From NCBI GenBank assembly GCA_030765535.1, contig JAVCCH010000098.1:38563-102562 (forward strand): a DNA stretch of 64,000 nucleotides, read 5' to 3'. Positions 1 through 64,000 of this stretch are shown in pieces. The notes beneath the pieces are model-generated. The model was given only the letters and a program-made list of their open reading frames with translations. It was not told the origin of the DNA and searched no databases. Positions within the stretch are counted from its first letter, which is position 1, and each line of letters begins with the position of its first letter. The position numbers and the translations under genes were made by a program. The stretch is from Candidatus Tenebribacter davisii (GTDB lineage: Bacteria; Cloacimonadota; Cloacimonadia; Cloacimonadales; TCS61).

Positions 1-555
1 TTTTTGGTCCTTAATAACGGTTAAATTGTTTAGCTCCGCTTGAAAAGTTGTTTTATGATATCCAAATCCTATTTATTTGGAATGTGAAAAGTTTGGGCTT
101 ATTATTTTGCGAATCAGGTTTTGGTTGCTAACCGCCCGGTCACCGCCTTTAACTTTTTATTTTTTAGGGGATGTTATAAACTGTATCATTATAAAGTTTA
201 TAAGTAGGTATCCTGTTTGGTTAACTCAGACCCACCCAACAATTATGTAAAAGATCAGCTTGACTATCCCGCCCCCTCTTGCCTTGCTCCTCTTGCTGCC
301 CCTCTCACCTGCCGTCAGGTGAAACTACTATACGCTAATAAAAAACATAACACAACCCCTTGAAATCATTGAACAATATGGCATATACCGCTTGTAAGCT
401 ATTGATATCATTGAATAATTTTTACCTATAAAAAAAATTCATCTATGCAAAAAAAGATATGTAATAAAATCAGATACTTACAAGATAAATGGAAAAATAA
501 TTAGTTTAAAAGTATTTACTAATAAAAAAACATAATAAAATCAGATAGTTATACA

Positions 556-590
556 ATTAATTTATTTTAATTTATTTTAATTTATGTTTA
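556..590. repeat. 10-bp tandem repeat ttaatttatt x3
   Basis: Direct reading: tta att tat ttt aat tta ttt taa ttt atg. Confidence 0.8.
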
Positions 591-776
591 AAATCGGTTT
601 TTGTATGATTTAAGGCCGATTTAAACCGGTATATATATGATAGTACTCGAATAGATCAAAACCGGCTTAAATAGGCTAAATACAGCGTTTTACGCCTATT
701 TTGTCGTCTCTTATAACGTACACGGGCGCAGGCCCGGTCTATTAATTTTTTGACGGGCGCAGCGTAGAATAATCAA

Positions 777-819
777 TACAAGAATGGAGCAAGAATGGAA
801 CAAGAATGGAACAAGAATG
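777..819. repeat. 11-bp tandem repeat caagaatggaa x4 (one helical turn periodicity)
   Basis: Direct reading: acaagaatggagcaagaatggaacaagaatggaacaagaatga. Confidence 0.85.
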
Positions 820-1096
820 ATAAAATATGAATAGCGATTCCATTAAATGAATATGATTCATTGACTAAATCGGATTTAGTAAATTGAATTCATTTGTAGA
901 ATACCGCTCGATAACATGGCCCGGATCAAACCCGGATTTACTGAATTGAATTTAGCGAATAAATCAGGTTCAATTGTATACAAAAAACTGCCGTGTAACA
1001 TACTGATATTATAGGGAAAACTTGACCTATTAAGATTTGAGTTTTATACATAGGGCAGGCCCGGTCCTTGTCATACGTCTCTTAAATAGGCAAATA

Positions 1097-1122
1097 ACAC
1101 GTTTAAACACGTTTAAACACGA
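1097..1122. repeat. 10-bp tandem repeat acacgtttaa x2.5
   Basis: Direct reading: acacgtttaaacacgtttaaacacg. Confidence 0.8.
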
Positions 1123-1348
1123 TATAACATTTATTACACAATTTTAATCTAAATTAATTTATGCCGGAAAAATATCAGAAATAAGAAATTATTCATCCAC
1201 TGAATCAGATTCATTATATATCACCACGATATTAAATGAATATGACGCAATATTTGACTATTGTTTAATGTGAATATACAATATAATTATAATATATAAA
1301 ATGAATCTGATTCATTTAATGAATATCGGGTCTGATTTAAACATTAAC

Positions 1349-1478
1349 TGAATTGTATTCATTCGCTGAATCAGATTCATCCACTGAATCAGATTCATCC
1401 ACTGAATTGTATTCATTCGCTGAATCAGATTCATCCACTGAATCAGATTCATCCACTGAATCAGATTCATCCACTGAA
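1349..1478. repeat. 18-bp tandem array (gaatcagattcatccact) about 6 copies; each unit contains the near-palindrome tgaatcagattca
   Basis: Direct reading. The repeated unit creates the spurious 64-aa ORF 1353..1547 (ESDSSTESDSSTE...). Confidence 0.85.
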
Positions 1479-1629
1479 GCCCCTTTATTTTATGAAGCCG
1501 GGGCCTACTTCTCCATCACGTTGAAAAATTTCAGATATCTGTATTAACAGGTATTGCCAGTAGTATTATCTCCACGTTGAAAAATTTAAAATCCTTGTAT
1601 TACCAGTAATTATCTCCAACATATATAAA

Positions 1630-1692
1630 ATACAATATAAAATCCAATATAAAATCCAATATAAAATCCAATATAAAATCCATTTTCCTCTT
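1630..1692. repeat. 12-bp tandem repeat tccaatataaaa x5 (phased A-tracts, likely bent DNA)
   Basis: Direct reading: tacaatataaaatccaatataaaatccaatataaaatccaatataaaatcc. Confidence 0.85.
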
Positions 1693-1717
1693 GTATTATT
1701 TTTATACATTTTACTCT

Positions 1718-1746
1718 TGACAACCCTTTATTAATGCTTTATCATC
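1718..1746 (+). promoter_or_regulatory. Candidate sigma70-type promoter TTGACA-N17-TATCAT just upstream of the first + strand gene
   Basis: cttGACAaccctttattaatgctttATCATc; -35 is a perfect hexamer and -10 matches 5/6. Confidence 0.35.
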
Positions 1747-1752
1747 AACTCC

Positions 1753-2085
1753 ATGAAAACAATCACCAAAAAAGAACCTACAAATAATACCTTGAATACC
1801 CAAAGGGGTCCCTTGAACAACAGTATGAGAATTTCTATCAGGATTTCTTCAGTAGTAACTTCTTTATCTATTAAAAAGAATTTAATCGCTATATGGATTT
1901 TGCTTATGAACACGGACCCGAAGGATAGCAAGGATGATTTAACTGATTTCGTTTATACTTGTTTAGATAAATGGGATAAAGATACTGCCAAAGGGTTAAG
2001 TGATTTTGTTTCAGAGAAATTAATTCAAGATATGCTTGAGGCTGAAGATTATATTGAATACAAGAAAATTCTTGAGGGGTTATAA
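1753..2085 (+). CDS. Hypothetical protein (110 aa)
   Basis: ORF starts a few nt after the candidate promoter, so it may be leaderless. No recognisable motif. Confidence 0.3.
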   Translation: MKTITKKEPTNNTLNTQRGPLNNSMRISIRISSVVTSLSIKKNLIAIWILLMNTDPKDSKDDLTDFVYTCLDKWDKDTAKGLSDFVSEKLIQDMLEAEDYIEYKKILEGL

Positions 2086-2094
2086 GGATTAGCT

Positions 2095-2835
2095 ATGAGG
2101 AAACTAAAAAGAAAACCAGTAGGTAAACCAACATCACCAATATCAGATCCAATAACTGAACGTAAAATATTACATGCTGAGAAAGCTGAAACCAAGTCTA
2201 AATCCAAGCCAGAATCCAAACATAAGTCCATACACAAAACATTAAAGAAGGTTACTTCTAAAGCTCCTCTTAGGACAATCAGAAGATATAAAAAGCAAAA
2301 GTGTAATTTTGTTACTATAGATATTGATACCAAAGAGCCAAAGCAATGTAATTTCTTTGCTGTAGGAAAAGGAACATTATGTAAAAAGCATGGTGGAGAT
2401 CCTGTTATAAAAGAAAACTTAATTTCAATTAAGGATGAGACATTATTACCAATGCATTTATCCAAGTTTAATCCAGCAGTACATCCACTGCAATATATTA
2501 ATTTAAGTAGAGAGGGAATGTCAAAAGTAGAGATTGCAGCTTCAATGGAAATCTCTGTCCAAGTATTGAAAAGCTGGGCAGAAAGATTTGAATCCTTTAA
2601 TACTGCAAGTGAGATAGGAGATGCATTACACGAATCCTGGTGGATACAGAGAGGAAAGGGTGGGTTAGATTCAAGGAATTTCAATACTTCTTTGTTTAAA
2701 TTCTTGACCAGTAACAAATTAGGTTATTCTGATAAAATGGAAACAAAGAATACCAACATGAATATGCATGGTGTTTTATTAATACCTGATGCTGTTACCG
2801 AAGATGAATGGGAAAAGGATGCCATAGATGTCTGA
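2095..2835 (+). CDS. Putative small terminase subunit or DNA-binding protein (basic N-terminus, HTH-like segment)
   Basis: AAGGA RBS. Lys-rich N-terminus. The segment LSREGMSKVEIAASMEISVQVLKSWAERF resembles a sigma-70 region-4 / TerS-type HTH. Position immediately upstream of the large terminase. Confidence 0.4.
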   Translation: MRKLKRKPVGKPTSPISDPITERKILHAEKAETKSKSKPESKHKSIHKTLKKVTSKAPLRTIRRYKKQKCNFVTIDIDTKEPKQCNFFAVGKGTLCKKHGGDPVIKENLISIKDETLLPMHLSKFNPAVHPLQYINLSREGMSKVEIAASMEISVQVLKSWAERFESFNTASEIGDALHESWWIQRGKGGLDSRNFNTSLFKFLTSNKLGYSDKMETKNTNMNMHGVLLIPDAVTEDEWEKDAIDV

Positions 2836-3304
2836 TATAAGAATTCCATCAATGTTGCTTATTTGTATTGGGAATAGTAGGGGAATGGAATGTTTCCCAT
2901 TGATAAATATGTGGAGTATTTCCAGGAAAAGACAATGGAGAGATAAGCCAGAATCAGAGAAAGAAGCTCATAGGCAAAAAATGAGAGAAGTAATGCCAGG
3001 GGTTCGTAGAAAATACATGAAGACCATAACAGCAAAGCAGAAGAAAGTATTTGCCAAGATGATGAGTGATGGAAAGAAGAAATACTGGGCTAATATTTCT
3101 GAAGAAGATAAAAAAATCCATATTGCTAAAATGGCTGCTGGTATAAAAGTAGCCCGTGAAAATAATAGATATCCCAAAAACACATTTACTCCAGAAAAAG
3201 CAAGAAGGACATTGCATGGCATTAAAGAAGTTATTGAATTGCCAAGGGTAAATACATATAGTGGAACTATCACAATGTCTGAAATGGAGAATCTAAATGC
3301 TTAA
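2828..3304 (+). CDS. Hypothetical basic protein (158 aa); alternative small-terminase candidate
   Basis: Start overlaps the upstream stop. Lys/Arg-rich. Sits between the HTH protein and the large terminase. Confidence 0.35.
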   Translation: MSDIRIPSMLLICIGNSRGMECFPLINMWSISRKRQWRDKPESEKEAHRQKMREVMPGVRRKYMKTITAKQKKVFAKMMSDGKKKYWANISEEDKKIHIAKMAAGIKVARENNRYPKNTFTPEKARRTLHGIKEVIELPRVNTYSGTITMSEMENLNA

Positions 3305-3319
3305 CAGGATGGATTATAA

Positions 3320-5677
3320 ATGGCAAGAAAACCTATAATCATATGGAAACCGTGGCCCGGATCTCAGCAGAAGTTCTTGACATGTCCTGCATGGGAATGT
3401 CTCCTTCATGGTAACAGAGGCGGCGGTAAAACGGACGTTCTTATTATGGATTTTCTGCAAGATGTTGATAAAGGGTTCGGGATTGATTATAAGGGGCTAT
3501 TGCTCAGAGAAGCAACCACAGAACTTGGTGATGTTATATCGAAGACAAAGAAGTGGATTCCACGAATCTTCCCTCTTGCAAAATATAATGGATCAAAGAA
3601 GATATGGACATTTTCAGATGGTGAAACTCTTTGGTTGAATTATGCTCGGGTTGAAGCTGATTATGAACAGTATCATGGGCATGAGTACCCATGGATTGGT
3701 TGGGAGGAATTAACCAACCATGCGTTTGACAAAGTTTATAAAAAATTGATGTCTTGTAATCGGTCATCCAACGCAGGAATCACACCAAAATATAGGGGAA
3801 CTTGTAATCCAAGTGGTCCAGGACATCAGTGGGTTAAGCAAAGATTCATTGATGCTACACAAACAGGTAAAATTCTTAAAGAAGATATAGAATTCGAGTA
3901 TCCCAATGAAAAGGGTGATACGGTTTCAACAACATTAACTGTAACCAGAACTCATGTCAGAAGTTTTCAAGCAGAAAATAAATCATTGGCTGAAGCTGAT
4001 CCTTTATATATGGCTAAAATATATGAATTGACTAAAGATAATGAAATGCTTAGAGCCGCATGGATTGATGGTTCCTGGGATTTATTGATTGGTGGATTTT
4101 TTACTGATGTGTGGGATAAAGATATTCATGTGTTACCAACATTCAAAGTTCCTACTTCTTGGGATCTTATCAGAAGCTTTGATTGGGGTTCTTCTAAGCC
4201 TTGGGCAGTCACTTATGGATTTATAACAAATGGGGAACAACCTGATCCTCATTTACTTGGTGGAGAGATTATTCCATATATCCCAAAGGGTTCAGTGATC
4301 ATTTGCACTGAGATATATGGATGGAACGGAAACATAAATGAAGGTGATCAAGCCGTATCTTCTGAAATAGCAGAGCGTGTTTTGGCAGTTGACAATGCTT
4401 TATTAACTGAGTATGGTATACGTTGTGTTCCTGGACCAGCAGATACTTCCATTTACGATGTAAGAGACGGGACATCAATTGGAGCTAATTTAGGATCTTG
4501 TGGATGTCATTGGACAAGAGCTTACAAAGGAGCAGGATCAAGAGTTGCTGGATGGTCAATTATTAGACAAATGTTAGGTGCTGCAAAAAGAGGTGATATA
4601 GAAACTCCACATCTGTACTTTTTTTCTCAAGCAGAGCATCACATTAGAACATTACCAGTTCAACAGAGAGATCCGAAGAAGCCAGAAGATATTCAATGTT
4701 TTGTGGCAGGTACTATGGTGTCCTTAGAAAATGGATTTAGAAAGATTGAGGATATACTGGTTGGTGATATTGTTAAAACTCCGATAGGGTTGCGAAAAGT
4801 AATAAATGCCGGTTCTACTGGATTTGCAAAAATAACAAAGGTAATTTTCGGTGAAAATGAATTAAAGGGAACTTTTGACCATCCAGTATTTGTAGAAGGT
4901 GAAGGATTAGTTTCATTAAGTAAATTGGTTAAAGGAGATATTTTATGTCAAAACTCATTACATATTTTAGAGGAATCAAATTCACAAGTGTCAATGAGGG
5001 ATACTTTGAATGCCACCACAGTAATCGTAAAATTTTTGATGGAACAACATTGTTGCACAGAGCAAAATGGCAATTCTATATTGGACCAATTCCAGCAGAA
5101 CATGAACTCCATCATAAAAATAGAATCAAATATGATTGCAGTAGGAAAAATCTTGAACTTCTTCATGGCTCAGATCACGCAAGATTCCACCTGCAAGAAA
5201 GAATGCAGAAAGGTGGGGATTGTTACGAAAAACTTAAAATATGGAGAAAATCTAAAGAGGGTAAACGACAGCTTCGATCTAATATTAAAAAATGTAGAGA
5301 AAATACTCCCGAAAGAAAATTTACGTGCGATTACTGTGGTAAGGTTGTTATTACAAAACATCCATCAAAGAAATTTTGCTCCCTTAAATGTAAAGAAGCA
5401 ATATCAGGAAAAATTAAAAAAGAATGTGTCATGTGCGGAGAATTCTTCTGGACAAAACCACACAACACAAGAGAAACACAAACTTGTGGTTACGCATGTG
5501 GATGGGAATTGCGACGAAGCAACAGTATATAATTTGACAACTGAGCAATCAGGAATGTATTATGCGAACGGCGTTCTTGTTTCTAATACAGATGGAGAGG
5601 ATCATTGTATGGATTCCGCACGTTACCTAATTGCCAGAAGAATGTCAGCAATGAAACAAAGATCAGTAAAAAGTTAA
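3320..5677 (+). CDS. terL: Large terminase subunit precursor containing a 297-aa intein
   Basis: Walker A GNRGGGKT near the N-terminus. The C-terminal nuclease motif TDGEDHCMDSARYL resumes directly after the intein. Intein block A begins CFVAGTMV, block B is GTFDHPVF, and blocks F/G are VYNLTTE..MYYANGVLVSN followed by Thr+1. Confidence 0.8.
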   Translation: MARKPIIIWKPWPGSQQKFLTCPAWECLLHGNRGGGKTDVLIMDFLQDVDKGFGIDYKGLLLREATTELGDVISKTKKWIPRIFPLAKYNGSKKIWTFSDGETLWLNYARVEADYEQYHGHEYPWIGWEELTNHAFDKVYKKLMSCNRSSNAGITPKYRGTCNPSGPGHQWVKQRFIDATQTGKILKEDIEFEYPNEKGDTVSTTLTVTRTHVRSFQAENKSLAEADPLYMAKIYELTKDNEMLRAAWIDGSWDLLIGGFFTDVWDKDIHVLPTFKVPTSWDLIRSFDWGSSKPWAVTYGFITNGEQPDPHLLGGEIIPYIPKGSVIICTEIYGWNGNINEGDQAVSSEIAERVLAVDNALLTEYGIRCVPGPADTSIYDVRDGTSIGANLGSCGCHWTRAYKGAGSRVAGWSIIRQMLGAAKRGDIETPHLYFFSQAEHHIRTLPVQQRDPKKPEDIQCFVAGTMVSLENGFRKIEDILVGDIVKTPIGLRKVINAGSTGFAKITKVIFGENELKGTFDHPVFVEGEGLVSLSKLVKGDILCQNSLHILEESNSQVSMRDTLNATTVIVKFLMEQHCCTEQNGNSILDQFQQNMNSIIKIESNMIAVGKILNFFMAQITQDSTCKKECRKVGIVTKNLKYGENLKRVNDSFDLILKNVEKILPKENLRAITVVRLLLQNIHQRNFAPLNVKKQYQEKLKKNVSCAENSSGQNHTTQEKHKLVVTHVDGNCDEATVYNLTTEQSGMYYANGVLVSNTDGEDHCMDSARYLIARRMSAMKQRSVKS
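4697..5587 (+). mobile_element. Intein inside terL (Cys1 at 4697, terminal Asn at 5585-5587, +1 Thr)
   Basis: Hint motifs are in the host frame at both ends. The central roughly 180 codons of frame 0 have no recognisable domain, while an HNH ORF occupies frame +2 (see next feature). Confidence 0.7.
4945..5532 (+). CDS. HNH endonuclease ORF nested in the alternate (+2) frame inside the terL intein
   Basis: Own RBS-ATG (aaAGGAGAtattttATG) directly after a stop in that frame. Classic HNH motif HHSNRK...HELHHKNRIKYDCSRKNLELLHGSDHARFH, plus C-terminal Cys pairs CDYCGK...CSLKC...CVMCGE...CGYACGW (zinc ribbons). Confidence 0.6.
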   Translation: MSKLITYFRGIKFTSVNEGYFECHHSNRKIFDGTTLLHRAKWQFYIGPIPAEHELHHKNRIKYDCSRKNLELLHGSDHARFHLQERMQKGGDCYEKLKIWRKSKEGKRQLRSNIKKCRENTPERKFTCDYCGKVVITKHPSKKFCSLKCKEAISGKIKKECVMCGEFFWTKPHNTRETQTCGYACGWELRRSNSI

Positions 5678-5689
5678 AGGAGATAACAA

Positions 5690-7234
5690 ATGGCATCAAA
5701 AAAACAAACAACGACCACAGCATCCATAGGCGCAGTTGATACAGTTCATCCAGAATATGACAGGCACAAAGTGCCGTGGATGAGGGTTCGGGATTGTATG
5801 AAAGGGGAGGATGTTGTAAAATCCAAAAAAGAACTATATCTCCCAAGACCTTCAGGAATGACAGGTGAACGTAAGAAAGCATATGATGCCTATTTGGAAA
5901 GGGCACATTTCCCACTTGTAGTTTCCTATGCTCTTTCAGGTGCTTTGGGCATTGTAATTACAAAACTACCTGAATTTAATGTGCCAAAACAACTTGAGTA
6001 CATTCTGAAAACAGCTACCAAAGATGGTAGATCATTAAACCAATTATTTCTTGATATTGTTATTGAAATATTTCAAACTGGCAGAGTTCCTTTGCTTGTA
6101 GATGTCATTGCTTCCAAAAATGAATTCAGGTTTGTTGATTATAAAGCAGAAGCATTTATCAATTGGGGAATAAATTCAGAGCAAGAAGAAGAAAGTTTGT
6201 CTCTTGGAGTTTTGAAAGAAACAAGGCCTGATTCAGATGATATTTTTTCTCATTCCACTAAAGATGTTTATCGTGTTTTGCAGTTGGTAGAAGAAAAATA
6301 CACTACAGCTTTATATGGTACGGACGGAAATCAAATTGTAGATTCCAATGTATCGCCTGATTTAAGAGGAAAGCCAATTAATAGGATTCCTTTGTTCCTG
6401 GCAGGTTCAATTAATAACTCATTTGACATGCAACCAATTCCTTTGATCTCAGTTGCTAATTGTTCTGTACAGATTTACAGAAAAGAGGCTGATCTTGCAA
6501 ATTCAGAATACTTATCTTGTAATCCTACTCTTTGTATTGTAGGCGCAAGCAATGATGAAAATCTTCCTAATGTAGTTGGTTCCTCTGTAATGATTGTTAT
6601 TCCAGACCCGGCAGCAAGAGTTTTTTATACTGTAACTGACACAGCCGCATTAAAACATGTATCTGAACATATAACAGGGCTTTATGAAGAAGCAATCAGA
6701 CACGGTGTTGCTATCTTAGACGCACGTAAAGGAGTCGAAGCAGCAGAATCACTCAGAATACGTCAATCAACGCAGAGCGCATCATTATACTCTGTTTTTC
6801 TGTCTGCTATGAACGCAATCAAGCAGGGTCTTGAGTTAATGTGTGATTGGGGTGGATTTAACAAGGAAGAGGTTATTCTTGATGCTCCATCCTCACTTAC
6901 TCAGGGTATTCCTGATTCAACCATACTTGCTCAGATAATTGAAGGTTATGCCACTGGTGTTATCCCATTAGATGTTATCCATAGATATCTTGTTTATTCA
7001 GGTCTTCTTGATCAAACTATTGGTTATGATGATTATGTAACTTTGCTTAAATCTGATGATATGAATTTAGGCAGAAGTCCAGAAGAGGAAGGACTTTCTC
7101 TTAAAGACAAAGATGGAAATATTATTGGTGACAAAACGAAAAAAGATCCAGATAAAACGATTAGTGATCTTGAGAAAAAGAAAGCTGATGAAAAAGCTGA
7201 AAAAAGAGTTCCAAAAAAGATAGTTAAGAAGTAA
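5690..7234 (+). CDS. Portal protein (514 aa)
   Basis: Strong RBS. Size and position immediately after terL in a TerL-portal-scaffold-MCP order. Lys-rich flexible C-terminus. Confidence 0.55.
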   Translation: MASKKQTTTTASIGAVDTVHPEYDRHKVPWMRVRDCMKGEDVVKSKKELYLPRPSGMTGERKKAYDAYLERAHFPLVVSYALSGALGIVITKLPEFNVPKQLEYILKTATKDGRSLNQLFLDIVIEIFQTGRVPLLVDVIASKNEFRFVDYKAEAFINWGINSEQEEESLSLGVLKETRPDSDDIFSHSTKDVYRVLQLVEEKYTTALYGTDGNQIVDSNVSPDLRGKPINRIPLFLAGSINNSFDMQPIPLISVANCSVQIYRKEADLANSEYLSCNPTLCIVGASNDENLPNVVGSSVMIVIPDPAARVFYTVTDTAALKHVSEHITGLYEEAIRHGVAILDARKGVEAAESLRIRQSTQSASLYSVFLSAMNAIKQGLELMCDWGGFNKEEVILDAPSSLTQGIPDSTILAQIIEGYATGVIPLDVIHRYLVYSGLLDQTIGYDDYVTLLKSDDMNLGRSPEEEGLSLKDKDGNIIGDKTKKDPDKTISDLEKKKADEKAEKRVPKKIVKK

Positions 7235-7298
7235 ATTAACGAAAGTTTGAGACTTTCACACTGGGATCTTGAGGATTCCGCAATTAAGGAGAAAGAAA

Positions 7299-8066
7299 AT
7301 GCCCGTATTTGATTTTATCGAGAACACAGAACAAAGAGAGAAAGCTGAAAATCTTCACAAAATTGAAGTTGATCAGCTTACAGTTGATTTGACCAATGCA
7401 AACAAGGTTACAACAGAGGAAGCTGTGGCTGGTTTAAAAACCAAAAATGCTGAGATTCTGGATGAGAAAAAGACCCTCTCTGATAATCTTAAAAAGTTTG
7501 AAGGATATGATCCTGAAGCTGTTAAAGTTGCCACTGATTTCTACACAAAGAATAAAGATGTCGAGTTCTTGAAAGATGGTACAGTGGAAGAACTTATCCA
7601 AACAAAAACTTCTGTGTTAACTGCTGATTTTGAAGCAAAAATTGGTGAAATGAGTGTGAATCTTACTGCTGCCCAGAAATCATCCAATGAGTACCAGGGA
7701 TTATTTGAGTCCAAAGTAATTGATGATGGTGTTCGTGCAGCCGCAGTAAAAGCTGGAATGATTGATACTGCTGTTGAGGATGCTGTACTTCGTGGACGTG
7801 GTGTATTTTCACTTGATACAAATAAAATGATTGAAGCCCGTGATGCAGAAGGGAAGTTGGCAATTTCTTCTGACAAGAAAGTTTTGACCACTGAAAATTG
7901 GGTTGAAGATCTCAAAGAAACTTCTCCTCATTATTGGCCTCCATCTCAAGGAGCAGGGGCTACAGGTGGTAAAATTGGTCCTGAGAGTGATAAGGCAACT
8001 AAACTTCAAGCTCTTGCTGATGCTGGAGATGTTACAGCGTACAGAGCCATGCGAGATAAAAAATAA
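7299..8066 (+). CDS. Scaffolding / head morphogenesis protein (about 255 aa, acidic, helical)
   Basis: AAGGAG RBS before the ATG at 7299 (the ORF track starts it at 7269). Charged coiled-coil-like composition. Position between portal and capsid. Confidence 0.45.
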   Translation: MPVFDFIENTEQREKAENLHKIEVDQLTVDLTNANKVTTEEAVAGLKTKNAEILDEKKTLSDNLKKFEGYDPEAVKVATDFYTKNKDVEFLKDGTVEELIQTKTSVLTADFEAKIGEMSVNLTAAQKSSNEYQGLFESKVIDDGVRAAAVKAGMIDTAVEDAVLRGRGVFSLDTNKMIEARDAEGKLAISSDKKVLTTENWVEDLKETSPHYWPPSQGAGATGGKIGPESDKATKLQALADAGDVTAYRAMRDKK

Positions 8067-8197
8067 ATATGAATTCAGGACATAAACTACTTGACATTGA
8101 AGATTATATAATTTAATGTGATTATAATATTATTGGTGTTCTTGTGGGACATCTCAACAGTTTACGACCTTGGGGGTCAAAAACACATATGTTTTTT

Positions 8198-8223
8198 GGC
8201 CCCTTTCCTTTTCGAGAAGGGGC
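8198..8223 (+). promoter_or_regulatory. GC-rich stem-loop (gcccctt / aaggggc) in the leader of the major capsid gene
   Basis: 7-8 bp GC stem in an otherwise AT-rich intergenic region. No downstream T-run, so not a canonical terminator. Confidence 0.3.
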
Positions 8224-8249
8224 ATAATTCTTAAAAAGGAGATTTAAAA

Positions 8250-9410
8250 ATGGCTAACATTTGGGAACATCCCTCAGTAATTGCAATGGAAGCTTTGACA
8301 CATTTGGAAGATGCATTGGTCATAGCACCATTATGCGCCAAAGACGTAACAAGTGATTTCACCACTAAATCAAACGGCTGGAAAGTCGGCGATGAAGTAT
8401 CTTTTAGAACTCATGGTGAATATGAAGTTGATGAGTTTACAACCGATATCAGCACACAGGATGTTGCATCCAGCACCAGAGCCTTGAAGATTGAGAAACA
8501 TTTTGATATTTCGATTGCCATTACAGCTTCCGAGCAAGCTATGGATCTTGATTCTTTTGTGGATCAGATCATCATCCCCGCCACATACAAACTTGCCGAA
8601 AAAGTAGATACGTTTATTGGTACGAAACTTCTCCAAGGTGCTGGAGCTTATTACAGTACTGGTCTTTTTGAAACTGCTGCTGATATTGCCCTGGCGAGAA
8701 AAAACGCAACTCTGCAACAGTTGGCAATGAATCGTTTCTGTCTGGTAGATCTTGACATTGAAGCAACTCTCCTGGGTCAGACATGGTTTAATCAGTCCCA
8801 GACCCGTGGTGCAGATGGTGAAACTACTCTCCGTAATGCTGACATGGGCCGGGTAATGGGGATGGATTTCTTCTCCAGTATTGCTTTTCCGACAGAAGCT
8901 GCCCTGTATGCAGTGGGTACAATGGGAGCTACAACCACTGATTCTGCTTCCGGAACCAAAAATCTTATTGGTGGGAAGGTTCTCACCATTGATGCCCCTG
9001 GTGCTGGAACTATTGTTGCAGGAGATAGAATTATTGTTGCCGGGGCCAGGCGGCCATTGATTGCTGCTGCTGATGTGGCGGATACTACATCCATCACCAC
9101 CATTGCTCTGCGTGATCCCATTGCTGAAGTTCTTGCTGATGCTGCATCCGTAACTGTTGCTGCTGTTGGTAAAAATGTTCAGCATCACGGCGTTATTATG
9201 GATGACAGATCTCTTGCAATTGCATTTCCTATTCTTGATCTTCCTGAAGATCGGGTAGCTGCAACTGTATCCAACAATGGCGTAAGTATTCGTATTGTTA
9301 AAGGTTATGATCTTGCCAAGAAGAAAACTACAATGTCTCTTGATCTCCTGTGTGGTGGTTTTGCTCTTGATCCCCGTCGAATCACAATGATCGGTGACAA
9401 GTCAGCATAA
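8250..9410 (+). CDS. Major capsid protein (386 aa)
   Basis: Very strong RBS (aaaaAGGAGAtttaaaaATG). Ala/Gly/Thr-rich composition typical of HK97-fold coat proteins. Position. Confidence 0.6.
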   Translation: MANIWEHPSVIAMEALTHLEDALVIAPLCAKDVTSDFTTKSNGWKVGDEVSFRTHGEYEVDEFTTDISTQDVASSTRALKIEKHFDISIAITASEQAMDLDSFVDQIIIPATYKLAEKVDTFIGTKLLQGAGAYYSTGLFETAADIALARKNATLQQLAMNRFCLVDLDIEATLLGQTWFNQSQTRGADGETTLRNADMGRVMGMDFFSSIAFPTEAALYAVGTMGATTTDSASGTKNLIGGKVLTIDAPGAGTIVAGDRIIVAGARRPLIAAADVADTTSITTIALRDPIAEVLADAASVTVAAVGKNVQHHGVIMDDRSLAIAFPILDLPEDRVAATVSNNGVSIRIVKGYDLAKKKTTMSLDLLCGGFALDPRRITMIGDKSA

Positions 9411-9435
9411 TTAATTTAAATTAAGCCTAAACAAT

Positions 9436-9455
9436 CCCTGAATTAATTTTCAGGG
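9436..9455 (+). promoter_or_regulatory. Hairpin ccctgaa-ttaatt-ttcaggg immediately downstream of the capsid gene
   Basis: 7-bp perfect stem with a 6-nt loop. Possible transcript stabiliser or partial terminator. Confidence 0.35.
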
Positions 9456-9469
9456 AGAAGGAGTACCAA

Positions 9470-9685
9470 ATGAAGCTTTTCAAAGGCGATAGAATCATGC
9501 AGAGCGTAGACAAACACCAATTGCAGGATTGTCTCGATGCCGGATGGAGCAGAACAAAGGAAACAAAGGTTCCTGTAGAAGTCCTTGAAAAAGTGGAAGT
9601 CCCTGAAAAAGTGGGAGTCCCTGAACCTGTAGCGAAAGTGAAAATTGCCACAAAGAAAAAACTTAAATCAATTAAGAAAAAATAG
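9470..9685 (+). CDS. Small Lys/Glu/Val/Pro-rich protein (71 aa), possibly head-associated
   Basis: Strong RBS (gggagaAGGAGtaccaaATG). Repetitive VPVEVLEKVEVPEKVGVPEP segment. Confidence 0.4.
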   Translation: MKLFKGDRIMQSVDKHQLQDCLDAGWSRTKETKVPVEVLEKVEVPEKVGVPEPVAKVKIATKKKLKSIKKK

Positions 9686-9694
9686 GAGGTTTAG

Positions 9695-10195
9695 ATGGCT
9701 TTAAATGCGATATTAGGTGATGCATTTGCCAACTCCTATGTTACTGCGGCTGAAGCGGAGGTATACTTTGAAGATCGTATGCATTCCTCGGCCTGGGACA
9801 CTGTTGATGACGGTGATCCTCTTTTGATCTCAGCATCACAAATGTTAGATTGGTATGTTAAGTGGAAAGGGGATAAAGCTACTGCTGCACAGGCAAGACA
9901 ATGGCCCAGGACAGATGTTACTCGCCCAGATGGTACTGAAATTGATGAGGACGCTTTACCCCCCGAAGTAAAAATTGCTGTATACGAATTAGCGTTTATG
10001 AATATAGGTGCTGATCGAACTGCTGAAGATCCTTTGGCTGGAATCGGACAGCTTAAAGCCGGTTCCCTTATGATTAAAGCTGGTGCTGAAAAACCAAATC
10101 AAACCAATCCGAAAGTTATTCCCTCTCACGTATATCAAATCATATCTGATTTGTATATTAAGAGTGGTGGTACAGTTTGGTTGGATAGGGCATAA
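9695..10195 (+). CDS. Head-tail connector / adaptor protein (HK97 gp6-like)
   Basis: RBS AGGAGG. The N-terminal pattern MALNAILGDAFANSYVTAAEAEVYF is typical of gp6-type connectors. Position after the capsid gene. Confidence 0.45.
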   Translation: MALNAILGDAFANSYVTAAEAEVYFEDRMHSSAWDTVDDGDPLLISASQMLDWYVKWKGDKATAAQARQWPRTDVTRPDGTEIDEDALPPEVKIAVYELAFMNIGADRTAEDPLAGIGQLKAGSLMIKAGAEKPNQTNPKVIPSHVYQIISDLYIKSGGTVWLDRA

Positions 10196-10196
10196 T

Positions 10197-10559
10197 ATGA
10201 CAAGTATCAGAAATACATTTTTAAAGGGTGTTGAGACTGTTTTCGATGTATTCAATGAAGCAGTTAAAACCGGCGTTTATACGGTGATTACAGACGATGG
10301 GTTTGATGATATCTCAACTACTACTGATACCGTTCGATGCATCTTTGAAACACTAAAAGAGAAGGATTTAAACAGTCTTTCTTTTTCCAAGTTAATCCAG
10401 CCTCAAGATGTTGTTGCTTTAATGCCTTCTGTTGATTTGGTTAATTGTGTAATGACCACCACAGGAACAATTTTGTTTGATGAAGACAAATATAGTGTAA
10501 TTGCTTTTGAAGTCGATCCAATGACTGTTATTTATACACTTCTTTTTAGGAAAGTATAA
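10197..10559 (+). CDS. Head-tail joining protein (120 aa)
   Basis: ATG overlaps the upstream stop (translational coupling). Position in the head-tail joining cluster. Confidence 0.35.
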   Translation: MTSIRNTFLKGVETVFDVFNEAVKTGVYTVITDDGFDDISTTTDTVRCIFETLKEKDLNSLSFSKLIQPQDVVALMPSVDLVNCVMTTTGTILFDEDKYSVIAFEVDPMTVIYTLLFRKV

Positions 10560-10560
10560 C

Positions 10561-11022
10561 ATGGCTAACACGTTTGCAGATTTATTTAAATTCTTGGATT
10601 CAGTTCCAGAAGATATCCGAGTTAAGATAAAACGGGTATTTTCTAAGACGAAGTCTGATCTTTTGTTGAGTGAGCTTCGTGCCCATTCACCTGTGTTTAC
10701 AGGAAGATACAGGGATGCTTGGCGTGTTGACAGAGCAAGATTTACTGATGGAAGTGTTATTGCTGGTTTACGGATATACAATGAAACCCCCTATGCTGAA
10801 GCAATGGAATATGGAGCAGGGATAGGGGGATCTCCTTGGCCTTGGTATCCGAGAGTTAGGACAGGAAAGCTTGTCGAATTTGAAGGAAAAGTTTGGGCCG
10901 GAGGTCTTGATCCTGGAGGGAAAAAATCCCTTGGTGGTGCCATTTATCGAGTTAGTGCAAAACACAGAGATTTCAGAGCTTTAACCAAAGAAATTGCTGA
11001 TGCCGTTGTAAAAGGGTGGTAA
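10561..11022 (+). CDS. HK97 gp10-like head-tail joining / tail completion protein
   Basis: Motif FTGRYRDAWRV resembles the TGRLRRS signature of the HK97 gp10 family. Position. Confidence 0.45.
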   Translation: MANTFADLFKFLDSVPEDIRVKIKRVFSKTKSDLLLSELRAHSPVFTGRYRDAWRVDRARFTDGSVIAGLRIYNETPYAEAMEYGAGIGGSPWPWYPRVRTGKLVEFEGKVWAGGLDPGGKKSLGGAIYRVSAKHRDFRALTKEIADAVVKGW

Positions 11023-11024
11023 TA

Positions 11025-11465
11025 ATGAGTGATAATAGAGAAGCTGGATTAGTAGAAATTTATGACCGTATAAAAGCAAATCGGGTTGTATTGGGTCTTA
11101 ATTCTTTTAAAAGAACACCAACTGTTCCAGTTAAGGAATCCGATTTAACTTGTGTTTTAATGATTGAAGGTGAAGATATGATCATTAAAAAATCCAGCAG
11201 AGGCACAACAGGCTATCCAGCAACAAGACTCTTAACTGTTACTATTGAAGTCATTGCAGAAAAAACAATTGATGTGAAGCAAATTACCCGAGATTTGAGG
11301 GGTGTAATCTTTACTGATAGGGTAACAGGGAATCCATCATCAATTGTTGCTGATAATGTTTTTATCCATGAAAACCGCATGGAAGGTCCAATGGGATTTG
11401 GGTTGCCTGGCATTATTGGGATGCGTTTAATTTTAGATTTAATTTATACTGACAATGGTTTATAA
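11025..11465 (+). CDS. Tail terminator-like protein (146 aa; possible GTG start at 11016)
   Basis: Position immediately upstream of the major tail protein. Overlaps the previous stop. Confidence 0.35.
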   Translation: MSDNREAGLVEIYDRIKANRVVLGLNSFKRTPTVPVKESDLTCVLMIEGEDMIIKKSSRGTTGYPATRLLTVTIEVIAEKTIDVKQITRDLRGVIFTDRVTGNPSSIVADNVFIHENRMEGPMGFGLPGIIGMRLILDLIYTDNGL

Positions 11466-11487
11466 ATAATAATTTTAGGAGGTCCAA

Positions 11488-12315
11488 ATGGCCAAAAGTC
11501 CAAACACCGACAATTATACACTTGGCAAAGGCGTGGTATATTTTAATCAGCTTGTTTCCGATGAGTACACAGGCGAACGAGATCTTGGGAATGCCCCCGC
11601 TTTTACATTCAACATTGCTCTTGAAAAACTTGAGCATTACAGTTCCAGAGGTGGTTTGAAAGCAAAGGATAAAGAAATTATTTCCCAGATTACTCCTGGT
11701 CTTTCTTTTACACTTGATGAAGTGAATAAGGAAAATTTTGCTTTGTTGACTTTGGGTACTATCACAGCAACCACTCAGGCTGGTGCTACAATAACTGATG
11801 AAGAAATTAAAGATGCACATCTTGGCATGAGAATGCTTACCAGTAAACGTGCAATTTCTGCTGTTATTATTGGTGATGATGCAACACCAACAATTACATA
11901 CGTAGCTGGTCCTGCATCTAATCCTCTGGCGAATTATGAAATTAGTACAACTCTGAAAGATGCTGTTATTGGGCGTATTTTGATCCATGAAGATCAATCG
12001 GGCTGTGTTGCAAAAATTACAGAAGGTCAAACTTTGTTTGTGGACTATACTTCCGGTGCGATTGCCTATGATAAGATTTCGGCGTTTGCAAATACTCAGG
12101 TTGAAGGTTTCTTACGTTTTGTTTCTGACAATCCTGCTGGACTCCAACAGGAATTACAGGTATGGCGAGTTTCCTTGACTCCGAGTGGTGATACTGCTTT
12201 GATCGGTGATGACTGGAGTACCCTCGGATTCACTGGTGAGATTCTGAAGGACGAGACAAATCATGCGTCTTCTCCTTATGCTGATATTATCATGAATCAA
12301 GTATCCACTGCATAA
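11488..12315 (+). CDS. Major tail (tube) protein (275 aa)
   Basis: Strong RBS (AGGAGGtccaaATG). Position before the chaperone/tape-measure genes. Size and composition typical of siphovirus tail tube proteins. Confidence 0.55.
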   Translation: MAKSPNTDNYTLGKGVVYFNQLVSDEYTGERDLGNAPAFTFNIALEKLEHYSSRGGLKAKDKEIISQITPGLSFTLDEVNKENFALLTLGTITATTQAGATITDEEIKDAHLGMRMLTSKRAISAVIIGDDATPTITYVAGPASNPLANYEISTTLKDAVIGRILIHEDQSGCVAKITEGQTLFVDYTSGAIAYDKISAFANTQVEGFLRFVSDNPAGLQQELQVWRVSLTPSGDTALIGDDWSTLGFTGEILKDETNHASSPYADIIMNQVSTA

Positions 12316-12337
12316 AGTAGTTTTATAATTTAAAAAC

Positions 12338-12384
12338 TGTGTCCGAGAACCATTGAAACAAGAAGAAAGTTCCCGGACACATAA
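12338..12384 (+). promoter_or_regulatory. Imperfect 13-bp stem-loop between the tail tube and chaperone genes
   Basis: tgtgtccgagaac ... gttcccggacaca (one mismatch), with a 20-nt loop. Common location for attenuators that set the tube-to-chaperone ratio. Confidence 0.35.
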
Positions 12385-12411
12385 ACCAACATTAAAAAGA
12401 AGGAAAGACTT

Positions 12412-12837
12412 ATGACTACCTCAACAAGACAGTCCTTGTCAATTGATCTGGATACCCTATTTCCAGGAGAATCATTAAAAATAGGAAATTCCCATGTAAT
12501 TATTCGTCCACTGAGCTTACAACAAATCGCAACTGTTTCCCTGAAGGTAAAAGACTTTTTGCAGGAAATGGGAAGGAAAGATATCACTTTTTCAAATTAT
12601 GAAAGTGGTGCCAATATGGTAGAAGTAGTTGTTACTCTGTTACAAGAATTTCCTGATGTATTGGAGGAAGTCACCAATATTGCTGTTGCCGATCTTGAAC
12701 AATTACCACTTGATGTGGTAGTTGAATTGGTCGGGCTTGTTATTGAAGTGAATATGAAATCCAAGGATACATTGGAAAAAAACTTCAAGAGCTTGGCCGA
12801 GAAATTCACGGATCAAGCTCCACTAATCAAAAAGTAG
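12412..12837 (+). CDS. Tail assembly chaperone (lambda gpG analogue, 141 aa)
   Basis: Position immediately upstream of the tape measure. Contains the slippery heptamer A AAA AAC at 12777-12783. Confidence 0.6.
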   Translation: MTTSTRQSLSIDLDTLFPGESLKIGNSHVIIRPLSLQQIATVSLKVKDFLQEMGRKDITFSNYESGANMVEVVVTLLQEFPDVLEEVTNIAVADLEQLPLDVVVELVGLVIEVNMKSKDTLEKNFKSLAEKFTDQAPLIKK

Positions 12838-13154
12838 AAGATGTAGAGGAGGATAGCAAAGGGATATCTTTTGCTATCCAGACATTAGTAACAAACGGTC
12901 ATTCTTGGACCGATATAAAAAACTACACTTTGGCTGAGATAGGAACTTTTTTTAAAACAGTAGTATTGGTTGAGAGAAAAGAACAAGCTTCAACTTTTTC
13001 TAATATGTGGCTGGGGAACAACTTACCTTTTGATGAGTATAAAAAGAGATTGGCAGATTACGGAGTTAAAGAACCCAAACCAAAAGAACCCACAGCGAAA
13101 GAGGTTAAAAATGATTGGAATAGGTTAGCTTCATTTTTAGCAACAGGGAGTTAA
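12412..13154 (+). CDS. Tail assembly chaperone -1 frameshift fusion product (gpGT analogue, about 247 aa)
   Basis: The -1 frame is open from 12747 to 13154 and its stop overlaps the tape-measure ATG. The slippery site A_AAA_AAC (12777-12783) lies in the zero frame. The ORF-track entry 12930..13154 is the 3' part of this frame. Confidence 0.55.
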
Positions 13155-13155
13155 T

Positions 13156-16100
13156 ATGGCAGACAATGTTAAAAAACAGGTAGAAATAGTTTTTAAAGTT
13201 ATCGGGGTTGATTTAGATAATGTAGACAAACTATCTATAATGTTTAAAAATCTTCAGACTGTTGTGGATGAGACTACTGCTAAAGTTAATACGTTCAATG
13301 AATCACTGAAAAACATTAAAGCTCCTCCAGAGTTAAGTGCAGTAATCACTCCTCTAAAAGAACTGTCCAAGATAAAATTGCCATCAGTAGATAAGGTTGT
13401 CGAGGGGTTGCAAAAGTTGGTTGCTATGGGGACTCCTCCTGATTTGAAGCCATTTGTAACAGAACTTTCAAAATTCAATGAAATTAAGCTTCCAAAGTTA
13501 ACTTCTATGGTCACAGCTATTAAGAATCTTGTATCTATTTCTTTTCAAGGATTCAGTGGAAGAATTAACATTGTCAGAAGAAATTTAAGAAAATTAGCTG
13601 CAATTAATGTCGATAGTCTTGCTTCTGTTCTTAAAAATTTAAATAAAATAAATTTAAGTAAAGTGACAGCCGGTTTAAAGAGGGCTGAAAAAAGTATACG
13701 TGATGTAGGAAACACAGCACAAACAGCAGGACTAAAATTAAGATCGTTTGCTGATAAGGCAAGAACGGTTTTGACTTTCCGTGTAATCTCCAATGCAATT
13801 GTGGCTTTTAACCAAGCGATGTTTGCTGGCAGAGATGCTATCATTGAATATGATCAGGCTTTGAAAGATCTCCAAGCTATTACTGGAGCAACAGCATTTG
13901 AAGTAGCCCAAATGGGTGCTGAGATTTTGAAAGTCGCTGCCACTACTAAATTTTCTGCTTCTGAAGTAGCAGCAGGGATGAGAACAATTGGACAGGCTGG
14001 TTTTTCTGCAAGCGAAGCTGTTGAAACCATGCAAGCTGTCTCTGATTTAGCGACTGGTACTTTATCATCTATGGGTACTACGGTGGATCTTGTTACCACT
14101 GCAATGAGAATATATCAAATAAGTGCTGCTGATTCAGCTATAGTATCTGATGTGTTTGCAAATGCTGTCAACAGATCAAAACTGACCATAGATAAATTAC
14201 GTACAGCAATGAATTATGTTGGTCCAATAGCGAAAGAATCCGGTGTTTCTTTTAAAGAGTTATCAGCTTCTATGATGGTTCTTGCTAATTCTGGTTTACG
14301 GGCATCTACAACTGGTACTGGACTCAGAAGGGTTTTTGCTGAACTTGTAGATCCATCCAAGAAATTAATGGAAGCTGCTCGTAATGCTGGTATAGCTTTG
14401 AATGAACTTGATCCAACTTCTAATTCATTGTCCAGTGTTATTTCTAATCTTGGACTAATAGTAAAGGATACTGGTGTAGCATTTGACATATTTGGAAAAC
14501 GTGGTGCTGCTGCTGTCATAACCCTATCAAATACAGGCAGTGGTTTTGACCAGATGCTTGAGACTGTGAACAGAACTGGCACAGCCGCAAGAATGGCAGC
14601 AGTTCAGATGGAAGGTCTTGGTGTAGCAGCAAAGAATTTAAGAGATAGAATGGGTGTCTTGGCAATAGCTGTTGGTGAGATGGGTGTCACCGATGCAATG
14701 AGAGTCCTTATATCTGTTACCAAAGTCGTTATAGAGAGTTTAACATATTTAGCAAATAACACATTTGTTAAATTTACATCAAAAATAATTTTAGCTACTG
14801 CGGCTGTATTTGGATTAGTTGCAGCTTTCACTGCTCTTAAATCCCTTTTACTTTTGAAATTCATACCTATTGCCATATTCCAAATGACAGGATTGGCAAT
14901 TTCGGTAGTTACTGTAAAAACAGCTATGCTTAGTTTATTAGCAACTATCGCACCTATAGCTGCTGCCCTTGCTGTCATTGGAGGGGTTGCTTATTTTGCA
15001 TTTTCACAATTTAAAAATTCTGCGGAGGAAGCTTCAGAAGCTACGGCAGTATTGGCAATAGAGTTAAATGGTTTAACTAAAAAAGTAAAAAGTTATAGAT
15101 TAGCTACTGTAAATATGGTTAAAGGCTCCAATGAATTGAAGGAATCATCATTGACATTGCGTAGGGAGCTTTTGGAAGTCTCAAGAGGAACAACGGAAGT
15201 TGCTGATGAAGCCTTGGCAGCAGCAGAAGCAATTGATCCTTTAACTGGTGAGATTACTGATGCCTCGGAAGCTCTTGATATATACGCTGAGTCCTTAAAG
15301 AAAGTTCAAAATGCACAATTTGTAAAATCATTAGAAGAAGCTGGTGAAGCTGTACAATTTGTAACTGGCAAAACTAATACATTTAAAACTGGTTTTGTAA
15401 ATATTTTTTCTTCCATCAAAAAAGCTGGTAAGGCCGCTTTTAAAGCATTGAATGCTAAACTTATATCTGATCCTGCTAACACTGCCGCAATGGTCTGGAA
15501 TAGGACTATGACTGGAATTATTACTGATGCTGAAAAAGCCAAAGCAGCATTAAATTTTTCAGCAGCATTTAATGAAGGTAAAAAATCATTCCAAGAGTTA
15601 GCTGATGAGGTTGGTTCATATGATCCTGGTGCTATGGTAGCACAGCAAGTTTCTTTAAAGGAATCATTTATTTTCCTAAAAGCAAGAGCGTCTGAGTACG
15701 TTGATCAATTGAGAGTAGCTGGAACTATTAGTTTAGATGGAAGTGTAGAGGGTTTTGAAAATATAGCTACAAAAGCTGGATTAACTGGAACTGCTCTTGA
15801 AGCCGCAACTGCTGAATTTATAAGACTTAGCACTGCTGCCGAAAGTACATTTGATAATATCATTGAAAAGCAGATCCGGGCTAATGATCCTGAATTTATT
15901 ACCAAATATGTTGATGAGTTTGTAAAAGCTCATGGCAAAATATCTGATGCTCAGATAGATGAGTTAAAAGCTGCTGAAGAATTGAGGCAGCAACGGATAG
16001 AAGATTTCAAACAGTTAAAAATTAATTACGATAAGGCCAAAGCTGAAAATCAGGATATGACTGAATTTAGCAAAGGTCAATATGTGAAAGAAAAAGAACT

Positions 16101-18024
16101 ACTTCTATTAGCTGGTGAAGATAGAAAGACTCTTTCTGAATTAGAAATAGCCCAAATGGTACTATCTTTTGGGAAAGAGATGGAAATACGAAATGCAAGA
16201 CTTGCTCAATTGTCAGTGATATATGAAAAAGGGTATACTTTAGATAGGCAAAGAGCTAAATATTTATTTGAATCAGATCAAAGAATACAGGCTATTCTTG
16301 ATGGTGAACCAATTGGGAGTGAAAGAAAAAATCAAAATCAATTATATAAAAATGAATTAAAAGAAAGAGAAGCAGCACACGCATTATCACTGGCAAATAT
16401 CAAAAAACAACAAGCTGCTCATGATATTACAGACCAAGCAGCTCTTGAAAAGAAACAGAAGGAAAATATTGCCTTTTATGCAAAATCAGTTGAAATGGCA
16501 AAAAGACATCTTGCTTCTGGTGATAGTGAAGCTGTTGATCCTAAAGAATATAGAAAAAGATACAACTTGGTTCTTGAAGCACAGAAGAAACTTAATGTCC
16601 AAGAGGGTAGATCAGCAATAGAACTTGCGGATATGAAAGATGATTTAAAAGAGGCTGAATTTGATAAGGCAGAGACAATTAGTAGTGCCATTTACGAAGC
16701 TGCTCAGAAGAAACAAGAGGAAGCTCGTAAGACACTGAATTTGACGCTTAAAGCTGCTTATGATGCTGACACATCAACACGAACTGCATACTTCGCAAAA
16801 CAAAGGGATTTAGCTGAAAAAGCGACAAGAAAAGAATCTGATGATATTGCAAAGAGATCAAAAGCAAGAGAAGCTGAATTTAATGACCAGATAGATGCTG
16901 AAAATGATGCTGCAAAGAAGCTTGACTTACAAGCAGAATTAAAAGTATATCTTATAGAAGTGGAAGCTGAATTAAATACTGTTAGGGAGGAAGGACGCCA
17001 AACAATAATTAAATATACATCTGCGGAGGAGAAAGCTAACACAGCAGCAGATAAATCAATTACAAGAGTTTTGGACAAAATAAAGAAAAGTAGAGACAAT
17101 GCTCTAAAAGCTGTCCCTGGCACATCTGTTGAAGACCAAATGAAACTTGACTTAGATGCTATGAAGAGAGGTCATGCAGCACAACTTGCAGAATTGAAGG
17201 ATAAGGGGTTAAAAGGGCTTGCGTTACAAAAAGCAATAGCTGATCAGAGTGAGGAAGTTCACCTTACTGAAGTGACCAATAAGAAAAAGTTAGATGATTT
17301 GCTTCTTGAGCAAAAAGTAGAATTTGCAGGATCGATGACTTCAATTATGGAGGGATTACTTTCCACTTCTTTGGGACAAAATGAGAAGTTTTTTAAAGCC
17401 TATAAAGCCTTTGCAATAGCGGAAGCAACTATCAGTACCTATGCATCGGCACAAGCAGCGTATGAGAAAGGAATGCTTATTAAAGGGCCAATGGGATATG
17501 CACTTGCTATAGCCGGGGCAGCAGCAGCAATAGCGCAAGGGTTAGGGAAAATAGCAATTATATCTGGAACTGCCCCAAGTTTTGCTGATGGTGGTGAGAT
17601 TCCTGGTTCTTCCCCTCATTCAAAATCTGATAATATTCCAATCAATGCCACTGCTGGTGAATATATGCAACCAGTTTCGGCAGTTAAGAAATACGGAAAA
17701 AGAGCCATGAATGCAATTAGAACTTTGCAAATTCCAGCAGATGAATTAAACAATTTGATCCGGGGTACTGCAAGAGGTTTAATGACTCCGTTCCCATCAT
17801 ACGCTCTTGCTTCAGGTGGATCAGTACCTTCTATGAGTAATACTGGATCTACAGGAGAGACCATTGTAAATTTACATACTCCCCAAGGAGTACCAATGGA
17901 AATTACATCTCAGAGTTCTCGTCTAAATAAGGATGAAAAGAAAGTTATTGATATAGTTTTAAAGTACACAAGCAATAATACGAATAATTTTAAAAATAAT
18001 ATGAAAGGTATGTTGGGAGCCTAA
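13156..18024 (+). CDS. Tail tape measure protein (1622 aa)
   Basis: Huge, Ala/Lys/Glu-rich helical protein with central hydrophobic segments. Follows the frameshifted chaperone pair. Its length predicts a very long tail. Confidence 0.8.
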   Translation: MADNVKKQVEIVFKVIGVDLDNVDKLSIMFKNLQTVVDETTAKVNTFNESLKNIKAPPELSAVITPLKELSKIKLPSVDKVVEGLQKLVAMGTPPDLKPFVTELSKFNEIKLPKLTSMVTAIKNLVSISFQGFSGRINIVRRNLRKLAAINVDSLASVLKNLNKINLSKVTAGLKRAEKSIRDVGNTAQTAGLKLRSFADKARTVLTFRVISNAIVAFNQAMFAGRDAIIEYDQALKDLQAITGATAFEVAQMGAEILKVAATTKFSASEVAAGMRTIGQAGFSASEAVETMQAVSDLATGTLSSMGTTVDLVTTAMRIYQISAADSAIVSDVFANAVNRSKLTIDKLRTAMNYVGPIAKESGVSFKELSASMMVLANSGLRASTTGTGLRRVFAELVDPSKKLMEAARNAGIALNELDPTSNSLSSVISNLGLIVKDTGVAFDIFGKRGAAAVITLSNTGSGFDQMLETVNRTGTAARMAAVQMEGLGVAAKNLRDRMGVLAIAVGEMGVTDAMRVLISVTKVVIESLTYLANNTFVKFTSKIILATAAVFGLVAAFTALKSLLLLKFIPIAIFQMTGLAISVVTVKTAMLSLLATIAPIAAALAVIGGVAYFAFSQFKNSAEEASEATAVLAIELNGLTKKVKSYRLATVNMVKGSNELKESSLTLRRELLEVSRGTTEVADEALAAAEAIDPLTGEITDASEALDIYAESLKKVQNAQFVKSLEEAGEAVQFVTGKTNTFKTGFVNIFSSIKKAGKAAFKALNAKLISDPANTAAMVWNRTMTGIITDAEKAKAALNFSAAFNEGKKSFQELADEVGSYDPGAMVAQQVSLKESFIFLKARASEYVDQLRVAGTISLDGSVEGFENIATKAGLTGTALEAATAEFIRLSTAAESTFDNIIEKQIRANDPEFITKYVDEFVKAHGKISDAQIDELKAAEELRQQRIEDFKQLKINYDKAKAENQDMTEFSKGQYVKEKELLLLAGEDRKTLSELEIAQMVLSFGKEMEIRNARLAQLSVIYEKGYTLDRQRAKYLFESDQRIQAILDGEPIGSERKNQNQLYKNELKEREAAHALSLANIKKQQAAHDITDQAALEKKQKENIAFYAKSVEMAKRHLASGDSEAVDPKEYRKRYNLVLEAQKKLNVQEGRSAIELADMKDDLKEAEFDKAETISSAIYEAAQKKQEEARKTLNLTLKAAYDADTSTRTAYFAKQRDLAEKATRKESDDIAKRSKAREAEFNDQIDAENDAAKKLDLQAELKVYLIEVEAELNTVREEGRQTIIKYTSAEEKANTAADKSITRVLDKIKKSRDNALKAVPGTSVEDQMKLDLDAMKRGHAAQLAELKDKGLKGLALQKAIADQSEEVHLTEVTNKKKLDDLLLEQKVEFAGSMTSIMEGLLSTSLGQNEKFFKAYKAFAIAEATISTYASAQAAYEKGMLIKGPMGYALAIAGAAAAIAQGLGKIAIISGTAPSFADGGEIPGSSPHSKSDNIPINATAGEYMQPVSAVKKYGKRAMNAIRTLQIPADELNNLIRGTARGLMTPFPSYALASGGSVPSMSNTGSTGETIVNLHTPQGVPMEITSQSSRLNKDEKKVIDIVLKYTSNNTNNFKNNMKGMLGA

Positions 18025-18027
18025 TTT

Positions 18028-18378
18028 ATGAACACTTTTCCAGTATTAGACACAGATCCAGCAAGTATAGAAGAAATCATATTTTCTACTGTAAAAAAAG
18101 CTGTCAGTGAAAACAGATATCCAATGATACGAAGATCAGGTACTCGGTTAATGCGGGAATGGGTAATTACTTATGACAGAGAAACTTTTTTAACTACGGC
18201 TGAAAAGTCTTCAATTAAGACATTTATTGATGCTAATATGGGATTATTTTTTAATTGGACTAATATAGATACTTCTGAATCTGTTGTAGTATTTCTTAAT
18301 TCTGACTCCATTACTTTTGTTCCATTATTCACAGGATCAACTTACTATACAACTCAATTTACTTTGACCGGGGTGTAA
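18028..18378 (+). CDS. Minor tail protein (lambda gpM-like, 116 aa)
   Basis: Size and position directly after the tape measure in a lambda-type M-L-K-I-J order. Confidence 0.4.
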   Translation: MNTFPVLDTDPASIEEIIFSTVKKAVSENRYPMIRRSGTRLMREWVITYDRETFLTTAEKSSIKTFIDANMGLFFNWTNIDTSESVVVFLNSDSITFVPLFTGSTYYTTQFTLTGV

Positions 18379-18380
18379 TC

Positions 18381-19472
18381 ATGCCTTTAGCTATATCAGA
18401 TGGAGCATCATTAGAAAAAAACAAAATAAATACGGATAGTGTTTGGTTAACATTAATGGAAGTTACTTTTCCTAACCAAACGCCTGTGAGAGTTTGCCTT
18501 AACAATGAAGTAGTTTCTTGGAGTGATGTTGAATGGTCACCGGCTATTTTTTCTTTAAGTGGGCAATCAGAAACTAAAGATGCAGAAATACCTTCAGTAA
18601 GTTTATCTATTTTTGATGCCTATAGAAATATAATACCGTATCTTGATGATTATTCTGGGGGAATAGGTGCTGCCGTTGTAATTTATGTTGTAAATTCCAA
18701 ATATTTAATCCCTTCTGTATTAGATTCGGAACTGATATCCAATTCGGTGGTTGTCTCAAATCTTCCTCTTCTTGGCGGTGTTTCATTAACACCTGATAGA
18801 TGTACTCTTTCGGTATCTTCTGTGGAATATTATTCATCTCCGTCTTCTTTATGCTTAACCAAAAATGATGCCATAGAAGCTTCAAGATTTGAATTTGTTG
18901 GTGGAGCATCATGTGGATTAGTATCAGGAAAATCATATCATATTTCTGTAATGGTTTATTTGCCCCTTTCCCAAGATATAACTGCAATAAGTTTAAGATA
19001 CCAAGATAGTGAAAAGAATTGGTACACTTTAGATAAAACGGAAGTTATTGATTCTTGGGTTCTTTTAGAAGGTACATATTTAGAGGACGGGTCTGTTAAA
19101 ACATTTACTGTGCGTGAAGAAGGAGGGACAGTATCAGGAGAAAAAATATACTGTGATAATTTCTCGGTTAAAGAGATGGAGCAGTATTATGAATCAAAAA
19201 ATGTATTTTCTATTATTGGATGTACTGTTAGTAGTGGTTCAATGATTAATTTAACATTAGGATCTGAAAATCTTATTAATAGAATGTGTCCAGAACATAG
19301 ATATCTAAAAAATCATTGTAGATTTTATTTCAAGGATGAATTTTGTAAATATTCTGGCACTGAAACTTCATGCAATAGATCTTTAGATAGGTGCAAAGTG
19401 TTGGGCAATATGCTTAATTTTGGTGGATTTCCCGGAATAGGCCAAAGTGGTGTAATCTATAACGAATCTTAG
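18381..19472 (+). CDS. Minor tail protein, lambda gpL-like, with C-terminal Cys cluster
   Basis: C-terminal CPEHRYLKNHCRFYFKDEFCKYSGTETSCNRSLDRCKVLG resembles the 4-Cys Fe-S region of gpL. Position. Confidence 0.5.
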   Translation: MPLAISDGASLEKNKINTDSVWLTLMEVTFPNQTPVRVCLNNEVVSWSDVEWSPAIFSLSGQSETKDAEIPSVSLSIFDAYRNIIPYLDDYSGGIGAAVVIYVVNSKYLIPSVLDSELISNSVVVSNLPLLGGVSLTPDRCTLSVSSVEYYSSPSSLCLTKNDAIEASRFEFVGGASCGLVSGKSYHISVMVYLPLSQDITAISLRYQDSEKNWYTLDKTEVIDSWVLLEGTYLEDGSVKTFTVREEGGTVSGEKIYCDNFSVKEMEQYYESKNVFSIIGCTVSSGSMINLTLGSENLINRMCPEHRYLKNHCRFYFKDEFCKYSGTETSCNRSLDRCKVLGNMLNFGGFPGIGQSGVIYNES

Positions 19473-19481
19473 GAGTTTGTT

Positions 19482-19880
19482 TTGGTTAATTTAAATGATT
19501 TGATCGGAAAACCTTTTAGTAATGACGGATATGGTCCTGACAGTTATTCTTGTTTTGGGTTAGGTGTTGAAGTTTTTAGACGATATGGGATAACTATAGA
19601 AAGAACTAATATTTCAGTCTGTGCTTGCAAAGAAGTTTCTCAGAAAAAAATACAAGAGCGACTTGCTTTAAATTGGCAATTAACTGATTTAACCGAAAAT
19701 CCTCCAATTGCAGTATTAATTCGTTCTGGTGATGCTCGCTATGCAGATCATATTGGTGTTTATATTGGAAAAGGAAGAATGATTCATATCTTTAAAAAAA
19801 CCAATGTTGTTGTAGAAAGAATTTCTAATTGGAAACATAAAATTATAGGATACTATAAATATGTCAATCACACTTGTTAA
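19482..19880 (+). CDS. NlpC/P60-family tail tip protein (lambda gpK C-terminal domain-like), TTG start
   Basis: Catalytic Cys context DSYSCFGLGVEVF and His context ADHIGVYIGKGRMIH. AGGAG RBS 6 nt before the TTG. Confidence 0.5.
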   Translation: MVNLNDLIGKPFSNDGYGPDSYSCFGLGVEVFRRYGITIERTNISVCACKEVSQKKIQERLALNWQLTDLTENPPIAVLIRSGDARYADHIGVYIGKGRMIHIFKKTNVVVERISNWKHKIIGYYKYVNHTC

Positions 19881-22800
19881 AATACCTAATCCGTTTCAAC
19901 CAGAAATTAATAAGAAAGAATATTTTGATTTTGAAAGTGATAGGTTGCATACTTATTTAAAAGATATACCGTTTCATCATGAAGATATTAATTTTGTGGT
20001 AGCTGTTAATGGCGTATTTATAGTTGGGCCTTATCAAGATGTAATTATTGAAGATCATGCTATAATTTCGGTTACAGCAAAAGTAGAAGCAACTGGGATG
20101 GCAGCATCGGCAGCAACAGCAACAATTTCTTCATCGGCTGGTGCTACAGGTGTAATTACAAGTTTAGCCACTGCATTTGAGTTCGGGGGTATTGCAGGAG
20201 CAGTAGCATATGCATCCGTGTACGTTCTGACATCCTTTGTAATTGGGTATGGTATGAGTATGTTGGCTTCTTTATTAGCCCCTGATATTGCTTCCGAAGA
20301 AACACCGAAGACAGTATATTCTTGGGCTTTAGATGGTGTTTTAAACCAAGAAGGTATAAATATACCATTAATATATGGAAAAAATAGATTACCGGGATTA
20401 TTATTAAATTCTTATTTAAGTCTTGATCCTATAGATAAAACAGATGTTACTAAATTAATTGATTACTTGGTTGTAACCGGAAGTGATATTAATTTTGTTC
20501 TTGGAGCTGGTACTGAAATTTGGGATAATGATGCAGGTCCGAATGGAAATCGTGTAACTTCCTATGATACTTCCTATCTTACTTCTACATCTGGCATATT
20601 TACTTCTACTGATTTTCCTATAAATGATGCAGGGGATACTACAACTACATTTATTATGGGTGTTGTAGGAAGTACTACTAATGATGGATCGTATAGATGC
20701 ATGGTAGACACTGCAAATAAATTATGGGTATATTCACGATCATCAGGGTCAGACTTTGCCGATAGAGGTAGGACTCTTACTTCTGAAGTTGGTACAGACG
20801 GAATGAAATTTCTTAGCCCTCCGACTAATGACGCTCACGATGATTTTTTACATATTCAACTTGGTTTGGGTATCGGTCCAGTGGATACTATTTCGGATTT
20901 ATATATTGATGCCCAAAATGAAGAAAACTATAGCGATGAAAATGTTTCCTTAGATTATAGATTAGGCACTGCTACCCAAGATATTATGGAGGGATTTGAC
21001 GAAGTTACGGAAACTGCAAGTAAAAATGAGGAGGTATTGTATGCTGAAGCTCCATTGGTAATGACTACGCCTGGAGTTTGTGACAAAGTAAATGTTGTTG
21101 TTGCTTTCCCAAATGGGGTTTGGAATTTAGATAAAACCAAAGGGGGAATATATAAAGCACAAGTGAGTTATAGTGTGGAGTATAAAGCAACTACAGACCC
21201 AGACACCTCTTACGTATTTAAACAATTTCAAAATTTTGATGAAGATGGAGATCCGTATACAGTTTTGCATAATTATCGATCTTTTTGGGCCGCAAGTAGA
21301 ACTGAAATTAAGCATAAAATTGTTTTTGAGGATTTAGCCCGTGATCAATATGATATAAGAGTGACAAAACTAACCGTGGATTCAGAAGTTAGTGATATAA
21401 TGAATACTCTTATTTTTTCATATGTCCAAGGGGTTTATGCTGAAATTCTTTCTTATCCTGGATTAGCTATGTATTCAGTTGCAATAAAAGCTTCAACTCA
21501 ATTTTCTGGGGGTATCCCACAAGTTAGCGTGTCTGTTGATAAGAAAACTTTAAGTATATGGGATAAATCTTCAACACCATATTGGGATACTACTAAATTA
21601 GCAACTAATCCAGCCTGGTTAGTTTGGGATTTAATTTGCAATAAAGCAGGTATTTCCAAAGAACGGTTAATTTGGGAAGATTTTAAGGATTGGGCAGATT
21701 ATTGTGATGAAAATGTTGCAGATTCTGGGGATCTCCCAGAAAAAAGGTTTGAAGTAAATATTATTATTTCAGAGGGGAATTTTTGGGATAACATCCAAAA
21801 AGTTGCTAAAATAGGCAGGGCTGCCATAATTAGAAGGGGTTATGATTATGGAGTTTTTATTGATAAATGGGAAGGCACAACACCTGTAGTATCGCATGTA
21901 TTTAATTCTGGAAATATAATAGAAGATTCTTTTGAATTACATTATATTCCAAGTAACGACAGAGCTAATATTATAGAGGTAGAATACTCTGATGCAGATC
22001 AAGAATATACAAGACAAATAGTAAGTGCTTTTTCTTCTGATTATTTAGATGAAGATAAAATTGTTAGAAAAGCAGTAATCACAATAGATGCAGCTATCTC
22101 ACAAGCCCAGGCTATGCGTGAAGCGGTATATAGAATCAATTCTAATGTCCTTCTGAATAAAATTATCACCTTCGATGCTTTTTCTGATAGTTTCACTTGT
22201 GTTGTTGGTGATTTATTTCATTTTCAACATGAGGATGTTAGTTATAATTACCAAGTTTCTGGAAGAATTGTTTCTGCAACTCAATATACTGTTACATTGG
22301 ATCAAGAAGTTGAATTAATTGCTGGAATTTCATACAATATTTTAATTAGAATTGGCAGTATTGCTGGAGATAATAATAATATATATGAAAAGCAAATTAC
22401 AAATGTACCTGGCTTAACTTCAGAATTGACTTTGTTGAGTGCTGCTGGATGGGATACAATCCCAGAGAAGTTTGATCTTTTTACTTTCGGGGAAGTTGGC
22501 ACATACGATAAAATATACAAAATTACAGGTGTAACAGGGGAGGTTGATTCAGTAAGAACAATTACAGGAGGTGAATATGTTCCAGAAATATTCACTAATA
22601 ATGATGCTGAAGTCATAACCGATAACATACGAAAGTTAAAAATACAAAAAGCTATGTCTGTAATAGTCAATGAATTTTTAGCATATAATCCAGATGGTAG
22701 TTTTAGTGTTCATGCCCAGGTGGTTTGGTCTCAATATTTTTCACATATCTCTACTATTTGGGAAGTATGGATGTCAAGTATATCCGAAAATGCAAATGGT

Positions 22801-25800
22801 ACTTCTTCTGAATCTGACCCGGCTAAAATAAGAACTGGTAGGTCAATTATGTCAATAGAAGTTAAGGACATTCTTGAGACTGGTATTACTTATAAATTTT
22901 ATATTAATGTGAAGGGACAAGGCCCATATGACCATGGAACAAATACAAAACAGATAACCATTGCAGGATTAACGGCTCCTCCTGCTGACATTTCTGTGTT
23001 TGCGGCAACCTGGAATCCAGTAACTTTAAATGTAGAATTTTCATGGACTGAAATTGGGGATATTGATTTAGAATATTATTTTATACGAGAAGGAGTCGCC
23101 TGGTTAGGCGGAGATGATATAGTGTGGCCCTTAAAAGGAAATGCTACCGTAAATCTTGCTATTCCATTAACTGGCGATCTCACAGAAAAAACATATTGGA
23201 TGAAGGGGGTTGATACCACCGGGAATCCTTCAGCAATAGAAGCACAGGCATTGGTAGGTGGTCTTGCAGTTCCTTTGGAAATAGACACAACTGTAGGAAC
23301 AGTCTTAAATTTTGATGGTGAATGGGATATTCCAACACATAAAGTTAAACTGACTTGGGATGCTGTTCTGTTGTCTGATGGAGTAACCCTGAACCCTCAT
23401 ATAGACAGATATGAAATTTATCATGGGTTTGCATGGGCAACTTCTGTTAAATCTGGACCTTATCCTTCAGGCGATGTCACAGAGATATATTTCGATGTAG
23501 AAGAAGGAACTAACGGGAATAGAACATATTGGATTCGTGCAGTTGATACAGCAGGGAATTATGCTGATATAGCTGGAACTCCTCCAGTACCACATTCAAG
23601 TAAAGTTGTTGCTATTGATACTTCTTTATCTAATGGAATGGTTCCTGTTGGATTAACTGCTACAAGTGATTCCATCATAAATGAAGATGGTACTAATTCA
23701 GCAATATTGATAGTTTCTTGCACTGCAATGAATTTGGTTACATACCCTGAATTTTTAAAGTATTCTATTGAAATTACAAATAAAACTGAATCTCCTTTAA
23801 AACCCGTAATATATGAATATCCATTGGATGTTAACACATTCACATTTCCTGCTATACCTAACACATCTTATGGTATCAGAATTAGGTCTGTTGATATTAG
23901 AGGAAACTTTTTTGATTGGTCAACTGAATTTCCCATTACCAGTGCATACGATACAACTGCCCCTGCTGTTCCAACTGGTTTAACAGCTACAAGTTCATGG
24001 GCAAGTATTGTTTTAACTTGGACGATAACTGATGTTGCTGATCTAAGTCATTTTGTAATATACAGAAGAACAGTTAATAGTAGTCCTGGAAGTGCTTATG
24101 TAATTGGACAAATTGCTAAGTCAATTTCTGGTACTGCTTCCATGTACATAGACTCTCCACCGACTTCAGATTCTTATTATTATTGGGTAAGATCTGTTGA
24201 TAGAACTGGTAATACCAGTACTTATTCAGCTTCGGCAATAGGACAAACAGGCACAATCAATAGCATGGACAATACCCTCGCTTCTGTTATTGCCATGGAA
24301 GATGACCAAGTTCTTTCTGTTACTGAAAAATCTGCATGGAGAACCCAATGGGTAAGCCTGGAAAGTGCATATGATGTACTGATAGCTTTTGCTGCTTCGC
24401 TGTCTGTTTCATCAACTACGTTTGCAGGGCTTTATACTACCCTACATGAGTATTTAAGAGATGACTTGCATGTGTGGGATCAGCAAACAGTTTCTCACTC
24501 GATAACTGGTACTGCTTTGACTTCTAAAACAACAGCTTATTTTGATGAGTTTACAACATTAACCAATGCCTGTAATGAAGAAGCAAAAGTATCAACTACT
24601 TTATCCAGCTTAACAAATGATTCTTGTACTGTAACAACTTATGCAGATGGCAGTGGTGGAACATACAGTACTGGAAATACAACAACTACAATGCAGATAT
24701 TTACAGGTACTACATTACAAACAGGTTGGTCTTTTTCCAAAGTAGAAGGGTCAGGGCTTAATGCCACCCTTGGATCATCTTCTGGTATTTGTGTTATTAC
24801 ATCATTGACTGATGCTACTGATGAAAGTTATGTTACCATTACAGCATCAAAATCTGGTTATTCTAACCAAACGTCAACATTTACTATTTCTAAATCCAAG
24901 ACAGGTGCAGAAGGTACTCCACTTGTAAATAGATGGTTAACATCCAGTGTAGGTGCAATTGGAAAGAGTGAGGCTGGTGATTATAATCCAACAACTATTA
25001 CTTTTTATGCATGGACACAAACAGGGGAAGATGCTCCAACTGCATTTACTGGCGGTATGCGAGTTTATGAAAATACTACTTTAAAGGATTATGGGGGTGT
25101 ACCTTCAATAACACGCACACCAAGTCCAACAGGTGTAGATAGTGTAACCTGTAAATTATATACAACAACCTCTTATTCTGTTTTGTTAGATACTGAAGGT
25201 GTTCCAGTAGTATTTGATGGAGATGCAGGGGTAGATGGAACTGATGGGACGAATGGTACTGATGGATCTGATGGTATTGATGGTAGAACAGTTAATATTA
25301 CAGCAACAGATTATAGTATTGAATACAATATTCATGGGAATACCCCTAATCCAAGTACTATACCCATCACAGCTACAAAACACAACAGCACCGGTGATGC
25401 ATATTATAATTTTGAGGTAGATGGTGTTACTAAACAACATACAACAAGTAATACATACACATACTCTTGTCCATCAAGTATATCTGGAGATCCACAAAAG
25501 ATAACTGTAGAATTAAGGGAAGATGGTACAGGTACATCTTTACTTGCAACAGATGAAACAACAATTGCAAAATTGCAAGAGGCAAGTGGTGCGACCACAA
25601 TTACTCTCTCAAATCCTGCTCATACAATGTATACTGACTTTGGTGGTGCAAATCTTGATGTAAGTGGTTCTGGTAATGATATTAAAGTTTGGATTGGTAC
25701 AACACCAATCCCTTATGATGGCACATCATCATATGCTACTCCAAGTTTTAGGATTAGTACTGCTGTAACTACAGGTTTGGTGATTGACTCTCCAAGTACT

Positions 25801-28785
25801 ATATCTACATATACGAGGCAATGGACTAATATAACTTCTATGTCGGAGACAACATCTCAAGTAACCTATACGGTTACAGTTGTTGATAAGACTGGTATAG
25901 AAACTGAACATGAAGTAACACAATCATTAAGCCAAAGTCCAAGTGGTGATACTGGTGATAACGCCCAAATAGTAAGAGTAACAGGAAATCAATCATTCAA
26001 GTATTTAGATGGTGCGACTGATCCAACTGAAACTACCATAACCCTAACTGCCACATTATCTGGAGAACTAACCACATATGATTGGGAATACTGGAATGGA
26101 TCATCTTGGACAAACTTATCAGGAACACAAACGTCAGCCACGTACAGTCTTTTGCCCACTAATGCTGCTTGGGGTTCTGATACATCTTTAAGAGTAAGGT
26201 GTTTATCAGGTACTATATTTGATGAAATATCTATAGCGAAATTGTATGATGGAACAAACACAGTTTCAGGATATCTCACCAATCCAAGTAGCCCTTTATC
26301 TGCATTGTATGACGGTACAGGATATAGTTTAACCACGTCTGGTGGAACTTTCAAGGTTTTCAAAGGCATTACTGATGTAACAACGTCAAGTTCATTTGCT
26401 GGAACTACAACCAAGAACGGGTTAACTTTTACAATTAATTCAAGTACTGGTGTATACGTATTAACTGGTGGTTCTTGGACTTCTGATTCAGAAACATTCA
26501 CTGCTACAGCAACTTACGAGGGTACAGTAATCTCGAAAGTTTACACTATCTCTAAAGCAAAAATGGGCGATGATGGAACCAACGGAAAAACTTATGTTCT
26601 AAATATTACAGGAGGATCAAGAACTTTTACTTGGGATTCTGCTGGAACAAGTTATACTCCTGGTCCTGCAACTGCACTAACCGCTGAATTAAGAGAGGAT
26701 GGTGTTGTAGTCGCTCCTACGTATGCGTGGACAACTGGAGGAACTTCCGTTGGGCTAATTTCTGGATCAGGATCTACTTCAGTATTTACTCCTACTGTTA
26801 CAAATACCTGGGATGAAACCAAGGGAACAAACTGGATATCAGTAACTTGTGTTTTCGCTGGACAAACAATAAAACAAACTATTCCAATTTCTTGTTCTAA
26901 GATTGGAAATGTTGGAGTGGATGCTACTAATTGGAGCAGTGACATTGTGTTCACCTCTACTGATCATAATGATATTGCATGGGCAGGACCATCAGGGTCA
27001 ACAGGACGTATAGATAGTGCCGAGGGTTCATATACTGGAATTAGTGGTGGGACCAAATTAGGGATGACAACTGGATATTATGTTTATTTTGATCCAACTT
27101 CCTCAACAATACTTAAAACGACAACAAGCCCTGCAACGGCTGTTGGTATTGGAAATGTTATCCTTGCTTATGCAATTAATAATCCTGATGGTGTTGGAAC
27201 ATTAGCAATTCTTAATGTTTTTGGTGGCACTGGTGGTTCGGTTGTTGCAGCCGATCAAGTTACCGCAAATTCCATTTCAGCCATATCTACAAATGTTGGA
27301 GTACTTATAACTGGAGTGATTCAAAATCCAACAGGCACATTTGTAATAAATTTAACTAATGGAACTATAAATGTGGCAAAAGCAGAAGGACTCACTGTCA
27401 ATGCTTCTGGTGGGTTAATTATTGGGAATGATGGGGATATTATTTTCCAGAACAGTGATGCAATACCTGCTACAGATGGTATACTTGAAAATAAAGACTA
27501 CACAGCACCAGTAGGAACTAAGAAAGTGTATATGGCTTTAAAGGCAGGACCAGACGGAGAAGATTATGTTGAAATTCCTGGGATTGTCTCCATTGTTAAC
27601 CCTCTTGTTACAGCAAGTATTAGACGAGGTCATCCCACAGATGGAGATATCGGTCTTCTGGGAACTCCATATGGTACTGCTTATGTTGAAAATCTTACTA
27701 TAGTTGGAAGTGGGAAAATATTACCAACAACCAATGGATCTTGTTGGATTGGTGATTCTACTCATCGTTTTGATAACGGATATATAAATGACATTCTTAT
27801 AACCACTCTCGATAGTACTGGTACATCTATTTCCCTTGAAGTGGATCTTGTCCCAAATGGCACACTCGACCTTGGATCATCGTCAGCACATTTTGCACTT
27901 GGCTACATTGACACTATTTATTGCAACACCAAAATCTCCACATCTCTTGTACAGTTCGACACTGGAACTGTAACTGGTGTTGACACAATATCAGTTGCAA
28001 AGGACGGTACTTATGATTGGATGGATTTTACAACTGATGATGCTATAATATTATCAGTAGGTAAGAGTGATTCAGGGAATGAAACTGTATATGCTTACAA
28101 CAAACTCCACAGTGTTGGGAACTTGTCTACTGGAGGGGATCTTGATTGTACCGGTACTGCTTCTGCAAATGTAAAAGCTTTTTTAATCGACCATCCCCTT
28201 GATCCTGAAAATAAACTACTCCGGTATTCTTCTATTGAAGGTCCAAAATGTGATCTTATTCATAGAGGAACTGTAAAAATGGTAAATGGATTCGCAACTG
28301 TGGATATAGATGCAGAATATGATCTTACACCGGGAACTTTTGAAGCTTTATGCCAAGATTCTGAAGTTACAAGTTTGATTACCAAAAATTCATTTGAGCG
28401 AGTAAAGTCAACAAGTATATTAGGTTCAGTATTTACAATTGAATCAGAATCAAACGAGTTTAATGGTGATGTTAATTGGGTTGTAATTGGTGAAAGAAAA
28501 GACCCTGCTATTCGGATAGCTGACACTACCGATGAAACAGGGCATTTAATAAACGAGGTTATTAAATCATCTCCTTTAGAAACTGCTCTTGATCCTATTA
28601 CCAAAGAAACAAACAGTATTGAAAAATCTGATGTAATTGAATCCGAAGTTGTTTCTATGCAATCTGCAAAAGGATATTATAGACATCCCACAGCCTATGG
28701 GAAAACAGAACCTACAAGAAACGTAACCTATAAATACAAAGCTAAGAAAGTAACACCTAACCCCAAAGAAGGAGAGAAAACATGA
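19861..28785 (+). CDS. Giant tail tip / host-specificity protein: gpI-like N-terminus fused to a gpJ-like central fibre protein (2974 aa)
   Basis: The N-terminal roughly 150 aa carry a gpI-like hydrophobic Gly/Ala segment. Clear lambda-J-like blocks follow: LPGLLLNSYLSLDPI versus J LKSVLLNSTPVLDTEG, and AWLVWDLICNKAGISKERL...YCDENV versus J AWCLWDMLTHPRYG...YCDQSV. Multiple fibronectin-III-like modules are present (TAPPADISVFAATWNPVTLNVEFSW; TTAPAVPTGLTATSSWASIVLTW). A short collagen-like Gly-X-Y run GDAGVDGTDGTNGTDGSDGIDG lies at about 25210-25290. Confidence 0.7.
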   Translation: MSITLVKIPNPFQPEINKKEYFDFESDRLHTYLKDIPFHHEDINFVVAVNGVFIVGPYQDVIIEDHAIISVTAKVEATGMAASAATATISSSAGATGVITSLATAFEFGGIAGAVAYASVYVLTSFVIGYGMSMLASLLAPDIASEETPKTVYSWALDGVLNQEGINIPLIYGKNRLPGLLLNSYLSLDPIDKTDVTKLIDYLVVTGSDINFVLGAGTEIWDNDAGPNGNRVTSYDTSYLTSTSGIFTSTDFPINDAGDTTTTFIMGVVGSTTNDGSYRCMVDTANKLWVYSRSSGSDFADRGRTLTSEVGTDGMKFLSPPTNDAHDDFLHIQLGLGIGPVDTISDLYIDAQNEENYSDENVSLDYRLGTATQDIMEGFDEVTETASKNEEVLYAEAPLVMTTPGVCDKVNVVVAFPNGVWNLDKTKGGIYKAQVSYSVEYKATTDPDTSYVFKQFQNFDEDGDPYTVLHNYRSFWAASRTEIKHKIVFEDLARDQYDIRVTKLTVDSEVSDIMNTLIFSYVQGVYAEILSYPGLAMYSVAIKASTQFSGGIPQVSVSVDKKTLSIWDKSSTPYWDTTKLATNPAWLVWDLICNKAGISKERLIWEDFKDWADYCDENVADSGDLPEKRFEVNIIISEGNFWDNIQKVAKIGRAAIIRRGYDYGVFIDKWEGTTPVVSHVFNSGNIIEDSFELHYIPSNDRANIIEVEYSDADQEYTRQIVSAFSSDYLDEDKIVRKAVITIDAAISQAQAMREAVYRINSNVLLNKIITFDAFSDSFTCVVGDLFHFQHEDVSYNYQVSGRIVSATQYTVTLDQEVELIAGISYNILIRIGSIAGDNNNIYEKQITNVPGLTSELTLLSAAGWDTIPEKFDLFTFGEVGTYDKIYKITGVTGEVDSVRTITGGEYVPEIFTNNDAEVITDNIRKLKIQKAMSVIVNEFLAYNPDGSFSVHAQVVWSQYFSHISTIWEVWMSSISENANGTSSESDPAKIRTGRSIMSIEVKDILETGITYKFYINVKGQGPYDHGTNTKQITIAGLTAPPADISVFAATWNPVTLNVEFSWTEIGDIDLEYYFIREGVAWLGGDDIVWPLKGNATVNLAIPLTGDLTEKTYWMKGVDTTGNPSAIEAQALVGGLAVPLEIDTTVGTVLNFDGEWDIPTHKVKLTWDAVLLSDGVTLNPHIDRYEIYHGFAWATSVKSGPYPSGDVTEIYFDVEEGTNGNRTYWIRAVDTAGNYADIAGTPPVPHSSKVVAIDTSLSNGMVPVGLTATSDSIINEDGTNSAILIVSCTAMNLVTYPEFLKYSIEITNKTESPLKPVIYEYPLDVNTFTFPAIPNTSYGIRIRSVDIRGNFFDWSTEFPITSAYDTTAPAVPTGLTATSSWASIVLTWTITDVADLSHFVIYRRTVNSSPGSAYVIGQIAKSISGTASMYIDSPPTSDSYYYWVRSVDRTGNTSTYSASAIGQTGTINSMDNTLASVIAMEDDQVLSVTEKSAWRTQWVSLESAYDVLIAFAASLSVSSTTFAGLYTTLHEYLRDDLHVWDQQTVSHSITGTALTSKTTAYFDEFTTLTNACNEEAKVSTTLSSLTNDSCTVTTYADGSGGTYSTGNTTTTMQIFTGTTLQTGWSFSKVEGSGLNATLGSSSGICVITSLTDATDESYVTITASKSGYSNQTSTFTISKSKTGAEGTPLVNRWLTSSVGAIGKSEAGDYNPTTITFYAWTQTGEDAPTAFTGGMRVYENTTLKDYGGVPSITRTPSPTGVDSVTCKLYTTTSYSVLLDTEGVPVVFDGDAGVDGTDGTNGTDGSDGIDGRTVNITATDYSIEYNIHGNTPNPSTIPITATKHNSTGDAYYNFEVDGVTKQHTTSNTYTYSCPSSISGDPQKITVELREDGTGTSLLATDETTIAKLQEASGATTITLSNPAHTMYTDFGGANLDVSGSGNDIKVWIGTTPIPYDGTSSYATPSFRISTAVTTGLVIDSPSTISTYTRQWTNITSMSETTSQVTYTVTVVDKTGIETEHEVTQSLSQSPSGDTGDNAQIVRVTGNQSFKYLDGATDPTETTITLTATLSGELTTYDWEYWNGSSWTNLSGTQTSATYSLLPTNAAWGSDTSLRVRCLSGTIFDEISIAKLYDGTNTVSGYLTNPSSPLSALYDGTGYSLTTSGGTFKVFKGITDVTTSSSFAGTTTKNGLTFTINSSTGVYVLTGGSWTSDSETFTATATYEGTVISKVYTISKAKMGDDGTNGKTYVLNITGGSRTFTWDSAGTSYTPGPATALTAELREDGVVVAPTYAWTTGGTSVGLISGSGSTSVFTPTVTNTWDETKGTNWISVTCVFAGQTIKQTIPISCSKIGNVGVDATNWSSDIVFTSTDHNDIAWAGPSGSTGRIDSAEGSYTGISGGTKLGMTTGYYVYFDPTSSTILKTTTSPATAVGIGNVILAYAINNPDGVGTLAILNVFGGTGGSVVAADQVTANSISAISTNVGVLITGVIQNPTGTFVINLTNGTINVAKAEGLTVNASGGLIIGNDGDIIFQNSDAIPATDGILENKDYTAPVGTKKVYMALKAGPDGEDYVEIPGIVSIVNPLVTASIRRGHPTDGDIGLLGTPYGTAYVENLTIVGSGKILPTTNGSCWIGDSTHRFDNGYINDILITTLDSTGTSISLEVDLVPNGTLDLGSSSAHFALGYIDTIYCNTKISTSLVQFDTGTVTGVDTISVAKDGTYDWMDFTTDDAIILSVGKSDSGNETVYAYNKLHSVGNLSTGGDLDCTGTASANVKAFLIDHPLDPENKLLRYSSIEGPKCDLIHRGTVKMVNGFATVDIDAEYDLTPGTFEALCQDSEVTSLITKNSFERVKSTSILGSVFTIESESNEFNGDVNWVVIGERKDPAIRIADTTDETGHLINEVIKSSPLETALDPITKETNSIEKSDVIESEVVSMQSAKGYYRHPTAYGKTEPTRNVTYKYKAKKVTPNPKEGEKT

Positions 28786-29108
28786 AAAAGTTGTTGATCG
28801 TTTTATTTATCAGTTTGTTTGTTTGTGGAAATGCATTGGCATTTACAGCACATCGAAAAGGGCAAGTTATTTACAGGGAATGGCAAGGAAACAAGAGTGT
28901 TTACCTTGTTTTAATTGGTGATGAAACAGTTGAAGTGTCAAGTAGTGAGGTTACTGCCTACATTGGGGATGATGTAATGGTGTTAATTGATAGATTACCT
29001 TACAGTCCAAAATTATCTATTATTTATAAATTTATACCTCCAACACCTCCTCCTGGCAGTGAGTGGCATCCTCCAGAAGATACAAAACCACCGGGAACTA
29101 AATTCTAA
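28782..29108 (+). CDS. Small secreted lipoprotein-like protein (108 aa)
   Basis: Signal peptide MKKLLIVLFISLFVCGNALA with a lipobox-like LFVC. Pro-rich C-terminus. Very strong RBS. Lies immediately downstream of the host-specificity protein. Confidence 0.5.
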   Translation: MKKLLIVLFISLFVCGNALAFTAHRKGQVIYREWQGNKSVYLVLIGDETVEVSSSEVTAYIGDDVMVLIDRLPYSPKLSIIYKFIPPTPPPGSEWHPPEDTKPPGTKF

Positions 29109-29135
29109 GAAATTTAATCACTGTAAGGAATAAAA

Positions 29136-29576
29136 ATGAAACTACATAGAGATTTAAATTTACTGCATCCACATCTACATTCTTGTGTTAAGTTAATTCA
29201 ATCTAAAATAATTGACCCTCATAATGTACCCATTCGCATATTTGAAACTGGCAGAGATCATGAACGTCATCAAATGCTTTTGAAGAAAGGAAAGACTACA
29301 AGTGTTATTTCCAAACATTGGTATAATTTAGAAAATAGTCCTCCTTTGTATGCAACAGCAATATCATATGTTTACTTTGACACAAAATGGTCATGGAATT
29401 TAAGAGACTCTACCACAAATGCATGGTATAATTTGTTTGGAAATCTTGTTCTTGATCTATGTCCAGAGCTTCAATGGGGAGGGTATAGCAGAAAATCAGT
29501 GAATTTTTGTCATTTTGAATTGTCCCGGCCTTTCATTATTGACACTCTGAGCGTAATACCTTGTGTTTTAACGTAG
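29136..29576 (+). CDS. Peptidase M15-like (VanY / L-Ala-D-Glu peptidase family) protein
   Basis: C-terminal LQWGGYSRKSVNFCHFELS resembles the WGG...D.pHfE metal-binding end of M15 peptidases. Confidence 0.35.
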   Translation: MKLHRDLNLLHPHLHSCVKLIQSKIIDPHNVPIRIFETGRDHERHQMLLKKGKTTSVISKHWYNLENSPPLYATAISYVYFDTKWSWNLRDSTTNAWYNLFGNLVLDLCPELQWGGYSRKSVNFCHFELSRPFIIDTLSVIPCVLT

Positions 29577-29595
29577 GTTCATTGAATATTGATGC

Positions 29596-29654
29596 AAGTG
29601 TATGATCGTTATTTTGAATGTCTATTAAACAGCACTTAAAACGATCATACACTT
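29596..29654. promoter_or_regulatory. Perfect 15-bp inverted repeat (aagtgtatgatcgtt / aacgatcatacactt) with a 29-nt loop in the intergenic region
   Basis: Direct reading. No T-run follows, so it is a regulatory hairpin or protein-binding site rather than a canonical terminator. Confidence 0.5.
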
Positions 29655-29802
29655 AAATTTATCTACTTGAAATTTTTACTTGACATTACGTAAAATAATA
29701 GAAATTTCTTGACAAAATTGATTTTAACGTGAAATATAAAGAATCTTTACTGGGTTGATTAACTGATTAAACAATAATAGGAAGAAATGGGTAAAAGGTA
29801 TT

Positions 29803-30852
29803 ATGTCTTTTCTGCTTTTAGAAACTGGTGATGGGCTTTTATTAGAGACAGGTGATAATCTTCTACTTGAGATATCCTTAGTCAATCTTTTTGTTTCTTT
29901 ATCTAATTCTTCTAATACCACTGCCATTGATTTTAATTTAACAAGAGATTTACTGATAAGTTTAAAAAATTCCTCAACCACAACTAATATTGATTTTGCA
30001 TATATTAGAAAACTTCTTGTTAACTTAGAAAATTCGTCCACCACAACAAGTATTGATTTTGTTTTATTACGGGAATTATTTGTTAGTTTGGGAAATGTAT
30101 CCAACACAACTGATATCGACATAATTCTATTAGGAATAATTTTATTTGTTGCAAGTATTTCCAATACATCGTCAACTTCTGATATTGATATTTCATTTAT
30201 AAGGGAGTTTTTTGTTAGTTTGGAGAATAGTACAAATTTAACTGACATAGATATTAGTTTTATAAAGAATTTTTTGGTTTCATTATCAAATATTTCATCT
30301 ACATCTGAAATAGATAAAGTAATTTTAAGGGAATTGTTTGTACGGATTGCTAATAATTCTGAAACATCCAGTATATATGCATCTATTGGTAGAATTTTAT
30401 TTGCTTCATTGACTAACACTTCATATATGTCAGATATTAGCATTGCTTATGCAAGAATATTTTTTGCTTCTATTGCAAATCAATCAAACCTAAGTGCTTT
30501 AGACATAGCAAAAAAGATCAACTTTTATGTAGATCTTACTAATTTTTCAAGTCTTACGGATATTGAATCATATATTAAACGACTCTTATCTGTTAATTTA
30601 ACCAATCAAAGTTTAGTTTCTGATGATATTGAGAAGGTGTTTAGTTCATTCAAACTTTTTGCTTGTGATGTTTTGGGTTTGGACGCAACACAAACCACTT
30701 TCACTACTTCTTTAACACAAGATACTTTTTCTGTTACTTTAGATGATGGTTCTTTTGGAGTTGTTCTAACACAGGACACTCTTACTGTTACTTTGGAAAG
30801 CGAAGACTATACAATTTTACTAACACAAGATGACTTTACAAATAATTGCTAA
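29803..30852 (+). CDS. Tandem-repeat protein: about 12 copies of a 21-aa repeat (LxVSLxNxSxTTxIDxxxxRx), then LTQDTxxVTL repeats at the C-terminus
   Basis: Periodic amino-acid and 63-nt DNA repeats. The antisense ORF 29724..30443 is a repeat artefact. RBS aaaagg before the ATG. Same orientation as the flanking tail genes. Confidence 0.45.
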   Translation: MSFLLLETGDGLLLETGDNLLLEISLVNLFVSLSNSSNTTAIDFNLTRDLLISLKNSSTTTNIDFAYIRKLLVNLENSSTTTSIDFVLLRELFVSLGNVSNTTDIDIILLGIILFVASISNTSSTSDIDISFIREFFVSLENSTNLTDIDISFIKNFLVSLSNISSTSEIDKVILRELFVRIANNSETSSIYASIGRILFASLTNTSYMSDISIAYARIFFASIANQSNLSALDIAKKINFYVDLTNFSSLTDIESYIKRLLSVNLTNQSLVSDDIEKVFSSFKLFACDVLGLDATQTTFTTSLTQDTFSVTLDDGSFGVVLTQDTLTVTLESEDYTILLTQDDFTNNC

Positions 30853-30868
30853 TCAGGAGAATATTTAA

Positions 30869-31693
30869 ATGGGGACTTTAACAAACTTTGCAACAACGAA
30901 ATTGGTAGACCATGTGTTTAAATCCGCATATACCACAATAGCCACTTTATACCTGACTCTTTGCACAACTGCACCAACCGTAGCAAGTACTGGTTCAAAT
31001 ATTGTGGAAACTGATTATGGTGATTATGCAAGGACTTCGTTTACATCCACTTTCTTCAATGCTGCTGCATTAAGAAAGATTGTTCAGGCATTAGACATTG
31101 AGTTTGAAACAGCAACAGGAGTCAGCGCCAGTAATATTACTCATTATGCTATATGTGATGCGTTAACTGGTGGTAATGTTCTTGGGTTTGGATCATTCAT
31201 TACACCTTGGAATGTTGTATCAGGAAACACACCAAAAATAGTTGCTGGAAAGATTGAGATTTCGTTAAATGCAAGTGTTGATGGATTCACGGATATTGCC
31301 GTTCATAAAATGTTGAATCTTATGTTCAGAAATGTAGCGTGGACAACTCCAAGTACAACTCTTCATTTTGGTCTTGCAAAAACAATTATTGCAGATGCGG
31401 AATCCATGACTGATATTAATGAATGTTCTGGGAATAATTATGCACGACAACCTGTACCAGCATCAAGTTTTGACGCAGCAGTAGCAGGAGTTACGACCAA
31501 TAATGTGGATATTACTTTTAATGTTCCTACTGATACCTGGGGATTAGTTACTTCCTTAATCGTTGTAAATAATTTATCAGGAACCACAGGAGATTTACTG
31601 GCATTTGACAATACACATATTGTAGATCAGACCCCTACCACAGATGATACAGTTACAATTCCATCCGGTGGGTTTGATTGTGATCTTGACTAA
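30869..31693 (+). CDS. Hypothetical structural protein (274 aa)
   Basis: Strong RBS AGGAGAatatttaaATG. Thr/Ser/Val-rich. Confidence 0.4.
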   Translation: MGTLTNFATTKLVDHVFKSAYTTIATLYLTLCTTAPTVASTGSNIVETDYGDYARTSFTSTFFNAAALRKIVQALDIEFETATGVSASNITHYAICDALTGGNVLGFGSFITPWNVVSGNTPKIVAGKIEISLNASVDGFTDIAVHKMLNLMFRNVAWTTPSTTLHFGLAKTIIADAESMTDINECSGNNYARQPVPASSFDAAVAGVTTNNVDITFNVPTDTWGLVTSLIVVNNLSGTTGDLLAFDNTHIVDQTPTTDDTVTIPSGGFDCDLD

Positions 31694-31706
31694 AAGGAGT
31701 TAATCA

Positions 31707-32039
31707 ATGGCAACCGACACAGTAATATGTTATGAAGACCGTGATAATTCATTTTTTGTTACATTAAAGATAAATGATGTAACATTGACAGAAGGTCAAA
31801 TGGATTTGCTTACTAAATTTGAAATCAAATATTCTGGTGTTTATTATGATTCTGATGATTTTCCTTTAGCTTTTGTTCGTGATGATGAAAATGGAACAGT
31901 ACAAATTAAACCCGTTGAATTAGGGTTGGTCGTAGGCTCTGATAAGACCGAGTTTCTTGTTTATGATGCTGGTGCATATTCAAATGGATTGATGTGGGAT
32001 CAGTTCAAACTAAAAATGAAAGGTGATGTTACCATTTAA
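31707..32039 (+). CDS. Hypothetical protein (110 aa)
   Basis: RBS AAGGAG. Tightly packed in the operon. Confidence 0.4.
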   Translation: MATDTVICYEDRDNSFFVTLKINDVTLTEGQMDLLTKFEIKYSGVYYDSDDFPLAFVRDDENGTVQIKPVELGLVVGSDKTEFLVYDAGAYSNGLMWDQFKLKMKGDVTI

Positions 32040-32050
32040 GGGAGTATGTT

Positions 32051-35000
32051 ATGGCTGATGAAAAACTGACAGGTATACCACAATTAACAACACCTCCAAT
32101 AGCTGCGGATTTAATTTATGTTGTAATTGATATTGTTGGAACTCCCACAAGCATGTCCACTACTTTTGCGAATCTGGTTCTTGGGATTACTCTCGATGCC
32201 AGCGCAATAGAAATAACAGATTTAGCTGATTATTATGTTGCAGAAGATGTGGAGGGTGTCTTTGCGGAAATAGGAGAAACCAGAAGTATTAATGGATATG
32301 ATTTAACTGATCCTGATTCCCTTCCTGATTTAGCTTTTAATAATAGCACTCTGACATTTAGCTGTTCTGTTAAAAGTGGTCAATCAAGTTTTCATTTTTG
32401 GGCAGATGATAAGAAAATAATTAAAACTACGTCACAAAGCGTAGTTATTCCTGATATCACAGGCACATATTATATCATTTTTGATACCACAGGCACCCTT
32501 ATATATGTCAACCAAGATGCTGTAGCCCAAGATGACTTTTATGAACACGCTATTACTGGTTTGGTTTATTGGAATAAAACAGCCCAGGCAAGTATGGTTG
32601 GTGATGAAAGACATGGTATCTTAATGGACCCCAGAACCCATCATTATAATCACAGCACATTTGGGTCAAGATATGAAAGTGGTCTAAATATTAATGGGTT
32701 AGCTGATGCCAGTCCTACGTATACTGAAACAACAAGTGGATTTTTCTGGGATGAAGACATTCGACATACTCTTGCATTACAAAGCACTCATCCATTTATT
32801 TATAAATTAGGCGCAACTGGTGAATGGACTGGCACAACCCCCGATAACAAGGTTGGGTTTGAGAATGGAACTGGTGATGTTGTGTACAATGAGTGGACTG
32901 GCACAACTTGGCAATTAACCCAGAGTGCTGCTGCTACTGACTTTATGATTTACTTCATGATAGCAACCCCTGATATTCTTGGGTATAATGTTAAAAAAAT
33001 CATAGGTCAAAACGGTTATTCCACAAGAGGCAATGCAAGAGCAGCAATAGAAAGTGAGCTACAGAAACTCGTAATGGAAGGTCTTCCTTCACCTGAATTT
33101 ATATTCCTTTATGCTTATATTGTAAAAAGAAATGGTGATTTAGAGGACATGGCAGATGGCAGTCTCTACCTCGATTTACGCACAAGTAAAGGGGGTGTAG
33201 GAGGTAGTGTTAGTGGATTATCCAGTGTAGCTGCTGATGTAAGTATTGCTGATGCTGGAAATATTATAACTGCTACAGAAGTTGAGGGGGCATTACAGGA
33301 AAACCGCACAGCAATTGATTTTAATACTGCAAAAGTAACCAATGCAACACATACTGGTGAGGTTACTGGCTCTGAGGTATTAACAATCACTGACAATGTG
33401 ATTGATGAGTCCAATTTAAAACTGGATGAAGCGGGTTCTAATGATTATATATTAACAAAAGATACAGCGAAAACTGGTGGTATGAAGTGGTCTGCTCCTG
33501 CGGATGTTTCAGTAGAATTGGGTTTTGTAAACAAATCAAATTGGGTAGACGATGAACAAATCACAATCACTCTGGATACTCCCGCTGATGCTATTACTGA
33601 GGCCCATGTATCTGTCTATGAGGAAGTTCCCCAAGATACCCTTACAAATAATTCTTGGGACATCACAACAGGAGATACAGGTTTTACACTGGAAGACACA
33701 GCTTATGCTGTAACCCTGACACCAGGAGCCGTAACAGGCGGCTCAGTGAGCTTTACACTTGGATCTGGGTCTTGGGCATCAACAGATGTTTCTAAGATTA
33801 TCAAAAATGTGAGTTCTGGTGAAACTGGAGAAGCAAGAATTATCTCCATAGCAAGTGGTGTTGCTACTTGTCAGATTAGCATAGATTTTACCAACACTGA
33901 TGCAATTGCAAGTGGTGATTGGGAGATGGTTGCTGGTGAGTTTGTTAATGGTGCATTTGAATTGGGGTTTGCTGTTGATCCAGCTGTTGCTGGTGGTATT
34001 GCTGCTGTTTTTGAGAGTGCAAGTACATATTATACATCAGTAGTTATGATATCCGCTACCAAAGCAATTGTTTGCTACCAAGATGTTGGTAACTCCAGTT
34101 ATGGAACAGCTTGCATCTTAGACATTTCTGGTTCAACCATCACACCAGGAACACCAGCGGTTTTTGCGAGTTCTATTGTTACAACTACCTCAGTGGCAAT
34201 GCTAACATCAACCAAAGCAATTGTTTGCTACCAAGATGATGGTAATTTAGAATACGGCACAGCCTGTATCTTAGACATTTCTGGTTCAACCATCACACCA
34301 GGAACACCAGCGGTTTTTGCGAGTTCTGAAATCTTTTGGTCTTCAGTAGCGATGCTAACATCAACTAAAGCAATTGTTTGCTACAGAGATGATGATACTT
34401 CAAACTATGGCACAGCTTGCGTGTTAGACATTTCAGGGTCTATAATCACTCCAGCAACACCAGTGGTATTTGATAGCACATATGTTAACAGTCCATCAGT
34501 AGCGATGCTAACATCAACCAAAGCAATTGTTTGCTACCAAGATGTTGGTAACTCCAGTTATGGAACAGCTTGCATCTTAGACATTTCTGGTTCAACAATA
34601 ACACCAGGAACACCAGCAGTTTTTGAGAGTGCATCTACCACATATACCTCAGTGGCAATGCTAACATCTACAAAAGCAATTGTTTGCTATCGGGATAACG
34701 GTAATTTAGAATACGGCACAGCCTGTATCTTAGACATCGTTACTTCGACAATTACCCCAGGAACACCAGTGGTCTTTGAGAGTGCAAGTACATATTATAC
34801 CTCAGTAGCAATGCTGACATCAGATCAGGCAATTGTTTGCTATAGAGATGTTGGTAACTCCAGTTACGGCACAGCTTGTGTGTTAGACATCGCTACCTCG
34901 ACGATCACCCCAGGAACACCAGCAGTTTTTGAAAGTGCAAGGTCTGACTATGTTGCAGTAACAGCACTGTCCTATTCAAAAGTAATAACCGTGTATAAAG

Positions 35001-35680
35001 ATTTAGGCAACTCAGGCTACGGAACATCAGTAATAATAGATACATCCTCAACAGCATACCTCGACAACCAATTCATCCCCACAATCTCAGGCTCAGATTC
35101 AGTAGACACAGACCTGTACACTGATTTAGTTTCCATGACAACAACCGAGACACTAAATGATCAGACCATAAACTACGCCTTCTCCTTTGATCCAACTTTC
35201 ATTGATATGGAATTGAATGGCGGGACATTTATAGTTGTCGGTTCAGGTGAAACAATTGCAAGAAATATAATCAGTTCACTTAACTCAATCCATGGGGGTG
35301 TAGAAGGAAATTGGTACATCAATACTAATTCTGTGTATGCTTCTGAAACATGGACGGCAGCAACAATAAACAACCCTTATGCAGCATTATCACAAGCAAT
35401 GGAAACAGTCAATAATACCATGAGTGGCACAGCCACAAATGCCGTAGCAGATGCTAACTGGCCCTCTTTTGGGTCTTATTTTGCTGCATCAATTATCCTT
35501 CACACAGATGATGACACGGTTACACCAAGTGCAGACAAAATCAGCTTTGAGTATGAGGCGAATGCCTTCAATGTCTTGAGCCATGAATATGAAGTTATTA
35601 TGAACACTGTGGATACTGTTCTTGTTACAGCACCGAGTTCTGGTGGTCCAAGGAATGCCAGAGTTTACATAAGCAAATAG
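32051..35680 (+). CDS. Large fibre / receptor-binding candidate with 8 near-identical repeats of about 50 aa (beta-propeller-like)
   Basis: The repeat unit SVAMLTSTKAIVCYQDxGNxxYGTACILDISGSTITPGTPAVFxS occurs 8 times (about 34000-35000), nearly identical at the DNA level. RBS GGGAG. Confidence 0.5.
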   Translation: MADEKLTGIPQLTTPPIAADLIYVVIDIVGTPTSMSTTFANLVLGITLDASAIEITDLADYYVAEDVEGVFAEIGETRSINGYDLTDPDSLPDLAFNNSTLTFSCSVKSGQSSFHFWADDKKIIKTTSQSVVIPDITGTYYIIFDTTGTLIYVNQDAVAQDDFYEHAITGLVYWNKTAQASMVGDERHGILMDPRTHHYNHSTFGSRYESGLNINGLADASPTYTETTSGFFWDEDIRHTLALQSTHPFIYKLGATGEWTGTTPDNKVGFENGTGDVVYNEWTGTTWQLTQSAAATDFMIYFMIATPDILGYNVKKIIGQNGYSTRGNARAAIESELQKLVMEGLPSPEFIFLYAYIVKRNGDLEDMADGSLYLDLRTSKGGVGGSVSGLSSVAADVSIADAGNIITATEVEGALQENRTAIDFNTAKVTNATHTGEVTGSEVLTITDNVIDESNLKLDEAGSNDYILTKDTAKTGGMKWSAPADVSVELGFVNKSNWVDDEQITITLDTPADAITEAHVSVYEEVPQDTLTNNSWDITTGDTGFTLEDTAYAVTLTPGAVTGGSVSFTLGSGSWASTDVSKIIKNVSSGETGEARIISIASGVATCQISIDFTNTDAIASGDWEMVAGEFVNGAFELGFAVDPAVAGGIAAVFESASTYYTSVVMISATKAIVCYQDVGNSSYGTACILDISGSTITPGTPAVFASSIVTTTSVAMLTSTKAIVCYQDDGNLEYGTACILDISGSTITPGTPAVFASSEIFWSSVAMLTSTKAIVCYRDDDTSNYGTACVLDISGSIITPATPVVFDSTYVNSPSVAMLTSTKAIVCYQDVGNSSYGTACILDISGSTITPGTPAVFESASTTYTSVAMLTSTKAIVCYRDNGNLEYGTACILDIVTSTITPGTPVVFESASTYYTSVAMLTSDQAIVCYRDVGNSSYGTACVLDIATSTITPGTPAVFESARSDYVAVTALSYSKVITVYKDLGNSGYGTSVIIDTSSTAYLDNQFIPTISGSDSVDTDLYTDLVSMTTTETLNDQTINYAFSFDPTFIDMELNGGTFIVVGSGETIARNIISSLNSIHGGVEGNWYINTNSVYASETWTAATINNPYAALSQAMETVNNTMSGTATNAVADANWPSFGSYFAASIILHTDDDTVTPSADKISFEYEANAFNVLSHEYEVIMNTVDTVLVTAPSSGGPRNARVYISK

Positions 35681-35689
35681 GGGATCATT

Positions 35690-35854
35690 ATGAAACATAC
35701 AAAAGAAGAGTTGCAAGCGATAATTGACGGGAAAAAACCTGCCGATTTACTGATGGAACTAATTGATCTGCTGATAGATAAAAAGATTATTAAAGAAAAA
35801 GATTTTAGCGGAAAAGCCCAAAAGCAAAAGAAGGTTAAAAAGGATAAGAAATGA
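35690..35854 (+). CDS. Small Lys-rich protein (54 aa)
   Basis: ATG 4 nt after the upstream stop. Below the ORF-track size cut-off. Confidence 0.25.
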   Translation: MKHTKEELQAIIDGKKPADLLMELIDLLIDKKIIKEKDFSGKAQKQKKVKKDKK

Positions 35855-36092
35855 AAATAATCTGGGCGTTTGACATTTACAGTATACCAAGACATCATTG
35901 TAAAATGGAAAAACAAAGACAATACTTTTGTTGATTTGACCATAGAGGATATCTGTAAGTTACAAGAACTGGCACTTAACAAGATACAAGAAGTTTGGAC
36001 AAAGTGGGGATAACAGATGGCCCTACCAAATGACAAAACTATTAAAAGCGGTTATCGAGAAATAGTTTAATTTTTAATGAGGAGACACCTTT

Positions 36093-36359
36093 ATGCCACC
36101 CACTCCCTTGACAACTGGTCAGATACTTTGGGGCCTAAATTCTTTTTTGTTTATTGTATGCTTCTTCTTTGTGAAGGTTTGGATTAATAATTTAGGTCAT
36201 AATATGAATAAGATGGAGGCCAATCTGAATCTTAAACTTGATAAAATCACATGTGCCGAACGAAATGCTGATGTGAAATTGGACTGTGCGTCTATGGCAA
36301 AACACAAACACGCCACAACCAGAGAAGATGGCTCTGGCGGAGAGGTGATTCTTGGATAA
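36093..36359 (+). CDS. Putative holin (88 aa, single TM LWGLNSFLFIVCFFFVKVWI)
   Basis: RBS GAGGAG. One hydrophobic helix and a charged C-terminus. Located at the start of the lysis cluster. Confidence 0.35.
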   Translation: MPPTPLTTGQILWGLNSFLFIVCFFFVKVWINNLGHNMNKMEANLNLKLDKITCAERNADVKLDCASMAKHKHATTREDGSGGEVILG

Positions 36360-36375
36360 CAAGGGGGAAGAAGAT

Positions 36376-36846
36376 ATGAAAAGGCTACAAGAAAAAACTC
36401 TGTTTAATCGGCGCAGAACAGATTCCTATATATTTCATTGGGTAATCAGGGCAACTGCGGTTAGTTTCATTGGGGTGTATTTATTAATAACATACTGGTT
36501 ATTTTGGCCATATGTTCCTATCACCTGTGATAAAATAACCATCCTTAATGCAGATAAGCAAGTTGCAGTTGGTGACATGCTTTGGTATCGGGCAGATTTA
36601 GATAAAAAAATGAATATAGAATCTGTTGTGTATCACCAGCTATTAAATGATTTTGTTATTGATTATTCCCCTTCCCCCGGAACTCTTCCTGTAGGAAAAC
36701 GCACTATTACCTACCCTTTAGAAATACCAAATTATGCACAGCCAGGGGTATACAAATTAAAATGGGAGGGGCATTACCAAGTTAACCCTCTCAGAGAAAT
36801 AATTGTGACAGTTTGGAGTGAACCTTTTATGGTGGTGACAAAATGA
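36376..36846 (+). CDS. Type-II membrane protein (156 aa) in the lysis cluster, possibly spanin-like
   Basis: RBS AAGGGGGAAGAAG before the ATG at 36376 (the ORF track calls a TTG at 36352). N-terminal TM segment VIRATAVSFIGVYLLITYWLFW. Confidence 0.35.
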   Translation: MKRLQEKTLFNRRRTDSYIFHWVIRATAVSFIGVYLLITYWLFWPYVPITCDKITILNADKQVAVGDMLWYRADLDKKMNIESVVYHQLLNDFVIDYSPSPGTLPVGKRTITYPLEIPNYAQPGVYKLKWEGHYQVNPLREIIVTVWSEPFMVVTK

Positions 36847-37196
36847 GTGTATCAAAAAAACAACGAGAATTTACTGTGTGCTGTGCCAAGTTAGTTTTGT
36901 TTGCTGATTCTAAAGGTTACGGATTAACAACAGGAGATGGGTATAGAGATCCGAGATTGCATGGAGAATTTGGGGAAGATGGTGGGTACGGTTCAAAGAA
37001 TAGTGTCCATAAAAAACGTCTTGCCCAGGATTACAATCTTTTTATTGGTGATGACTATATCACTGATGGAGATAATCCTGTATACACTGAGCTTGGGGAA
37101 TATTGGGAAAGTCTCCATGAAGATGCCCGATGGGGCGGAAGGTTCAAATCGGTAGACTCGAATCACTTTTCATTTGAACTCTGGGGATGTAAATGA
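36843..37196 (+). CDS. Endolysin, peptidase M15 family (L-alanyl-D-glutamate peptidase type)
   Basis: Motifs GYRDPRLH, SVHKKRLAQDYNLF (S.H..G.A.D-like) and DSNHFSFE (D..HfE). No cell-wall-binding domain. Confidence 0.55.
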   Translation: MSVSKKQREFTVCCAKLVLFADSKGYGLTTGDGYRDPRLHGEFGEDGGYGSKNSVHKKRLAQDYNLFIGDDYITDGDNPVYTELGEYWESLHEDARWGGRFKSVDSNHFSFELWGCK

Positions 37197-37363
37197 GTAC
37201 GCCGTCTGATTTAGAAGATCATATGGATTTAGTTCGTTTGATATCAGAAGAATCAGAATTGCTGGATACTGAAACTTCACCTGATAGAATAAAAAGACAC
37301 ACTCGAATAATGTATTTTCTTCTGGAGTTGCAATCGTATACATCAAAAGGATTAATTTTATGA
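37193..37363 (+). CDS. Small protein (56 aa), translationally coupled on both sides (ATGA overlaps)
   Basis: ATG overlaps the endolysin stop, and its own stop overlaps the next ATG. Confidence 0.3.
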   Translation: MSTPSDLEDHMDLVRLISEESELLDTETSPDRIKRHTRIMYFLLELQSYTSKGLIL

Positions 37364-37896
37364 AAACCATATGCATAAGAACTTACAAGAATGAATTACA
37401 TTTCCCTATCATGCAAGGAGTTCCCATTAAGAAAGAAACAAATCTGTTTAAGAGATTCATTAAGTTTCTTATTTTTAGACGTAGATGGACAGTTTTGTGT
37501 GACTATTGTTTATGGGTTCCTGCACTTGGAAAATGGATATTTGTTCCTATGGATTTTATATTTGATGGTGCAAGTGTTCCAAAGATACTAAATGGTATTT
37601 ACAGTCCTACTGGAATGTTATTGTTAGGTGCTGTTCCACATGACTTTGGTTATAGATACAAAGGATTACTCCATGTAAATTATTTAGGAGAGATTTATTT
37701 TGTTTCTTATACTAAATCACAATTAGATTCTATCTTTCATATTCTAAATACATATGAAAGTGGAATGCCCCACGCATCTTATGTTGCCAAGTTTGTTTTA
37801 ACTCTCGTAGGGTTTCTTGGTTGGAGAGAAAACAGAAAATCAAATAGAATTTTAATGACTGATCATCCAGAAATATTTATAGAAGATAATATTTAA
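37360..37896 (+). CDS. DUF1353-like protein (178 aa)
   Basis: Motif FIFDGASVPKILNGIYSPTGMLLLGAVPHDFGYRY resembles the DGAS.P...HD core of DUF1353 proteins. Confidence 0.3.
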   Translation: MKTICIRTYKNELHFPIMQGVPIKKETNLFKRFIKFLIFRRRWTVLCDYCLWVPALGKWIFVPMDFIFDGASVPKILNGIYSPTGMLLLGAVPHDFGYRYKGLLHVNYLGEIYFVSYTKSQLDSIFHILNTYESGMPHASYVAKFVLTLVGFLGWRENRKSNRILMTDHPEIFIEDNI

Positions 37897-37918
37897 CCCT
37901 AAGTAAAGGAAAGGAAAA

Positions 37919-38929
37919 ATGACATTAGCAGAAAGGAATTGGAATTACAATTTACAAAACGGAAACTTTGGTGTAGGTGGAAACTTTTTCCAGGCAGTTA
38001 AACATATTGCTGCTGATTACTCTTACAATCCTGGTGATGGTCTTTTGTGCATAGACACAAGTGTTGGTAATGTAACAATTACACTGCCTCCGATTGCAGG
38101 TTGGCCGAATCAAGATTACAGAATCATACTTCCCATCATGCATACAGCAGGATTAAATGGAGTATATGTTCAATTGTCAGGTGACGAGACATTTCTTCTT
38201 GGTAATACTACTTTTCTTTTAGGTGCTGCTCCTTTCTCTTTTGATTTCTACGTTATTAATTCGGATGATTTGTCTACTTATGGACTAATTAGTGATCTTA
38301 CTATTAAAGCCACTACAGCAATGGTTGATGCTTTTGCTGCTGCTTCCTGGGCAACTATCGCTGTGATTCCTTTTGGTATTGAACTTGAGAATACTGGACC
38401 TGAACTTTTGGTATACCAAGCAGATGGTTCTGGTGTTATTGCAAGTGCCGTAACTGGGACAGGTATTGTCACTTTTACTGATGAAGCTCATGGATTATCT
38501 GTAGGAGAAACTATCACAATTGCGGGAACAACCAGTTATAATGATGAATATGTGGTAACTGCCATTCCTGATGTTGATACATTTTCGATTGCAGAAACTT
38601 TTGTCGCTGATGAATCAGGTACATGGACTCGATCTGCCAGATATACAGTTCTTGCGCCTGGATTGTATACAATGTCTTTTACTGCTCAGATTGATTCTAC
38701 TGGTGGTGCTGCATGGGGAGCAACTGGATCTATTTACGTGGATGATACCATAATCAGTAATGCTATTGTTTCTGTATCAGGAATTGCTGGAGAGAATAAA
38801 TCAATGAATCTTGTCCCTGTTGAAACGTATCTCACCGCAGGACAGGTTGTAACTGTTAAGATGGATAATGATACTCTGACAGGTGATTTAACTGAAGTTG
38901 TCTTAAACATAGCAATGAAAGCCCTCTAA
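37919..38929 (+). CDS. Hypothetical tail/fibre-associated protein (336 aa)
   Basis: RBS AAGGAAAGGAAAAATG. Gly/Thr/Ala-rich. Confidence 0.4.
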   Translation: MTLAERNWNYNLQNGNFGVGGNFFQAVKHIAADYSYNPGDGLLCIDTSVGNVTITLPPIAGWPNQDYRIILPIMHTAGLNGVYVQLSGDETFLLGNTTFLLGAAPFSFDFYVINSDDLSTYGLISDLTIKATTAMVDAFAAASWATIAVIPFGIELENTGPELLVYQADGSGVIASAVTGTGIVTFTDEAHGLSVGETITIAGTTSYNDEYVVTAIPDVDTFSIAETFVADESGTWTRSARYTVLAPGLYTMSFTAQIDSTGGAAWGATGSIYVDDTIISNAIVSVSGIAGENKSMNLVPVETYLTAGQVVTVKMDNDTLTGDLTEVVLNIAMKAL

Positions 38930-38993
38930 TTGGGGGGAAACCTATATGACTTAAAAATTAAAACAAAGATACTTAACAAAGGGGAGTTTTACT

Positions 38994-39272
38994 ATGATTT
39001 TGAATGTAGATGTAAACAATGCCACTTACACAGCAATAACTCTTGATGCTGATTCTTATTGTTCCCATTTTTTGATTAAATCAAGAACGGGATCTAAATT
39101 CTTTCTAAAAGAAAAGGATGAGGAGAGTGCTCCTTATTTTACTATTGATGTTAACGATTGGTATTCCCAACCTAATACATCAAGAAAAGCAGGAGAAGAC
39201 ATTTTGTTATATGTATTAGGGTCTATATCAACCGATACAATAGAAGTGATTACGGTGTTGGCAAATAATTAG
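38994..39272 (+). CDS. Hypothetical protein (92 aa)
   Basis: RBS GGGGAG. Lies between two fibre-like genes. Confidence 0.35.
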   Translation: MILNVDVNNATYTAITLDADSYCSHFLIKSRTGSKFFLKEKDEESAPYFTIDVNDWYSQPNTSRKAGEDILLYVLGSISTDTIEVITVLANN

Positions 39273-39304
39273 AACTGTTTAAGTGGATTGGTAGGGAGCT
39301 ATAT

Positions 39305-42300
39305 ATGAAAAATTACAGGGGAGCTAATTTTCTTGGTCATGGACCAATGGATGGTCCTGCATTGAGATCCAGATTACGTAAGGATTACCAATTTCGCCTT
39401 AACGGGATAGAGGATATTGTGTCCCTAAACTCCCTGCTATGCTCATCAGCAGGGCCAGCTTACTACATTCACCCAACCACCGGCGAACTTGTAACAGTGC
39501 CAGCGGGGACACCATTGAATCACCCGGTGCTTGGTCTGACAGGCTTTGGGAACTATGAACAGCTTTGCCAGGATTCGGAAGACCCTGGGGGGTGGGTTTT
39601 ATTTAGTGGTGCTACTCGGTCTGCTACAGGTGAGACTTTCGGTCCTTTTGTAGAATACAATATTGTTGATGCTGGCGGACTAAACGATGGAACGTCACTG
39701 TGGATATCTACTGTATCCGGTGCAATAACAAGTAAACTTTATGGGGTTATTCGTTACCAAGCTGGGACGTCCAATTCAATCCGTATTAACTGCCGGAACG
39801 ATACAACAGCAGACGAATCCAGGTATTTTGGTGTTATAGGAGAACAAACCGTAACTCAGGAAAATGCTGGAAGTCTTGTTATTATATCAGACGAGTATGA
39901 TTCAAATTTGGGTTATTATACTGTTAAATTTTCTATAGATTTCACAACTAAAACAGATGACCAAAGAATAGTTTTTGGCCCAAACTCCACCGACAACTCA
40001 AACATAAAAGTCCTCGGAGCAGACGTAAGCGAGGACAGAACAATACTTGATTTCCATGTGCCGAGTGGGGTTGGTGATGGGGTTGAGTTGATCCAAAACG
40101 GATTTGACACTTGGACAGACACTAACGCAGATGGTCTTGCTGATGATTGGGCAAAGGGAGTTGCTGGTAACGTAGCGACAGTAGTGTCTGATGTAGATGG
40201 GATGTACCAAAAATTAACTAAAAATGGGGAATCGAATATCTTTCTCCTTTCAGATACAAATCTTTTGCTGGGCACTGAAAAATACGCAGTTACACTTATT
40301 TATAGAGCAGATGGGGCTATAACAGACGGCACTTCTGGGTATGTTTATCCAACAATAGCAGCAGCAGCAATCCCAACATCAATCTCGTTTAAGATTACAA
40401 TATCAGGTGGAGATAGGACATTAAACTTTGTCAGTGCTGGTTCTTATATAGATATTTTCAGCGTGTCTGTCGAGAAGATAACAACAGGCAACATCTCCAT
40501 AGGCTCCAGAGCAGGGACGATAACTGCGAGCGAGGGGAAAGCTGATGGTACGATTGCGCTGGATGATGATTTTAGCACTGATACGAGTGGGGATTACTCT
40601 GAAAATGACACAGCAGTAGCGTATAATTCTGGATCTGATTTTTTAACTGTTACTTTTACTACAAGTACAGATAACAACCGTGGATTGATAAAAGACACCA
40701 CACTGACAATAGGGAAAAGATATAAAGCAACTTTTAAAGCAAAAGGGACAAGGCTTCAAGCTTTTACAGGGATTGGGCAGACAGGGGTTTTAGAATATAC
40801 TGTAAATCCTGTTCTGACTTCAAGTTGGCAAAACTATTCTGGCAGATTTACTGCTGTGGATGTTAAATTTAAAGTGTATCAAGCGTTGGGCGGTATTAGC
40901 GAATACGTAGATTTTGACGATATAAAAGTCCAAGAAATCCCTAACACCACCCTCCCCACAGCCTACCCGAAGCTTTACGATGCGCTTGGTGGTGTGGCTG
41001 ACGGGGTAGAACTATTAACTGACGCTAACGCAACAAGTGACCCAAACGGGAACGAAGCAAATGCAACCACAGGATTCACAAATGCTGGGGTTAATTTATT
41101 TGAGAGTCAGAGTTCTGTAGTGAATACAGGAACCTATGCACTTCAAATTAACTCAAATGGATCTCCATCTGCTGATGCAAGAGTATATAAGGATATATCC
41201 TCACTATGCACAAATGGGGTACGGTATAGACTCACATTCCCTTGGCGTCATGTTGGTACTGGTGGTAGTTGGAATTGTAAAATGTCGTCAACTACAACAG
41301 GATTAACCAATTCAGTTGGGAGTATAGCAAACACCGCAACGGCTTTCACTGAAATAACTTATGATTTTATATATGATGCAACATTCAAATATTTAATCTT
41401 TAGAGAACGGAACGCTGATAACGATGGTGGAATATATCTCGATAATTTAAGTCTTAAACAAATCTCCCCAGCATCTGCCACCCATTCCTTCGACTGGACA
41501 CCTGGGGTTGATTACTCAGCAACCAGTGGAATAGGGAATCTACTGAATTGTGCTACCGGAGATGGGTTTTTCCAGCATGACGATGATGGCACTGTGATCC
41601 TGGATGATGGGACGACTGAGGTAACTGAAGACCCTGCCTTTGTTGCTGGAGTACCTTATCCAATTGCCCTCGTCACAGGGGTTAAGGATGATGATACTCT
41701 GAGTGCTGAGAAGGTTGTGAATGGGGATATGGAATCTGGCGTAACTAATTGGACAGCGGATAATGCAACAGTAACATCCGAAACAACAATTGTATATGCT
41801 GGCTCAAAATCATTGAAAGTAGTTGATGATGGGTCTGGGGCGAAAGCTTATCAGGCCATTACTACTATCATAGGTAAAACCTATCTGATTGAGGGTTGCG
41901 TTTATGGGGCAAGCGCAAACGCAGGGTCATTTTTGTCAAGGATAGGAGCCGCAAATGACTTTAGTGATGGTTCATCGGATTGGCTGACAAAGAATGGTAC
42001 AACTGAGGGCATTACTAATGATGATGCTTGGCATACAAATACAGACTCTTTTGTAGCAGAAGCGACTACAACATATATCATACTGGTCACACAGAATACA
42101 ACGGGTGACACTAACTATTTTGACGCCATATCAATTAAAGCAACCAACCAACCCAAGATGCAACTCCAAGTAAAAGTCTCAGGAACCTGGCAGCACAGCC
42201 CAGTGACGGATTTCGACGGATCGTTTGATCCTGGGGATGCACTGACTTATTTTCTCGGGAACGATTATCAGAACTCGATTGCAGATCACAAGATAACAAC

Positions 42301-42334
42301 GCTTAAACAAAGCGACTGGAAGGTGGCAACGTGA
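39305..42334 (+). CDS. Receptor-binding / tail fibre protein with repeated carbohydrate-binding-module-like (CBM4_9 / galactose-binding-like) domains (1009 aa)
   Basis: Repeated pattern ...NG.FE/ME.G...W.........G..SLK...... (for example ELIQNGFDTWTDTNADGLADDW and VVNGDMESGVTNWTADNATVTSETTIVYAGSKSLKV). Confidence 0.45.
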   Translation: MKNYRGANFLGHGPMDGPALRSRLRKDYQFRLNGIEDIVSLNSLLCSSAGPAYYIHPTTGELVTVPAGTPLNHPVLGLTGFGNYEQLCQDSEDPGGWVLFSGATRSATGETFGPFVEYNIVDAGGLNDGTSLWISTVSGAITSKLYGVIRYQAGTSNSIRINCRNDTTADESRYFGVIGEQTVTQENAGSLVIISDEYDSNLGYYTVKFSIDFTTKTDDQRIVFGPNSTDNSNIKVLGADVSEDRTILDFHVPSGVGDGVELIQNGFDTWTDTNADGLADDWAKGVAGNVATVVSDVDGMYQKLTKNGESNIFLLSDTNLLLGTEKYAVTLIYRADGAITDGTSGYVYPTIAAAAIPTSISFKITISGGDRTLNFVSAGSYIDIFSVSVEKITTGNISIGSRAGTITASEGKADGTIALDDDFSTDTSGDYSENDTAVAYNSGSDFLTVTFTTSTDNNRGLIKDTTLTIGKRYKATFKAKGTRLQAFTGIGQTGVLEYTVNPVLTSSWQNYSGRFTAVDVKFKVYQALGGISEYVDFDDIKVQEIPNTTLPTAYPKLYDALGGVADGVELLTDANATSDPNGNEANATTGFTNAGVNLFESQSSVVNTGTYALQINSNGSPSADARVYKDISSLCTNGVRYRLTFPWRHVGTGGSWNCKMSSTTTGLTNSVGSIANTATAFTEITYDFIYDATFKYLIFRERNADNDGGIYLDNLSLKQISPASATHSFDWTPGVDYSATSGIGNLLNCATGDGFFQHDDDGTVILDDGTTEVTEDPAFVAGVPYPIALVTGVKDDDTLSAEKVVNGDMESGVTNWTADNATVTSETTIVYAGSKSLKVVDDGSGAKAYQAITTIIGKTYLIEGCVYGASANAGSFLSRIGAANDFSDGSSDWLTKNGTTEGITNDDAWHTNTDSFVAEATTTYIILVTQNTTGDTNYFDAISIKATNQPKMQLQVKVSGTWQHSPVTDFDGSFDPGDALTYFLGNDYQNSIADHKITTLKQSDWKVAT

Positions 42335-42804
42335 TGCTTTTTATAGTAGTACCAGAAGCAAACGCAGGTCCGTGGAAGTGTGATATTGTTATGAAAAACG
42401 ATGTCGCAATATTCGAAAAGATTCCTGTTAATGCTCAGAGGTTTAAAATTCACGAAGGAGAAGCCTTCCTTTCAATGATTCCCGGCAGAGTCCAAGAGAT
42501 TGTTGCAGTGATTCAGGAACTCACAGGTCTTGAAGACCCAATGTCAGATGAGAATATTGAGTTCACTAACACAGCATTACAGACTTACCTCCAGGGCAAA
42601 GTGTTTGGGTCTAAAGAACAGTTGTTCAAGGCGTATCCTGATCTTGACGGGCTTATCCAATCAGGAACGATAGAGGAACATTATGAATCTGTGCAAGTTG
42701 GGGGATCAGATGATGAGCCTATATACGAGGAAGTGTTTGTTCCAGAAGCACTGAGGATGGTTCCTATAACTCAATTCGGGAATTGGGCAACATGTTCTGG
42801 TTAG
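42331..42804 (+). CDS. Hypothetical protein (157 aa), possible fibre assembly/chaperone
   Basis: Start overlaps the fibre gene stop (coupled). Confidence 0.35.
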   Translation: MMLFIVVPEANAGPWKCDIVMKNDVAIFEKIPVNAQRFKIHEGEAFLSMIPGRVQEIVAVIQELTGLEDPMSDENIEFTNTALQTYLQGKVFGSKEQLFKAYPDLDGLIQSGTIEEHYESVQVGGSDDEPIYEEVFVPEALRMVPITQFGNWATCSG

Positions 42805-42964
42805 CAAAAAGAGCAATACCGTTCATGACTGGGTTTGCAGTCGGTTTGCTGGTTGCTTTGTACCTGACTTGGGAATCAGGCGTTTGGGGTTAATATTGTT
42901 AGAAAACATATAGGATACACGAATTAATTATAGAGGGAATCATCCCTAAACAAGAAGGAGAGAA

Positions 42965-43360
42965 GTGATGAAATTGATGAAATTGATGAAATCGTTTAAG
43001 TTACATCCAGTTCAGTTAATTATGGTGATGTGTTTATTTTTAATGTCCTGTGCTGTTGGTGGTATGACTACTCAAAAGCAATTAATTGTTGCTTATGGGA
43101 CATACAATTCTCAGTTTGCTTCTTACATGACTGAAACAGGGTATGTTGTGGATTTGCAGGGGGAGTGGGCAAAAGTATCTAACCCTGCTTTGTCGGAAGA
43201 TCAAAAGAAAATTCTTAGAAAGAAATATGTAATTCTGGAAAAGATGTATCCGTTGTTGAAAATATATGACAGTATGGTGTTGGGGTCTATCCCATACTCT
43301 GCGGATATTGAGCAGCAATTGATTGATCTGGTGGGCGATCTCGATAAGCTCATTGAATGA
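42965..43360 (+). CDS. Lipoprotein (131 aa)
   Basis: Signal peptide with LFLMSCAV lipobox-like cysteine. RBS GAAGGAGAGAAGTG. Last gene of the + strand block. Confidence 0.45.
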   Translation: MMKLMKLMKSFKLHPVQLIMVMCLFLMSCAVGGMTTQKQLIVAYGTYNSQFASYMTETGYVVDLQGEWAKVSNPALSEDQKKILRKKYVILEKMYPLLKIYDSMVLGSIPYSADIEQQLIDLVGDLDKLIE

Positions 43361-43422
43361 TTAGGTGATACTTTGATTCTGTCTGTAGCAATGCTATAAC
43401 CATCAATAACAAAGGATATAAT

Positions 43423-43581
43423 ATGTCACCCGCAATAATAGAAGCTTTAAAATTGGCAATGGGACTTTACTTTTCAATTGCAAAAATGAATAATGCAACT
43501 GAACAAGAATTGAATAAAATTTATCAAAGTGAAAAGTCTAAGTTTTTGAAAAATTTACCGTCAAAGTTAGAACAAGTTTAA
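43423..43581 (+). CDS. Small protein (52 aa)
   Basis: RBS AAAGGAtataatATG. Ends just before the terminator hairpin. Confidence 0.3.
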   Translation: MSPAIIEALKLAMGLYFSIAKMNNATEQELNKIYQSEKSKFLKNLPSKLEQV

Positions 43582-43625
43582 GCACTATTTAAGAGCTATT
43601 TAAACAGAACTGATAGCAATAGGTA

Positions 43626-43681
43626 AAAGCACGTTCAAACTCGCTAAAACGCAAGGAGAATGAACGTGCTTTAAATTTTTT
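43626..43681 (+). terminator. Rho-independent terminator at the convergence of the + and - transcription units
   Basis: 12-bp stem aaagcacgttca / tgaacgtgcttt, 23-nt loop, followed by attttttt. The reverse strand has UUUU after the stem, so it is weakly bidirectional. Confidence 0.6.
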
Positions 43682-43700
43682 AAGTGTTTGTAAAACTATA

Positions 43701-44579
43701 TCATATCATATCATCCTGCGCTCCCCCTGAATCCTGGGCATCCTCAAACAACATCTGCCTACTACTTTTTCCGATCATTTCATTTTTAAATTCTTCTGCG
43801 GAACGACCACGAATGGTTTCTGCAATTTCCCAAACATAGTTATACAGGTGGAGTCCTTTAGATGTTGCAATGATTTCTCCATTTTCCACACCAATCTGTT
43901 CAGCACAGTACTGTTTCATCAACTCAATTGCACCAAGATTGGCAGGAAGACCACCCCAAAGATCCCAGGAACGGAAATAAGGATAAAAGTGAAGTTTTCC
44001 ATCTTGAATTCTGGTATCAATATGACGTAAGCATGGGGGATCTTTCAGAAGCATGTCAGAAGGTTGTCCCACCTGCATAATCATCTGATTGTCCCTGAAT
44101 CCTTTATTTTTATAAGTCCAGATCATTAATTCCATTTGGTTGACTTCAAACCCGTAATTTACACCTTTTATAATTTTTTTATCATGCAGTGCGTTTAAAT
44201 CATCAATCAAAATATTGTTAATTTTGGCTAATTTAGTAGTTAAAATGTCCATCATAAATGCTTTGCATATTCTACTTCCATAGGTATAACTTTCACCTTT
44301 AGCTTCTTCACCGGTCATAAGATATGGGAGATAATCATCCATATAATCCTGAGCAACAGGATCATCCAACCCTAAAGCTGGATTCAATTTAGGCAGAAGT
44401 TCTCCAACCCCTGGACATTTTGCATGAAGAATCACATAATCCATTTCTTTTCTTTTCTGTCCTGCAAATGATCCTGTATCAACTGTAAAATCTCTCCCTA
44501 ACTCAATTGCTTTGTAAAGAGTTTGGAACCATAAGTCAGGTAAATTAGTAGCTTCTACATGAATAATATTTTGTGTCAT
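43701..44579 (-). CDS. Thymidylate synthase (ThyA) superfamily enzyme, divergent: thymidylate synthase or dUMP hydroxymethylase
   Basis: DPPCLRHIDTRIQDGKLHFYPYFRSWDLWGGLPANLGAIELM...GLHLY aligns with E. coli ThyA [41 protein letters not shown]...DTHLY. The catalytic Cys, the Arg of (Y)xRS and the substrate-selecting Asn are kept. The His after the Cys is replaced by Leu. Confidence 0.6.
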   Translation of the reverse strand: MTQNIIHVEATNLPDLWFQTLYKAIELGRDFTVDTGSFAGQKRKEMDYVILHAKCPGVGELLPKLNPALGLDDPVAQDYMDDYLPYLMTGEEAKGESYTYGSRICKAFMMDILTTKLAKINNILIDDLNALHDKKIIKGVNYGFEVNQMELMIWTYKNKGFRDNQMIMQVGQPSDMLLKDPPCLRHIDTRIQDGKLHFYPYFRSWDLWGGLPANLGAIELMKQYCAEQIGVENGEIIATSKGLHLYNYVWEIAETIRGRSAEEFKNEMIGKSSRQMLFEDAQDSGGAQDDMI

Positions 44580-44580
44580 T

Positions 44581-44874
44581 TTATTTAATTCTCCCTATTA
44601 TCAATTGTAAATCTTGCACATCAACACGCTGAACTCTATGATCTACCTCTGGATGCGGTCCCCACATTAACATAACCCAAGTTTCTGTTATTGCTGTGGC
44701 TGTTAACATATTCTCAGAGGAATCATCATTAATCACATAAGGATTTCCACGTGCAAATGTAAGTGTTGCGTTATCATACTGCCATACAAGACCAGTGTAA
44801 AAATAATGGTTGTCTGGATCTCGATAAATATGCATAATTTTGTTTTTTGAAAGTATTACTGTTTCGATATTCAT
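44581..44874 (-). CDS. Small protein, member 1 of a three-gene paralogous array (97 aa)
   Basis: Shares the pattern hhIYxDPDxxYxxxhV...GxPhVIDxxP with the ORFs at 45037..45309 and 45309..45608. Confidence 0.4.
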   Translation of the reverse strand: MNIETVILSKNKIMHIYRDPDNHYFYTGLVWQYDNATLTFARGNPYVINDDSSENMLTATAITETWVMLMWGPHPEVDHRVQRVDVQDLQLIIGRIK

Positions 44875-45036
44875 AATTACCTCCTGTTGTTAATGGTAGT
44901 AGCTACCCATAATCCTAAACAAAATCCTAATGAAATACAGGATGCCCACGAGATAGTATTATTTTGTAGCGCAAATGGAATTTGAATCACCACTATTATA
45001 AAATAAATTAAATGGCACATAATATTAGTTTGCTCC

Positions 45037-45309
45037 CTATATAATTTCTTTTATTTTTAAATCCAACCCATGTATGTTTACAACTACCCCTTTGCCAGAT
45101 TCAAAGAAGATTATGATATCTTCTTGTGATAGTTTAGTTACACTACTGATCACTAAATTAGGTTCTGTGTCCAGCACTAAAGGCTTGCCAGCGGTTAGTT
45201 CCACACCATCAATATATGTGACAATGACTGTGTTATATCCGGTATCAGGATCAGGATATACAAGCAATGCACGATCTTCTGATATGACCATTAATCGGCG
45301 AGTATCCAT
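45037..45309 (-). CDS. Small protein, paralog 2 (90 aa)
   Basis: LLVYPDPDTGYNTVIVTYIDGVELTAGKPLVLDTEP. Confidence 0.4.
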   Translation of the reverse strand: MDTRRLMVISEDRALLVYPDPDTGYNTVIVTYIDGVELTAGKPLVLDTEPNLVISSVTKLSQEDIIIFFESGKGVVVNIHGLDLKIKEII

Positions 45310-45608
45310 TATTGACCCTCAAAAGGTTTATGAGTACGCACTGTTATACAAATATCCACTATATGCAAACGAGTTGTGTGTGTTATTTTTTCAGATGATT
45401 TTCCGTAGTGTAGTGTAACATAGTCGCTATTATCATTGGTTGCAAATTGTATAATTGATTTTGGGCATACATCAATTATTACAGGAGTTCCTGGTCTTAT
45501 AAATAGATCTTTATTTAAAATAACTGCCATATTGTAGTTATGATTTTTAGAGTCTTTATATATTTTTAACTGCCTGTTCAATGATAAATCAATTATTATT
45601 GTTTTCAT
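45309..45608 (-). CDS. Small protein, paralog 3 (99 aa)
   Basis: LKIYKDSKNHNYNMAVILNKDLFIRPGTPVIIDVCP. Start overlaps the previous stop. Confidence 0.4.
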   Translation of the reverse strand: MKTIIIDLSLNRQLKIYKDSKNHNYNMAVILNKDLFIRPGTPVIIDVCPKSIIQFATNDNSDYVTLHYGKSSEKITHTTRLHIVDICITVRTHKPFEGQ

Positions 45609-46020
45609 AGGGATTCTCCGTTAAATATTTCTTATGAGCTTCAATTTGTTCTTTCATTACTTCGTTGTTCCACCCATCTGGCTTATGATTCTTGTCACGA
45701 TCATCCAATTCAGGATGGTTATCGTATGTATCAAGCATACAAAGAATAGAAAACAATGCGCCAGCTAAATGGTGTTTAATGATTCCCAATTCTTGTGCTG
45801 AATGATCATAATTTTCACCATCCCTGTAAGCTATTAAATGCCGCATAGCACCAGAAAACATAGAGGTAGTAGCGAACCCTAATTCCCAGGATCTTTTATA
45901 ATATTTGATTAAACCTTCCTCATATGCTGGAGGTAAATGTTTTGCTATCAATCCCCAAGGAATTAAATCCATATCAGGCTTGTTTTCATTGATTGTATTT
46001 TTTGGGGCTTTGCTTTTCAT
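45589..46020 (-). CDS. Hypothetical protein (143 aa)
   Basis: Sits next to the ThyA-like gene in a possible nucleotide-metabolism cluster. No motif assignable by eye. Confidence 0.35.
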   Translation of the reverse strand: MKSKAPKNTINENKPDMDLIPWGLIAKHLPPAYEEGLIKYYKRSWELGFATTSMFSGAMRHLIAYRDGENYDHSAQELGIIKHHLAGALFSILCMLDTYDNHPELDDRDKNHKPDGWNNEVMKEQIEAHKKYLTENPYENNNN

Positions 46021-46021
46021 T

Positions 46022-46492
46022 TTAAACTTTCTCCTCTTCTCTCAATCCAGCCTCTTTTACAAGTGCTACTACTTTTTTTGCTCTGGCATCACGATCAAAC
46101 TTGGTGAAAACTGCATGAGGTTCAAGAAGTTTATCATCCTTATCAGTGAAAACATAAATCCCATCTTTGATTTTGTCTGTATCATTTAGCTTTCGCTTGT
46201 ATTTGAGGATAATCTTTTTTAGACTTACTGACTGAATAGCAAAAACGTGTTTTTTAAGTACCACGAACTCATGTGTTTTGTCGAACTTAGGGAGTCCACT
46301 AAGTTTTATATTAACATCTTGTGGATTTTTATTCTTCTTGATTTCTTTTTCAATTAGTTCTTCCAACTCAGGCGAAACTGAATCATCATCAGGATTGAAA
46401 TATTCACAATCAATTCCACAACCATCAACTTCATTGAAATTAATACAAGAAACATCAGTAACAGGTACAAGTTTACAAGGTTGTTCAGTCAT
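46022..46492 (-). CDS. Hypothetical Cys-containing acidic protein (156 aa)
   Basis: N-terminal Cys cluster CKLVPVTDVSCINFNEVDGCGIDCEYF. Confidence 0.35.
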   Translation of the reverse strand: MTEQPCKLVPVTDVSCINFNEVDGCGIDCEYFNPDDDSVSPELEELIEKEIKKNKNPQDVNIKLSGLPKFDKTHEFVVLKKHVFAIQSVSLKKIILKYKRKLNDTDKIKDGIYVFTDKDDKLLEPHAVFTKFDRDARAKKVVALVKEAGLREEEKV

Positions 46493-46577
46493 TTTAATCT
46501 CCTTTTAAATAATTGTTTTATTTTATTCCATATAATTATCAAAACTATCAGTGGGTATATCTGAAACCTATTGAACT

Positions 46578-46889
46578 TCATAGGATTCTTTTCATCCTTG
46601 CAATCTGTCTGCGAAAGGTATCAATATTCTTAAACCTTTCTTTTGGATCTTTAGCGGCAGACAGGCATAAAACAATAAGTTTATTGAAAGAGGCAGTTTC
46701 TTCGCTTAATCCAAAATGAGTTTGAATAACTTCGTCATGGTCATCTGATAATCTTTGTAATTTAGTAAGGTTTCTTTTGTATGGTCCACCGAGTCCGAAC
46801 TTATAAAACTTCCAGTCATCAGTACCAAAAAGAATAACCTGTTCCTCAAATACTTCTTCCAGCATTTTTAATGAATGTTCAATTGGCAT
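46578..46889 (-). CDS. Hypothetical protein (103 aa)
   Basis: ORF with coupled overlap to the upstream gene. Confidence 0.35.
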   Translation of the reverse strand: MPIEHSLKMLEEVFEEQVILFGTDDWKFYKFGLGGPYKRNLTKLQRLSDDHDEVIQTHFGLSEETASFNKLIVLCLSAAKDPKERFKNIDTFRRQIARMKRIL

Positions 46890-47496
46890 TTTCTATCTCC
46901 TTTTGCGTAACATGCGATATATAATTTTCCTTAACTACTGTAAAAAGTCTATCTGCTGATTCTGCCAGTGCTTTTTGGTGAGTTACTATAATGAATTGAA
47001 GTCCTCCTTCCATTCTACTGAGTTCTCTAATCATCATACTTGCCAATGGTTGTTTGTCTACAGAAAGATTACGTGTCGGCTCATCCAACGCAAGCACATT
47101 CCTTGCTTCACCGTCAAGTTTCCAGTAAGCAACACGTAAAGCAAGAGAAGCAATATCAGCGGCACCATAACCACACGAATCAAGAGGTTTCTTTCGTTTT
47201 CCATTTTGCTCAAACCACAAATCGGCTTCAGTTGTATTTCTTCGTTCAACAAACTCAACCACGAAGGAATAAGGAAACCCTACAGCAGATAAAGCACTTG
47301 TAACGATACCAGATATCTGTTCTGATAATTGTGTTTGTGTGACCTGGGAAGCCTTTTGAAAAATAGCTCTTGCCTCATTCAGGTTTTCCATATGAATTAA
47401 ATTTTTTTCTAATTTGGCTATAGTAATTTCCAGAATTTTTTCTGAAGTCCTACGATCTTGGAGTTTATCTTTTAGGTTTTCTAATAATTTATTCAT
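46879..47496 (-). CDS. SbcC/Rad50-like ATPase, C-terminal half (coiled coil, signature motif, Walker B/D-loop, H-loop)
   Basis: DSCGYGAADIASLALRVA is a signature-motif region. NVLALDEPTRNLS is Walker B/D-loop. FIIVTHQ is the H-loop. The N-terminal 60 aa are coiled-coil. Confidence 0.6.
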   Translation of the reverse strand: MNKLLENLKDKLQDRRTSEKILEITIAKLEKNLIHMENLNEARAIFQKASQVTQTQLSEQISGIVTSALSAVGFPYSFVVEFVERRNTTEADLWFEQNGKRKKPLDSCGYGAADIASLALRVAYWKLDGEARNVLALDEPTRNLSVDKQPLASMMIRELSRMEGGLQFIIVTHQKALAESADRLFTVVKENYISHVTQKEIENAN

Positions 47497-47522
47497 GTTG
47501 CCTTTGTAAACATTATATATTA

Positions 47523-47804
47523 TTAAGATTCTTTATTATCGCAGTACATACTATGCAACTTTTCGTCGTTGCTGGTTCTTATCTTACCTATAATTTCCGC
47601 ACCTGGATCTGATTTACTCACCTTCACGCATTCTTTAACCAGCATGGATTGCATCAGCTCTATGTTCTCTTGTCGCCGTTTCTCAACTTCTTTTCTGAGT
47701 CGGGTATTGAAAAAACTCAATATTAATGCAGAAAAAAGCACTACCACAAAAGTACTCAATACCATCATTGTTGGGCCTGAGATGTTTATCATTATTGTTT
47801 TCAT
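47523..47804 (-). CDS. Small membrane protein (93 aa)
   Basis: TM segment MMVLSTFVVVLFSALILSFF. Confidence 0.3.
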   Translation of the reverse strand: MKTIMINISGPTMMVLSTFVVVLFSALILSFFNTRLRKEVEKRRQENIELMQSMLVKECVKVSKSDPGAEIIGKIRTSNDEKLHSMYCDNKES

Positions 47805-47839
47805 TTTATTCTCCTTGTAAACTTAATACCTTGATAAGT

Positions 47840-48070
47840 TTAATTCAGTAAATGGCCAAACTGCTCCTTGAATTTATCTTCACCTTTTTGATAATGAACA
47901 TTCATTTTTTGCACTTCATCTTTAAGTTCAGTGGATATTTTTACTGCTTGAACTATATTTTCATAGCCGAGATCATTGAGACTTTGCATCAACATCTCAC
48001 GCTGACCTAATAATTTATTTCGTTCCTTATCCTTAGACTCTACTTTTTTGATCGCTTGTATTAGATCCAT
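47840..48070 (-). CDS. Small coiled-coil protein (76 aa)
   Basis: Heptad-like charged sequence. Confidence 0.3.
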   Translation of the reverse strand: MDLIQAIKKVESKDKERNKLLGQREMLMQSLNDLGYENIVQAVKISTELKDEVQKMNVHYQKGEDKFKEQFGHLLN

Positions 48071-48316
48071 TTACTTTTCCTCTAATATTTTTTCAATTCG
48101 GGCAACACCATCTTCTATACCTTCCCCAGGCATTAATTGGGCAACAGCCCATATTTCATGTGCCTTTGAAACATTTGCTTTTGCCTCTTCCTCCCTATCC
48201 CACTGCTCCTGTCTTGTGGGGGAAACACCATTTTTCTTAGCTCTTGCCATAAAATCACTCCAGGATTCATTCTTCTTCAATTGTAATCTCCTTTGGACCA
48301 GTTTTATATATTTCAA
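48071..48316 (-). CDS. Hypothetical protein (81 aa)
   Basis: Abuts the previous ORF. Confidence 0.3.
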   Translation of the reverse strand: MKYIKLVQRRLQLKKNESWSDFMARAKKNGVSPTRQEQWDREEEAKANVSKAHEIWAVAQLMPGEGIEDGVARIEKILEEK

Positions 48317-48405
48317 TATGATCCAGTTTGTCTTGCGTTACGAGATCGTTGCCATTTTTTTCAGCCCTATTCACAAACTGAGTCCATGTTTCATTTAATA
48401 GCAAT

Positions 48406-49323
48406 TCAGATAGTCTCCATAATATTATTTATAATATCTCTTACATCTTGTTTAGGATTTGCATGAGCTATAACAGAACTTAGAATAGTTTTGAAATTAG
48501 GCTTATCTACTTGATTCTTTGGAAGCATACTAATAAATTCTGCAATCTTTGCCTCTGCCTCTTTCTTTGCTTCATCTTTTAATTCCGTAACTGCAATTTT
48601 ATTAAAGTCAAAAACATCCTCCGCAGGAAGACATGGAATCTTAATTGATTTTGATGTCCAATCATCACTATCAATCAAATGAACTCTTGGTTGAAATCCT
48701 ATTTGAGATTTTGTTGATCTTGGAACGGCTCCACAGTTTATTTGTAATTTCTTATTCTGTAGTCTAAGTACATGAGGAGCATGATTATCTCCACTGAGGA
48801 TACATTTTGCCCAGGGATACTTACGTAAAATTGCGTGTGCAGTGCTGTAATTTGTTTGTCCTGACCAAAGTTCACCTTTCTTTGTTATCATCAAATGCAT
48901 CAATAATACATCAGCTTCCACTGAAGGTTTTTCATTCCAACCACAACCCATAAAAGTAACTCCATTTATCTCAGTGATAGAATCAGGTTTGAGAATTTCA
49001 ACAGCTTTTGCCGTTTCAAGAATACCTAAAGGAGTATTTTTTAATCCCCCTGTGTGGTAATGGAGGTCATGCTGTCCAGGTACTGCCAATATTCTTACGT
49101 CATTATATTTTTGTACCAGTGATAGCACCCTGTTAGTAACTTCGTATTTAACTTTCGCAGAATTAAAGAAGTCACCAGCAACTACAATAACTTTTGAATC
49201 AGTTTTCATTGCTGTTTTTAGAATAAATTCAAACTTATTCATTATCTGCCCAAAATAGTCACCTTTTCGGTTTGTCGGACATCTATCTGTAATATGAATA
49301 TCTGCTGCTCCAATGAATTTCAT
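48406..49323 (-). CDS. SbcD/Mre11-like nuclease (calcineurin-like phosphoesterase), about 305 aa
   Basis: Motifs GAADIHIT, VVAGDFFN, VPGQHDLHY and SGDNHAPH. Start MKFIG overlaps the upstream stop (ATGA). Confidence 0.6.
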   Translation of the reverse strand: MKFIGAADIHITDRCPTNRKGDYFGQIMNKFEFILKTAMKTDSKVIVVAGDFFNSAKVKYEVTNRVLSLVQKYNDVRILAVPGQHDLHYHTGGLKNTPLGILETAKAVEILKPDSITEINGVTFMGCGWNEKPSVEADVLLMHLMITKKGELWSGQTNYSTAHAILRKYPWAKCILSGDNHAPHVLRLQNKKLQINCGAVPRSTKSQIGFQPRVHLIDSDDWTSKSIKIPCLPAEDVFDFNKIAVTELKDEAKKEAEAKIAEFISMLPKNQVDKPNFKTILSSVIAHANPKQDVRDIINNIMETI

Positions 49324-50414
49324 AATCCACTCCTTCCACACACAGGACACTCTGTTTCTGCCCTGATTTTATCGTGTTGTTTTATGGCTTCATTCACTTC
49401 TTTAGTAGCTATTTTATGTTGTTCTTCATTTCTTTTAATTTTTACCAAAAGATCTCGGACAATTTCAATTTGTTCATTGTATTTATTGATAAATATCTTT
49501 TGCTTCTGTAGTGCTTTTAACGCTGTTAGAGCTTCAACAGTATCACTACTATCAGAAAGCTTTAAATCAACAAGTTTGATAGCTTCAACAGTGTTTTGAA
49601 TGATAGCTCTTTGATCTTCCTTGTTGCTAAGAGCTTCGCTTTGATCACAAAGACGTACAAGAGCTATTTTGGCTATACCAATATCATCGAACTCTTTCAA
49701 TTTTTCGTCAATATTTTTAATGAGTCTTATATTTTCAGATAATTCTTGGAACTCAATTTTTTTATGTTCTGCTTTGTGCATAAACTGTTCTAATTTCTTG
49801 GCAAACTTCTCTGCCTTCAGTACCCATTCAGTTTCTTTGAGTTCTTTTTGACGATCTTCAATTCCTTTTTTATGCACACCTATCTCAGCATTACATGATC
49901 TGACCTGTGAATTAATACTTTTTATTGCATCATCCATTATAGTCAGTCCAGCAACTTTGTTAAATTGCTTTGCTACCTGTCCTGGCTTATCTGCCAGTAG
50001 GAAGTATTGTTCTGTGGGATGCTGTCCCTGAATGTTGACTTCCTTCATTCTGGTTATTTCTTGTACTTCATCAGGAACATCAGTTTTCAAAGCTCTAAGA
50101 GGTTCTTGATTATCTATTTGATAATGATTTATACCCCCAGCATAACCATCTCTTGCTCTTGTTACAGTCCCAGAATCTTTATATTTGATTATGACTTCAG
50201 TGGCTTTTAATTTATCCTCTTTCTTTTTGGGATCAAGTTTATCATCTCTGTAACTATCACCTTGAGGACGATTCTGGGCATTCCATTTTATCTGTCTGAT
50301 TAAACCAGATTTACCTTCATCACTCGCACCAATTAAAATATTCACACCTTCATGTAATTCTATGTGCATATCTTGGTGTGTTTCAAAATATTTACTTTCA
50401 ATAGAATCAATCAT
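49320..50414 (-). CDS. SbcC/Rad50-like ATPase, N-terminal half (Walker A and coiled coil, ending at the zinc hook CPVCG)
   Basis: Walker A ILIGASDEGKSGLI. Long coiled coil. The C-terminus is ...ETECPVCGRSGL, a CxxC hook motif. Confidence 0.6.
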   Translation of the reverse strand: MIDSIESKYFETHQDMHIELHEGVNILIGASDEGKSGLIRQIKWNAQNRPQGDSYRDDKLDPKKKEDKLKATEVIIKYKDSGTVTRARDGYAGGINHYQIDNQEPLRALKTDVPDEVQEITRMKEVNIQGQHPTEQYFLLADKPGQVAKQFNKVAGLTIMDDAIKSINSQVRSCNAEIGVHKKGIEDRQKELKETEWVLKAEKFAKKLEQFMHKAEHKKIEFQELSENIRLIKNIDEKLKEFDDIGIAKIALVRLCDQSEALSNKEDQRAIIQNTVEAIKLVDLKLSDSSDTVEALTALKALQKQKIFINKYNEQIEIVRDLLVKIKRNEEQHKIATKEVNEAIKQHDKIRAETECPVCGRSGL

Positions 50415-50956
50415 TATTGAATATTCTCCTTTACATAGTTATATGCAGGGCTATCACAACAAACCCATCCAACACATTGCTCTGCTGCAAGTCTTGCACA
50501 AACAGCATTATCAAAATCAACATATCTATCAAGATGTATAGTTTTCTGATTTATTTTTATTTTTGATTCCCATTTATTTCTGCTCTTACAATAATAAACT
50601 CCTTTAATGCCTGATGTATTATGTTTAAAATTTCCTGTATTTTGTAAATTACGTTTGTGTGTTAATTCTCTTAGATTACAAATACGGTTATCGTTTTTAA
50701 TTCTGTTTATATGATCAATATCATTTTTAGGTAAATACCCATAAAAACCTATCCAAATAATTTGATGTGCATAAAATCTTGAATTACCTATACCAACTCT
50801 TAAATAACCATTACAAGAATCTTTTATTATATCCCCAATTTTTATACGTGGACAATTTGGGCATTTCCATCTGAGAACTCCTGTTTTTTTATTATATGAA
50901 AATAATTTCCTAACTTCTTTTTGTGTTGGGGTTACTTTTTTTAATTTCTGCATCAA
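50414..50956 (-). CDS. HNH homing endonuclease with C-terminal AP2 DNA-binding domain (copy 1)
   Basis: HNH motif DIDHINRIKNDNRICNLRELTHKRN. AP2-like segment SGIKGVYYCKSRNKWESKIKINQKTIHLDRYVDFDNAVCARLAAEQ. Confidence 0.7.
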   Translation of the reverse strand: MMQKLKKVTPTQKEVRKLFSYNKKTGVLRWKCPNCPRIKIGDIIKDSCNGYLRVGIGNSRFYAHQIIWIGFYGYLPKNDIDHINRIKNDNRICNLRELTHKRNLQNTGNFKHNTSGIKGVYYCKSRNKWESKIKINQKTIHLDRYVDFDNAVCARLAAEQCVGWVCCDSPAYNYVKENIQ

Positions 50957-51068
50957 TCATTCTCCTAATTATTGCCGACAGACTTCTTTCTTCTTCTGTT
51001 GCAATCTTTTTAATGTACTTTAGTTGTTCATCTGATAGTCTTATTCCCAATGTTTTTTTCATTTTCAT
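50931..51068 (-). CDS. Small ribbon-helix-helix (RHH) protein overlapping the start of HNH copy 1
   Basis: MKMKKTLGIRLSDEQLKYIKKIATEEERSLSAIIRRMIDAEIKK is a beta-strand plus two helices, the CopG/Arc pattern. Not in the ORF track (under 60 aa). Confidence 0.45.
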
Positions 51069-51106
51069 ATCCTATTTTAGCATAATTTGTTTAACAATGC
51101 AACACA

Positions 51107-51532
51107 TTAAATATAGTTAAGTTCTACATCTGCGTCAACAAACATTTTTTCAGTTATTTTAATTTTATCACCCCATCTTTTAAATTGTTCTACATTGGCA
51201 TAACAAGTTACAACCCGTATTATTCCAGATTGAATTATTGCAGAAGCACATTGAGAACATGGTGGCATAGGTCATACATAAAGAGTAAACCCAGTAAGAT
51301 CTTCTTTACTAAAAAGAATTGCATTTAATTCCCCATGGATTACTTTTGCATATTTATTTTGTCTGTTATTAAGATCATCATCAGGTATGCCTTTAGGATA
51401 ACCATTAAATCCAAGAGATACAATTCTCTTATTGTCAGTGATAACAGATCCAACTTTAGTTGATGGATCTTTTGACCAGAATGCAATATGTTCTGCTAAT
51501 TTTATAAATCTATTATCCCATTTATCATTCAT
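51107..51532 (-). pseudogene. dCMP deaminase with an in-frame TGA at 51269-51271 (pseudogene or recoded/readthrough)
   Basis: N-terminal part WDNRFIKLAEHIAFWSKDPSTKVGSVITDNKRIVSLGFNGYPKG...HGELNAILF...TLYV, then TGA, then PMPPCSQCASAIIQSGIIRVV. The HxE and PCxxC zinc motifs lie on either side of the stop. The ORF-track entry 51272..51532 is the upstream part. Confidence 0.55.
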
Positions 51533-51666
51533 AGTATATATCCAGTAGCAAGAATCCTTTTATCTTTAACGGCAATAGCTCCAATTTGTCTTCTGAGACA
51601 GGAGCTTTTAGTGGCAACAACTTTTGTGATACTGAAGAAATATTCATCCCAGGAAAGCTTACTCAT
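51532..51666 (-). CDS. 44-aa fragment duplicating the dCMP deaminase N-terminus
   Basis: [43 protein letters not shown] with its own AAGGA RBS. The stop overlaps the ATG of the full gene. Confidence 0.4.
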
Positions 51667-51772
51667 TTTTTAGTTTCCTTTATAATAAAGTGGACAGGTT
51701 TTATACTGCCATTCTTACTGGGAAGAACCTGAGCAACCCCCAGATCAGTCGGAAGCGATCCGACATCATTCA

Positions 51773-52630
51773 TTATTTGAACATTTTGATTTGTGCTCCA
51801 ATTGATGTCATACCCTCTACAGGCATAAACACAGCAGCTTTATTCTCTGACATTTTTTCAAGAACTTCTAATCTCCTGAGTTCAATTAGTGCTGGAGTAA
51901 CGCCTTCCCCAATTATCTTATTCTTATCCCTGATTGCCTTAGCTTTTGTGATCTCAATTTGATAATCAGCTTCAGCCAGCAATAGCTCATTTTTCTTTTT
52001 GGTCATATCAATCAATGCTTGATTTTCTTCCTTTTCTATTGACATCTGCCGCTCTTTGGACATATTCACAGCATCAGTAACAACTTTAGGGTAAGCTATT
52101 TCCCCGAGAGCAATATCAGAAATTTCAAGAGGGGTATTTATTAAAACCTTTGTCAATGATGCCTTTATCTCCCCTGATAATCTTGCATAGTTTTTATGCA
52201 CATCTTCAACATTGTATTTACTAAGAATCTCACGGGCTTTATTACGTACAGCCATTCGTCCATACACATTATAAACTTCCATGAACTGCACAATCTTATC
52301 ATCACCTGGAGTAATATCATTAAACATGGAATTGATTACATCCTGAGATCCAGCAATTCTCCCCCTGAATTTGACATGGGCAGTAATGGTAAGTTTGTCC
52401 TGCAAAATCACCTTAACACTTTCGGAATAAGTAGCTGTATTTGTCTGCAATAGTACCAATTCATCCCGACCCCATAAAGTGTATTTTCCAGGGACCAAAA
52501 CATCAAGGCTGTATCCACTTGTGGTAAGAATCTTCCCTTTCGCAGTAGGTGGAACAGTTTCCCATCCACATGAATACATTGCCATTAACAATAGCAGGAA
52601 TACGATGGATAATAAATTAATTTTCTTCAT
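51773..52630 (-). CDS. SPFH/band-7 (stomatin/prohibitin-like) domain lipoprotein
   Basis: Signal peptide MKKINLLSIVFLLLLMAMYSC. The central region has SPFH-like character. A C-terminal coiled-coil segment EKEENQALIDMTKKKNELLLAEADYQIEITKAKAIRDKN follows. Confidence 0.45.
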   Translation of the reverse strand: MKKINLLSIVFLLLLMAMYSCGWETVPPTAKGKILTTSGYSLDVLVPGKYTLWGRDELVLLQTNTATYSESVKVILQDKLTITAHVKFRGRIAGSQDVINSMFNDITPGDDKIVQFMEVYNVYGRMAVRNKAREILSKYNVEDVHKNYARLSGEIKASLTKVLINTPLEISDIALGEIAYPKVVTDAVNMSKERQMSIEKEENQALIDMTKKKNELLLAEADYQIEITKAKAIRDKNKIIGEGVTPALIELRRLEVLEKMSENKAAVFMPVEGMTSIGAQIKMFK

Positions 52631-52925
52631 TGTTGAAACTCCTTTTTGAGTCTGATTTAAGTTCTGCCATATCAATGGCTTGTTGTTTTTTAAATGTTAA
52701 TTTCTGCACCACAACCCTTTCTGGCAATGCTGTATTGATCGTACTTGACCTCCTTTCAATTTTTGATATTCCCTCTTGTTTGAAACGTATTGGATTAACT
52801 AAAAATAAAATAGCCATTATAATGATAAGCATAATTCTTACTTCATTATTTTTTACTTTATAGGTAGCAAATATAAGAAAGGCTCCTACAACAACCTGAA
52901 TTAATTGAACAGTTTGAATTTCCAT
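52617..52925 (-). CDS. Small two-TM membrane protein directly upstream of the SPFH gene (NfeD-like partner candidate)
   Basis: Two hydrophobic helices followed by a short soluble tail. The pairing with an SPFH gene is the basis for the NfeD-like idea. Confidence 0.3.
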   Translation of the reverse strand: MEIQTVQLIQVVVGAFLIFATYKVKNNEVRIMLIIIMAILFLVNPIRFKQEGISKIERRSSTINTALPERVVVQKLTFKKQQAIDMAELKSDSKRSFNNEEN

Positions 52926-53315
52926 TTATTCTTCCTTTGGCATTATAACTTCAATGAATAAATCAGGCGCATTAACAATTAAACGATCTTCCAGCATGGT
53001 AACTGCGGAATAGTCGATATCTTTTGAATGAGATACAATAACAATAGCACCAACAGGGATTGATATTTTTCCCATTTCTTCAATTGGTTTTACTTCTGAA
53101 GCAACAGGATCAGGAAGCATTCCAGGCAAAGAATTTAGATCAATGAGCATTTGAATATCATCAGCTTCTAAATCCAAAGAAACTTGATACTCTGCGAAGT
53201 CGTCACTCTTGCCTGTTTCCATGCAAAACCAATCTAAATCACCATCTTCTATATCGTCTTCATACATCCATGTATTATCTGACCATACAAAAATTTTTAT
53301 TAATTCCTCTGACAT
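52926..53315 (-). CDS. Highly acidic protein (129 aa)
   Basis: Asp/Glu-rich, for example YEDDIEDGDLDWF and DLEADDIQMLIDL. Confidence 0.35.
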   Translation of the reverse strand: MSEELIKIFVWSDNTWMYEDDIEDGDLDWFCMETGKSDDFAEYQVSLDLEADDIQMLIDLNSLPGMLPDPVASEVKPIEEMGKISIPVGAIVIVSHSKDIDYSAVTMLEDRLIVNAPDLFIEVIMPKEE

Positions 53316-53851
53316 TGTATATTCTCCTTCACATATTGGTAAGCAGGACTACTACTATCACACCCTTCCCAATTTAAACATTGCTCTCCTGCTAAACGAG
53401 CGCATACGGCATTGTTAAAATCTTTATAATACCCAAGCCCTTTATTTTTGAAATTTAAAGTAATTTGAGCTATCCATTTACTTCTATTTTTATTCCATAC
53501 AACTCCTTTTACACCGCTTGTATTATTTTTAGGAGTTCCTTGATTTCTTTGTTGACATTGATCAGAAGCTTCTCTTAGATTTAAAATCCAATTGTGATGT
53601 TTTATTTGATCTTCGTGATCAATTTGATTTTCAGGCATATACCCGTGATAGTGGAAATATGCAAGTCTATGAGCTAAGTACAATTTTCCATTTACACATA
53701 TTTGGATGTATCCTTTTTTATTTTTAGATCCTGCAATATCACCTATTTTTACTCTTGAACTATTTGATATTTTTCTTATAAAAATACCAGTTAATGAGTT
53801 GTAATCTAATTGTCGCAGGAGTTCCTTATAAGTTAGTTTTTCAGTCCTCAT
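53300..53851 (-). CDS. HNH-AP2 homing endonuclease (copy 2)
   Basis: QIDHEDQIKHHNWILNLREASDQCQQRN plus SGVKGVVWNKNRSKWIAQITLNFKNKGLGYYKDFNNAVCARLAGEQ. Confidence 0.7.
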   Translation of the reverse strand: MRTEKLTYKELLRQLDYNSLTGIFIRKISNSSRVKIGDIAGSKNKKGYIQICVNGKLYLAHRLAYFHYHGYMPENQIDHEDQIKHHNWILNLREASDQCQQRNQGTPKNNTSGVKGVVWNKNRSKWIAQITLNFKNKGLGYYKDFNNAVCARLAGEQCLNWEGCDSSSPAYQYVKENIQCQRN

Positions 53852-54041
53852 CTAAGAATCCTTTCTTTTCAGCTAACCATTCAGGAATAAAGAAAACAAT
53901 TTCTTTTCCGACTTCAGGCTCATCAACATAGTCAGCTAATGAATCAGGAACCCATCCAGTTACTCCATCAACATTGATAAGGCAAGCATTTTGACTTACC
54001 TCTTTTACTTCACCATTGAACTCAAGCATTTCATCCCCCAT
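53841..54041 (-). CDS. Hypothetical acidic protein (66 aa)
   Basis: ORF with coupled overlaps. Confidence 0.3.
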   Translation of the reverse strand: MGDEMLEFNGEVKEVSQNACLINVDGVTGWVPDSLADYVDEPEVGKEIVFFIPEWLAEKKGFLDED

Positions 54042-54483
54042 TGAACATTTCTCCTATTAGTTTCCAGTTTTCATCAAATTCTTTGCCATTATAAATATCC
54101 CTATAGGTAATATTATCTTGCCGTTCATAATAGTCAAGTATGTCGGAAAGATATTCAGTTAATTTTTTATCATAAGCTGATTTTGATCGTTCAAGAAAAG
54201 CAAGGCAGAAAGAAACAACAGATCCTATGTGAGTTTCGCCATCAATCCAATGAAGGGCATCAGATAATGTCTCAAGCCATATTTTAATTCCAGCTTCATT
54301 ATCAGCAAAGAAATTCTTATCCATCATTTTAATTTGACATAGTTCAACATCAACCAACATTTTTATAAACTCAAATCTTGTTTTGAGTCTTCCTGGTTTT
54401 AAAGGTTCTACAAGAAAACTCTCCATTGAACGAATGATTCCTAACTCAGCCGCACGAATTATTAATTCTTTATCAGCTTTCAT
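54031..54483 (-). CDS. Hypothetical protein (150 aa)
   Basis: ORF; no motif recognised. Confidence 0.35.
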   Translation of the reverse strand: MKADKELIIRAAELGIIRSMESFLVEPLKPGRLKTRFEFIKMLVDVELCQIKMMDKNFFADNEAGIKIWLETLSDALHWIDGETHIGSVVSFCLAFLERSKSAYDKKLTEYLSDILDYYERQDNITYRDIYNGKEFDENWKLIGEMFNGG

Positions 54484-54688
54484 TTTTTAGGTATTCCTTT
54501 TGGGCTTGTTTACTAAGAGGTTTGCAAATCATTTTTCTGATACCTGCCAATGAAAGGGAGCAGAATTGAGGAATATTACAAGACTCAGAACCAGTCTCTT
54601 TGATGTGAGGTCTGCCGTGTCTGCATAGAGTAATGCAGTGTTTGGATTTCTTTTTAGCATTACAAATAACCATATTCATTGTTTCCAT
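54473..54688 (-). CDS. Small Cys-rich (zinc-finger-like) protein, likely starting at the second ATG (54679)
   Basis: CNAKKKSKHCITLCRHG...C...C. AGGA RBS 8 nt before the second ATG. Confidence 0.35.
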   Translation of the reverse strand: METMNMVICNAKKKSKHCITLCRHGRPHIKETGSESCNIPQFCSLSLAGIRKMICKPLSKQAQKEYLKNES

Positions 54689-54720
54689 CCTAAGTTATTT
54701 TTCATTATTTTTCATAGTAT

Positions 54721-54750
54721 TTTATACTACAATTCAAATGAGCTTGTCAA
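54721..54750 (-). promoter_or_regulatory. Candidate sigma70 promoter on the - strand (TTGACA-N18-TATAAA)
   Basis: The reverse strand reads ttcTTGACAagctcatttgaattgtagTATAAAatac. It is directed at the 54688 gene. Confidence 0.4.
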
Positions 54751-54780
54751 GAACTTATTAAGAAATTAATAATAAATCAA

Positions 54781-55005
54781 TTATTGTGTGATTTTAAATC
54801 CTAATTCAGCAAAGAAATTGAATAAATCCTTTTTGCCAATAACAGTCCAAATTCCCATCCCTTGAGTACCTATGCGAAATTCACCATCATTAACATCACC
54901 ATCAACATGATAAAATTCAATCTCATTGTCGTTTTCAGTGCAAAGGTATTTATGTCCAATTACATTCTCACCTTTTGTTATTATTTCAAAATTTATATCT
55001 GCCAT
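54781..55005 (-). CDS. Small protein (74 aa), full-length member of a duplicated pair
   Basis: Roughly 145-nt DNA similarity to 55188-55381, including an identical 3' end ttattgtgtgatttta. Confidence 0.4.
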   Translation of the reverse strand: MADINFEIITKGENVIGHKYLCTENDNEIEFYHVDGDVNDGEFRIGTQGMGIWTVIGKKDLFNFFAELGFKITQ

Positions 55006-55016
55006 TTTCGGATCTC

Positions 55017-55169
55017 CTATGTTGCAGTTACTACTCCTGACTTTTTATCATACTTGATTCCACGATGATCTTTCTTCCATTTAATTTTGGAGATCTTCGT
55101 TTTAACTTCTGCCGGTTTTAAATCTTTCCCAATCTTTCTTGCTTCTTTGTCTGATTCGATTGTTCCCAT
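55017..55169 (-). CDS. Small basic protein (50 aa)
   Basis: Strong RBS acAGGAGAGGAGattaaaATG on the - strand. Under the ORF-track cut-off. Confidence 0.35.
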   Translation of the reverse strand: MGTIESDKEARKIGKDLKPAEVKTKISKIKWKKDHRGIKYDKKSGVVTAT

Positions 55170-55187
55170 TTTAATCTCCTCTCCTGT

Positions 55188-55381
55188 TTATTGTGTGATT
55201 TTAAAACCTAATGCATCCAAAAAATCAAATAGATCTTTTTTACCCATAACAGTCCAATCACCCATACAACGAATACCGAAATGAAATTCACTATCTTCAA
55301 CATCACCATCAACGTGTCTGAATTGTATTTCCGCATCGTTCTGGGTACATTCATATTTTATAAATCATCTTTACGAATTAA
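55188..55381 (-). pseudogene. N-terminally truncated paralog of the 54781..55005 gene (no start codon in frame)
   Basis: The reading frame aligns with the 54781 gene (KYECTQNDAEIQFRHVDGDVEDSEFHFGIRCMGDWTVMGKKDLFDFLDALGFKITQ), but an upstream stop precedes it and no ATG is present. Confidence 0.4.
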
Positions 55382-55660
55382 TCCTTTTAAATGGACTTTT
55401 TTGGTTTTAGACTCAAAATATATCTTTTTGCACTTAGGACAAACTATATCCCCTGATAATGCTAATTCCATTAACTGAACATCAGTCCCGCAGGGACAAA
55501 ACACTGTTGCTTCCCCGTCATCATAATCATCACAAAAATCAAATTTTATGTGGTTGTTATTACGTTCTGTCCCTTTTATAAATGCATAAAGACAAATACC
55601 GAACAAAATAAAAAATTCAAATACGCCAACAATGGCAAGTATCCCCATAATTGTTTTCAT
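55358..55660 (-). CDS. Membrane protein with C-terminal zinc-ribbon (100 aa)
   Basis: TM segment ILAIVGVFEFFILFGICLYAF, then CPCG...CPKC. Confidence 0.35.
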   Translation of the reverse strand: MKTIMGILAIVGVFEFFILFGICLYAFIKGTERNNNHIKFDFCDDYDDGEATVFCPCGTDVQLMELALSGDIVCPKCKKIYFESKTKKVHLKGLIRKDDL

Positions 55661-55980
55661 CGGTTTTGTAAATCATCAAGTGTATCGGCATCATTCCTTT
55701 CTGGACGGAGTTCAAGATTCCTTGGAAGATAAAGAGAATAAATCCCTGGCTTTGATTTATCGCTTATTAAACCTTCAAATTCCAAAGAAGCAATCATCCT
55801 TTCATTATTTCCAAAAGGACTGCCAGGAACTTTCTTGTTTTTATATACCTGGCCACTTTTCAGTACAATTGTTGCTTTTGCCATTTTCTTTCTCCTTAGA
55901 ATCCCATTTCTTTTGTTATGTAACTTTGCATCACGGTTAACAATGAAACCATTTCGCTGTATTTCATACCTGCTTGACAA
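55657..55980 (-). CDS. Hypothetical protein (107 aa, or 75 aa from internal Met)
   Basis: ORF only. Confidence 0.3.
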   Translation of the reverse strand: MSSRYEIQRNGFIVNRDAKLHNKRNGILRRKKMAKATIVLKSGQVYKNKKVPGSPFGNNERMIASLEFEGLISDKSKPGIYSLYLPRNLELRPERNDADTLDDLQNR

Positions 55981-56165
55981 AAATTAGTATGATAATTACC
56001 TTCTGTATCATCTAACACAAGAATTAAAAGCTTTTTACCATTTTTGAATGCTCCTCTTTTGCCGATGTCATTATCCAGGCAATCTTGTAAGATTTGTGCA
56101 GGAGTAATCATCAAAGCATTTCCAGCATGATCACCTAATGAAACTACGTTATTTTTATCACTCAT
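55896..56165 (-). CDS. Hypothetical protein (89 aa)
   Basis: ORF only. Confidence 0.3.
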   Translation of the reverse strand: MSDKNNVVSLGDHAGNALMITPAQILQDCLDNDIGKRGAFKNGKKLLILVLDDTEGNYHTNFCQAGMKYSEMVSLLTVMQSYITKEMGF

Positions 56166-56167
56166 CT

Positions 56168-56740
56168 TTACCCCTTTTTAAAATCTGGTTCAATACCGAA
56201 TTCTGAAAACAGTCTTTCAAGCCCTGTCGTCATTCTCTTATCTTTATCTTTGATCACTCCTCTTTTGGTTTTCTTTTGCTTATAAATCAAGACAGGAGGG
56301 ATTTTCTTATTGGGATATTTCTCTTTGAATGCCTTTACCAATTTGTTAATGCTGGATTTCATTAACTTTTTATCTTTAGGCTTTTCATTAGGATGGAGAT
56401 AGTTCAGGTGTGTCATGGGAGGCTCCTCAATAAAGTCAGCTAAGTTTCTTAAAAAATCAGGAAGGGTAATATCTTTTTCTTTATGGAGTCCGGTCCTGAT
56501 ATATGCATTGGTTACTTTACCTTCAAGTGCGTTTGCAAATCGGTTGATTACTCCCCTTAATAATCCGGCCTCTTCTGGATGTCCAAGATTTCTGGCATTA
56601 TTGCTGTGATTGTGGTCAACTACCATTTCAGATTCAGGGAATTTTATCTTTAAAACAGGACAAATATGATTTTGTTTTTTATGGAAATGTTTTCTGATCT
56701 TTGCTAATTCATCCTGTTTGATTTGTCGTTGCTTTTTCAA
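56168..56740 (-). CDS. Endonuclease VII-like (His-Me finger) protein with degenerate zinc ligands
   Basis: ICPVLK...MVVDHNHSNNARNLGHPEEAGLLRGVINRFANALEGK versus T4 endo VII CLICQ...LDHDHELNGPKAGKVRGLLCNLCNAAEGQ. The HN(H) core and RG..N..EG are kept. The second Cys pair is replaced (VINRFAN) and the first pair is incomplete (ICPV). Confidence 0.45.
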   Translation of the reverse strand: MKKQRQIKQDELAKIRKHFHKKQNHICPVLKIKFPESEMVVDHNHSNNARNLGHPEEAGLLRGVINRFANALEGKVTNAYIRTGLHKEKDITLPDFLRNLADFIEEPPMTHLNYLHPNEKPKDKKLMKSSINKLVKAFKEKYPNKKIPPVLIYKQKKTKRGVIKDKDKRMTTGLERLFSEFGIEPDFKKG

Positions 56741-56868
56741 AATATTTCCTTTTTAAATTGGGGTCAATGGAACTCGGGGTAAAAAATATATGAATAAATT
56801 AAACTTTACCTAAAAGGTTAGTCAACCCCTATCCACCCGTTGTGGTGTCCCATCAACCTCAAACTGTT

Positions 56869-57168
56869 TCATGATTTCTTCCCCGATTCAATGTTTCCAC
56901 CATATACACTTCTTTTCTCATTACTTTTGAAAGGCTTTCCTGCTTTAGTGTAACATGTCCCATAATAACAACCTTCAGGGAAGTCCTTAGCAAATCCCAT
57001 CGTAGCAGTGATTCTTTCCACTTTTACAGTTCCAGTATGATCAGTGACAAACTCACCTATTTTAGCTTTTGCATTGGTAAGTACAAATTGTTTTGCCAGA
57101 AATGAATTTTCTTCTTGATGCTTTCTGTTCAATAGGTTCTTTTTGTCCAGATATTCAGCTTTATTCAT
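56869..57168 (-). CDS. Hypothetical protein (99 aa)
   Basis: ORF only. Confidence 0.3.
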   Translation of the reverse strand: MNKAEYLDKKNLLNRKHQEENSFLAKQFVLTNAKAKIGEFVTDHTGTVKVERITATMGFAKDFPEGCYYGTCYTKAGKPFKSNEKRSVYGGNIESGKKS

Positions 57169-57362
57169 GTTGTTTCTCCTATTTCAATGTATCCTAAATT
57201 TACAAGAGACTGGATAACATTCTCGATTTCTTCCTCACACACGGAAAAGTCAGTACCTTTCATATCAAAATAAACTGCTTGGATCTGTTCTCTGTTTAAC
57301 TGCCATTGATCTTTTTGACCGAATGTTTCTGATCTTTTGAATTTTTTAATAGTATTTGTCAT
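57165..57362 (-). CDS. Hypothetical protein (65 aa)
   Basis: Coupled to the downstream ORF. Confidence 0.3.
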   Translation of the reverse strand: MTNTIKKFKRSETFGQKDQWQLNREQIQAVYFDMKGTDFSVCEEEIENVIQSLVNLGYIEIGETT

Positions 57363-57462
57363 TTAATCTCGCTTTTGATCGTCAAAATCTTTCGTTTGAT
57401 AGCGTTTTAGATCTTTTGCATGTCAGTGTATCAGTTAAAACTCAATAACTCTTCAATAACAC

Positions 57463-58089
57463 TTATTCATTCAATTCTATGACTTCCTCAGATTTAATTT
57501 TCTTCAGTACATCTTTTGATGATCCTACGGCAATACTGATTTTTCTGACATGATTCTTTACATATTGATAAGCAGGACTACACGAATCACAACCTTCCCA
57601 ATTTAAACATTGTTCTACTGCAAGACGGCAACAAACAGCATCATCAAAATCTTTGAAAGTTCCTAAATTTTTTGTTTTTTGATTTATAGCAATCATAGCT
57701 GTCCAATATCTATCTCTTTTAGAAAAAGTGACTCCCTTAACTCCACTTTTATTATCCTTTCTATTTCCTGCATTTTTAATATTACATGATCTGGAAACTT
57801 CCCTAAGATTACTAATCCGATTATTATGCTTTACTCTATCAATATGATCAATATCATTTTCCGGAAAATAACAATAAACATAAAACCAAGCAAGTCTATG
57901 AGCTTTGTACTGTGTTGTATTAACACGTATAGCAATATACCCTTCAGAATTTTTATACCCTGCAATTTCTCCAATCTTAACACTTTGATTATTAGAAATT
58001 TTTCTTATAAAAATTCCTGTTAATGGATCATAATCAAGTTGCCTTACCAATTCTTCGTGAGTCAATTTTTCTTTTTCTAAGTGATTCAT
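57463..58089 (-). CDS. HNH-AP2 homing endonuclease (copy 3)
   Basis: DIDHIDRVKHNNRISNLREVSRSCN plus SGVKGVTFSKRDRYWTAMIAINQKTKNLGTFKDFDDAVCCRLAVEQ. N-terminus is about 70% identical to copy 2. Confidence 0.7.
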   Translation of the reverse strand: MNHLEKEKLTHEELVRQLDYDPLTGIFIRKISNNQSVKIGEIAGYKNSEGYIAIRVNTTQYKAHRLAWFYVYCYFPENDIDHIDRVKHNNRISNLREVSRSCNIKNAGNRKDNKSGVKGVTFSKRDRYWTAMIAINQKTKNLGTFKDFDDAVCCRLAVEQCLNWEGCDSCSPAYQYVKNHVRKISIAVGSSKDVLKKIKSEEVIELNE

Positions 58090-58198
58090 CTATCATTCTC
58101 CTAAGTACATCAGAAACAGTTCTACCTTCCTGTTCTGAAATCTTTTTAAGATTTTTCAACTGTTCATCTGATAGTCTAACTGCAAATGTTTTTTTCAT
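58034..58198 (-). CDS. Small ribbon-helix-helix protein overlapping the start of HNH copy 3
   Basis: MKKTFAVRLSDEQLKNLKKISEQEGRTVSDVLRRMIDESL is homologous to the RHH upstream of HNH copy 1. Confidence 0.45.
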   Translation of the reverse strand: MKKTFAVRLSDEQLKNLKKISEQEGRTVSDVLRRMIDESLRKRKIDSRRIGKAT

Positions 58199-58241
58199 AG
58201 AATCACTTTATCACTTCATGTATTACAGTGCAACACATTTT

Positions 58242-59138
58242 TTATTTTAATTTCAGTACTTGTTTCCAGGGATGTATATTCTCAAGTATGGCATCAAACT
58301 GGTATTCGACACACAACTGGATAAACTTACGTAAACTTGGGTGATCTGGCCTTATTGTGAAATCAGGAGTACCACGCATAGGCAATATTACTAATGCCTT
58401 ATTCCTGTTTATGATGTTCTTTCCAGCACGACTTTCTATTGCTTTGTATGCTTTAGTGGTGGACTTCATTTTTCCGGTTAAGTAATTTAACGCCCCTGTT
58501 TGTGCCACATGCATCTGTTTTTTAGTAGGATCAGATTTAGGAATTTCTACACCTTTAATGTTGTCGCTTGCACAACCGCCCATTGCCTTAACACGCTTCC
58601 ACATCTTAGATGGTATTTTAAATTCTCTTTCAAAATCAGTAATGGTATAATAGTTATTGGTTTTAGCATTGAGCATACACACATTATTGGTAAGTAACAT
58701 ATACATATCATGATCCGTACTACAAATTACAATCTGTTCATTTGGGTATTTCTTGCAGATACGTCCAATAGAATCATCAGCTTCAAATCCTTCAGAACCA
58801 AATAGATTTCTGTATCCTATTGTTGGAAGAACATAGTCAATAATCTTTTCAAATTGGGGATGAGCCAAATTATCAAGAATGATTTGCTGTTCTGTTCTGT
58901 TCTGTCCTCGTTTCTCTTTGTACGTTGGGTATAATTCTTTTCGTTTTGATGAATGGCTATCAAGAGCAAAGACTATTTGGTTTGCTCCTGTTTTTTTTAT
59001 GAGGAAATTCAATTTCATTAGGAAGCCATAAATAATGAAAGTGTGCTTTTCATTCTCAGATAATCTATTTTTACCTAAAGAAAATTTTATTGTATGAAGG
59101 ACTGCCAGAAGATCAAGGATTAATATTCTTTGTTTCAT
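58242..59138 (-). CDS. 5'-3' exonuclease / flap endonuclease (FEN, T4 RNase H / T5 D15-like)
   Basis: Motifs ILILDLLAVLH, FALDSHSSKRKELYPTYKEKR, EGFEADDSIGRI and ICSTDHDMYMLL match FEN-family conserved blocks. Start at internal MKQRIL. Confidence 0.6.
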   Translation of the reverse strand: MKQRILILDLLAVLHTIKFSLGKNRLSENEKHTFIIYGFLMKLNFLIKKTGANQIVFALDSHSSKRKELYPTYKEKRGQNRTEQQIILDNLAHPQFEKIIDYVLPTIGYRNLFGSEGFEADDSIGRICKKYPNEQIVICSTDHDMYMLLTNNVCMLNAKTNNYYTITDFEREFKIPSKMWKRVKAMGGCASDNIKGVEIPKSDPTKKQMHVAQTGALNYLTGKMKSTTKAYKAIESRAGKNIINRNKALVILPMRGTPDFTIRPDHPSLRKFIQLCVEYQFDAILENIHPWKQVLKLK

Positions 59139-59232
59139 ATCTGTTCCTGTTAAAAAGGGATGTGTACATAAAGCACACACCCCTATATTATAAAATCAAA
59201 AAATTAGGAGTTAGATTCTAATCTTTTATTAA

Positions 59233-59820
59233 TCAATCATCCCATTCCGAATCATCCCATTCGTCAGCATCGCCAGCATCGCCAGAACCTTCTTCACCAT
59301 CTTCTTCAAACAGAGCATCAATTACAGCGGCCCGGAAATCATCAATCTTTTTGAAATCTTTTGGATTGAGTTCCAGTTCTTCTTCAGCAATCAGAGCAAC
59401 AAGCTCCGCTTTTTTCATTTTTTTGATGTCATCTTCCGTGAGTTCATCACCTTCTCCATCTTCAGTTCCGTTGTCAAGTTCTCCAGCATCGGGACCATCA
59501 TCTACAATTTCCTCTTCCTCATCTGTTTCAACGATTTCCTCTTCCCCGTCACCAACAAGACGATCAAACAGTTCGTCAAGTTTTGTTTCCAAGATGTCAT
59601 AGATCTGATCAGCAAGAACCATGGGATCATTACCCTCTTTTACATTTTCAGAAAGAGAAATAGAAGCTTTCTCTTTACCGAAATCAGAGGAGATGCCGAT
59701 GGATACTGTCAATCGCCTGTCTTTCAGAAATATCGCTTCAATTGCAGTTTCTACTGTGGGTGATACTGTTGTACCTGTTGCTGTGTCTGCTTTTTTTACT
59801 ACTTTTTTACGAATAGCCAT
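59233..59820 (-). CDS. Acidic protein (195 aa; C-terminal half Asp/Glu-rich)
   Basis: DEEEIVDDGPDAGELDNGTEDGEGDELTEDD...DEWDDSEWDD. Confidence 0.35.
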   Translation of the reverse strand: MAIRKKVVKKADTATGTTVSPTVETAIEAIFLKDRRLTVSIGISSDFGKEKASISLSENVKEGNDPMVLADQIYDILETKLDELFDRLVGDGEEEIVETDEEEEIVDDGPDAGELDNGTEDGEGDELTEDDIKKMKKAELVALIAEEELELNPKDFKKIDDFRAAVIDALFEEDGEEGSGDAGDADEWDDSEWDD

Positions 59821-59858
59821 TTATAATTCTCCAGTTAAATGTTATTGATTGATAAACC

Positions 59859-62279
59859 CTAATATTTCCTCTTTCTCTGGGGCTTTAATTTGCCTATGAC
59901 ATTATCATAAGTTTCCTGACAGAGAGCAAATAATTCTTCCTCTCTGTTGTTATCTTCAATATCAGCAATTAATTGTTTCATGGATGGATTAATCCATTTA
60001 TCTTCATCGGATTTCTTTTTCTTTGGTGCTAATACTGTTAAAAATCCTTTTGTATTAATTGCTTTGGCAGTTCCAGTCCAGACACCTTCTTCCACAATGA
60101 ATATGATACAAGATGTTAAATTATCTACACCGTAATCAAATAGAATGGGGAAGTAAGCTTCTCCATGTCTGCCTGTCAATTTGTTCTTTGTAATTTTGGC
60201 TTGAACATTTGTAATCACTGTTCTTTTACCTTTTTTCTCTCGCTTTTGACAAGCTAACCAAATTTCATGTGCTGCATAAAATTTAAGAGCTTTACCTCCA
60301 GATCTTACTTTCGGAGTAAACTTTGCCCCGAATCCTATATTATCTCTTGTCTGTGAAATAACAATTAATAATGAACCATGATCATTTAGATCCTGTGTCC
60401 GTTGGGAAAACATTTCTGATGCTTTTTTTGCCTTACCATCTCCGAAACTTCCGGTTGTTTCATTATCTTTTTCTCTTTTCTTCCTGTTTTCTGAATCTTT
60501 TTTCATAGCAGCTTCAGAGGTCAATCCATCAAATGAATCAAGAACATAGATGAATGGTTCATCTTCCTTCAAAGCTCTTGCAAGATTATCATTTAAATCT
60601 TCAATTGTTTTAGAACGAATATCCTTTTCAATTCTATCAAAGACCATCTCACCAAAAAGATAAGCAATATCAAATTCGTCAGCGGCTTCAACGTCATCAA
60701 AGATGAATCGAAAGTTATTGAATCTTTTTTCCAATGTACACTCTGCAAAAACAGTTAATGCAAATAAAGTATTATGACTCACAAACCCATTGCTCCAAAA
60801 TAGGTGAGTATTTGGTATATGAACATCGTAAACAACTGTTTCTTTTTCTATATGTTTAACTTCTTTTATTGCATCAAAACAATATCCTGAATTTTGTATT
60901 TGTCTGTATAGGGATAAATCAATTGGTAATTCAGAAAATGTTTTAATAAATTCATTAATTAATCTTTTTGACCCATTTTTTACATTTGCAAATTTGAATC
61001 TTGGAAAAATTCCATCGTAATATCTACATCTACCATTTTTTGCCCATCCTAACTTTCTCCTAAGTTTGTTTATGTCCTCTTTCATTTTATTTGCTAAGTT
61101 TGGAACAGAATCATAATCACTATTTCGATATTCACTTTTTACTGGAATATTATATTTTAAACTTCCTATTTGTTCTCTATAAATATTTAATTCATTACCA
61201 TAAAAAGCAACAGCCCAATACTTATGATCATGAAATTTTACTCCGTCAAAAGCACCATCCTTAAATGATAGTGTAGATATAATTCCAAAATTTAGCAACA
61301 TTAAATGAACTTGGTTTGCTAATTGTTTGGATGTCGAAAAGTATGTTATTTCTTTATCAGATCCTCCGCTATCACAGTCAAACAAAGCTCTTAAAAATGC
61401 AGCTTGAATTGATTTCGGTGATTGAAGAATACAATCAGGTACATATTTATATCTTGCTGTAAAATTATCAAGATTAAATATTTTTGAGATTATCATTTGA
61501 AGATGCTTACTTGATATTCCGTTTAAGTTTAAATGTAACCCGAGATTATCACTAATAACTTCTAAATCTTTTCTAATATACTTTTTTGTATTTGAAATAT
61601 GGACTTGATTTTTGGATATGTTTCCATCCGCAACAATATATCCTAATAATCTTGCAAAATTTTCATCTACATGTTCTGGAATGTTTGCTTGTTTTACATT
61701 AGTTCCTTTAACAATAATTTTTGGCAATTTAAATAAATTTAAAGGGAAACAGTTTGTGGAACGAGCTATTATAGCACAATCACCTTGTTTTATATCTTTC
61801 AATTTTTTCATTTCAAATTGAAAATTGTTATTGAAAATCATAATAGGGTGATCTTTTGTTCCTTCTATTGAATATCCTTTATTTGTTTTAATTTTTATTG
61901 TTTTTGCAACTTCTTCTTTCCAAAAATGTGATGTTGTGTCAGAGATTCCTTTTGAAGTTGCCAATTTTTGTTTATACATTGAAGTCCCAAAATCAAAAGA
62001 TTTGCCGATAGAATCAATATATTCCATTCCGTTTTCTGTTAAAATATAGGAATCCCTAACACATTTCCCTGCATGAGAATCACCAATTAAATTGATTAAC
62101 TTGCCGAATTTAAATGCGCCTTCAATTCTACCAGAACATTCAAGATTAAAAGTTATTGACCCAGTAGGTACTAATTTTTCTGGATCGACTTCTTTAGATT
62201 TTATTACTTTCTTTTTCAATGAATCTTTGAAATCCTTTTTAATCTTTTTAATCCTACTTATCTTTTTGAGTTTAGACAT
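59859..62279 (-). CDS. RecA/UvsX-like recombinase precursor with a 431-aa LAGLIDADG intein in the P-loop
   Basis: Extein (375 aa): ...GKLINLIGDSHAGK|TLFALTV... gives Walker A GDSHAGKT once spliced. LIVISQTRDNIGFGAKFTPKVRSGGKALKFYAAHEIWL resembles RecA loop-2 and downstream blocks. Intein: CVRDSYILTENG..., LAGLIDADG motifs LLGYIVADGN and FLRALFDCDSGGS, end VHIPNTHLFWSNGFVSHN|T. Confidence 0.65.
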   Translation of the reverse strand: MSKLKKISRIKKIKKDFKDSLKKKVIKSKEVDPEKLVPTGSITFNLECSGRIEGAFKFGKLINLIGDSHAGKCVRDSYILTENGMEYIDSIGKSFDFGTSMYKQKLATSKGISDTTSHFWKEEVAKTIKIKTNKGYSIEGTKDHPIMIFNNNFQFEMKKLKDIKQGDCAIIARSTNCFPLNLFKLPKIIVKGTNVKQANIPEHVDENFARLLGYIVADGNISKNQVHISNTKKYIRKDLEVISDNLGLHLNLNGISSKHLQMIISKIFNLDNFTARYKYVPDCILQSPKSIQAAFLRALFDCDSGGSDKEITYFSTSKQLANQVHLMLLNFGIISTLSFKDGAFDGVKFHDHKYWAVAFYGNELNIYREQIGSLKYNIPVKSEYRNSDYDSVPNLANKMKEDINKLRRKLGWAKNGRCRYYDGIFPRFKFANVKNGSKRLINEFIKTFSELPIDLSLYRQIQNSGYCFDAIKEVKHIEKETVVYDVHIPNTHLFWSNGFVSHNTLFALTVFAECTLEKRFNNFRFIFDDVEAADEFDIAYLFGEMVFDRIEKDIRSKTIEDLNDNLARALKEDEPFIYVLDSFDGLTSEAAMKKDSENRKKREKDNETTGSFGDGKAKKASEMFSQRTQDLNDHGSLLIVISQTRDNIGFGAKFTPKVRSGGKALKFYAAHEIWLACQKREKKGKRTVITNVQAKITKNKLTGRHGEAYFPILFDYGVDNLTSCIIFIVEEGVWTGTAKAINTKGFLTVLAPKKKKSDEDKWINPSMKQLIADIEDNNREEELFALCQETYDNVIGKLKPQRKRKY
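60771..62063 (-). mobile_element. LAGLIDADG-type intein within the recombinase gene
   Basis: Cys1 codon at 62063-62061, terminal Asn codon at 60773-60771, +1 Thr. Confidence 0.65.
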
Positions 62280-62282
62280 AAT

Positions 62283-63251
62283 TTACCTTTTACGGCGTTT
62301 TCTTTTCACAGTAGTTCCGTCAGAACCGGATGGTTTTGTTCTGTCAGCAGGACGTTTTCTTTTAGGAGGAGTGGGTGTGTCCTCTTCCTTGTCATCACCG
62401 AAACCAGAATCATCAATATCCGTACTCTCATCATCAGCCCAAGGATTATCTTCTGCATCTCCTGGACCATCAGGCTCATCCAGCAGTTTCATCTTTTTCA
62501 ATGTGCCACGGAATTCTTTTTCAATTTCTGCATAATCAGGGTGCATATTTACGATGCTATCCAAGGGGAATGTAAGATCAAGAATTTTATTTGGGATTGG
62601 TGAGTCTCTTTCAACTAAACGATGGCCGAGATGAGTTGTATTTGTCATACTGGCACCCTTACGAGTCCAGGCAAGAGATCTCCCTGAATCAGGATCAGAG
62701 AATTTTACGAACCCACCACCTTTTGGCAGTTTGGCAATTGCTTCAATATTTGCTTCCATAAAGAAATGTGAAGCTTCATGAATCTGAATGCCTTTCCTCT
62801 CTTCTTCCCTGTTATCATGAACCCACAGAAAATAAACAACCCGATGTTTTGCTACGAGGTTTTTCCAGTCATCTTTGTCAAGCTTGTTTGCTTTCATGAA
62901 TTCACAGATAGGACAAGGTTCACCAAAGTTTTCATGCGGACAAACATAAGGTTTGAGCATTTCCCCTACATTTGTATGGACAAATAAGTCCAGAACATAA
63001 TCCAAATTACCTTCTTCCGTTACCGGCTGAAGCCGTTCATCAAAAGGCATATCAGGACCAGCTTCAAAGGGAATGATATCAACAATATGTTCTCCCTCTT
63101 TACATTTCCAGAACTCAACTCCTTCGGGAACTTTGTCCTTATTGAAGATGGTTGGAAATCTTCCCCCACCTGTTGATTTAGTGCCTTGATTGTGCCTTTT
63201 TCCAAGGCTTTTACTACCGCCGCTTTTCGCCATCCTATCTCTGAAACCCAT
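62283..63251 (-). CDS. T4 gp32-like zinc-binding ssDNA-binding protein with acidic region and unusual basic C-terminal tail
   Basis: His-13...CPHENFGEPCPIC reproduces gp32 zinc-ligand spacing (H-13-C-9/10-C-2-C). Acidic DEPDGPGDAEDNPWADDESTDIDDSGFGDD. Terminal KRKRPADRTKPSGSDGTTVKRKRRKR. Confidence 0.55.
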   Translation of the reverse strand: MGFRDRMAKSGGSKSLGKRHNQGTKSTGGGRFPTIFNKDKVPEGVEFWKCKEGEHIVDIIPFEAGPDMPFDERLQPVTEEGNLDYVLDLFVHTNVGEMLKPYVCPHENFGEPCPICEFMKANKLDKDDWKNLVAKHRVVYFLWVHDNREEERKGIQIHEASHFFMEANIEAIAKLPKGGGFVKFSDPDSGRSLAWTRKGASMTNTTHLGHRLVERDSPIPNKILDLTFPLDSIVNMHPDYAEIEKEFRGTLKKMKLLDEPDGPGDAEDNPWADDESTDIDDSGFGDDKEEDTPTPPKRKRPADRTKPSGSDGTTVKRKRRKR

Positions 63252-63295
63252 GCTCTTTCTCCTAATTTACTGTTTGCCTTAATTGGGCGATGCCC

Positions 63296-63793
63296 TTACT
63301 TGGCTTTTTTTCTTCTTGTTCCGTTGTTCAATGATTTTTTCTGTGCCTGATAACTCCCCTTTTCTTTTAGATTGTCAACATCTCTTTGTTTATTCCTTGG
63401 TTCAGAATAAAACCCACCTATTTTTAATGATGTAAGATTGCTCAGAGCTAATTTTCTATGATCAAAAGCAGTTTTAACCCCAAGTAATACATTGGCATCC
63501 CTTGCGGCATCAATAAATTTTCGTTCAGCTTCCCTATAACTTTTTGATTTTGCAATGTATTCTTTGATAGCTGGTTCAGTTGGTTTTGAGTCAAAGAATT
63601 TTTCCCAATCTTTTTTGATTGAGGAATATGCTTGAGCATAAACAAGATCAGCTTTTGACTTCATTAAATCTCTGTTATGCAATGCATCAGCATGTGAGGT
63701 TGCGTAATATAAAAAATGAGAGGCTTGAGTCAACCATTCTGACTCAAGATCAAATTCATTTATTTTTATATCTTCGTTATATTTATGTTCCAT
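63296..63793 (-). CDS. Hypothetical protein (165 aa)
   Basis: ORF; start overlaps the stop of the upstream HNH gene (TAATG). Confidence 0.35.
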   Translation of the reverse strand: MEHKYNEDIKINEFDLESEWLTQASHFLYYATSHADALHNRDLMKSKADLVYAQAYSSIKKDWEKFFDSKPTEPAIKEYIAKSKSYREAERKFIDAARDANVLLGVKTAFDHRKLALSNLTSLKIGGFYSEPRNKQRDVDNLKEKGSYQAQKKSLNNGTRRKKAK

Positions 63794-64000
63794 TATTGAA
63801 TATTCTCCTTTACATATAAATATGCAGGGCTATTACTATCACAACCTTCCCAATTAACACATTGCTCTGCTGTCAATCTATAACAAACAGCTTCATCAAA
63901 AGTTTTACAAAATCTTAAATCCAGTCTTTTCCCACTTATAAAAATGTTTGCTACCCATCTATTTCTATTTTTATACCAACTAACTCCTTTAATTCCTGAA
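63793..64000 (-). CDS. HNH-AP2 homing endonuclease (copy 4), 3' part; gene continues beyond the window
   Basis: Reverse-strand translation ...GIKGVSWYKNRNRWVANIFISGKRLDLRFCKTFDEAVCYRLTAEQCVNWEGCDSNSPAYLYVKENIQ* matches the C-termini of copies 1-3. Confidence 0.6.
   Translation of the reverse strand, partial: SGIKGVSWYKNRNRWVANIFISGKRLDLRFCKTFDEAVCYRLTAEQCVNWEGCDSNSPAYLYVKENIQ

What the first reader, a model, noticed from the sequence alone, without database searches (positions are those of the whole stretch)
1..1750. A 1.75-kb non-coding region containing at least five unrelated tandem iteron families
The arrays are 10-bp x3 (556-590), 11-bp x4 (777-819), 10-bp x2.5 (1097-1122), 18-bp x about 6 with an embedded palindrome (1349-1478) and 12-bp x5 A-tract repeats (1630-1692). 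Scattered tgaatcWgattca palindromes (about 1200-1320) and a C-rich tract plus hairpin (270-323) add to them. With helical-turn periodicities and a position directly upstream of terS/terL, this looks like an origin and packaging-recognition hub rather than ordinary intergenic DNA.
Basis: seen in the sequence. Interest (0 to 1): 0.55.

Follow-up and report, generated by a model that had tools for sequence, protein, structure and literature searches.

The report
Repeat-packed phage early/late control region
A 2.2-kb gene-free stretch between the early and late genes of an uncultured phage is packed with real, fast-changing tandem repeats that look like docking sites for DNA-binding proteins, and one repeat type recurs in front of the packaging genes of unrelated phages, but whether it starts replication, packaging or late transcription is unproven.

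Summary
All five tandem arrays exist and are far beyond chance: 5 arrays against 0.04 per shuffle, and 5 of the window's 9 arrays lie in 2.7% of its length.

The non-coding stretch is larger than reported. It spans window -449..1752 (2.2 kb) and separates a leftward early arm from the rightward ORF110-terS-terL-portal arm of an uncultured siphovirus.

Main results:
- Four near-identical contigs differ only in array copy number.
- Relatives keep the gap and its arrays, but the unit sequences are replaced.
- A TTGACA-17-TATnnT promoter (1717-1745) is conserved across the family.
- The four least stable DNA windows of 65.6 kb all lie in this region.
- The 18-bp array is a row of TGAAT-N3-ATTCA palindromes, which fits sites for a dimeric protein.
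- The same array, period and order of parts sits upstream of terL in three phage lineages with no detectable protein similarity. Its presence does not follow TerS phylogeny.

Function is unresolved. My best guess is an iteron-plus-unwinding-element origin inside a divergent promoter region (about 0.35). Packaging or late-operon control is close behind (about 0.3).

The contig-end clustering comes from assembly breaks inside repeats. GC skew is confounded by gene strand. I rate this a new variant of a known kind, of moderate interest.

The parts
1..1752 (.). Window part of a 2,202-bp non-coding divergent region (window -449..1752). It lies between a leftward early arm and the rightward ORF110-terS-terL-portal arm.
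   Evidence: ORF lists and family scans. L002 and L001 extend the sequence upstream of window position 1. Relatives keep the same gap.
270..322 (+). C-rich tract (about 270-300) followed by the 7-bp-stem hairpin CACCTG-CCGT-CAGGTG (305-322).
   Evidence: Sequence read. DNA fold -6.4 kcal/mol, z = -5.1. No T-run follows, so it does not look like a terminator.
360..418 (+). Two copies of the motif TTGAWATCATTGAAYAA (360-376 and 402-418).
   Evidence: The exact 17-mer recurs in relative L013 at 590. Variants of the form YTTGAWTTTATTG occur in L007 and L025. Shared k-mers exceed shuffles.
454..593 (.). AT-rich trough: ATAAAATCAGATA x2 (454-476, 525-547), the 10-bp x3.4 array TTAATTTATT (557-591), and 9% GC over 494-593.
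   Evidence: It has the lowest GC and the least stable 60-bp duplex of the 65.6 kb examined. ATAAAATCAGATAGTTA recurs in L025 on the opposite strand.
778..819 (+). 11-bp x3.8 array ACAAGAATGGA.
   Evidence: Relative L013 has arrays built on the same CAAGAAT core at a 10-bp period.
848..954 (.). Dispersed palindrome sites: TGAATATGATTCA (848-860) and one-mismatch copies at 880-892 and 942-954.
1096..1129 (+). 10-bp x2.6-3.4 array AACACGTTTA. It is preceded by the dispersed repeats GCAGGCCCGGTC (728-739 and 1055-1066) and CTTAAATAGGC (666 and 1081).
1190..1325 (.). Two palindrome sites (1201-1213, 1302-1314) inside 32-nt inverted arms. They bracket a 72-nt spacer of very AT-rich DNA.
   Evidence: Inverted repeat I1, 88% complementary. 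Region 1226-1325 is 18% GC and 1266-1325 is the third least stable 60-bp window. Fold z = -3.0.
1347..1478 (.). 18-bp array of seven TGAAT-N3-ATTCA palindromes with a 54-bp super-unit. I read it as a row of binding sites for a dimeric protein.
   Evidence: Copy number differs between near-identical contigs. A homologous array is present in L013, L025, L020 and L028. The same array type occurs in unrelated viral contigs.
1476..1505 (.). G/C-run element GAAGCCCC...GCCGGGGCC directly after the array.
   Evidence: A G/C-run or hairpin follows the array in L025, L013, L102, L093, L098 and L104, and looks like a terminator in the last two. The window's own copy folds weakly (z = -0.5).
1517..1611 (+). 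Two copies of a 39-nt unit, 56 bp apart (CACGTTGAAAAATTT...TGTATTA).
   Evidence: Family D8. Repeats of 58-68 bp x2-3 occupy the same position in L102 and L093.
1623..1682 (+). 12-bp x5 array ATATAAAATCCA, at about -129..-70 from the predicted start of the late promoter.
   Evidence: It has 5, 4 or 3 copies in near-identical contigs. Arrays of 8-14-bp period lie upstream of the conserved promoter in 22 of 24 relatives.
1693..1703 (+). GTATTATTTTT, a family-wide motif (GTAKTATTTTT) about 15-30 nt upstream of the -35 hexamer.
   Evidence: Alignment anchored on the promoter. The motif is not enriched elsewhere in the window.
1717..1745 (+). Sigma-70-type promoter TTGACA-17-TATCAT reading into ORF110-terS-terL.
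   Evidence: Best match in the region, 11 of 12. The same promoter, at >=10 of 12, is found before the ORF110 homologue in 23 of 29 relatives.
1753..2085 (+). ORF110, the conserved first gene of the late arm, function unknown.
   Evidence: Homologues in about 40 related loci. Nucleotide conservation resumes at about 1828. No Pfam, PHROG or PDB hit. The AF2 model is poor.
2095..5677 (+). Context: terS (2095-2835), ORF158 (2828-3304) and terL with an intein-like insert (3320-5677).

Best explanation
Window 1-1752 is most of a 2.2-kb divergent control region of an uncultured, apparently virulent siphovirus. Early genes run leftward from it. The ORF110-terS-terL-portal-head-tail genes run rightward from it.

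Shown:
- The arrays are non-random, confined to this region and variable in copy number.
- Relatives keep the same repeat-rich architecture while the unit sequences turn over.
- A near-consensus sigma-70-type promoter (1717-1745) is conserved across the family and reads into the packaging operon.
- The genome's most easily melted DNA lies here.

Inferred:
- The region is a platform of protein-binding sites.
- The seven 18-bp units (1347-1478) and the isolated copies (848, 1201, 1302) are sites for a dimeric sequence-specific protein, with half-site TGAAT and a 3-bp centre. This protein loads at one dimer per 18 bp.
- With the adjoining AT-rich DNA (1226-1325, and 494-593 at 9% GC), these sites form an iteron-plus-unwinding-element unit. 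I take this as most likely the phage's replication origin. Its position matches the c2-type lactococcal phages, where the origin lies in the non-coding DNA between the divergent early and late blocks.
- The 10-12-bp arrays, spaced at about one helical turn, are architectural or regulatory elements of the flanking promoters. The 12-bp array lies at -129..-70 of the late promoter, and a 10-bp A-tract array sits in the early leader.
- The binding protein is unidentified. It is probably not TerS.
For: - Arrays are real and beyond chance.
- Divergent topology and true extent of the region.
- Palindromic units in tandem at a fixed period match the layout of lambda-type iterons (my own knowledge). 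The iterons of lambda and Stx phages are mentioned in PMC11447400.
- The four least stable 60-bp windows of 65.6 kb all lie in the region. One of them is bracketed by two inverted palindrome sites.
- Palindrome presence is patchy within the family and does not follow TerS or ORF110 similarity. This is expected for a site tied to an exchangeable early or replication function.
- In L105 the same array heads an arm that contains a DNA helicase.
- Copy number varies between otherwise identical genomes, so function tolerates 3-7 units, as iteron sets do.
- Short conserved motifs survive in otherwise unalignable DNA: 28 shared 11-mers against 1.95 in shuffles.
- GC skew changes sign across the region. 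This is consistent with an origin but confounded by gene strand.
Against: - No initiator gene was found. The adjoining early ORFs are orphans.
- Array-bearing lineages share no ORF family in the flanks held.
- The phage and its relative L088 encode their own PolA, clamp, clamp loader, gp32-like SSB and UvsX-like recombinase. From my own knowledge, T4- and T7-like systems of this kind usually start from promoter-type origins and by recombination, not from iterons.
- There are no DnaA boxes.
- In three unrelated lineages the array sits 0.4-2 kb upstream of terL, in the same order of parts. This fits a packaging or late-operon role at least as well.
- GC skew is not independent of coding strand.
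- All evidence is sequence-based.
Confidence: 0.35

Rival explanations
1. Packaging or late-operon platform. The 18-bp palindrome array, the G/C element after it and the 56-bp repeats form the packaging-initiation (pac) recognition region, or a control complex for the terminase operon. A protein bound along the array marks the concatemer where terminase starts, or gates the strong late promoter 250-400 bp downstream.
For: The same array type, the same 18-bp period and the same order (array, G/C run, 56-68-bp repeats x2-3, first ORF of the terminase operon) occur in L102, L093/L101 and L098. The structural proteins of those phages show no BLASTP similarity to the window's or to each other's. 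The element lies directly upstream of ORF110-terS-terL. From my own knowledge, repeated elements occur in known packaging sites such as lambda cosB R sites, SPP1 pacL/pacR boxes and P1 pac hexamers. The TerL type suggests headful packaging, which needs a pac site near terS.
Against: Palindrome presence does not track TerS similarity within the family. No TerS similarity was detected between array-bearing lineages. From my own knowledge, palindromic sites fit poorly with a ring of TerS subunits that each present one HTH in the same orientation, and known pac sites are short and often lie inside terS. In L105 the array heads a replication-type arm rather than a terminase operon. The promoter is near-consensus and the array lies far upstream of it, which is unusual for an operator. 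Contig ends give no terminus signal.
Confidence: 0.3
2. Purely transcriptional switch region. The arrays are operator or activator sites and bending elements for the divergent early and late promoters. Phage-specific regulators bind them, and there is no role in replication or packaging.
For: A conserved promoter lies at 1717-1745, with a conserved upstream GTAKTATTTTT motif. Arrays of 8-14-bp period lie upstream of that promoter in 22 of 24 relatives. Periods near one helical turn suit cooperative binders on one DNA face. A 10-bp A-tract array and a 21-bp inverted repeat sit in or near the early leader. Bacterial genomes use pairs of the same palindrome, some of them next to TetR-family regulator genes.
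Against: Seven to ten tandem sites lying 250-400 bp from the promoter is far more than operators normally need. No regulator gene was identified. A consensus -35/-10 promoter should not need an activator. The 1.8 kb between the two promoter zones is much more than divergent promoters require.
Confidence: 0.15
3. Neutral minisatellites. The arrays are by-products of replication slippage or end-repair in unconstrained AT-rich spacer DNA and have no sequence-specific function.
For: Copy number is the only difference between near-identical genomes. Unit sequences are replaced between relatives. Many arrays consist of perfect, and therefore young, copies.
Against: A 1-2-kb gap is maintained at the same place in compact genomes across the family. 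The TGAAT-N3-ATTCA palindrome, its 18-bp period and the order of neighbouring parts are conserved across lineages with no protein similarity. Short motifs are conserved well above shuffled expectation.
Confidence: 0.07
4. Another cis function. One option is a T5-like injection-stop or DNA-entry control region. Another is a centromere-like partition site for a carrier state.
For: [quoted passage not shown] Here the region adjoins small early ORFs, each preceded by a hairpin motif. From my own knowledge, tandem palindrome-bearing repeats resemble F sopC.
Against: There are no DnaA boxes. There is no sign of long terminal repeats, and the TerL type points to headful packaging. No parA/parB, integrase or repressor was found in the ORFs scanned. 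The T5 repeats are conserved in sequence and order, whereas these are not.
Confidence: 0.08

Closest known systems
Iteron-type phage origins (lambda ori and lambdoid or Stx phages; satellite origins such as PLE or SaPI)
   Same: Tandem units of about 18-19 bp, each with internal dyad symmetry, sit next to AT-rich, easily melted DNA. Unit number varies between relatives.
   Different: From my own knowledge, lambda's iterons lie inside the initiator gene. Here they are in non-coding DNA and no initiator is recognisable. There are 7-10 contiguous units at a strict 18-bp period rather than 4-6 spaced ones. There is no sequence similarity.
Ceduovirus (lactococcal phage c2 type) intergenic origin region
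   Same: A non-coding region between divergently transcribed early and late blocks. It is one of the most variable parts of otherwise similar genomes and is flanked by promoters (PMC7150918).
   Different: The c2 origins are a few hundred bp long and act through a non-coding transcript. This region is 2.2 kb, is dominated by tandem arrays, and is unrelated in sequence. No transcript data exist for it.
Phage T5 injection-stop (iss) repeat region
   Same: [quoted passage not shown]
   Different: The T5 region lies in a long terminal repeat, carries eight paired DnaA boxes, and is conserved in sequence and order among T5-like phages. Here there are no DnaA boxes, no evidence of terminal repeats, and rapid sequence turnover.
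Packaging recognition sites (lambda cosB R sites, SPP1 pacL/pacR, P1 pac hexamer sets)
   Same: Repeated short elements lie just upstream of terS and terL. The link to terL is seen in four unrelated lineages.
   Different: From my own knowledge, the known sites are shorter, are not long palindrome arrays, and are recognised by the adjacent TerS. Here the site does not co-vary with TerS, and no terminus can be mapped.
Plasmid or prophage centromeres (F sopC, R1 parC)
   Same: Tandem repeats that each carry a protein-binding site, with variable copy number, able to build a higher-order complex.
   Different: No partition genes were found in the ORFs scanned. The gene content points to a virulent lifestyle.
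Two-box bacterial operators with TGAAT half-sites (ARG boxes; TetR-family operators)
   Same: The half-site is TGAAT/ATTCA. Pairs at 18-bp spacing occur in diverse bacterial genomes, some next to TetR-family genes.
   Different: From my own knowledge, ARG boxes have a 4-bp centre. Every site here has a 3-bp centre. Bacterial loci never show more than two adjacent boxes, and arrays of 4-10 were found only in viral contigs.

Membership tests
Iteron-type replication origin (lambda-like) | Three or more tandem repeats of about 17-22 bp that are individual binding sites (internally symmetric in lambda) | tested here: met
   Seven 18-bp units, each holding TGAAT-N3-ATTCA.
Iteron-type replication origin (lambda-like) | Adjacent AT-rich DNA-unwinding element | tested here: met
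   Region 1226-1325 (18% GC) abuts the array. The four least stable 60-bp windows of 65.6 kb all lie in the region.
Iteron-type replication origin (lambda-like) | Cognate initiator gene containing or adjoining the iterons | tested here: inconclusive
   No initiator-like family was found in the adjoining ORFs. No ORF family is shared by array-bearing lineages. The orphan early ORFs and the part of the genome not held cannot be excluded.
Iteron-type replication origin (lambda-like) | Replication initiates there, or the region supports replication | not testable with these tools
   This needs marker-frequency data or a cloning assay.
Ceduovirus c2-type intergenic origin | Non-coding region between divergent early and late gene blocks | tested here: met
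   The definition comes from PMC7150918.
Ceduovirus c2-type intergenic origin | Flanked by early promoters that produce a non-coding transcript | tested here: inconclusive
   Only consensus scans were possible, and the count of promoter-like sites is not above shuffles. A TTGACG-19-TAAAAT candidate seen by eye is unverified.
Ceduovirus c2-type intergenic origin | Sequence relatedness to the c2, bIL67 or 923 origin types | tested here: not met
   No blastn match of 1-1750 to any phage record.
pac/cos packaging recognition site | Located at or next to the terminase genes | tested here: met
   It lies 270-750 bp upstream of terS. The same position is seen in L102, L093 and L098.
pac/cos packaging recognition site | Repeated elements recognised by the cognate TerS (site and TerS co-vary) | tested here: not met
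   Palindrome presence does not follow TerS similarity. No TerS similarity exists between array-bearing lineages. Binding itself was not tested.
pac/cos packaging recognition site | Virion DNA termini or the first cut map to the site | not testable with these tools
   No reads were available. Contig ends near the region fall inside tandem arrays, which indicates assembly breaks.
T5 iss repeat region | [quoted passage not shown] | tested here: met
   The definition comes from 10.1101/866236.
T5 iss repeat region | Paired DnaA boxes (TTWTNCACA) in a fixed arrangement | tested here: not met
   No box lies in the intergenic region. The single match in L002 is inside the 201-aa gene.
T5 iss repeat region | Lies within a long terminal repeat of a genome injected in two steps | not testable with these tools
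   The genome ends are unknown. The TerL type suggests headful packaging.
Centromere (sopC, parC or parS type) | Adjacent partition ATPase and adaptor genes | tested here: not met
   None were found among the ORFs scanned in the window and in L001. Small ORFs and the unheld part of the genome were not scanned.
ARG box (ArgR operator) | TGAAT-N4-ATTCA core inside 18-bp boxes, paired 2-3 bp apart (my own knowledge) | tested here: not met
   Every site has a 3-bp centre and an 18-bp centre-to-centre spacing. No TGAAT-N4-ATTCA enrichment was seen.

The most novel reading that the evidence does not exclude
The TGAAY-N3-RTTCA array at a strict 18-bp period, followed by a G/C element and 56-68-bp repeats, is a previously undescribed cis-module that can move between phages. 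It is shared by virulent phages with otherwise unrelated proteins and marks the junction where the early and packaging arms diverge. A conserved but unidentified factor reads it, possibly a host protein or a very small phage protein. It would then be a common start signal for replication or packaging, or a sponge that titrates a host regulator or defence protein. Its hypervariable copy number would tune that interaction within populations.
Probability: 0.2. Interest if true: 0.7.

Novelty: new variant of a known kind. Interest (0 to 1): 0.48.

Why it matters
Origins, pac sites and early/late switches of uncultured phages are almost never annotated, because they are non-coding and evolve fast. 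This region shows a way to find them without sequence homology: by architecture. The recognisable features are a maintained gap at the strand-switch point, arrays at helical periods, extreme melting troughs and a conserved promoter.

The same palindrome array, with the same period and the same neighbours, lies in front of the terminase operon of phages that share no detectable proteins. That points to a reusable cis-module with an unknown reader.

The copy-number differences between otherwise identical genomes also make the arrays natural strain markers. They explain why assemblies of these phages break at this spot.

Tried and rejected
- Close relatives among cultured phages or plasmids: none. 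Megablast and blastn of the region found no match. Portal and TerL have only distant protein hits.
- Non-coding RNA: no tRNA. No Rfam family reached its gathering score. At E<=1 there were only chance miRNA-like hits on a long hairpin. In the palindromes the stems are conserved and the centres vary, which fits DNA recognition rather than RNA hairpins.
- A coding reading of the 18-bp array: four of six frames are open by construction, and gene callers annotate a 45-aa ORF there. The 'family' linking these ORFs across phages is just the array itself.
- Physical ends from contig termini: an apparent cluster of contig ends 3.6-5.5 kb upstream of the portal dissolved when the contig starts were read. 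They begin inside tandem arrays.
- Finding the rest of the source genome: exact look-ups of three window proteins and two DNA scans with the window's end found nothing. The metagenome scan with the array found only L002's contig.
- YuA, the nearest TerL clade, as a model: it has a different gene order and no comparable region.
- DnaA boxes: absent.
- ORF110 as a ribbon-helix-helix binder: suggested by the invariant RISIRISS strand-like motif. It is unsupported. There is no Pfam or PDB sequence hit, the AF2 model has pLDDT 57, and there are no fold matches. Its putative DNA-contact residues are invariant while the arrays differ between lineages.
- Early-arm neighbours of the region in relatives and in other array-bearing phages: all orphans.
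- A single host regulon for the palindrome: bacterial hits have mixed contexts, including a DUF4143 ATPase, SDR/TPP enzymes with TetR genes, flagellin and purK.
- More copy-number comparisons in other near-identical locus pairs: the pairs were either identical or too divergent to be informative.
- Extending L102 upstream: the scan returned the same locus.
Full report
1. WHAT THE WINDOW IS

The 64-kb window is an uncultured tailed phage. The plus strand from 1753 to about 43360 carries these genes:
- a conserved 110-aa ORF
- terS (2095-2835, PHROG 309)
- a 158-aa ORF
- terL (3320-5677)
- portal
- scaffold
- a P22-type coat protein
- a 1622-aa tape measure protein
- a 2974-aa J-like tail protein

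The minus strand from 43701 to the window's end carries these genes:
- a thymidylate-synthase-like gene
- SbcCD-like genes and exonuclease genes
- an Endo VII-like gene
- HNH-AP2 endonucleases
- a UvsX/RecA-like recombinase
- a gp32-like SSB

A relative whose SSB is 80% identical continues this arm with a PolA-UDG fusion, a clamp and a clamp loader. I found no integrase, repressor or partition gene. No cultured phage is close: the portal is below 30% identical to any, and the best TerL hits are 44% identical to the M6/YuA group.

2. THE OBSERVATION

Chance does not explain them.
- Dinucleotide shuffles of 1-1750 give 0.04 arrays of TRF score >=50 per shuffle, against 5 observed.
- Five of the nine such arrays in the whole window lie in its first 1.7 kb.
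- The palindrome TGAATNNNATTCA has all 10 of its exact matches between 848 and 1469.
- There are no tRNAs and no Rfam families.

3. THE TRUE EXTENT OF THE REGION

Five public contigs encode the identical TerS.
- L002 matches window 1-4052 at 100% and extends 1,588 nt further upstream. L001 extends 2,938 nt further upstream.
- The non-coding stretch continues to window -449, where a 201-aa minus-strand gene starts. The intergenic region is therefore 2,202 bp and lies between divergently oriented arms.
- The extension adds a 10-bp A-tract array (x5.8), a 27-bp repeat (x2.5) and a 21-bp perfect inverted repeat (z = -9.6).

4. POPULATION VARIATION

Among L001-L004 and the window, every difference in the region lies in or at a tandem array, and all are changes in array copy number:
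- the 10-bp array differs by 1 unit
- the 27-bp repeat differs by 1 unit
- the 18-bp array differs by 72 nt, which is one 54-nt super-unit plus one unit
- the 12-bp array has 5, 4 or 3 units

The short arrays are well below read length, so I take their variation as real. The 132-bp array is close to the assemblers' k-mer size, so its variant needs read-level confirmation.

5. RELATIVES

A portal search gave 80 related IMG/VR loci at 55-80% portal identity.
- Those that reach far enough upstream keep a 1-2-kb gap between minus-strand genes and the ORF110-terS-terL block. Each gap holds several tandem arrays.
- Nucleotide alignment is lost throughout the gap except for the 18-bp array of L013. 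Conservation resumes inside ORF110.
- Short motifs survive: 28 11-mers are shared by at least 3 lineages, against 1.95 in shuffles. These motifs are TTGATATCATTGAATAA (exact in L013), ATAAAATCAGATAGTTA (in L025), CAAGAAT arrays (in L013) and a G/C island.
- A promoter of the form TTGACA-17-TATnnT precedes the ORF110 homologue in 23 of 29 loci at >=10 of 12 matches. A conserved GTAKTATTTTT motif lies just upstream of it.
- Arrays lie within about 490 nt upstream of that promoter's predicted start in 22 of 24 relatives, mostly with 8-14-bp periods and within 320 nt. Their units are specific to each lineage.
- The apparent clustering of contig ends in this region is an assembly effect. Those contigs begin inside tandem arrays.

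6. PHYSICAL PROPERTIES

The four least stable 60-bp duplex windows of the 65.6 kb examined all lie in the region, as do four of the five lowest-GC 100-bp windows.
- The 100-bp window 494-593 is only 9% GC.
- The low-GC window 1226-1325 contains the unstable 60-bp window 1266-1325 and is bracketed by two inverted palindrome sites. It directly abuts the 18-bp array.
- GC skew switches from about -0.3 in the early arm to about +0.2 in the late arm across the region. This mirrors the coding strand, so it is not independent evidence for an origin.

7. THE 18-BP ARRAY

Each unit holds a 13-bp palindrome, TGAAT-N3-ATTCA. The isolated copies are 17-bp palindromes, AATGAAT-N3-ATTCATT. The half-sites are conserved and the centre varies. 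That pattern indicates a dimeric DNA-binding protein rather than an RNA hairpin.

Within the family, the site is present in the window, L013, L025, L020 and L028. It is absent from L007, L019, L035, L051 and L079. This distribution does not follow TerS or ORF110 similarity.

A scan of IMG/VR for two adjacent sites at the 18-bp period found 15 loci.
- Seven lineages have arrays of 4-10 sites in non-coding DNA.
- In L102, L093/L101 and L098 the array lies 0.4-2 kb upstream of a terL gene.
- In L102 and L093 the order of parts is the same as in the window: array, then a G/C-run element, then 56-68-bp repeats x2-3, then the first ORF of the terminase operon. In L098 only the G/C hairpin after the array was seen.
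- The TerL, portal and coat proteins of those phages show no BLASTP similarity to the window's or to one another's. No ORF family is shared in the flanks.
- In L105 the array heads an arm that contains a helicase gene.
- In 596 Gb of bacterial genomes the pattern occurs only as single pairs of adjacent sites. It appears even in genomes of 66-74% GC, in mixed contexts, some next to TetR-family genes. Arrays therefore appear to be specific to phages.

8. INTERPRETATION

Firmly supported:
- This is the divergent early/late control region.
- It contains a conserved promoter of host sigma-70 type for the packaging arm.
- Its arrays are functional cis-elements rather than junk. The gap is maintained in compact genomes, motifs are conserved, and a module is conserved across lineages.

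Not resolved: what the arrays do.

I put an origin first, at about 0.35, for four reasons:
- The layout is tandem palindromic iterons next to the genome's melting troughs.
- The position matches c2-type phages, whose origin lies in the variable non-coding DNA between the divergent early and late blocks (PMC7150918).
- The site is uncoupled from TerS phylogeny.
- Copy number varies without apparent harm.

A packaging or late-operon role follows at about 0.3. The repeated co-location with terL in unrelated phages supports it. So does the need for a pac site: the nearest TerL clade is described as circularly permuted and headful-packaging (PMC11946847).

A purely transcriptional role (0.15), neutral minisatellites (0.07), and a T5 iss-like or centromere-like role (0.08) are less likely. 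The iss comparison (10.1101/866236) fails on DnaA boxes.

9. NOVELTY

Repeat-rich non-coding control regions are a known kind of feature in phages. Three points appear new:
- The architecture is conserved across the family despite complete turnover of unit sequences.
- Copy number varies at the population level.
- One palindrome-array module recurs upstream of terminase operons in phages that share no detectable proteins.

A full-text search found no prior description of such arrays. I classify the finding as a new variant of a known kind. Its interest is moderate and would rise if the protein that reads the array is identified.

Noticed in passing
window 3320-5677 (+): TerL carries a clean 297-aa insertion (residues 459-755) relative to the 77%-identical 487-aa TerL of relative L007. 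Pfam gives weak Hint and intein-splicing hits. This looks like an intein in the terminase nuclease domain. Relatives split into TerLs of about 475-495 aa and about 780-950 aa.
   Followed up: partly
window 59859-62279 (-): The UvsX/RecA-like recombinase is interrupted by an intein with LAGLIDADG homing-endonuclease domains. It sits next to a gp32-like SSB (62283-63251).
   Followed up: partly
window 50414-50956, 53300-53851, 57463-58089 (-): Three free-standing ORFs resemble HNH homing endonucleases, and two of them have AP2 domains. Together with the two inteins, this phage carries an unusually heavy load of selfish elements.
   Followed up: no
L001 82-2630 (window about -2860..-310, outside the window): Six copies of a hairpin motif, GGGTTTCCTAC-N3/4-GTAGGAAAC. 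One lies in front of each small minus-strand early ORF, 15-25 nt before an AAAGGGGG-type ribosome-binding site. The motif is absent from the 64-kb window and from relatives. It could be an early promoter or operator, a processing site or a translational control element. The intergenic 21-base repeats of phage TLS are a possible parallel (PMC11447400).
   Followed up: partly
L002 1330-1388 (window -258..-200): A 21-bp perfect inverted repeat with a 17-nt loop (DNA fold -25.6 kcal/mol, z = -9.6) lies just upstream of the early arm. Its right arm contains a TTGACG that could serve as the -35 of an early promoter. Two further hairpins follow at window -180..-100.
   Followed up: partly
window 34007-34941 (+), inside the 1209-aa ORF 32051-35680: Coding tandem repeats of 153 bp x6.1 (also 459 bp x1.9). 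These are repeated domains in a large structural protein with no family match.
   Followed up: no
window 9578-9625: An 18-bp x2.7 tandem repeat (GAAGTCCCTGAAAAAGTG) lies in the gap between the coat gene and the next ORF. It is the only other intergenic array of this kind in the window.
   Followed up: no
L106-L134 (bacterial genome contigs): Pairs of TGAAT-N3-ATTCA boxes 18 bp apart occur in very diverse bacteria, including genomes of 66-74% GC. Recurrent neighbours are a DUF4143/AAA_14 ATPase, SDR plus TPP-enzyme genes, and TetR-family regulators. This suggests a widespread two-box operator type with this geometry.
   Followed up: partly
L105 2155-2877, L096 633-1349, L007 2809-3510: A PHROG 421 protein of unknown function is encoded near the palindrome array in two unrelated array-bearing contigs. 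It is also encoded in the early arm of relative L007, which lacks the palindrome.
   Followed up: no
window 1753 (start of ORF110): The conserved promoter places the predicted transcript start at about 1752, directly at the ATG of ORF110. The first late mRNA may therefore be leaderless. Gene callers instead start the ORF at 1906, although conservation with relatives begins by 1828.
   Followed up: partly

Follow-up and report, generated by a model that had tools for sequence, protein, structure and literature searches.

An in-frame TGA in the dCMP deaminase gene of an Antarctic-lake siphovirus: probably a recent opal mutation beside a recombination scar

Background

A dCMP deaminase gene in which a TGA codon stands between the two motifs that supply the zinc ligands raises the question of whether the stop is decoded as an amino acid, whether the enzyme is made in two pieces or whether the gene has simply been damaged. 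Such a gene was originally predicted in the stretch of DNA analysed here (64,000 nucleotides, hereafter the window), next to an upstream ORF thought to repeat the N-terminus of the enzyme. A fresh nonsense mutation, local readthrough and a remnant of gene conversion driven by homing endonucleases were offered as possible explanations.

The window is a siphovirus-type phage genome. Its plus strand encodes a large terminase, a portal protein, a major head protein, a tape measure protein of 1622 aa and a J-like tail fibre of 2974 aa. The minus strand carries a replication and nucleotide-metabolism module that includes a 5'-3' exonuclease, a Rad50-like AAA_15 protein, a Mre11-like phosphoesterase and a protein with a PF18909 MazZ-like domain. 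A divergent thymidylate-synthase-like gene is also found on the minus strand (43701..44579; phrog_160, 5e-14; PF00303, 3.6e-10); its match to TIGR03283 (1.8e-21) falls under the cut-off of that model, and its product probably uses the dUMP that the deaminase supplies. The two short ORFs that will concern us, of 86 and 45 aa, exactly match proteins on a 102,562-bp contig of the 'Candidatus Tenebribacter davisii' MAG, a representative of the Cloacimonadota from Ace Lake, Antarctica, that was recovered from a co-assembly (PMC8542988); the phage is linked to this host by binning only.

The locus is flanked by HNH genes, as had been noticed. Both of them encode HNH_3+AP2 homing-endonuclease-like paralogues on the minus strand, one downstream of the locus (50414..50956; PF13392, 2.4e-15) and the other upstream of the block described below (53300..53851; PF13392, 1.8e-7). 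The paralogue alignment contains three such genes from the region, the two flanking copies share diverged direct repeats (D1 and D2), and no counterpart of the HNH_3+AP2 genes was found in the related contigs L004 and L005. Immediately downstream of the deaminase, a minus-strand gene codes for a ribbon-helix-helix (CopG-like) protein (50910..51068; PF01402, 4.3e-6). The scan for promoters and terminators showed no enrichment and nothing informative.

The interrupted deaminase gene

The resident dCMP deaminase gene extends over positions 51107..51532 of the minus strand. It has 141 sense positions, with TGA at codon 87, followed by a terminal TAA (51107-51109), which agrees with the 142 in-frame codons originally counted. 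The frame reads MNDKW...HGELNAI...TLYV-TGA-PMPPCSQCASAII...NYI-TAA or, with longer stretches around the interruption, VIHGELNAILF...GFTLYV-TGA-PMPPCSQCASAIIQ...VELNYI-TAA. The in-frame TGA occupies positions 51272..51274 of the minus strand (TCA on the plus strand) in the context GTA TGA CCT ATG, three nucleotides away from the place first assigned to it, as 51269-51271 is the CCT proline codon right after the stop. The 5' part (51272..51532, minus strand) is an 86-codon ORF that contains the HGE catalytic and zinc-binding motif (H66, E68) and corresponds to the product expected upon termination; it is deposited at NCBI as 'hypothetical protein P9L97_06175' (P0017) of the Ca. Tenebribacter davisii MAG. 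The 3' part (51107..51271, minus strand) runs from Pro88 to Ile141 and encodes the PCSQC motif with the zinc ligands C92 and C95. An ATG located 3 nt past the TGA (51266-51268, minus strand) opens an ORF of 53 aa.

The position of the TGA between the HxE and PCxxC zinc motifs was thus recognised correctly. The joined protein matches PF00383 across the stop with 65.1 bits (5.8e-18), the cut-off being the Pfam gathering threshold of 25 bits, while the 86-aa piece alone reaches 37.9 bits (1.7e-9) and the 53-aa piece alone stays under the cut-off with 17.7 bits (3.4e-3). Judged by the score of the joined protein and by the gap-free alignment of a close relative (L003) on both sides of the interruption, the match across the stop is far above chance. 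The H(A/G)E motif of the PF00383 family is represented by HGE at residues 66-68, and neither H66 nor E68 varies among 73 homologues. The PCxxC motif is encoded past the TGA of codon 87 and comes to lie on the same chain as HxE only by readthrough.

The AlphaFold2 model of the read-through sequence (pLDDT 93.5, pTM 0.88) predicts a three-layer alpha/beta/alpha deaminase fold. Residue 87 is placed at the end of a strand (83-87), ahead of a loop and of the helix that bears PCxxC (93-102). The nearest solved structures are the dCMP/dCTP deaminase of PBCV-1 (7FH4; TM 0.87, rmsd 1.8 A, sequence E-value 5.6e-18), human DCTD (2W4L; TM 0.82), T4 Cd (1VQ2) and the dCMP deaminase of cyanophage S-TIM5 (4P9C). 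The small viral enzymes (7FH4, 4P9C and 1VQ2) and human DCTD share with the protein studied here the fold, the HxE...PCxxC motifs and a length of about 140 aa, and the phage setting with a ThyA-like gene alongside also resembles that of small viral dCMP deaminases. They differ in that only the present gene is interrupted by TGA at codon 87 and in that the loop of its clade, W/Y-P-M-P-PC, is one residue longer than the T-x-x-PC of the solved enzymes. The conversion of dCMP to dUMP is best considered a putative activity, as is the choice between dCMP and dCTP as substrate.

CDA-fold deaminases have an established zinc-dependent mechanism. The 86-residue termination product keeps His66 and Glu68 and lacks Cys92 and Cys95, that is, two of the three protein zinc ligands, together with the last 39% of the fold. 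On account of the loss of these cysteines and of so much of the fold, we infer from the chemistry of this fold that the 86-aa product would be unable to bind the catalytic zinc and would be inactive.

Codon 87 in related sequences

The top database match, P0001 (141 aa, 99% identical), shows an apparent Trp at the site of the stop and could be mistaken for an intact allele. This candidate was rejected. The DNA from which it was called, a 1234-bp MEGAHIT contig (L002; ENA ERZ27315541), shows 100% identity with the window along the 900 bp compared, TGA included, so that the Trp of P0001 is an artefact of gene calling under translation table 4. Since this contig carries the TGA, the stop is reproduced in a separate assembly, with the proviso that both assemblies may stem from the same or related samples. 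Among 5.8 billion protein clusters, in which P0001 makes up a single-member cluster, no protein of 90% identity or more was found whose Trp codon is genuine.

The nearest distinct relatives are 84% (P0002, on contig L003), 77% (P0003, on L004) and 74% (P0004, on L005 and L006) identical in amino acids, and all of these contigs translate under the standard code. The homologous codon and its neighbours read GTA TGG CCA in L003, GTA TGG CCT in L004 and GTT TGG CCT in L005 and L006, and the alignment of L003 to the gene in the window has no indels and about 85% identity on either side of the stop. At the DNA level, no close phage relative was found in INPHARED. The IMG/VR and JGI metagenome contigs were scanned with the codon-degenerate pattern TAYGTNTGRCCNATGCCNCCNTGY, which corresponds to Y-V-W/stop-P-M-P-P-C. 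TGG is present in 70 of the 72 matches to TAYGTNTGRCCNATGCCNCCNTGY; the two matches with TGA (L034 and L036) belong to unrelated high-GC sequence without any deaminase context. The deaminase genes with a YVWPMPPC motif in the viral and metagenome collections, about 67 in number, all have TGG.

The residue at this site in 73 homologues is most often T (25) or Y (21), followed by W (17), V (4), S (2), C (1) and F (1), which indicates that any of these seven residues is naturally tolerated at position 87. The expectation that homologues would usually have Thr or Ser there is consequently valid across the broad family only, as the nearest clade has Trp. By these comparisons, the ancestral residue in the YV-W-PMPPC clade is Trp, with codon TGG, and not Thr or Ser. 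The mutated base is position 51272 of the plus strand, which is T here and C (TGG) in the ancestor. As TGG is found in the nearest relatives and in all the deaminases recovered by the pattern scan, the TGA is, as far as the sampled sequences tell, a one-off G>A transition that is not conserved. The codon checks of the relatives and the degenerate pattern scan also exclude that the two ORFs represent an arrangement conserved among homologues.

The residues downstream of the stop retain all the family invariants (P91, C92, C95, Q101 and W120, among others). Against L003, the Nei-Gojobori dN/dS ratio is 0.16 for the part upstream of the stop and 0.12 for the part downstream, and neither value exceeds those between intact relatives. 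The 3' part has therefore not decayed, and the substitution pattern suggests that either the nonsense mutation is recent or the region is still translated. Of the three explanations first offered, a fresh nonsense mutation is the one that agrees with this absence of downstream decay, with the TGG of the closest relatives and of about 67 family members, and with the single transition that separates the two codons. An intact 3' part with signs of constraint is also expected from continued expression by readthrough.

Recoding and readthrough

A genome-wide reassignment of TGA to Trp was considered and rejected on several grounds. TGA is the ordinary terminator of other genes and ends about 22 of the 72 non-overlapping ORFs of the window, the ORFs of 2974 and 1622 aa are free of it, no other recognisable gene on the coding strands of the window is split by an in-frame stop, and ARAGORN detected no tRNA genes in the 64 kb. 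The early judgement that global recoding is unlikely is borne out by this stop usage, by the absence of other split genes and by the lack of tRNAs in the window. Recoded phages and code-4 bacteria, in which TGA means Trp, are similar to this locus in having TGA where homologues have Trp, and P0001 was itself called under code 4. Unlike them, the phage has only one such codon in 64 kb, uses TGA to end about 30% of its ORFs and has no suppressor tRNA in the window.

The folding of 111 nt that surround and follow the stop revealed nothing significant in comparison with shuffled controls (z = -0.32), and therefore no SECIS-like or stimulatory element. A selenoprotein was excluded given the lack of a SECIS hairpin and the presence of W, Y or T at the site in homologues, with Cys in only 1 of 73. 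Readthrough stimulated by RNA structure was rejected as well, and there is no sign that any readthrough is programmed: the stop is not conserved (TGG in L003-L006 and in the approximately 67 deaminases) and RNA structure is absent. The A1 protein of Qbeta is a programmed UGA readthrough product; in contrast to that case, the stop described here is unconserved and the product of readthrough would be the normal enzyme instead of an extended isoform.

Passive leakiness is a different matter. The +4 base after the deaminase TGA is C, a context found after none of the 21 bona fide TGA terminators of the window, which are followed by A (11), T (7) or G (3). This C belongs to the ancestral Pro codon and thus provides no evidence of design. 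UGA-C is reportedly a classical weak terminator, a view said to go back to Poole, Brown and Tate in 1995. PMC9841425, in which that study is listed as ref. 13, also describes UGA_C as a weaker terminator. In E. coli, tRNA-Trp reads UGA by wobble and about 80% of the insertions at UGA are Trp when RF2 is attenuated (PMC11903333). Given the UGA-C context and the fact that the ancestral residue, Trp, is also the one chiefly inserted at UGA, passive leakage is possible and would restore exactly the ancestral enzyme, in small amount. In this respect the TGG>TGA change would be comparable to ordinary opal mutations at Trp codons, a classic one-step change with leaky suppression by tRNA-Trp. Because such leakage would rebuild the ancestral enzyme, the allele may best be called null or strongly hypomorphic, 'null' being perhaps too strong; the ATG located 3 nt past the stop, the UGA-C context and the identity of the lost residue make some residual function plausible. 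Local readthrough, as originally suggested, is therefore possible in its passive form, and its programmed form finds no support.

The upstream ORF and a probable mosaic junction

The ORF immediately upstream of the deaminase (51529..51666, minus strand; NCBI protein P9L97_06180) has 45 codons and not the 44 first reported, and it does have a putative ribosome-binding site of its own, a Shine-Dalgarno-like AAGGAA that lies about 9 nt ahead of the ATG. Its TGA overlaps the ATG of the deaminase (CTATGA). It matches positions 2-42 of the NCBIfam ComEB profile TIGR02571 (3.1e-10) and is 77% identical to P0122 and 60% identical to the dCMP deaminase of mycobacteriophage Kimona, which identifies it as the N-terminal remnant of a ComEB/DCTD-type dCMP deaminase. 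The claim that this ORF repeats the N-terminus of the resident gene did not hold: BLASTP aligns them with 26% identity over 38 residues and the two share no repeat at the DNA level, so that a tandem N-terminal duplication was rejected. It was also considered as the first exon of a gene split by an intron or a homing element, and this was dismissed because the window contains no remaining exon; tblastn and motif scans of the whole window recovered no further deaminase piece with HAE or PCxxC that could complete it. In the absence of any such piece in the window the 45-aa ORF appears to be a dead end and, given that it stops at residue 45, ahead of both the catalytic HAE and the PCxxC, it is better described as a remnant than as a member of the ComEB/DCTD family.

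The surroundings of this remnant differ from those of the syntenic relatives L003-L005, in all of which the 45-aa ORF is absent. Directly upstream of it, the window has a lineage-specific cassette of two minus-strand genes (51773..52925) that encode a 102-aa membrane protein (52617-52925) and an SPFH/Band-7 protein (51773-52675; PF01145, 7.8e-14), in the order membrane protein, SPFH/Band-7 protein, short spacer and 45-aa ORF. In L004 the cassette is missing between the homologue of a 129-aa gene and the deaminase, the order there being the homologue of the 129-aa gene, an unrelated 55-aa ORF and the deaminase; in L003 and L005 this place is taken by other small ORFs. The pair of membrane and SPFH genes also occurs in the viral contigs L079 and L080, where no deaminase follows it. 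The arrangement expected of a donor, an SPFH gene followed by a complete ComEB-type deaminase, was not found, these SPFH relatives being devoid of it, and the only close relative of the 45-aa ORF (P0122, on L082) is found on a 1.3-kb ENA contig among different neighbours.

The junction reads ...ACT GGA TAT ATA CTA TGA ATG.... A possible history is that an illegitimate recombination brought in the block with the membrane and SPFH genes, its 3' breakpoint falling within a ComEB-type deaminase of the donor, and that the first ~43 codons of the latter were thereby fused at a point about 5 nt upstream of the resident ATG. This event would be separate from, and older than, the stop in the deaminase, and the 45-aa ORF would now be at most a translationally coupled leader ORF. 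Recombination is the most economical reading of the three relatives compared, from which its direction, its mechanism and its donor are inferred. Such a remnant is no copy of the resident gene, which is at odds with the proposal that it was left behind by gene conversion. The C-terminus of a DNA ligase represents a second remnant (last ~45 codons, 55660-55794) only 4 kb away, which shows that scars of this kind are frequent here, and, together with the three HNH-AP2 paralogues, it characterizes the module as a recombination-active mosaic.

Discussion

Several scenarios may explain the interrupted gene. We consider it probable that it reflects a recent opal knock-out or knock-down of a phage dCMP deaminase, accompanied by a recombination scar and involving no new coding mechanism. 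In that case, an accessory nucleotide-metabolism gene of a phage binned with Ca. Tenebribacter davisii, coding for a small dCMP deaminase of the YV-W-PMPPC clade, would have suffered a single G>A transition that turned the TGG of Trp87 into TGA, and termination at this codon would yield the inactive product of 86 residues. T4 cd mutants illustrate that a phage can do without dCMP deaminase as long as its host supplies dUMP. By extension from T4, the phage may tolerate the lesion because its own host provides the dUMP.

The main challenge to this interpretation comes from the decoding capacities of the host. If UGA-C were read efficiently by a host tRNA-Trp(CCA), for instance a variant whose anticodon stem has 4 bp, or by a suppressor encoded in the other ~38 kb of the contig, the gene would be functional and the change from TGG to TGA would be nearly neutral or would lower the dosage of the deaminase. 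That Trp is ancestral at codon 87, that the UGA-C context is foreign to the 21 true TGA terminators of the window and that the 3' part is intact with low dN/dS would all agree with such decoding. Moreover, a tRNA-Trp(CCA) whose stem is 4 bp long reads UGA and has been reported to be prominent in the Cloacimonadota (PMC13092985), the phylum to which the MAG of the contig belongs. Nevertheless, only this genotype has the stop, the genome itself often uses TGA as a regular terminator, there is neither another in-frame TGA nor any tRNA in the window, and the host was assigned by binning alone. We regard efficient decoding as unlikely. A genome scan with the 4-bp tRNA-Trp arm of the Cloacimonadota TCS60 type as probe returned no Tenebribacter genome among its records, which does not in itself speak against such decoding. 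That the TGG>TGA change is a near-neutral or dosage-tuning allele, and the phage gene therefore a naturally occurring example of ambiguous UGA decoding in a lineage with the standard code, seems quite improbable. A trivial explanation would be that the real phage has TGG and that the TGA arose as an artefact of sequencing or assembly, or got into the consensus as a minority variant. The difference amounts to one base and the MAG was derived from a co-assembly, in which strain variants can mix (PMC8542988); yet the separate MEGAHIT assembly has the same base within 900 bp of identical DNA, the protein database holds no TGG version at 90% identity or more, and an Illumina consensus seldom contains substitution errors, all of which makes an artefact very unlikely.

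The two remaining possibilities concern the organisation of the locus. Both lesions could have arisen when a flanking HNH enzyme cut the DNA and a co-infecting phage provided the template for its repair, a process that would not be exclusive of the others. The region does contain three HNH_3+AP2 paralogues, two of which bracket the block as diverged direct repeats, and their absence from L004 and L005 implies that the activity of mobile elements is real here. Yet the junction looks illegitimate, and homologous repair is implausible with a 45-aa ORF that is only 26% identical to the resident gene. The stop, for its part, is a point transition inside an otherwise clade-typical sequence; 255 nt separate it from the junction and about 320 nt from the nearest HNH gene, and no conversion tract is visible. 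A common origin of both lesions by gene conversion hence appears highly improbable, and any part of the HNH enzymes in either of them is a matter of conjecture. It could finally be imagined that translation ends at the TGA and resumes at the following ATG, and that the fragments of 86 and 53 aa assemble non-covalently into a two-piece enzyme. The 3-nt spacing from stop to start (TGA CCT ATG) would fit termination-reinitiation, the break falls at a strand/loop boundary of the modelled fold and both halves are intact. However, the ATG of Met89 is ancestral, being present in all the relatives with an uninterrupted gene, and it therefore did not evolve for re-initiation; it has no Shine-Dalgarno sequence ahead of it, and no relative displays the two-ORF arrangement. 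Spontaneous fragment complementation is, to our knowledge, not known for dCMP deaminases. Of all the alternatives, we find this one hardly credible.

Taken as a recent opal mutation beside a recombination scar, the locus is genuine but ordinary. It documents the loss or strong reduction of an accessory gene for dUMP supply in an Antarctic-lake siphovirus, as well as a mosaic, HNH-rich module for replication and nucleotide metabolism. It would be relevant to the evolution of the genetic code only if the host reads UGA as Trp efficiently. The locus also calls for caution in two respects: a one-base opal mutation at a Trp codon, combined with a gene call under code 4 such as P0001, can mimic stop-codon recoding, and a recombination scar left by another deaminase lineage can mimic a tandem duplication. 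As in the remnants known from the mosaic junctions of phages, a truncated piece, here of the ComEB type, abuts an unrelated intact gene and a lineage-specific cassette. The difference is that in the present case the remnant and its neighbour happen to be members of one enzyme superfamily, which is why the 45-aa ORF has the appearance of a duplication.

Deaminase reading frames and TGA codons

The public 141-aa protein P0001 has a tryptophan at a position where the DNA of its gene (573-998 of L002, an ENA contig identical to the window over the 900 bp compared) reads TGA, because the gene caller applied translation table 4 to this short contig. Such database entries can pass for intact alleles. 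The ComEB-type fragment, an N-terminal deaminase remnant just upstream of the resident dCMP deaminase gene, has a sole close relative, P0122 (77% identity), encoded at positions 1045-1266 of the 1.3-kb contig L082 (ENA ERZ28603438 scaffold_6614). Its reading frame runs for 73 codons to a TGA located 9 nt from the end of the contig. In ComEB-type enzymes, the HAE motif normally follows at the point where P0122 stops. This stop could correspond to another nonsense allele or to a phage in which TGA is recoded.

Among the 21 bona fide TGA-terminated ORFs of the window, the base 3' of the stop is A in 11, T in seven, G in three and C in none, an absence that is mildly non-random at 36% GC and fits an avoidance of the weak UGA-C signal.

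Genomic context of the deaminase locus

Three HNH_3+AP2 homing-endonuclease-like paralogues lie in the window within a stretch of 8 kb (50414-50956, 53300-53851 and 57463-58089, all on the minus strand). The first two form direct repeats that have diverged (71-82% over stretches of 38-75 nt), one on either side of the RHH-deaminase-SPFH block. No counterparts of the window's HNH_3+AP2 genes were found in L004 and L005, contigs carrying relatives of the deaminase. The small membrane protein and SPFH/Band-7 protein (51773-52925, minus strand) form a two-gene cassette conserved across several viral contigs of ~85-100 kb, including L079 (3628-4861) and L080 (3712-4876).

The last ~45 codons of the minus-strand ORF 55657-55980 (55660-55794) align with residues 393-436, the very C-terminal end, of a 436-aa ATP-dependent DNA ligase encoded by L005 (47% identity, E = 5e-6), and no further ligase sequence was found within the window. 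This piece appears to be another gene remnant, within the module that also carries the ComEB-type fragment.

Also on the minus strand are a PF18909-domain protein (dATP/dGTP diphosphohydrolase N-terminal, MazZ-like; 45589-46020, 3.6e-15) and a very divergent thymidylate-synthase-like protein (43701-44579; PF00303 at 3.6e-10, NCBIfam matches far under cut-offs). Together with the deaminase, these domain assignments hint at a possible modified-nucleotide or unusual dNTP-pool pathway.

What the first reader, a model, noticed from the sequence alone, without database searches (positions are those of the whole stretch)
59859..62279. LAGLIDADG intein inserted in the P-loop of a UvsX/RecA-like recombinase
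The Walker A reads GDSHAGK|C...HN|TLFAL, so splicing restores GDSHAGKT. The 431-aa intein carries both LAGLIDADG motifs (LLGYIVADG, FLRALFDCDSGGS). This is the second intein in the window, after terL, each with a different endonuclease class. It indicates heavy selfish-element load on essential genes.
Basis: partly seen in the sequence, partly recalled or inferred. Interest (0 to 1): 0.55.

Follow-up and report, generated by a model that had tools for sequence, protein, structure and literature searches.

The report
LAGLIDADG intein splitting a phage RecA P-loop
A phage recombinase gene of the RecA family is interrupted, exactly inside its ATP-binding loop, by a self-splicing protein element (intein) that carries its own homing nuclease; it is real, but it is a textbook insertion at a site already described for RecA and RadA.

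Summary
ORF 59859..62279 (-) encodes an 806-aa precursor. Residues 73-503 (431 aa, window 60771..62063) are a canonical class-1 intein holding a two-motif LAGLIDADG endonuclease. It sits between Lys and Thr of the Walker A motif, GDSHAGK|T.

Removing it gives a 375-aa protein. That protein aligns without a gap across the junction with the 120 best metagenomic homologues (55-75% identical, all intein-free). It matches Pfam RecA, and its predicted structure matches bacterial RecA.

The extein is a divergent phage RecA/UvsX-family recombinase. It is not a bacterial RecA orthologue and not Sak4.

The same intein at the same site occurs in related uncultured phages (L028, L039/L042; 60-66% identical). 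It also occurs in all 8 fetched RecA-like precursors from the exhaustive search, and more distantly in GenBank phages Cyrano and fHSPT3. Within this phage clade its distribution is patchy, as expected for a homing element.

The site is the published RecA/RadA "insertion point c", a classic P-loop Lys|Thr insertion.

The side claim about terL is only partly supported. terL does carry a Hint-type insert, but I could not identify any endonuclease class in it.

Verdict: a new member of a known kind, of low interest.

The parts
59859..62279 (-). Whole precursor gene: 806 codons plus a stop at 59859..59861. It encodes a RecA-family recombinase interrupted by an intein.
   Evidence: ORF listing and translation. 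Pfam finds Intein_splicing, LAGLIDADG_3 and RecA on the same ORF.
62064..62279 (-). N-extein, aa 1-72. It ends with the first seven Walker A residues, GDSHAGK (62064..62084).
   Evidence: It aligns with the N-termini of intein-less homologues up to GK.
60771..62063 (-). Intein, precursor aa 73-503 (431 aa). It consists of an N-terminal Hint part, a LAGLIDADG endonuclease, a helical extra region and a C-terminal Hint part.
   Evidence: Pfam PF14890 E=8e-19 and PF14528 E=1e-18. TIGR01445 and TIGR01443 both score above cut-off. The AlphaFold2 model has pLDDT 88.8 and pTM 0.90. Foldseek matches 7qss with E=2e-28 and TM 0.70.
62046..62063 (-). Block A, CVRDSY. Cys1 (62061..62063) is the first nucleophile.
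   Evidence: Cys1 is nearly invariant in the alignment of relatives.
61845..61862 (-). Block B, GTKDHP (intein T69 and H72; the TxxH motif).
   Evidence: T69 is invariant and H72 nearly invariant in alignment A3.
61620..61649 (-). First LAGLIDADG motif, LLGYIVADGN. The predicted catalytic Asp is in ADG.
   Evidence: The motif is identical in the three divergent allelic inteins.
61359..61397 (-). Second LAGLIDADG motif, FLRALFDCDSGGS. The predicted catalytic Asp is in CDS.
   Evidence: The DCD core is invariant in the allelic inteins, and Pfam reports a second LAGLIDADG_3 stretch.
60771..60836 (-). Blocks F and G, VVYDVHIPNTHLFWSNGFVSHN. They end with the penultimate His and the terminal Asn (60771..60773).
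   Evidence: D413, H420, N425, G426, H430 and N431 are nearly invariant. TIGR01443 matches at aa 483-504.
59862..60770 (-). C-extein, aa 504-806. It starts with Thr+1 (60768..60770), which completes Walker A as GDSHAGKT. It also holds the catalytic-Glu region DDVEAADEF (60672..60698), Walker B FIYVLDSF (60531..60554) and the L2 region ISQTRDNIGFG (60327..60359).
   Evidence: Pfam RecA matches aa 607-718 of the precursor.

Best explanation
The gene encodes a phage RecA-family recombinase whose ATP-binding P-loop is split by a canonical class-1 intein carrying a LAGLIDADG homing endonuclease.

Proposed splicing mechanism (chemistry inferred from established intein biochemistry; residues shown in the sequence):
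1. The 806-aa precursor cannot bind or hydrolyse ATP properly, because 431 residues separate GDSHAGK from the Thr that completes Walker A.
2. Cys1 (aa 73) undergoes an N-to-S acyl shift.
3. The Thr+1 hydroxyl (aa 504) attacks the resulting thioester.
4. The terminal Asn (aa 503) cyclises, assisted by the penultimate His. This releases the 431-aa intein.
5. An O-to-N shift leaves a normal peptide bond. The product is a 375-aa recombinase with an intact GDSHAGKT.

Proposed homing mechanism (inferred):
- The freed intein, or its endonuclease domain, is predicted to cut the uninterrupted recA allele of a co-infecting related phage.
- The cut would fall at the roughly 20-40 bp site spanning ...GGTGATTCTCATGCAGGGAAA^ACTTTATTTGCATTAACT...
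- Recombinational repair would then copy the intein in.

This accounts for the intein's patchy distribution among close relatives.
For: Boundaries and motifs:
- Exact boundaries and all splicing blocks are present: Cys1, TxxH, block F Asp/His, His-Asn, Thr+1.
- Family models match: Pfam PF14890 at 68.3 bits (cut-off 35.8), PF14528 E=1e-18 with two stretches, and TIGR01445 and TIGR01443 above cut-off.

Precise excision restores the host protein:
- The 120 best homologues (55-75% identical, 276-397 aa) are all intein-less. They align gap-free across GK|T.

Extein identity:
- Pfam RecA E=2.5e-15, PHROG 97 E=1e-39.
- PDB RecA sequences at about 1e-14, with Walker A, the catalytic Glu and L2 aligned.
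- AlphaFold2 model (pLDDT 78.9) whose Foldseek top 50 hits are all RecA.

Intein structure:
- AlphaFold2 model (pLDDT 88.8, pTM 0.90) matches endonuclease-bearing inteins TliVMA (E=2e-28, TM 0.70), PhoVMA, PI-PfuI, PI-PkoII and PI-SceI, and the free-standing LAGLIDADG endonuclease I-DmoI.

Allelic inteins at the same site:
- Present in syntenic phage contigs L028 and L039/L042, 60-66% identical.
- The endonuclease domain is as conserved as the Hint domain. Three-way invariant fractions are 0.52 against 0.53-0.62, and both motif Asp residues are invariant.

Patchy distribution:
- 3 of 80 IMG/VR loci carry it. They sit at three separate places in the extein tree, each next to intein-less sisters.

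Broader occurrence and literature:
- All 8 top representatives fetched from the exhaustive search are precursors with the same K|C...HN|T junction. The five of them that were spliced and scanned all match Pfam RecA.
- GenBank phages Cyrano and fHSPT3 carry a P-loop intein in RecA.
- The literature describes the site: RecA/RadA 'insertion point c' in the P-loop (PMC4513877), and the 'classic' insertion between the invariant Lys and the nucleophilic Thr (PMC5050341).
Against: - Nothing here demonstrates splicing or DNA cleavage. Both are inferred from conserved residues and folds.
- The second motif reads D-C-D-S rather than the commoner D-x-D-G.
- The sequences are too diverged to show recent homing. 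No co-conversion signature appears next to the junction. Intein divergence (60-66% identity) tracks extein divergence (64-70%). That pattern fits long vertical residence with repeated loss as well as it fits repeated gain.
- The lower GC3 of the intein (15.8% against 23.9% for the extein) is seen in the window and in L039 but not in L028. It is therefore weak evidence of foreign origin.
Confidence: 0.88

Rival explanations
1. The intein still splices but its endonuclease is dead or nearly so. The element would then be a vertically inherited passenger, kept because imprecise loss would destroy an important gene. It would no longer be an active homing element.
For: - Intein divergence parallels extein divergence.
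- There is no co-conversion tract near the junction.
- The second motif has Ser where Gly is usual.
- Degenerate relatives exist. P0127 has lost most of the endonuclease domain, and P0124 lacks the extra region and has mutated motif residues (ADV in motif 1, SCNS in motif 2).
Against: - Both LAGLIDADG motifs and their acidic residues are invariant across three alleles that are only 60-66% identical.
- The endonuclease domain is as conserved as the splicing domain, which argues for purifying selection on nuclease function.
- The distribution among close relatives is patchy.
Confidence: 0.25
2. The insertion is a decayed, non-splicing remnant, and the gene is a recombinase pseudogene.
For: No direct evidence. 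The only point in its favour is that splicing was not tested.
Against: - The 806-codon frame is intact.
- Every catalytic splicing residue is present.
- The extein keeps the family's invariant Walker A, Walker B, Glu and L2 residues.
- Orthologous precursors of the same architecture are kept intact in other phages.
Confidence: 0.04
3. The intein has been co-opted as a conditional switch, as proposed for Pyrococcus horikoshii RadA. Splicing, and so recombinase activity and ATP use, would be gated by redox state, temperature or infection stage. This does not exclude the main explanation.
For: - The insertion point is the same as in Pho RadA, where native exteins control splicing (PMC4513877; PMC5790916).
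- The intein holds several cysteines in addition to Cys1, visible directly in the sequence.
Against: - There is no evidence specific to this protein.
- The closest relatives do well without the intein: 120 of the 120 best homologues lack it. Regulation by it is therefore dispensable.
Confidence: 0.1

Closest known systems
RecA/RadA P-loop inteins at 'insertion point c' (c1: Pyrococcus horikoshii RadA mini-intein; c2: bacterial RecA, including the E. coli RecA intein of Topilina et al. 2015, PMC4513877)
   Same: - The host superfamily is the same (RecA/RadA recombinases).
- The position is the same, at the end of the Walker A loop.
- It is a class-1 intein.
- The Pho RadA intein is among the sequence and structure hits of this intein's Hint part (2lqm E=7e-9).
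   Different: - Pho RadA is a mini-intein without an endonuclease, whereas this one has a full LAGLIDADG domain plus an extra helical region.
- The host here is a divergent phage RecA, not a cellular RecA or RadA.
- Sequence identity to the solved inteins is low (about 20-26%).
Archaeal V-ATPase subunit A inteins with endonuclease (TliVMA 7qss, PhoVMA 7qst) and PI-PfuI / PI-PkoII / PI-SceI
   Same: These are the best structural matches over the whole intein. TliVMA gives E=2e-28 and TM 0.70. The architecture is the same: Hint, then a two-motif LAGLIDADG domain, then Hint.
   Different: The host proteins and organisms are different, and identity is only 10-22%. They are structural analogues within the family, not close relatives.
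Intein-containing RecA of GenBank phages: Escherichia phage Cyrano (CYRAN_55) and Bacillus phage fHSPT3 (SP3_00093); PHROG 9666
   Same: - These are phage RecA genes with an intein of about 420 aa at the identical K|C...HN|(T/S) Walker A position.
- Cyrano also shares a neighbouring gp32-like SSB and a stomatin/Band_7 gene.
- The 779-position phrog_9666 profile matches both the intein and the C-extein.
   Different: - Intein identity is only 23-26%.
- Over the whole precursor, tblastn identity to these RecA genes is only 23-25%. The best extein match in any cultured phage is 34%, to Vibrio phage RecA.
- Those records annotate the gene simply as RecA or hypothetical, without an intein feature.
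Classic P-loop (Lys|Thr) inteins of other ATPases: TerL1-a in mycobacteriophages, DnaB-b, MCM-a, RFC-a, PhoH (PMC5050341, PMC4760082)
   Same: - The insertion logic is the same, between the invariant Lys and the nucleophilic Thr or Ser.
- Relatives of this very intein (25-38% identical) sit at that position in an IstB-like ATPase (P0125/P0126), in PhoH (P0128) and in a clamp-loader-like AAA+ protein of a related phage (L037).
   Different: The host proteins are different. The window copy is in RecA.
Mycobacterium tuberculosis and M. leprae RecA inteins
   Same: They are LAGLIDADG-type inteins in a RecA recombinase.
   Different: - They use different insertion points. The M. leprae intein is in the L2 loop (PMC3239194).
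- Sites a, b and d lie at the monomer-monomer interface, not in the P-loop (PMC4513877).
- The NCBIfam 'intein-containing recombinase RecA' model matches only the extein part here.

Membership tests
Canonical (class 1) intein | Hint-fold splicing domain, in N- and C-terminal parts flanking an insert | tested here: met
   Pfam PF14890 scores 68.3 bits against a cut-off of 35.8. TIGR01445 scores 34.4 against 24.5, and TIGR01443 scores 22.9 against 15.6. The AlphaFold2 model (pLDDT 88.8) matches solved inteins.
Canonical (class 1) intein | Cys or Ser at intein position 1, and a TxxH block B | tested here: met
   Cys73 of the precursor, and GTKDHP with T69 and H72. These are conserved among relatives.
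Canonical (class 1) intein | C-terminal His-Asn followed by Cys, Ser or Thr at +1 | tested here: met
   ...NGFVSHN|T. Thr+1 is the Walker A Thr.
Canonical (class 1) intein | In-frame insertion whose exact removal restores a contiguous, conserved host protein | tested here: met
   The spliced 375-aa protein aligns without a gap at the junction with 62 intein-less homologues. The 120 best hits are all 276-397 aa.
Canonical (class 1) intein | Autocatalytic protein splicing | not testable with these tools
   This needs expression and detection of ligated exteins and free intein.
LAGLIDADG homing endonuclease (monomeric, two-motif) | Two LAGLIDADG motifs, each with a terminal acidic residue | tested here: met
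   LLGYIVADG and LRALFDCDS. Pfam PF14528 reports two stretches, E=1e-18. Both Asp residues are invariant in the three allelic inteins.
LAGLIDADG homing endonuclease (monomeric, two-motif) | The LAGLIDADG fold | tested here: met
   Foldseek matches PI-PfuI 1dq3 (4e-19), PI-PkoII 2cw7 (1e-17), PI-SceI, and free-standing I-DmoI (about 3e-5).
LAGLIDADG homing endonuclease (monomeric, two-motif) | Sporadic presence or absence among closely related host genes (homing-cycle pattern) | tested here: met
   3 of 80 related loci carry it. They fall at three separate tree positions, each with intein-less sisters. The nearest intein-less allele is 79% identical.
LAGLIDADG homing endonuclease (monomeric, two-motif) | Site-specific cleavage of the intein-less allele | not testable with these tools
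   This needs an in vitro cleavage assay on the restored junction.
RecA/UvsX-family recombinase (extein) | RecA-type core ATPase with Walker A, catalytic Glu, Walker B and the L2 region | tested here: met
   Pfam RecA scores 57.1 bits against a cut-off of 27 over aa 10-287. The alignment to E. coli RecA pairs GDSHAGKT with GPESSGKT, DDVEAADE with IDAEHALD and ISQTRDNIG with INQIRMKIG. The Foldseek top 50 are all RecA.
Bacterial RecA proper (NCBIfam TIGR02012 equivalog) | Score above the equivalog cut-off | tested here: not met
   It scores 68.7 bits against a cut-off of 325.3. It belongs to the family but is not an orthologue of cellular RecA.
T4-type UvsX | Closer to UvsX than to RecA | tested here: inconclusive
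   PHROG 97 'UvsX-like recombinase' gives E=1e-39. In the PDB, however, RecA sequences (4e-14) score better than phage UvsX 9gbg (5e-11), and no UvsX appears in the Foldseek top 50.
Sak4 (short core-only RecA/RadA-like phage ATPase) | Short single-domain protein matching Sak4-type models | tested here: not met
   The protein is 375 aa, with an N-terminal helix and a C-terminal domain in addition to the core. No Sak4-named family appears among its Pfam or PHROG hits.
RecA/RadA intein insertion point c (Topilina et al. 2015) | [quoted passage not shown] | tested here: met
   The junction is GDSHAGK|T. The Walker A assignment comes from the alignment to E. coli RecA. The site definition is from PMC4513877.

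The most novel reading that the evidence does not exclude
One clade of LAGLIDADG inteins may be moving between the P-loops of non-homologous ATPases within a single lineage of large uncultured siphovirus-like phages. Relatives are seen in RecA here, in a clamp-loader-like AAA+ protein in L037 and L001, and in IstB-like and PhoH proteins elsewhere. That would make this phage group a natural system for studying ectopic intein transposition. Alternatively, or in addition, the RecA copy may act as a conditional switch of phage recombinase activity, as in Pho RadA.
Probability: 0.12. Interest if true: 0.45.

Novelty: new member of a known kind. Interest (0 to 1): 0.15.

Why it matters
The main value is for annotation. 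The gene should be called an intein-containing RecA-family recombinase precursor, with mature product join(aa 1-72, 504-806). It should not be treated as an 806-aa fusion or a hypothetical protein. GenBank relatives such as Cyrano and fHSPT3 lack this annotation.

The finding adds a well-defined, apparently intact intein and LAGLIDADG endonuclease with a predictable target of about 40 bp. It also adds a set of allelic and empty-site sequences. These could serve intein engineering, or a study of how P-loop inteins spread among phages.

It does not change what is known about inteins or recombinases.

Tried and rejected
- Megablast of window 57000-64000 against 50,697 phage records gave no match, so no close cultured relative exists.
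- An exact-sequence look-up of the precursor found nothing on record.
- Scanning IMG/VR with peptide patterns taken from the intein alone found nothing. The allelic inteins turned up only when I scanned with the extein alignment and looked for matches that began at residue 73.
- The word-indexed search with the intein found only 15 relatives, at most 44% identical. The exhaustive search found far more: 140 hits below 1e-30, the best 53% identical.
- I looked for a co-conversion tract, meaning junction-proximal extein more similar among intein-bearing alleles. There is none.
- I looked for a third intein in the window, using an HMM of the intein family and phmmer with both inserts against all six-frame ORFs. 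There is none, and the recA and terL inserts are unrelated in sequence.
- I tried to name the endonuclease in the terL insert with Pfam at E<=1, PHROGs and PDB sequences. Only Hint-type matches appeared.
- I considered Sak4 and bacterial RecA orthology for the extein and rejected both.
- I considered low intein GC3 as proof of recent import. I rejected it as proof because L028 does not show the pattern.
Full report
**Observation.** The minus-strand ORF 59859..62279 is real and encodes 806 residues. It reads ...LINLIGDSHAGK|CVRDSYILTENG...HLFWSNGFVSHN|TLFALTVFAEC... The segment from Cys73 to Asn503 is exactly 431 aa (window 60771..62063).

**Is it an intein?**
- Pfam finds Intein_splicing (E=8e-19, 68.3 bits, cut-off 35.8) and LAGLIDADG_3 (E=1e-18, two stretches) on the 431-aa segment.
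- NCBIfam's intein N-terminal and C-terminal domain models both score above their curated cut-offs.
- All splicing residues of a class-1 intein are present and conserved among relatives. These are Cys1, block B TxxH (T69, H72), block F Asp and His (VYDVHIPNTH), the penultimate His, the terminal Asn, and Thr at +1.
- An AlphaFold2 model built on 12 sequences is confident (pLDDT 88.8, pTM 0.90).
- Its best PDB matches are endonuclease-bearing inteins: TliVMA (7qss; E=2e-28, TM 0.70), PhoVMA, PI-PfuI, PI-PkoII and PI-SceI.
- Mini-inteins, including Pho RadA, match the Hint part. I-DmoI matches the LAGLIDADG part.

**Does removal restore a host protein?**
- Joining aa 1-72 to aa 504-806 gives a 375-aa protein.
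- Searched against 5.8 billion proteins, its 120 best hits (55-75% identical) are all 276-397 aa long, which means they are intein-free.
- In alignments of 13 and of 63 sequences there is no gap at the junction. The homologues read GDSHAGKTLFALT or close variants.
- At the DNA level, the empty site of relative L001 is AATCTTATTGGTGACTCACACGCTGGTAAA^ACATTGTTTGCTTTAACA. This is collinear with the two window flanks.

**What is the host protein?**
- The spliced protein matches Pfam RecA over aa 10-287 (E=2.5e-15) and PHROG 97 'UvsX-like recombinase' (E=1e-39).
- Against PDB sequences the best hits are RecA (about 4e-14), with a phage UvsX at 5e-11. The alignment pairs Walker A, the catalytic-Glu segment and the L2 region with those of E. 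coli RecA.
- A model of the spliced protein (pLDDT 78.9) gives RecA for all top 50 Foldseek hits.
- It scores 68.7 bits on the bacterial RecA equivalog, far below the 325.3 cut-off. In cultured phages the best match is only 34% identical, to Vibrio phage RecA.
- It is therefore a divergent phage RecA/UvsX-family recombinase. It is not a cellular RecA orthologue and not a short Sak4-type protein. RecA versus UvsX subfamily is not resolved.
- The neighbours fit a recombination and replication module. Upstream is a weak gp32-like SSB. Downstream are a conserved very acidic protein, a 5'-3' exonuclease, a free-standing HNH endonuclease and an endonuclease VII-like gene.
- The rest of the window is a large siphovirus-like structural module.

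**Relatives of the intein.**
- Scanning IMG/VR with the extein alignment returned 80 related loci. In three of them (L028, and the near-identical pair L039 and L042) the match began exactly at residue 73.
- Those loci encode 800- and 808-aa precursors with an intein at the identical GDSHAGK|C...SHN|T site and the same flanking genes.
- These inteins are 65.6% and 60.4% identical to the window's intein. The corresponding exteins are 70.5% and 64.1% identical.
- In a neighbour-joining tree of exteins, the intein-bearing alleles fall at three separate places. Each sits next to intein-less sisters, and the window's nearest sisters (L009 and L010, 79% identical) lack the intein.
- The endonuclease domain is as conserved as the splicing domain across the three alleles. 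Both motif Asp residues are invariant. This argues that the nuclease is under selection.
- An exhaustive phmmer search of 1.84 billion representatives found 140 hits below 1e-30. The top-ranked ones are about 760-870 aa long, with the intein starting near residue 55-70.
- All eight that I fetched have the same K|C...HN|T junction. The five whose spliced sequences I scanned all match Pfam RecA.
- More distant relatives (25-38% identical) occupy the equivalent Lys|Thr or Lys|Ser position of other ATPases. These are an IstB-like ATPase, PhoH, and a clamp-loader-like AAA+ gene of a related phage.
- In GenBank, Escherichia phage Cyrano and Bacillus phage fHSPT3 have a 422-aa intein at the same Walker A position. 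Both genes are annotated only as RecA. PHROG 9666 appears to be a family of such precursors.

**Comparison with the literature.**
- Topilina et al. 2015 (PMC4513877) catalogue RecA/RadA intein sites a to e. They place 'insertion point c' in the P-loop, shared by archaeal RadA (c1, including the Pho RadA mini-intein) and bacterial RecA (c2).
- Kelley et al. [quoted passage not shown]
- Novikova et al. 2016 (PMC4760082) document the P-loop as an intein hot spot.
- The window's element is therefore a new member of a known kind, at a known site.

**Mechanism.**
- Shown here: the residues and folds required for splicing and for LAGLIDADG catalysis, the exact restoration of Walker A, and a patchy distribution.
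- Inferred from established intein and homing-endonuclease biochemistry: the four-step splicing pathway and homing. The splicing steps are an N-S shift at Cys1, attack by Thr+1, Asn cyclisation and an O-N shift. Homing would proceed by cleavage of the empty site in a co-infecting relative, followed by recombinational repair.
- Not shown: any activity.
- There is no sign of recent transfer. No co-conversion tract was found, and intein divergence tracks extein divergence. Ancient presence with repeated precise loss cannot be separated from repeated gain.
- The intein is more AT-rich at third codon positions than its extein (15.8% against 23.9%). The only other gene measured with a similar value is the free-standing HNH gene (16.7%). 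The contrast between intein and extein is absent in L028.

**The side claim about terL.**
- terL (3320..5677) contains a 297-aa insert (aa 460-756; window 4697..5587).
- It begins CFVAGT, has a TFDHP block, and ends VLVSN|T just before the conserved TDGEDHCMDSARY nuclease motif.
- It gives only sub-threshold Hint-type matches: Intein_splicing at 25.4 bits, Hint_2, a bacterial intein-like domain in the PDB, and PHROG 30251.
- No endonuclease family is detectable in its middle region.
- 'A second intein' is therefore plausible. 'A different endonuclease class' is unverified.
- No third intein was found in the window.

**Verdict.** The feature is ordinary for phage and archaeal P-loop ATPases. 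Its value lies in annotation and as a possible reagent, so interest is low.

Noticed in passing
window 3320..5677 (+); insert at 4697..5587: terL carries a 297-aa Hint-type insert. It has Cys1 and a TFDHP block B, ends VLVSN|T without a penultimate His, and sits immediately before the C-terminal nuclease motif TDGEDHCMDSARY. Its middle region of about 190 aa matches no endonuclease family. The Hint matches are below Pfam's gathering score.
   Followed up: partly
window 57463..58089 (-): A free-standing HNH endonuclease gene (PHROG 99, E=1e-59) lies just downstream of the 5'-3' exonuclease gene. Its GC3 is 16.7%, as AT-rich as the recA intein (15.8%) and lower than every other gene measured. 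In relative L001 an HNH gene sits between two 5'-3' exonuclease ORFs.
   Followed up: partly
L037 3960..6272; L001 6186..8405: Related phages carry an intein in the P-loop of a clamp-loader-like AAA+ gene. The L037 copy is about 35% identical to the recA intein, with junction GNSGCGK|C...NHN|S. The L001 copy was seen only as Pfam domain calls and its junction was not read. By synteny with L001, that gene would lie just beyond the right end of the window.
   Followed up: partly
window 62283..63251 (-) and 59233..59820 (-): Two conserved partners flank recA. One is a 322-aa protein with a weak gp32-like SSB match (PHROG 1192, E=1.3e-4) and a Cys/His cluster, CPHENFGEPCPIC. The other is a 195-aa extremely acidic protein with no family assignment. 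Both are syntenic in L028 and L039.
   Followed up: partly
window 13156..28785 (+), 48406..52675 (-): The window looks like part of a large siphovirus-like phage. It has a 1622-aa tape-measure protein, a 2974-aa GpJ-like tip protein, an SbcCD-like nuclease pair and a Band_7/stomatin-like protein. The gp32-like SSB and Band_7/stomatin genes recall the RecA neighbourhood of the 108-kb Escherichia phage Cyrano, but there is no nucleotide-level match to any phage record.
   Followed up: partly
window 56168..56740 (-): This is an endonuclease VII-like or HNH-like ORF (PHROG 423, E=5e-26; Pfam Endonuclease_7 just below cut-off). It may be another mobile nuclease, or the phage's Holliday-junction resolvase.
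   Followed up: no
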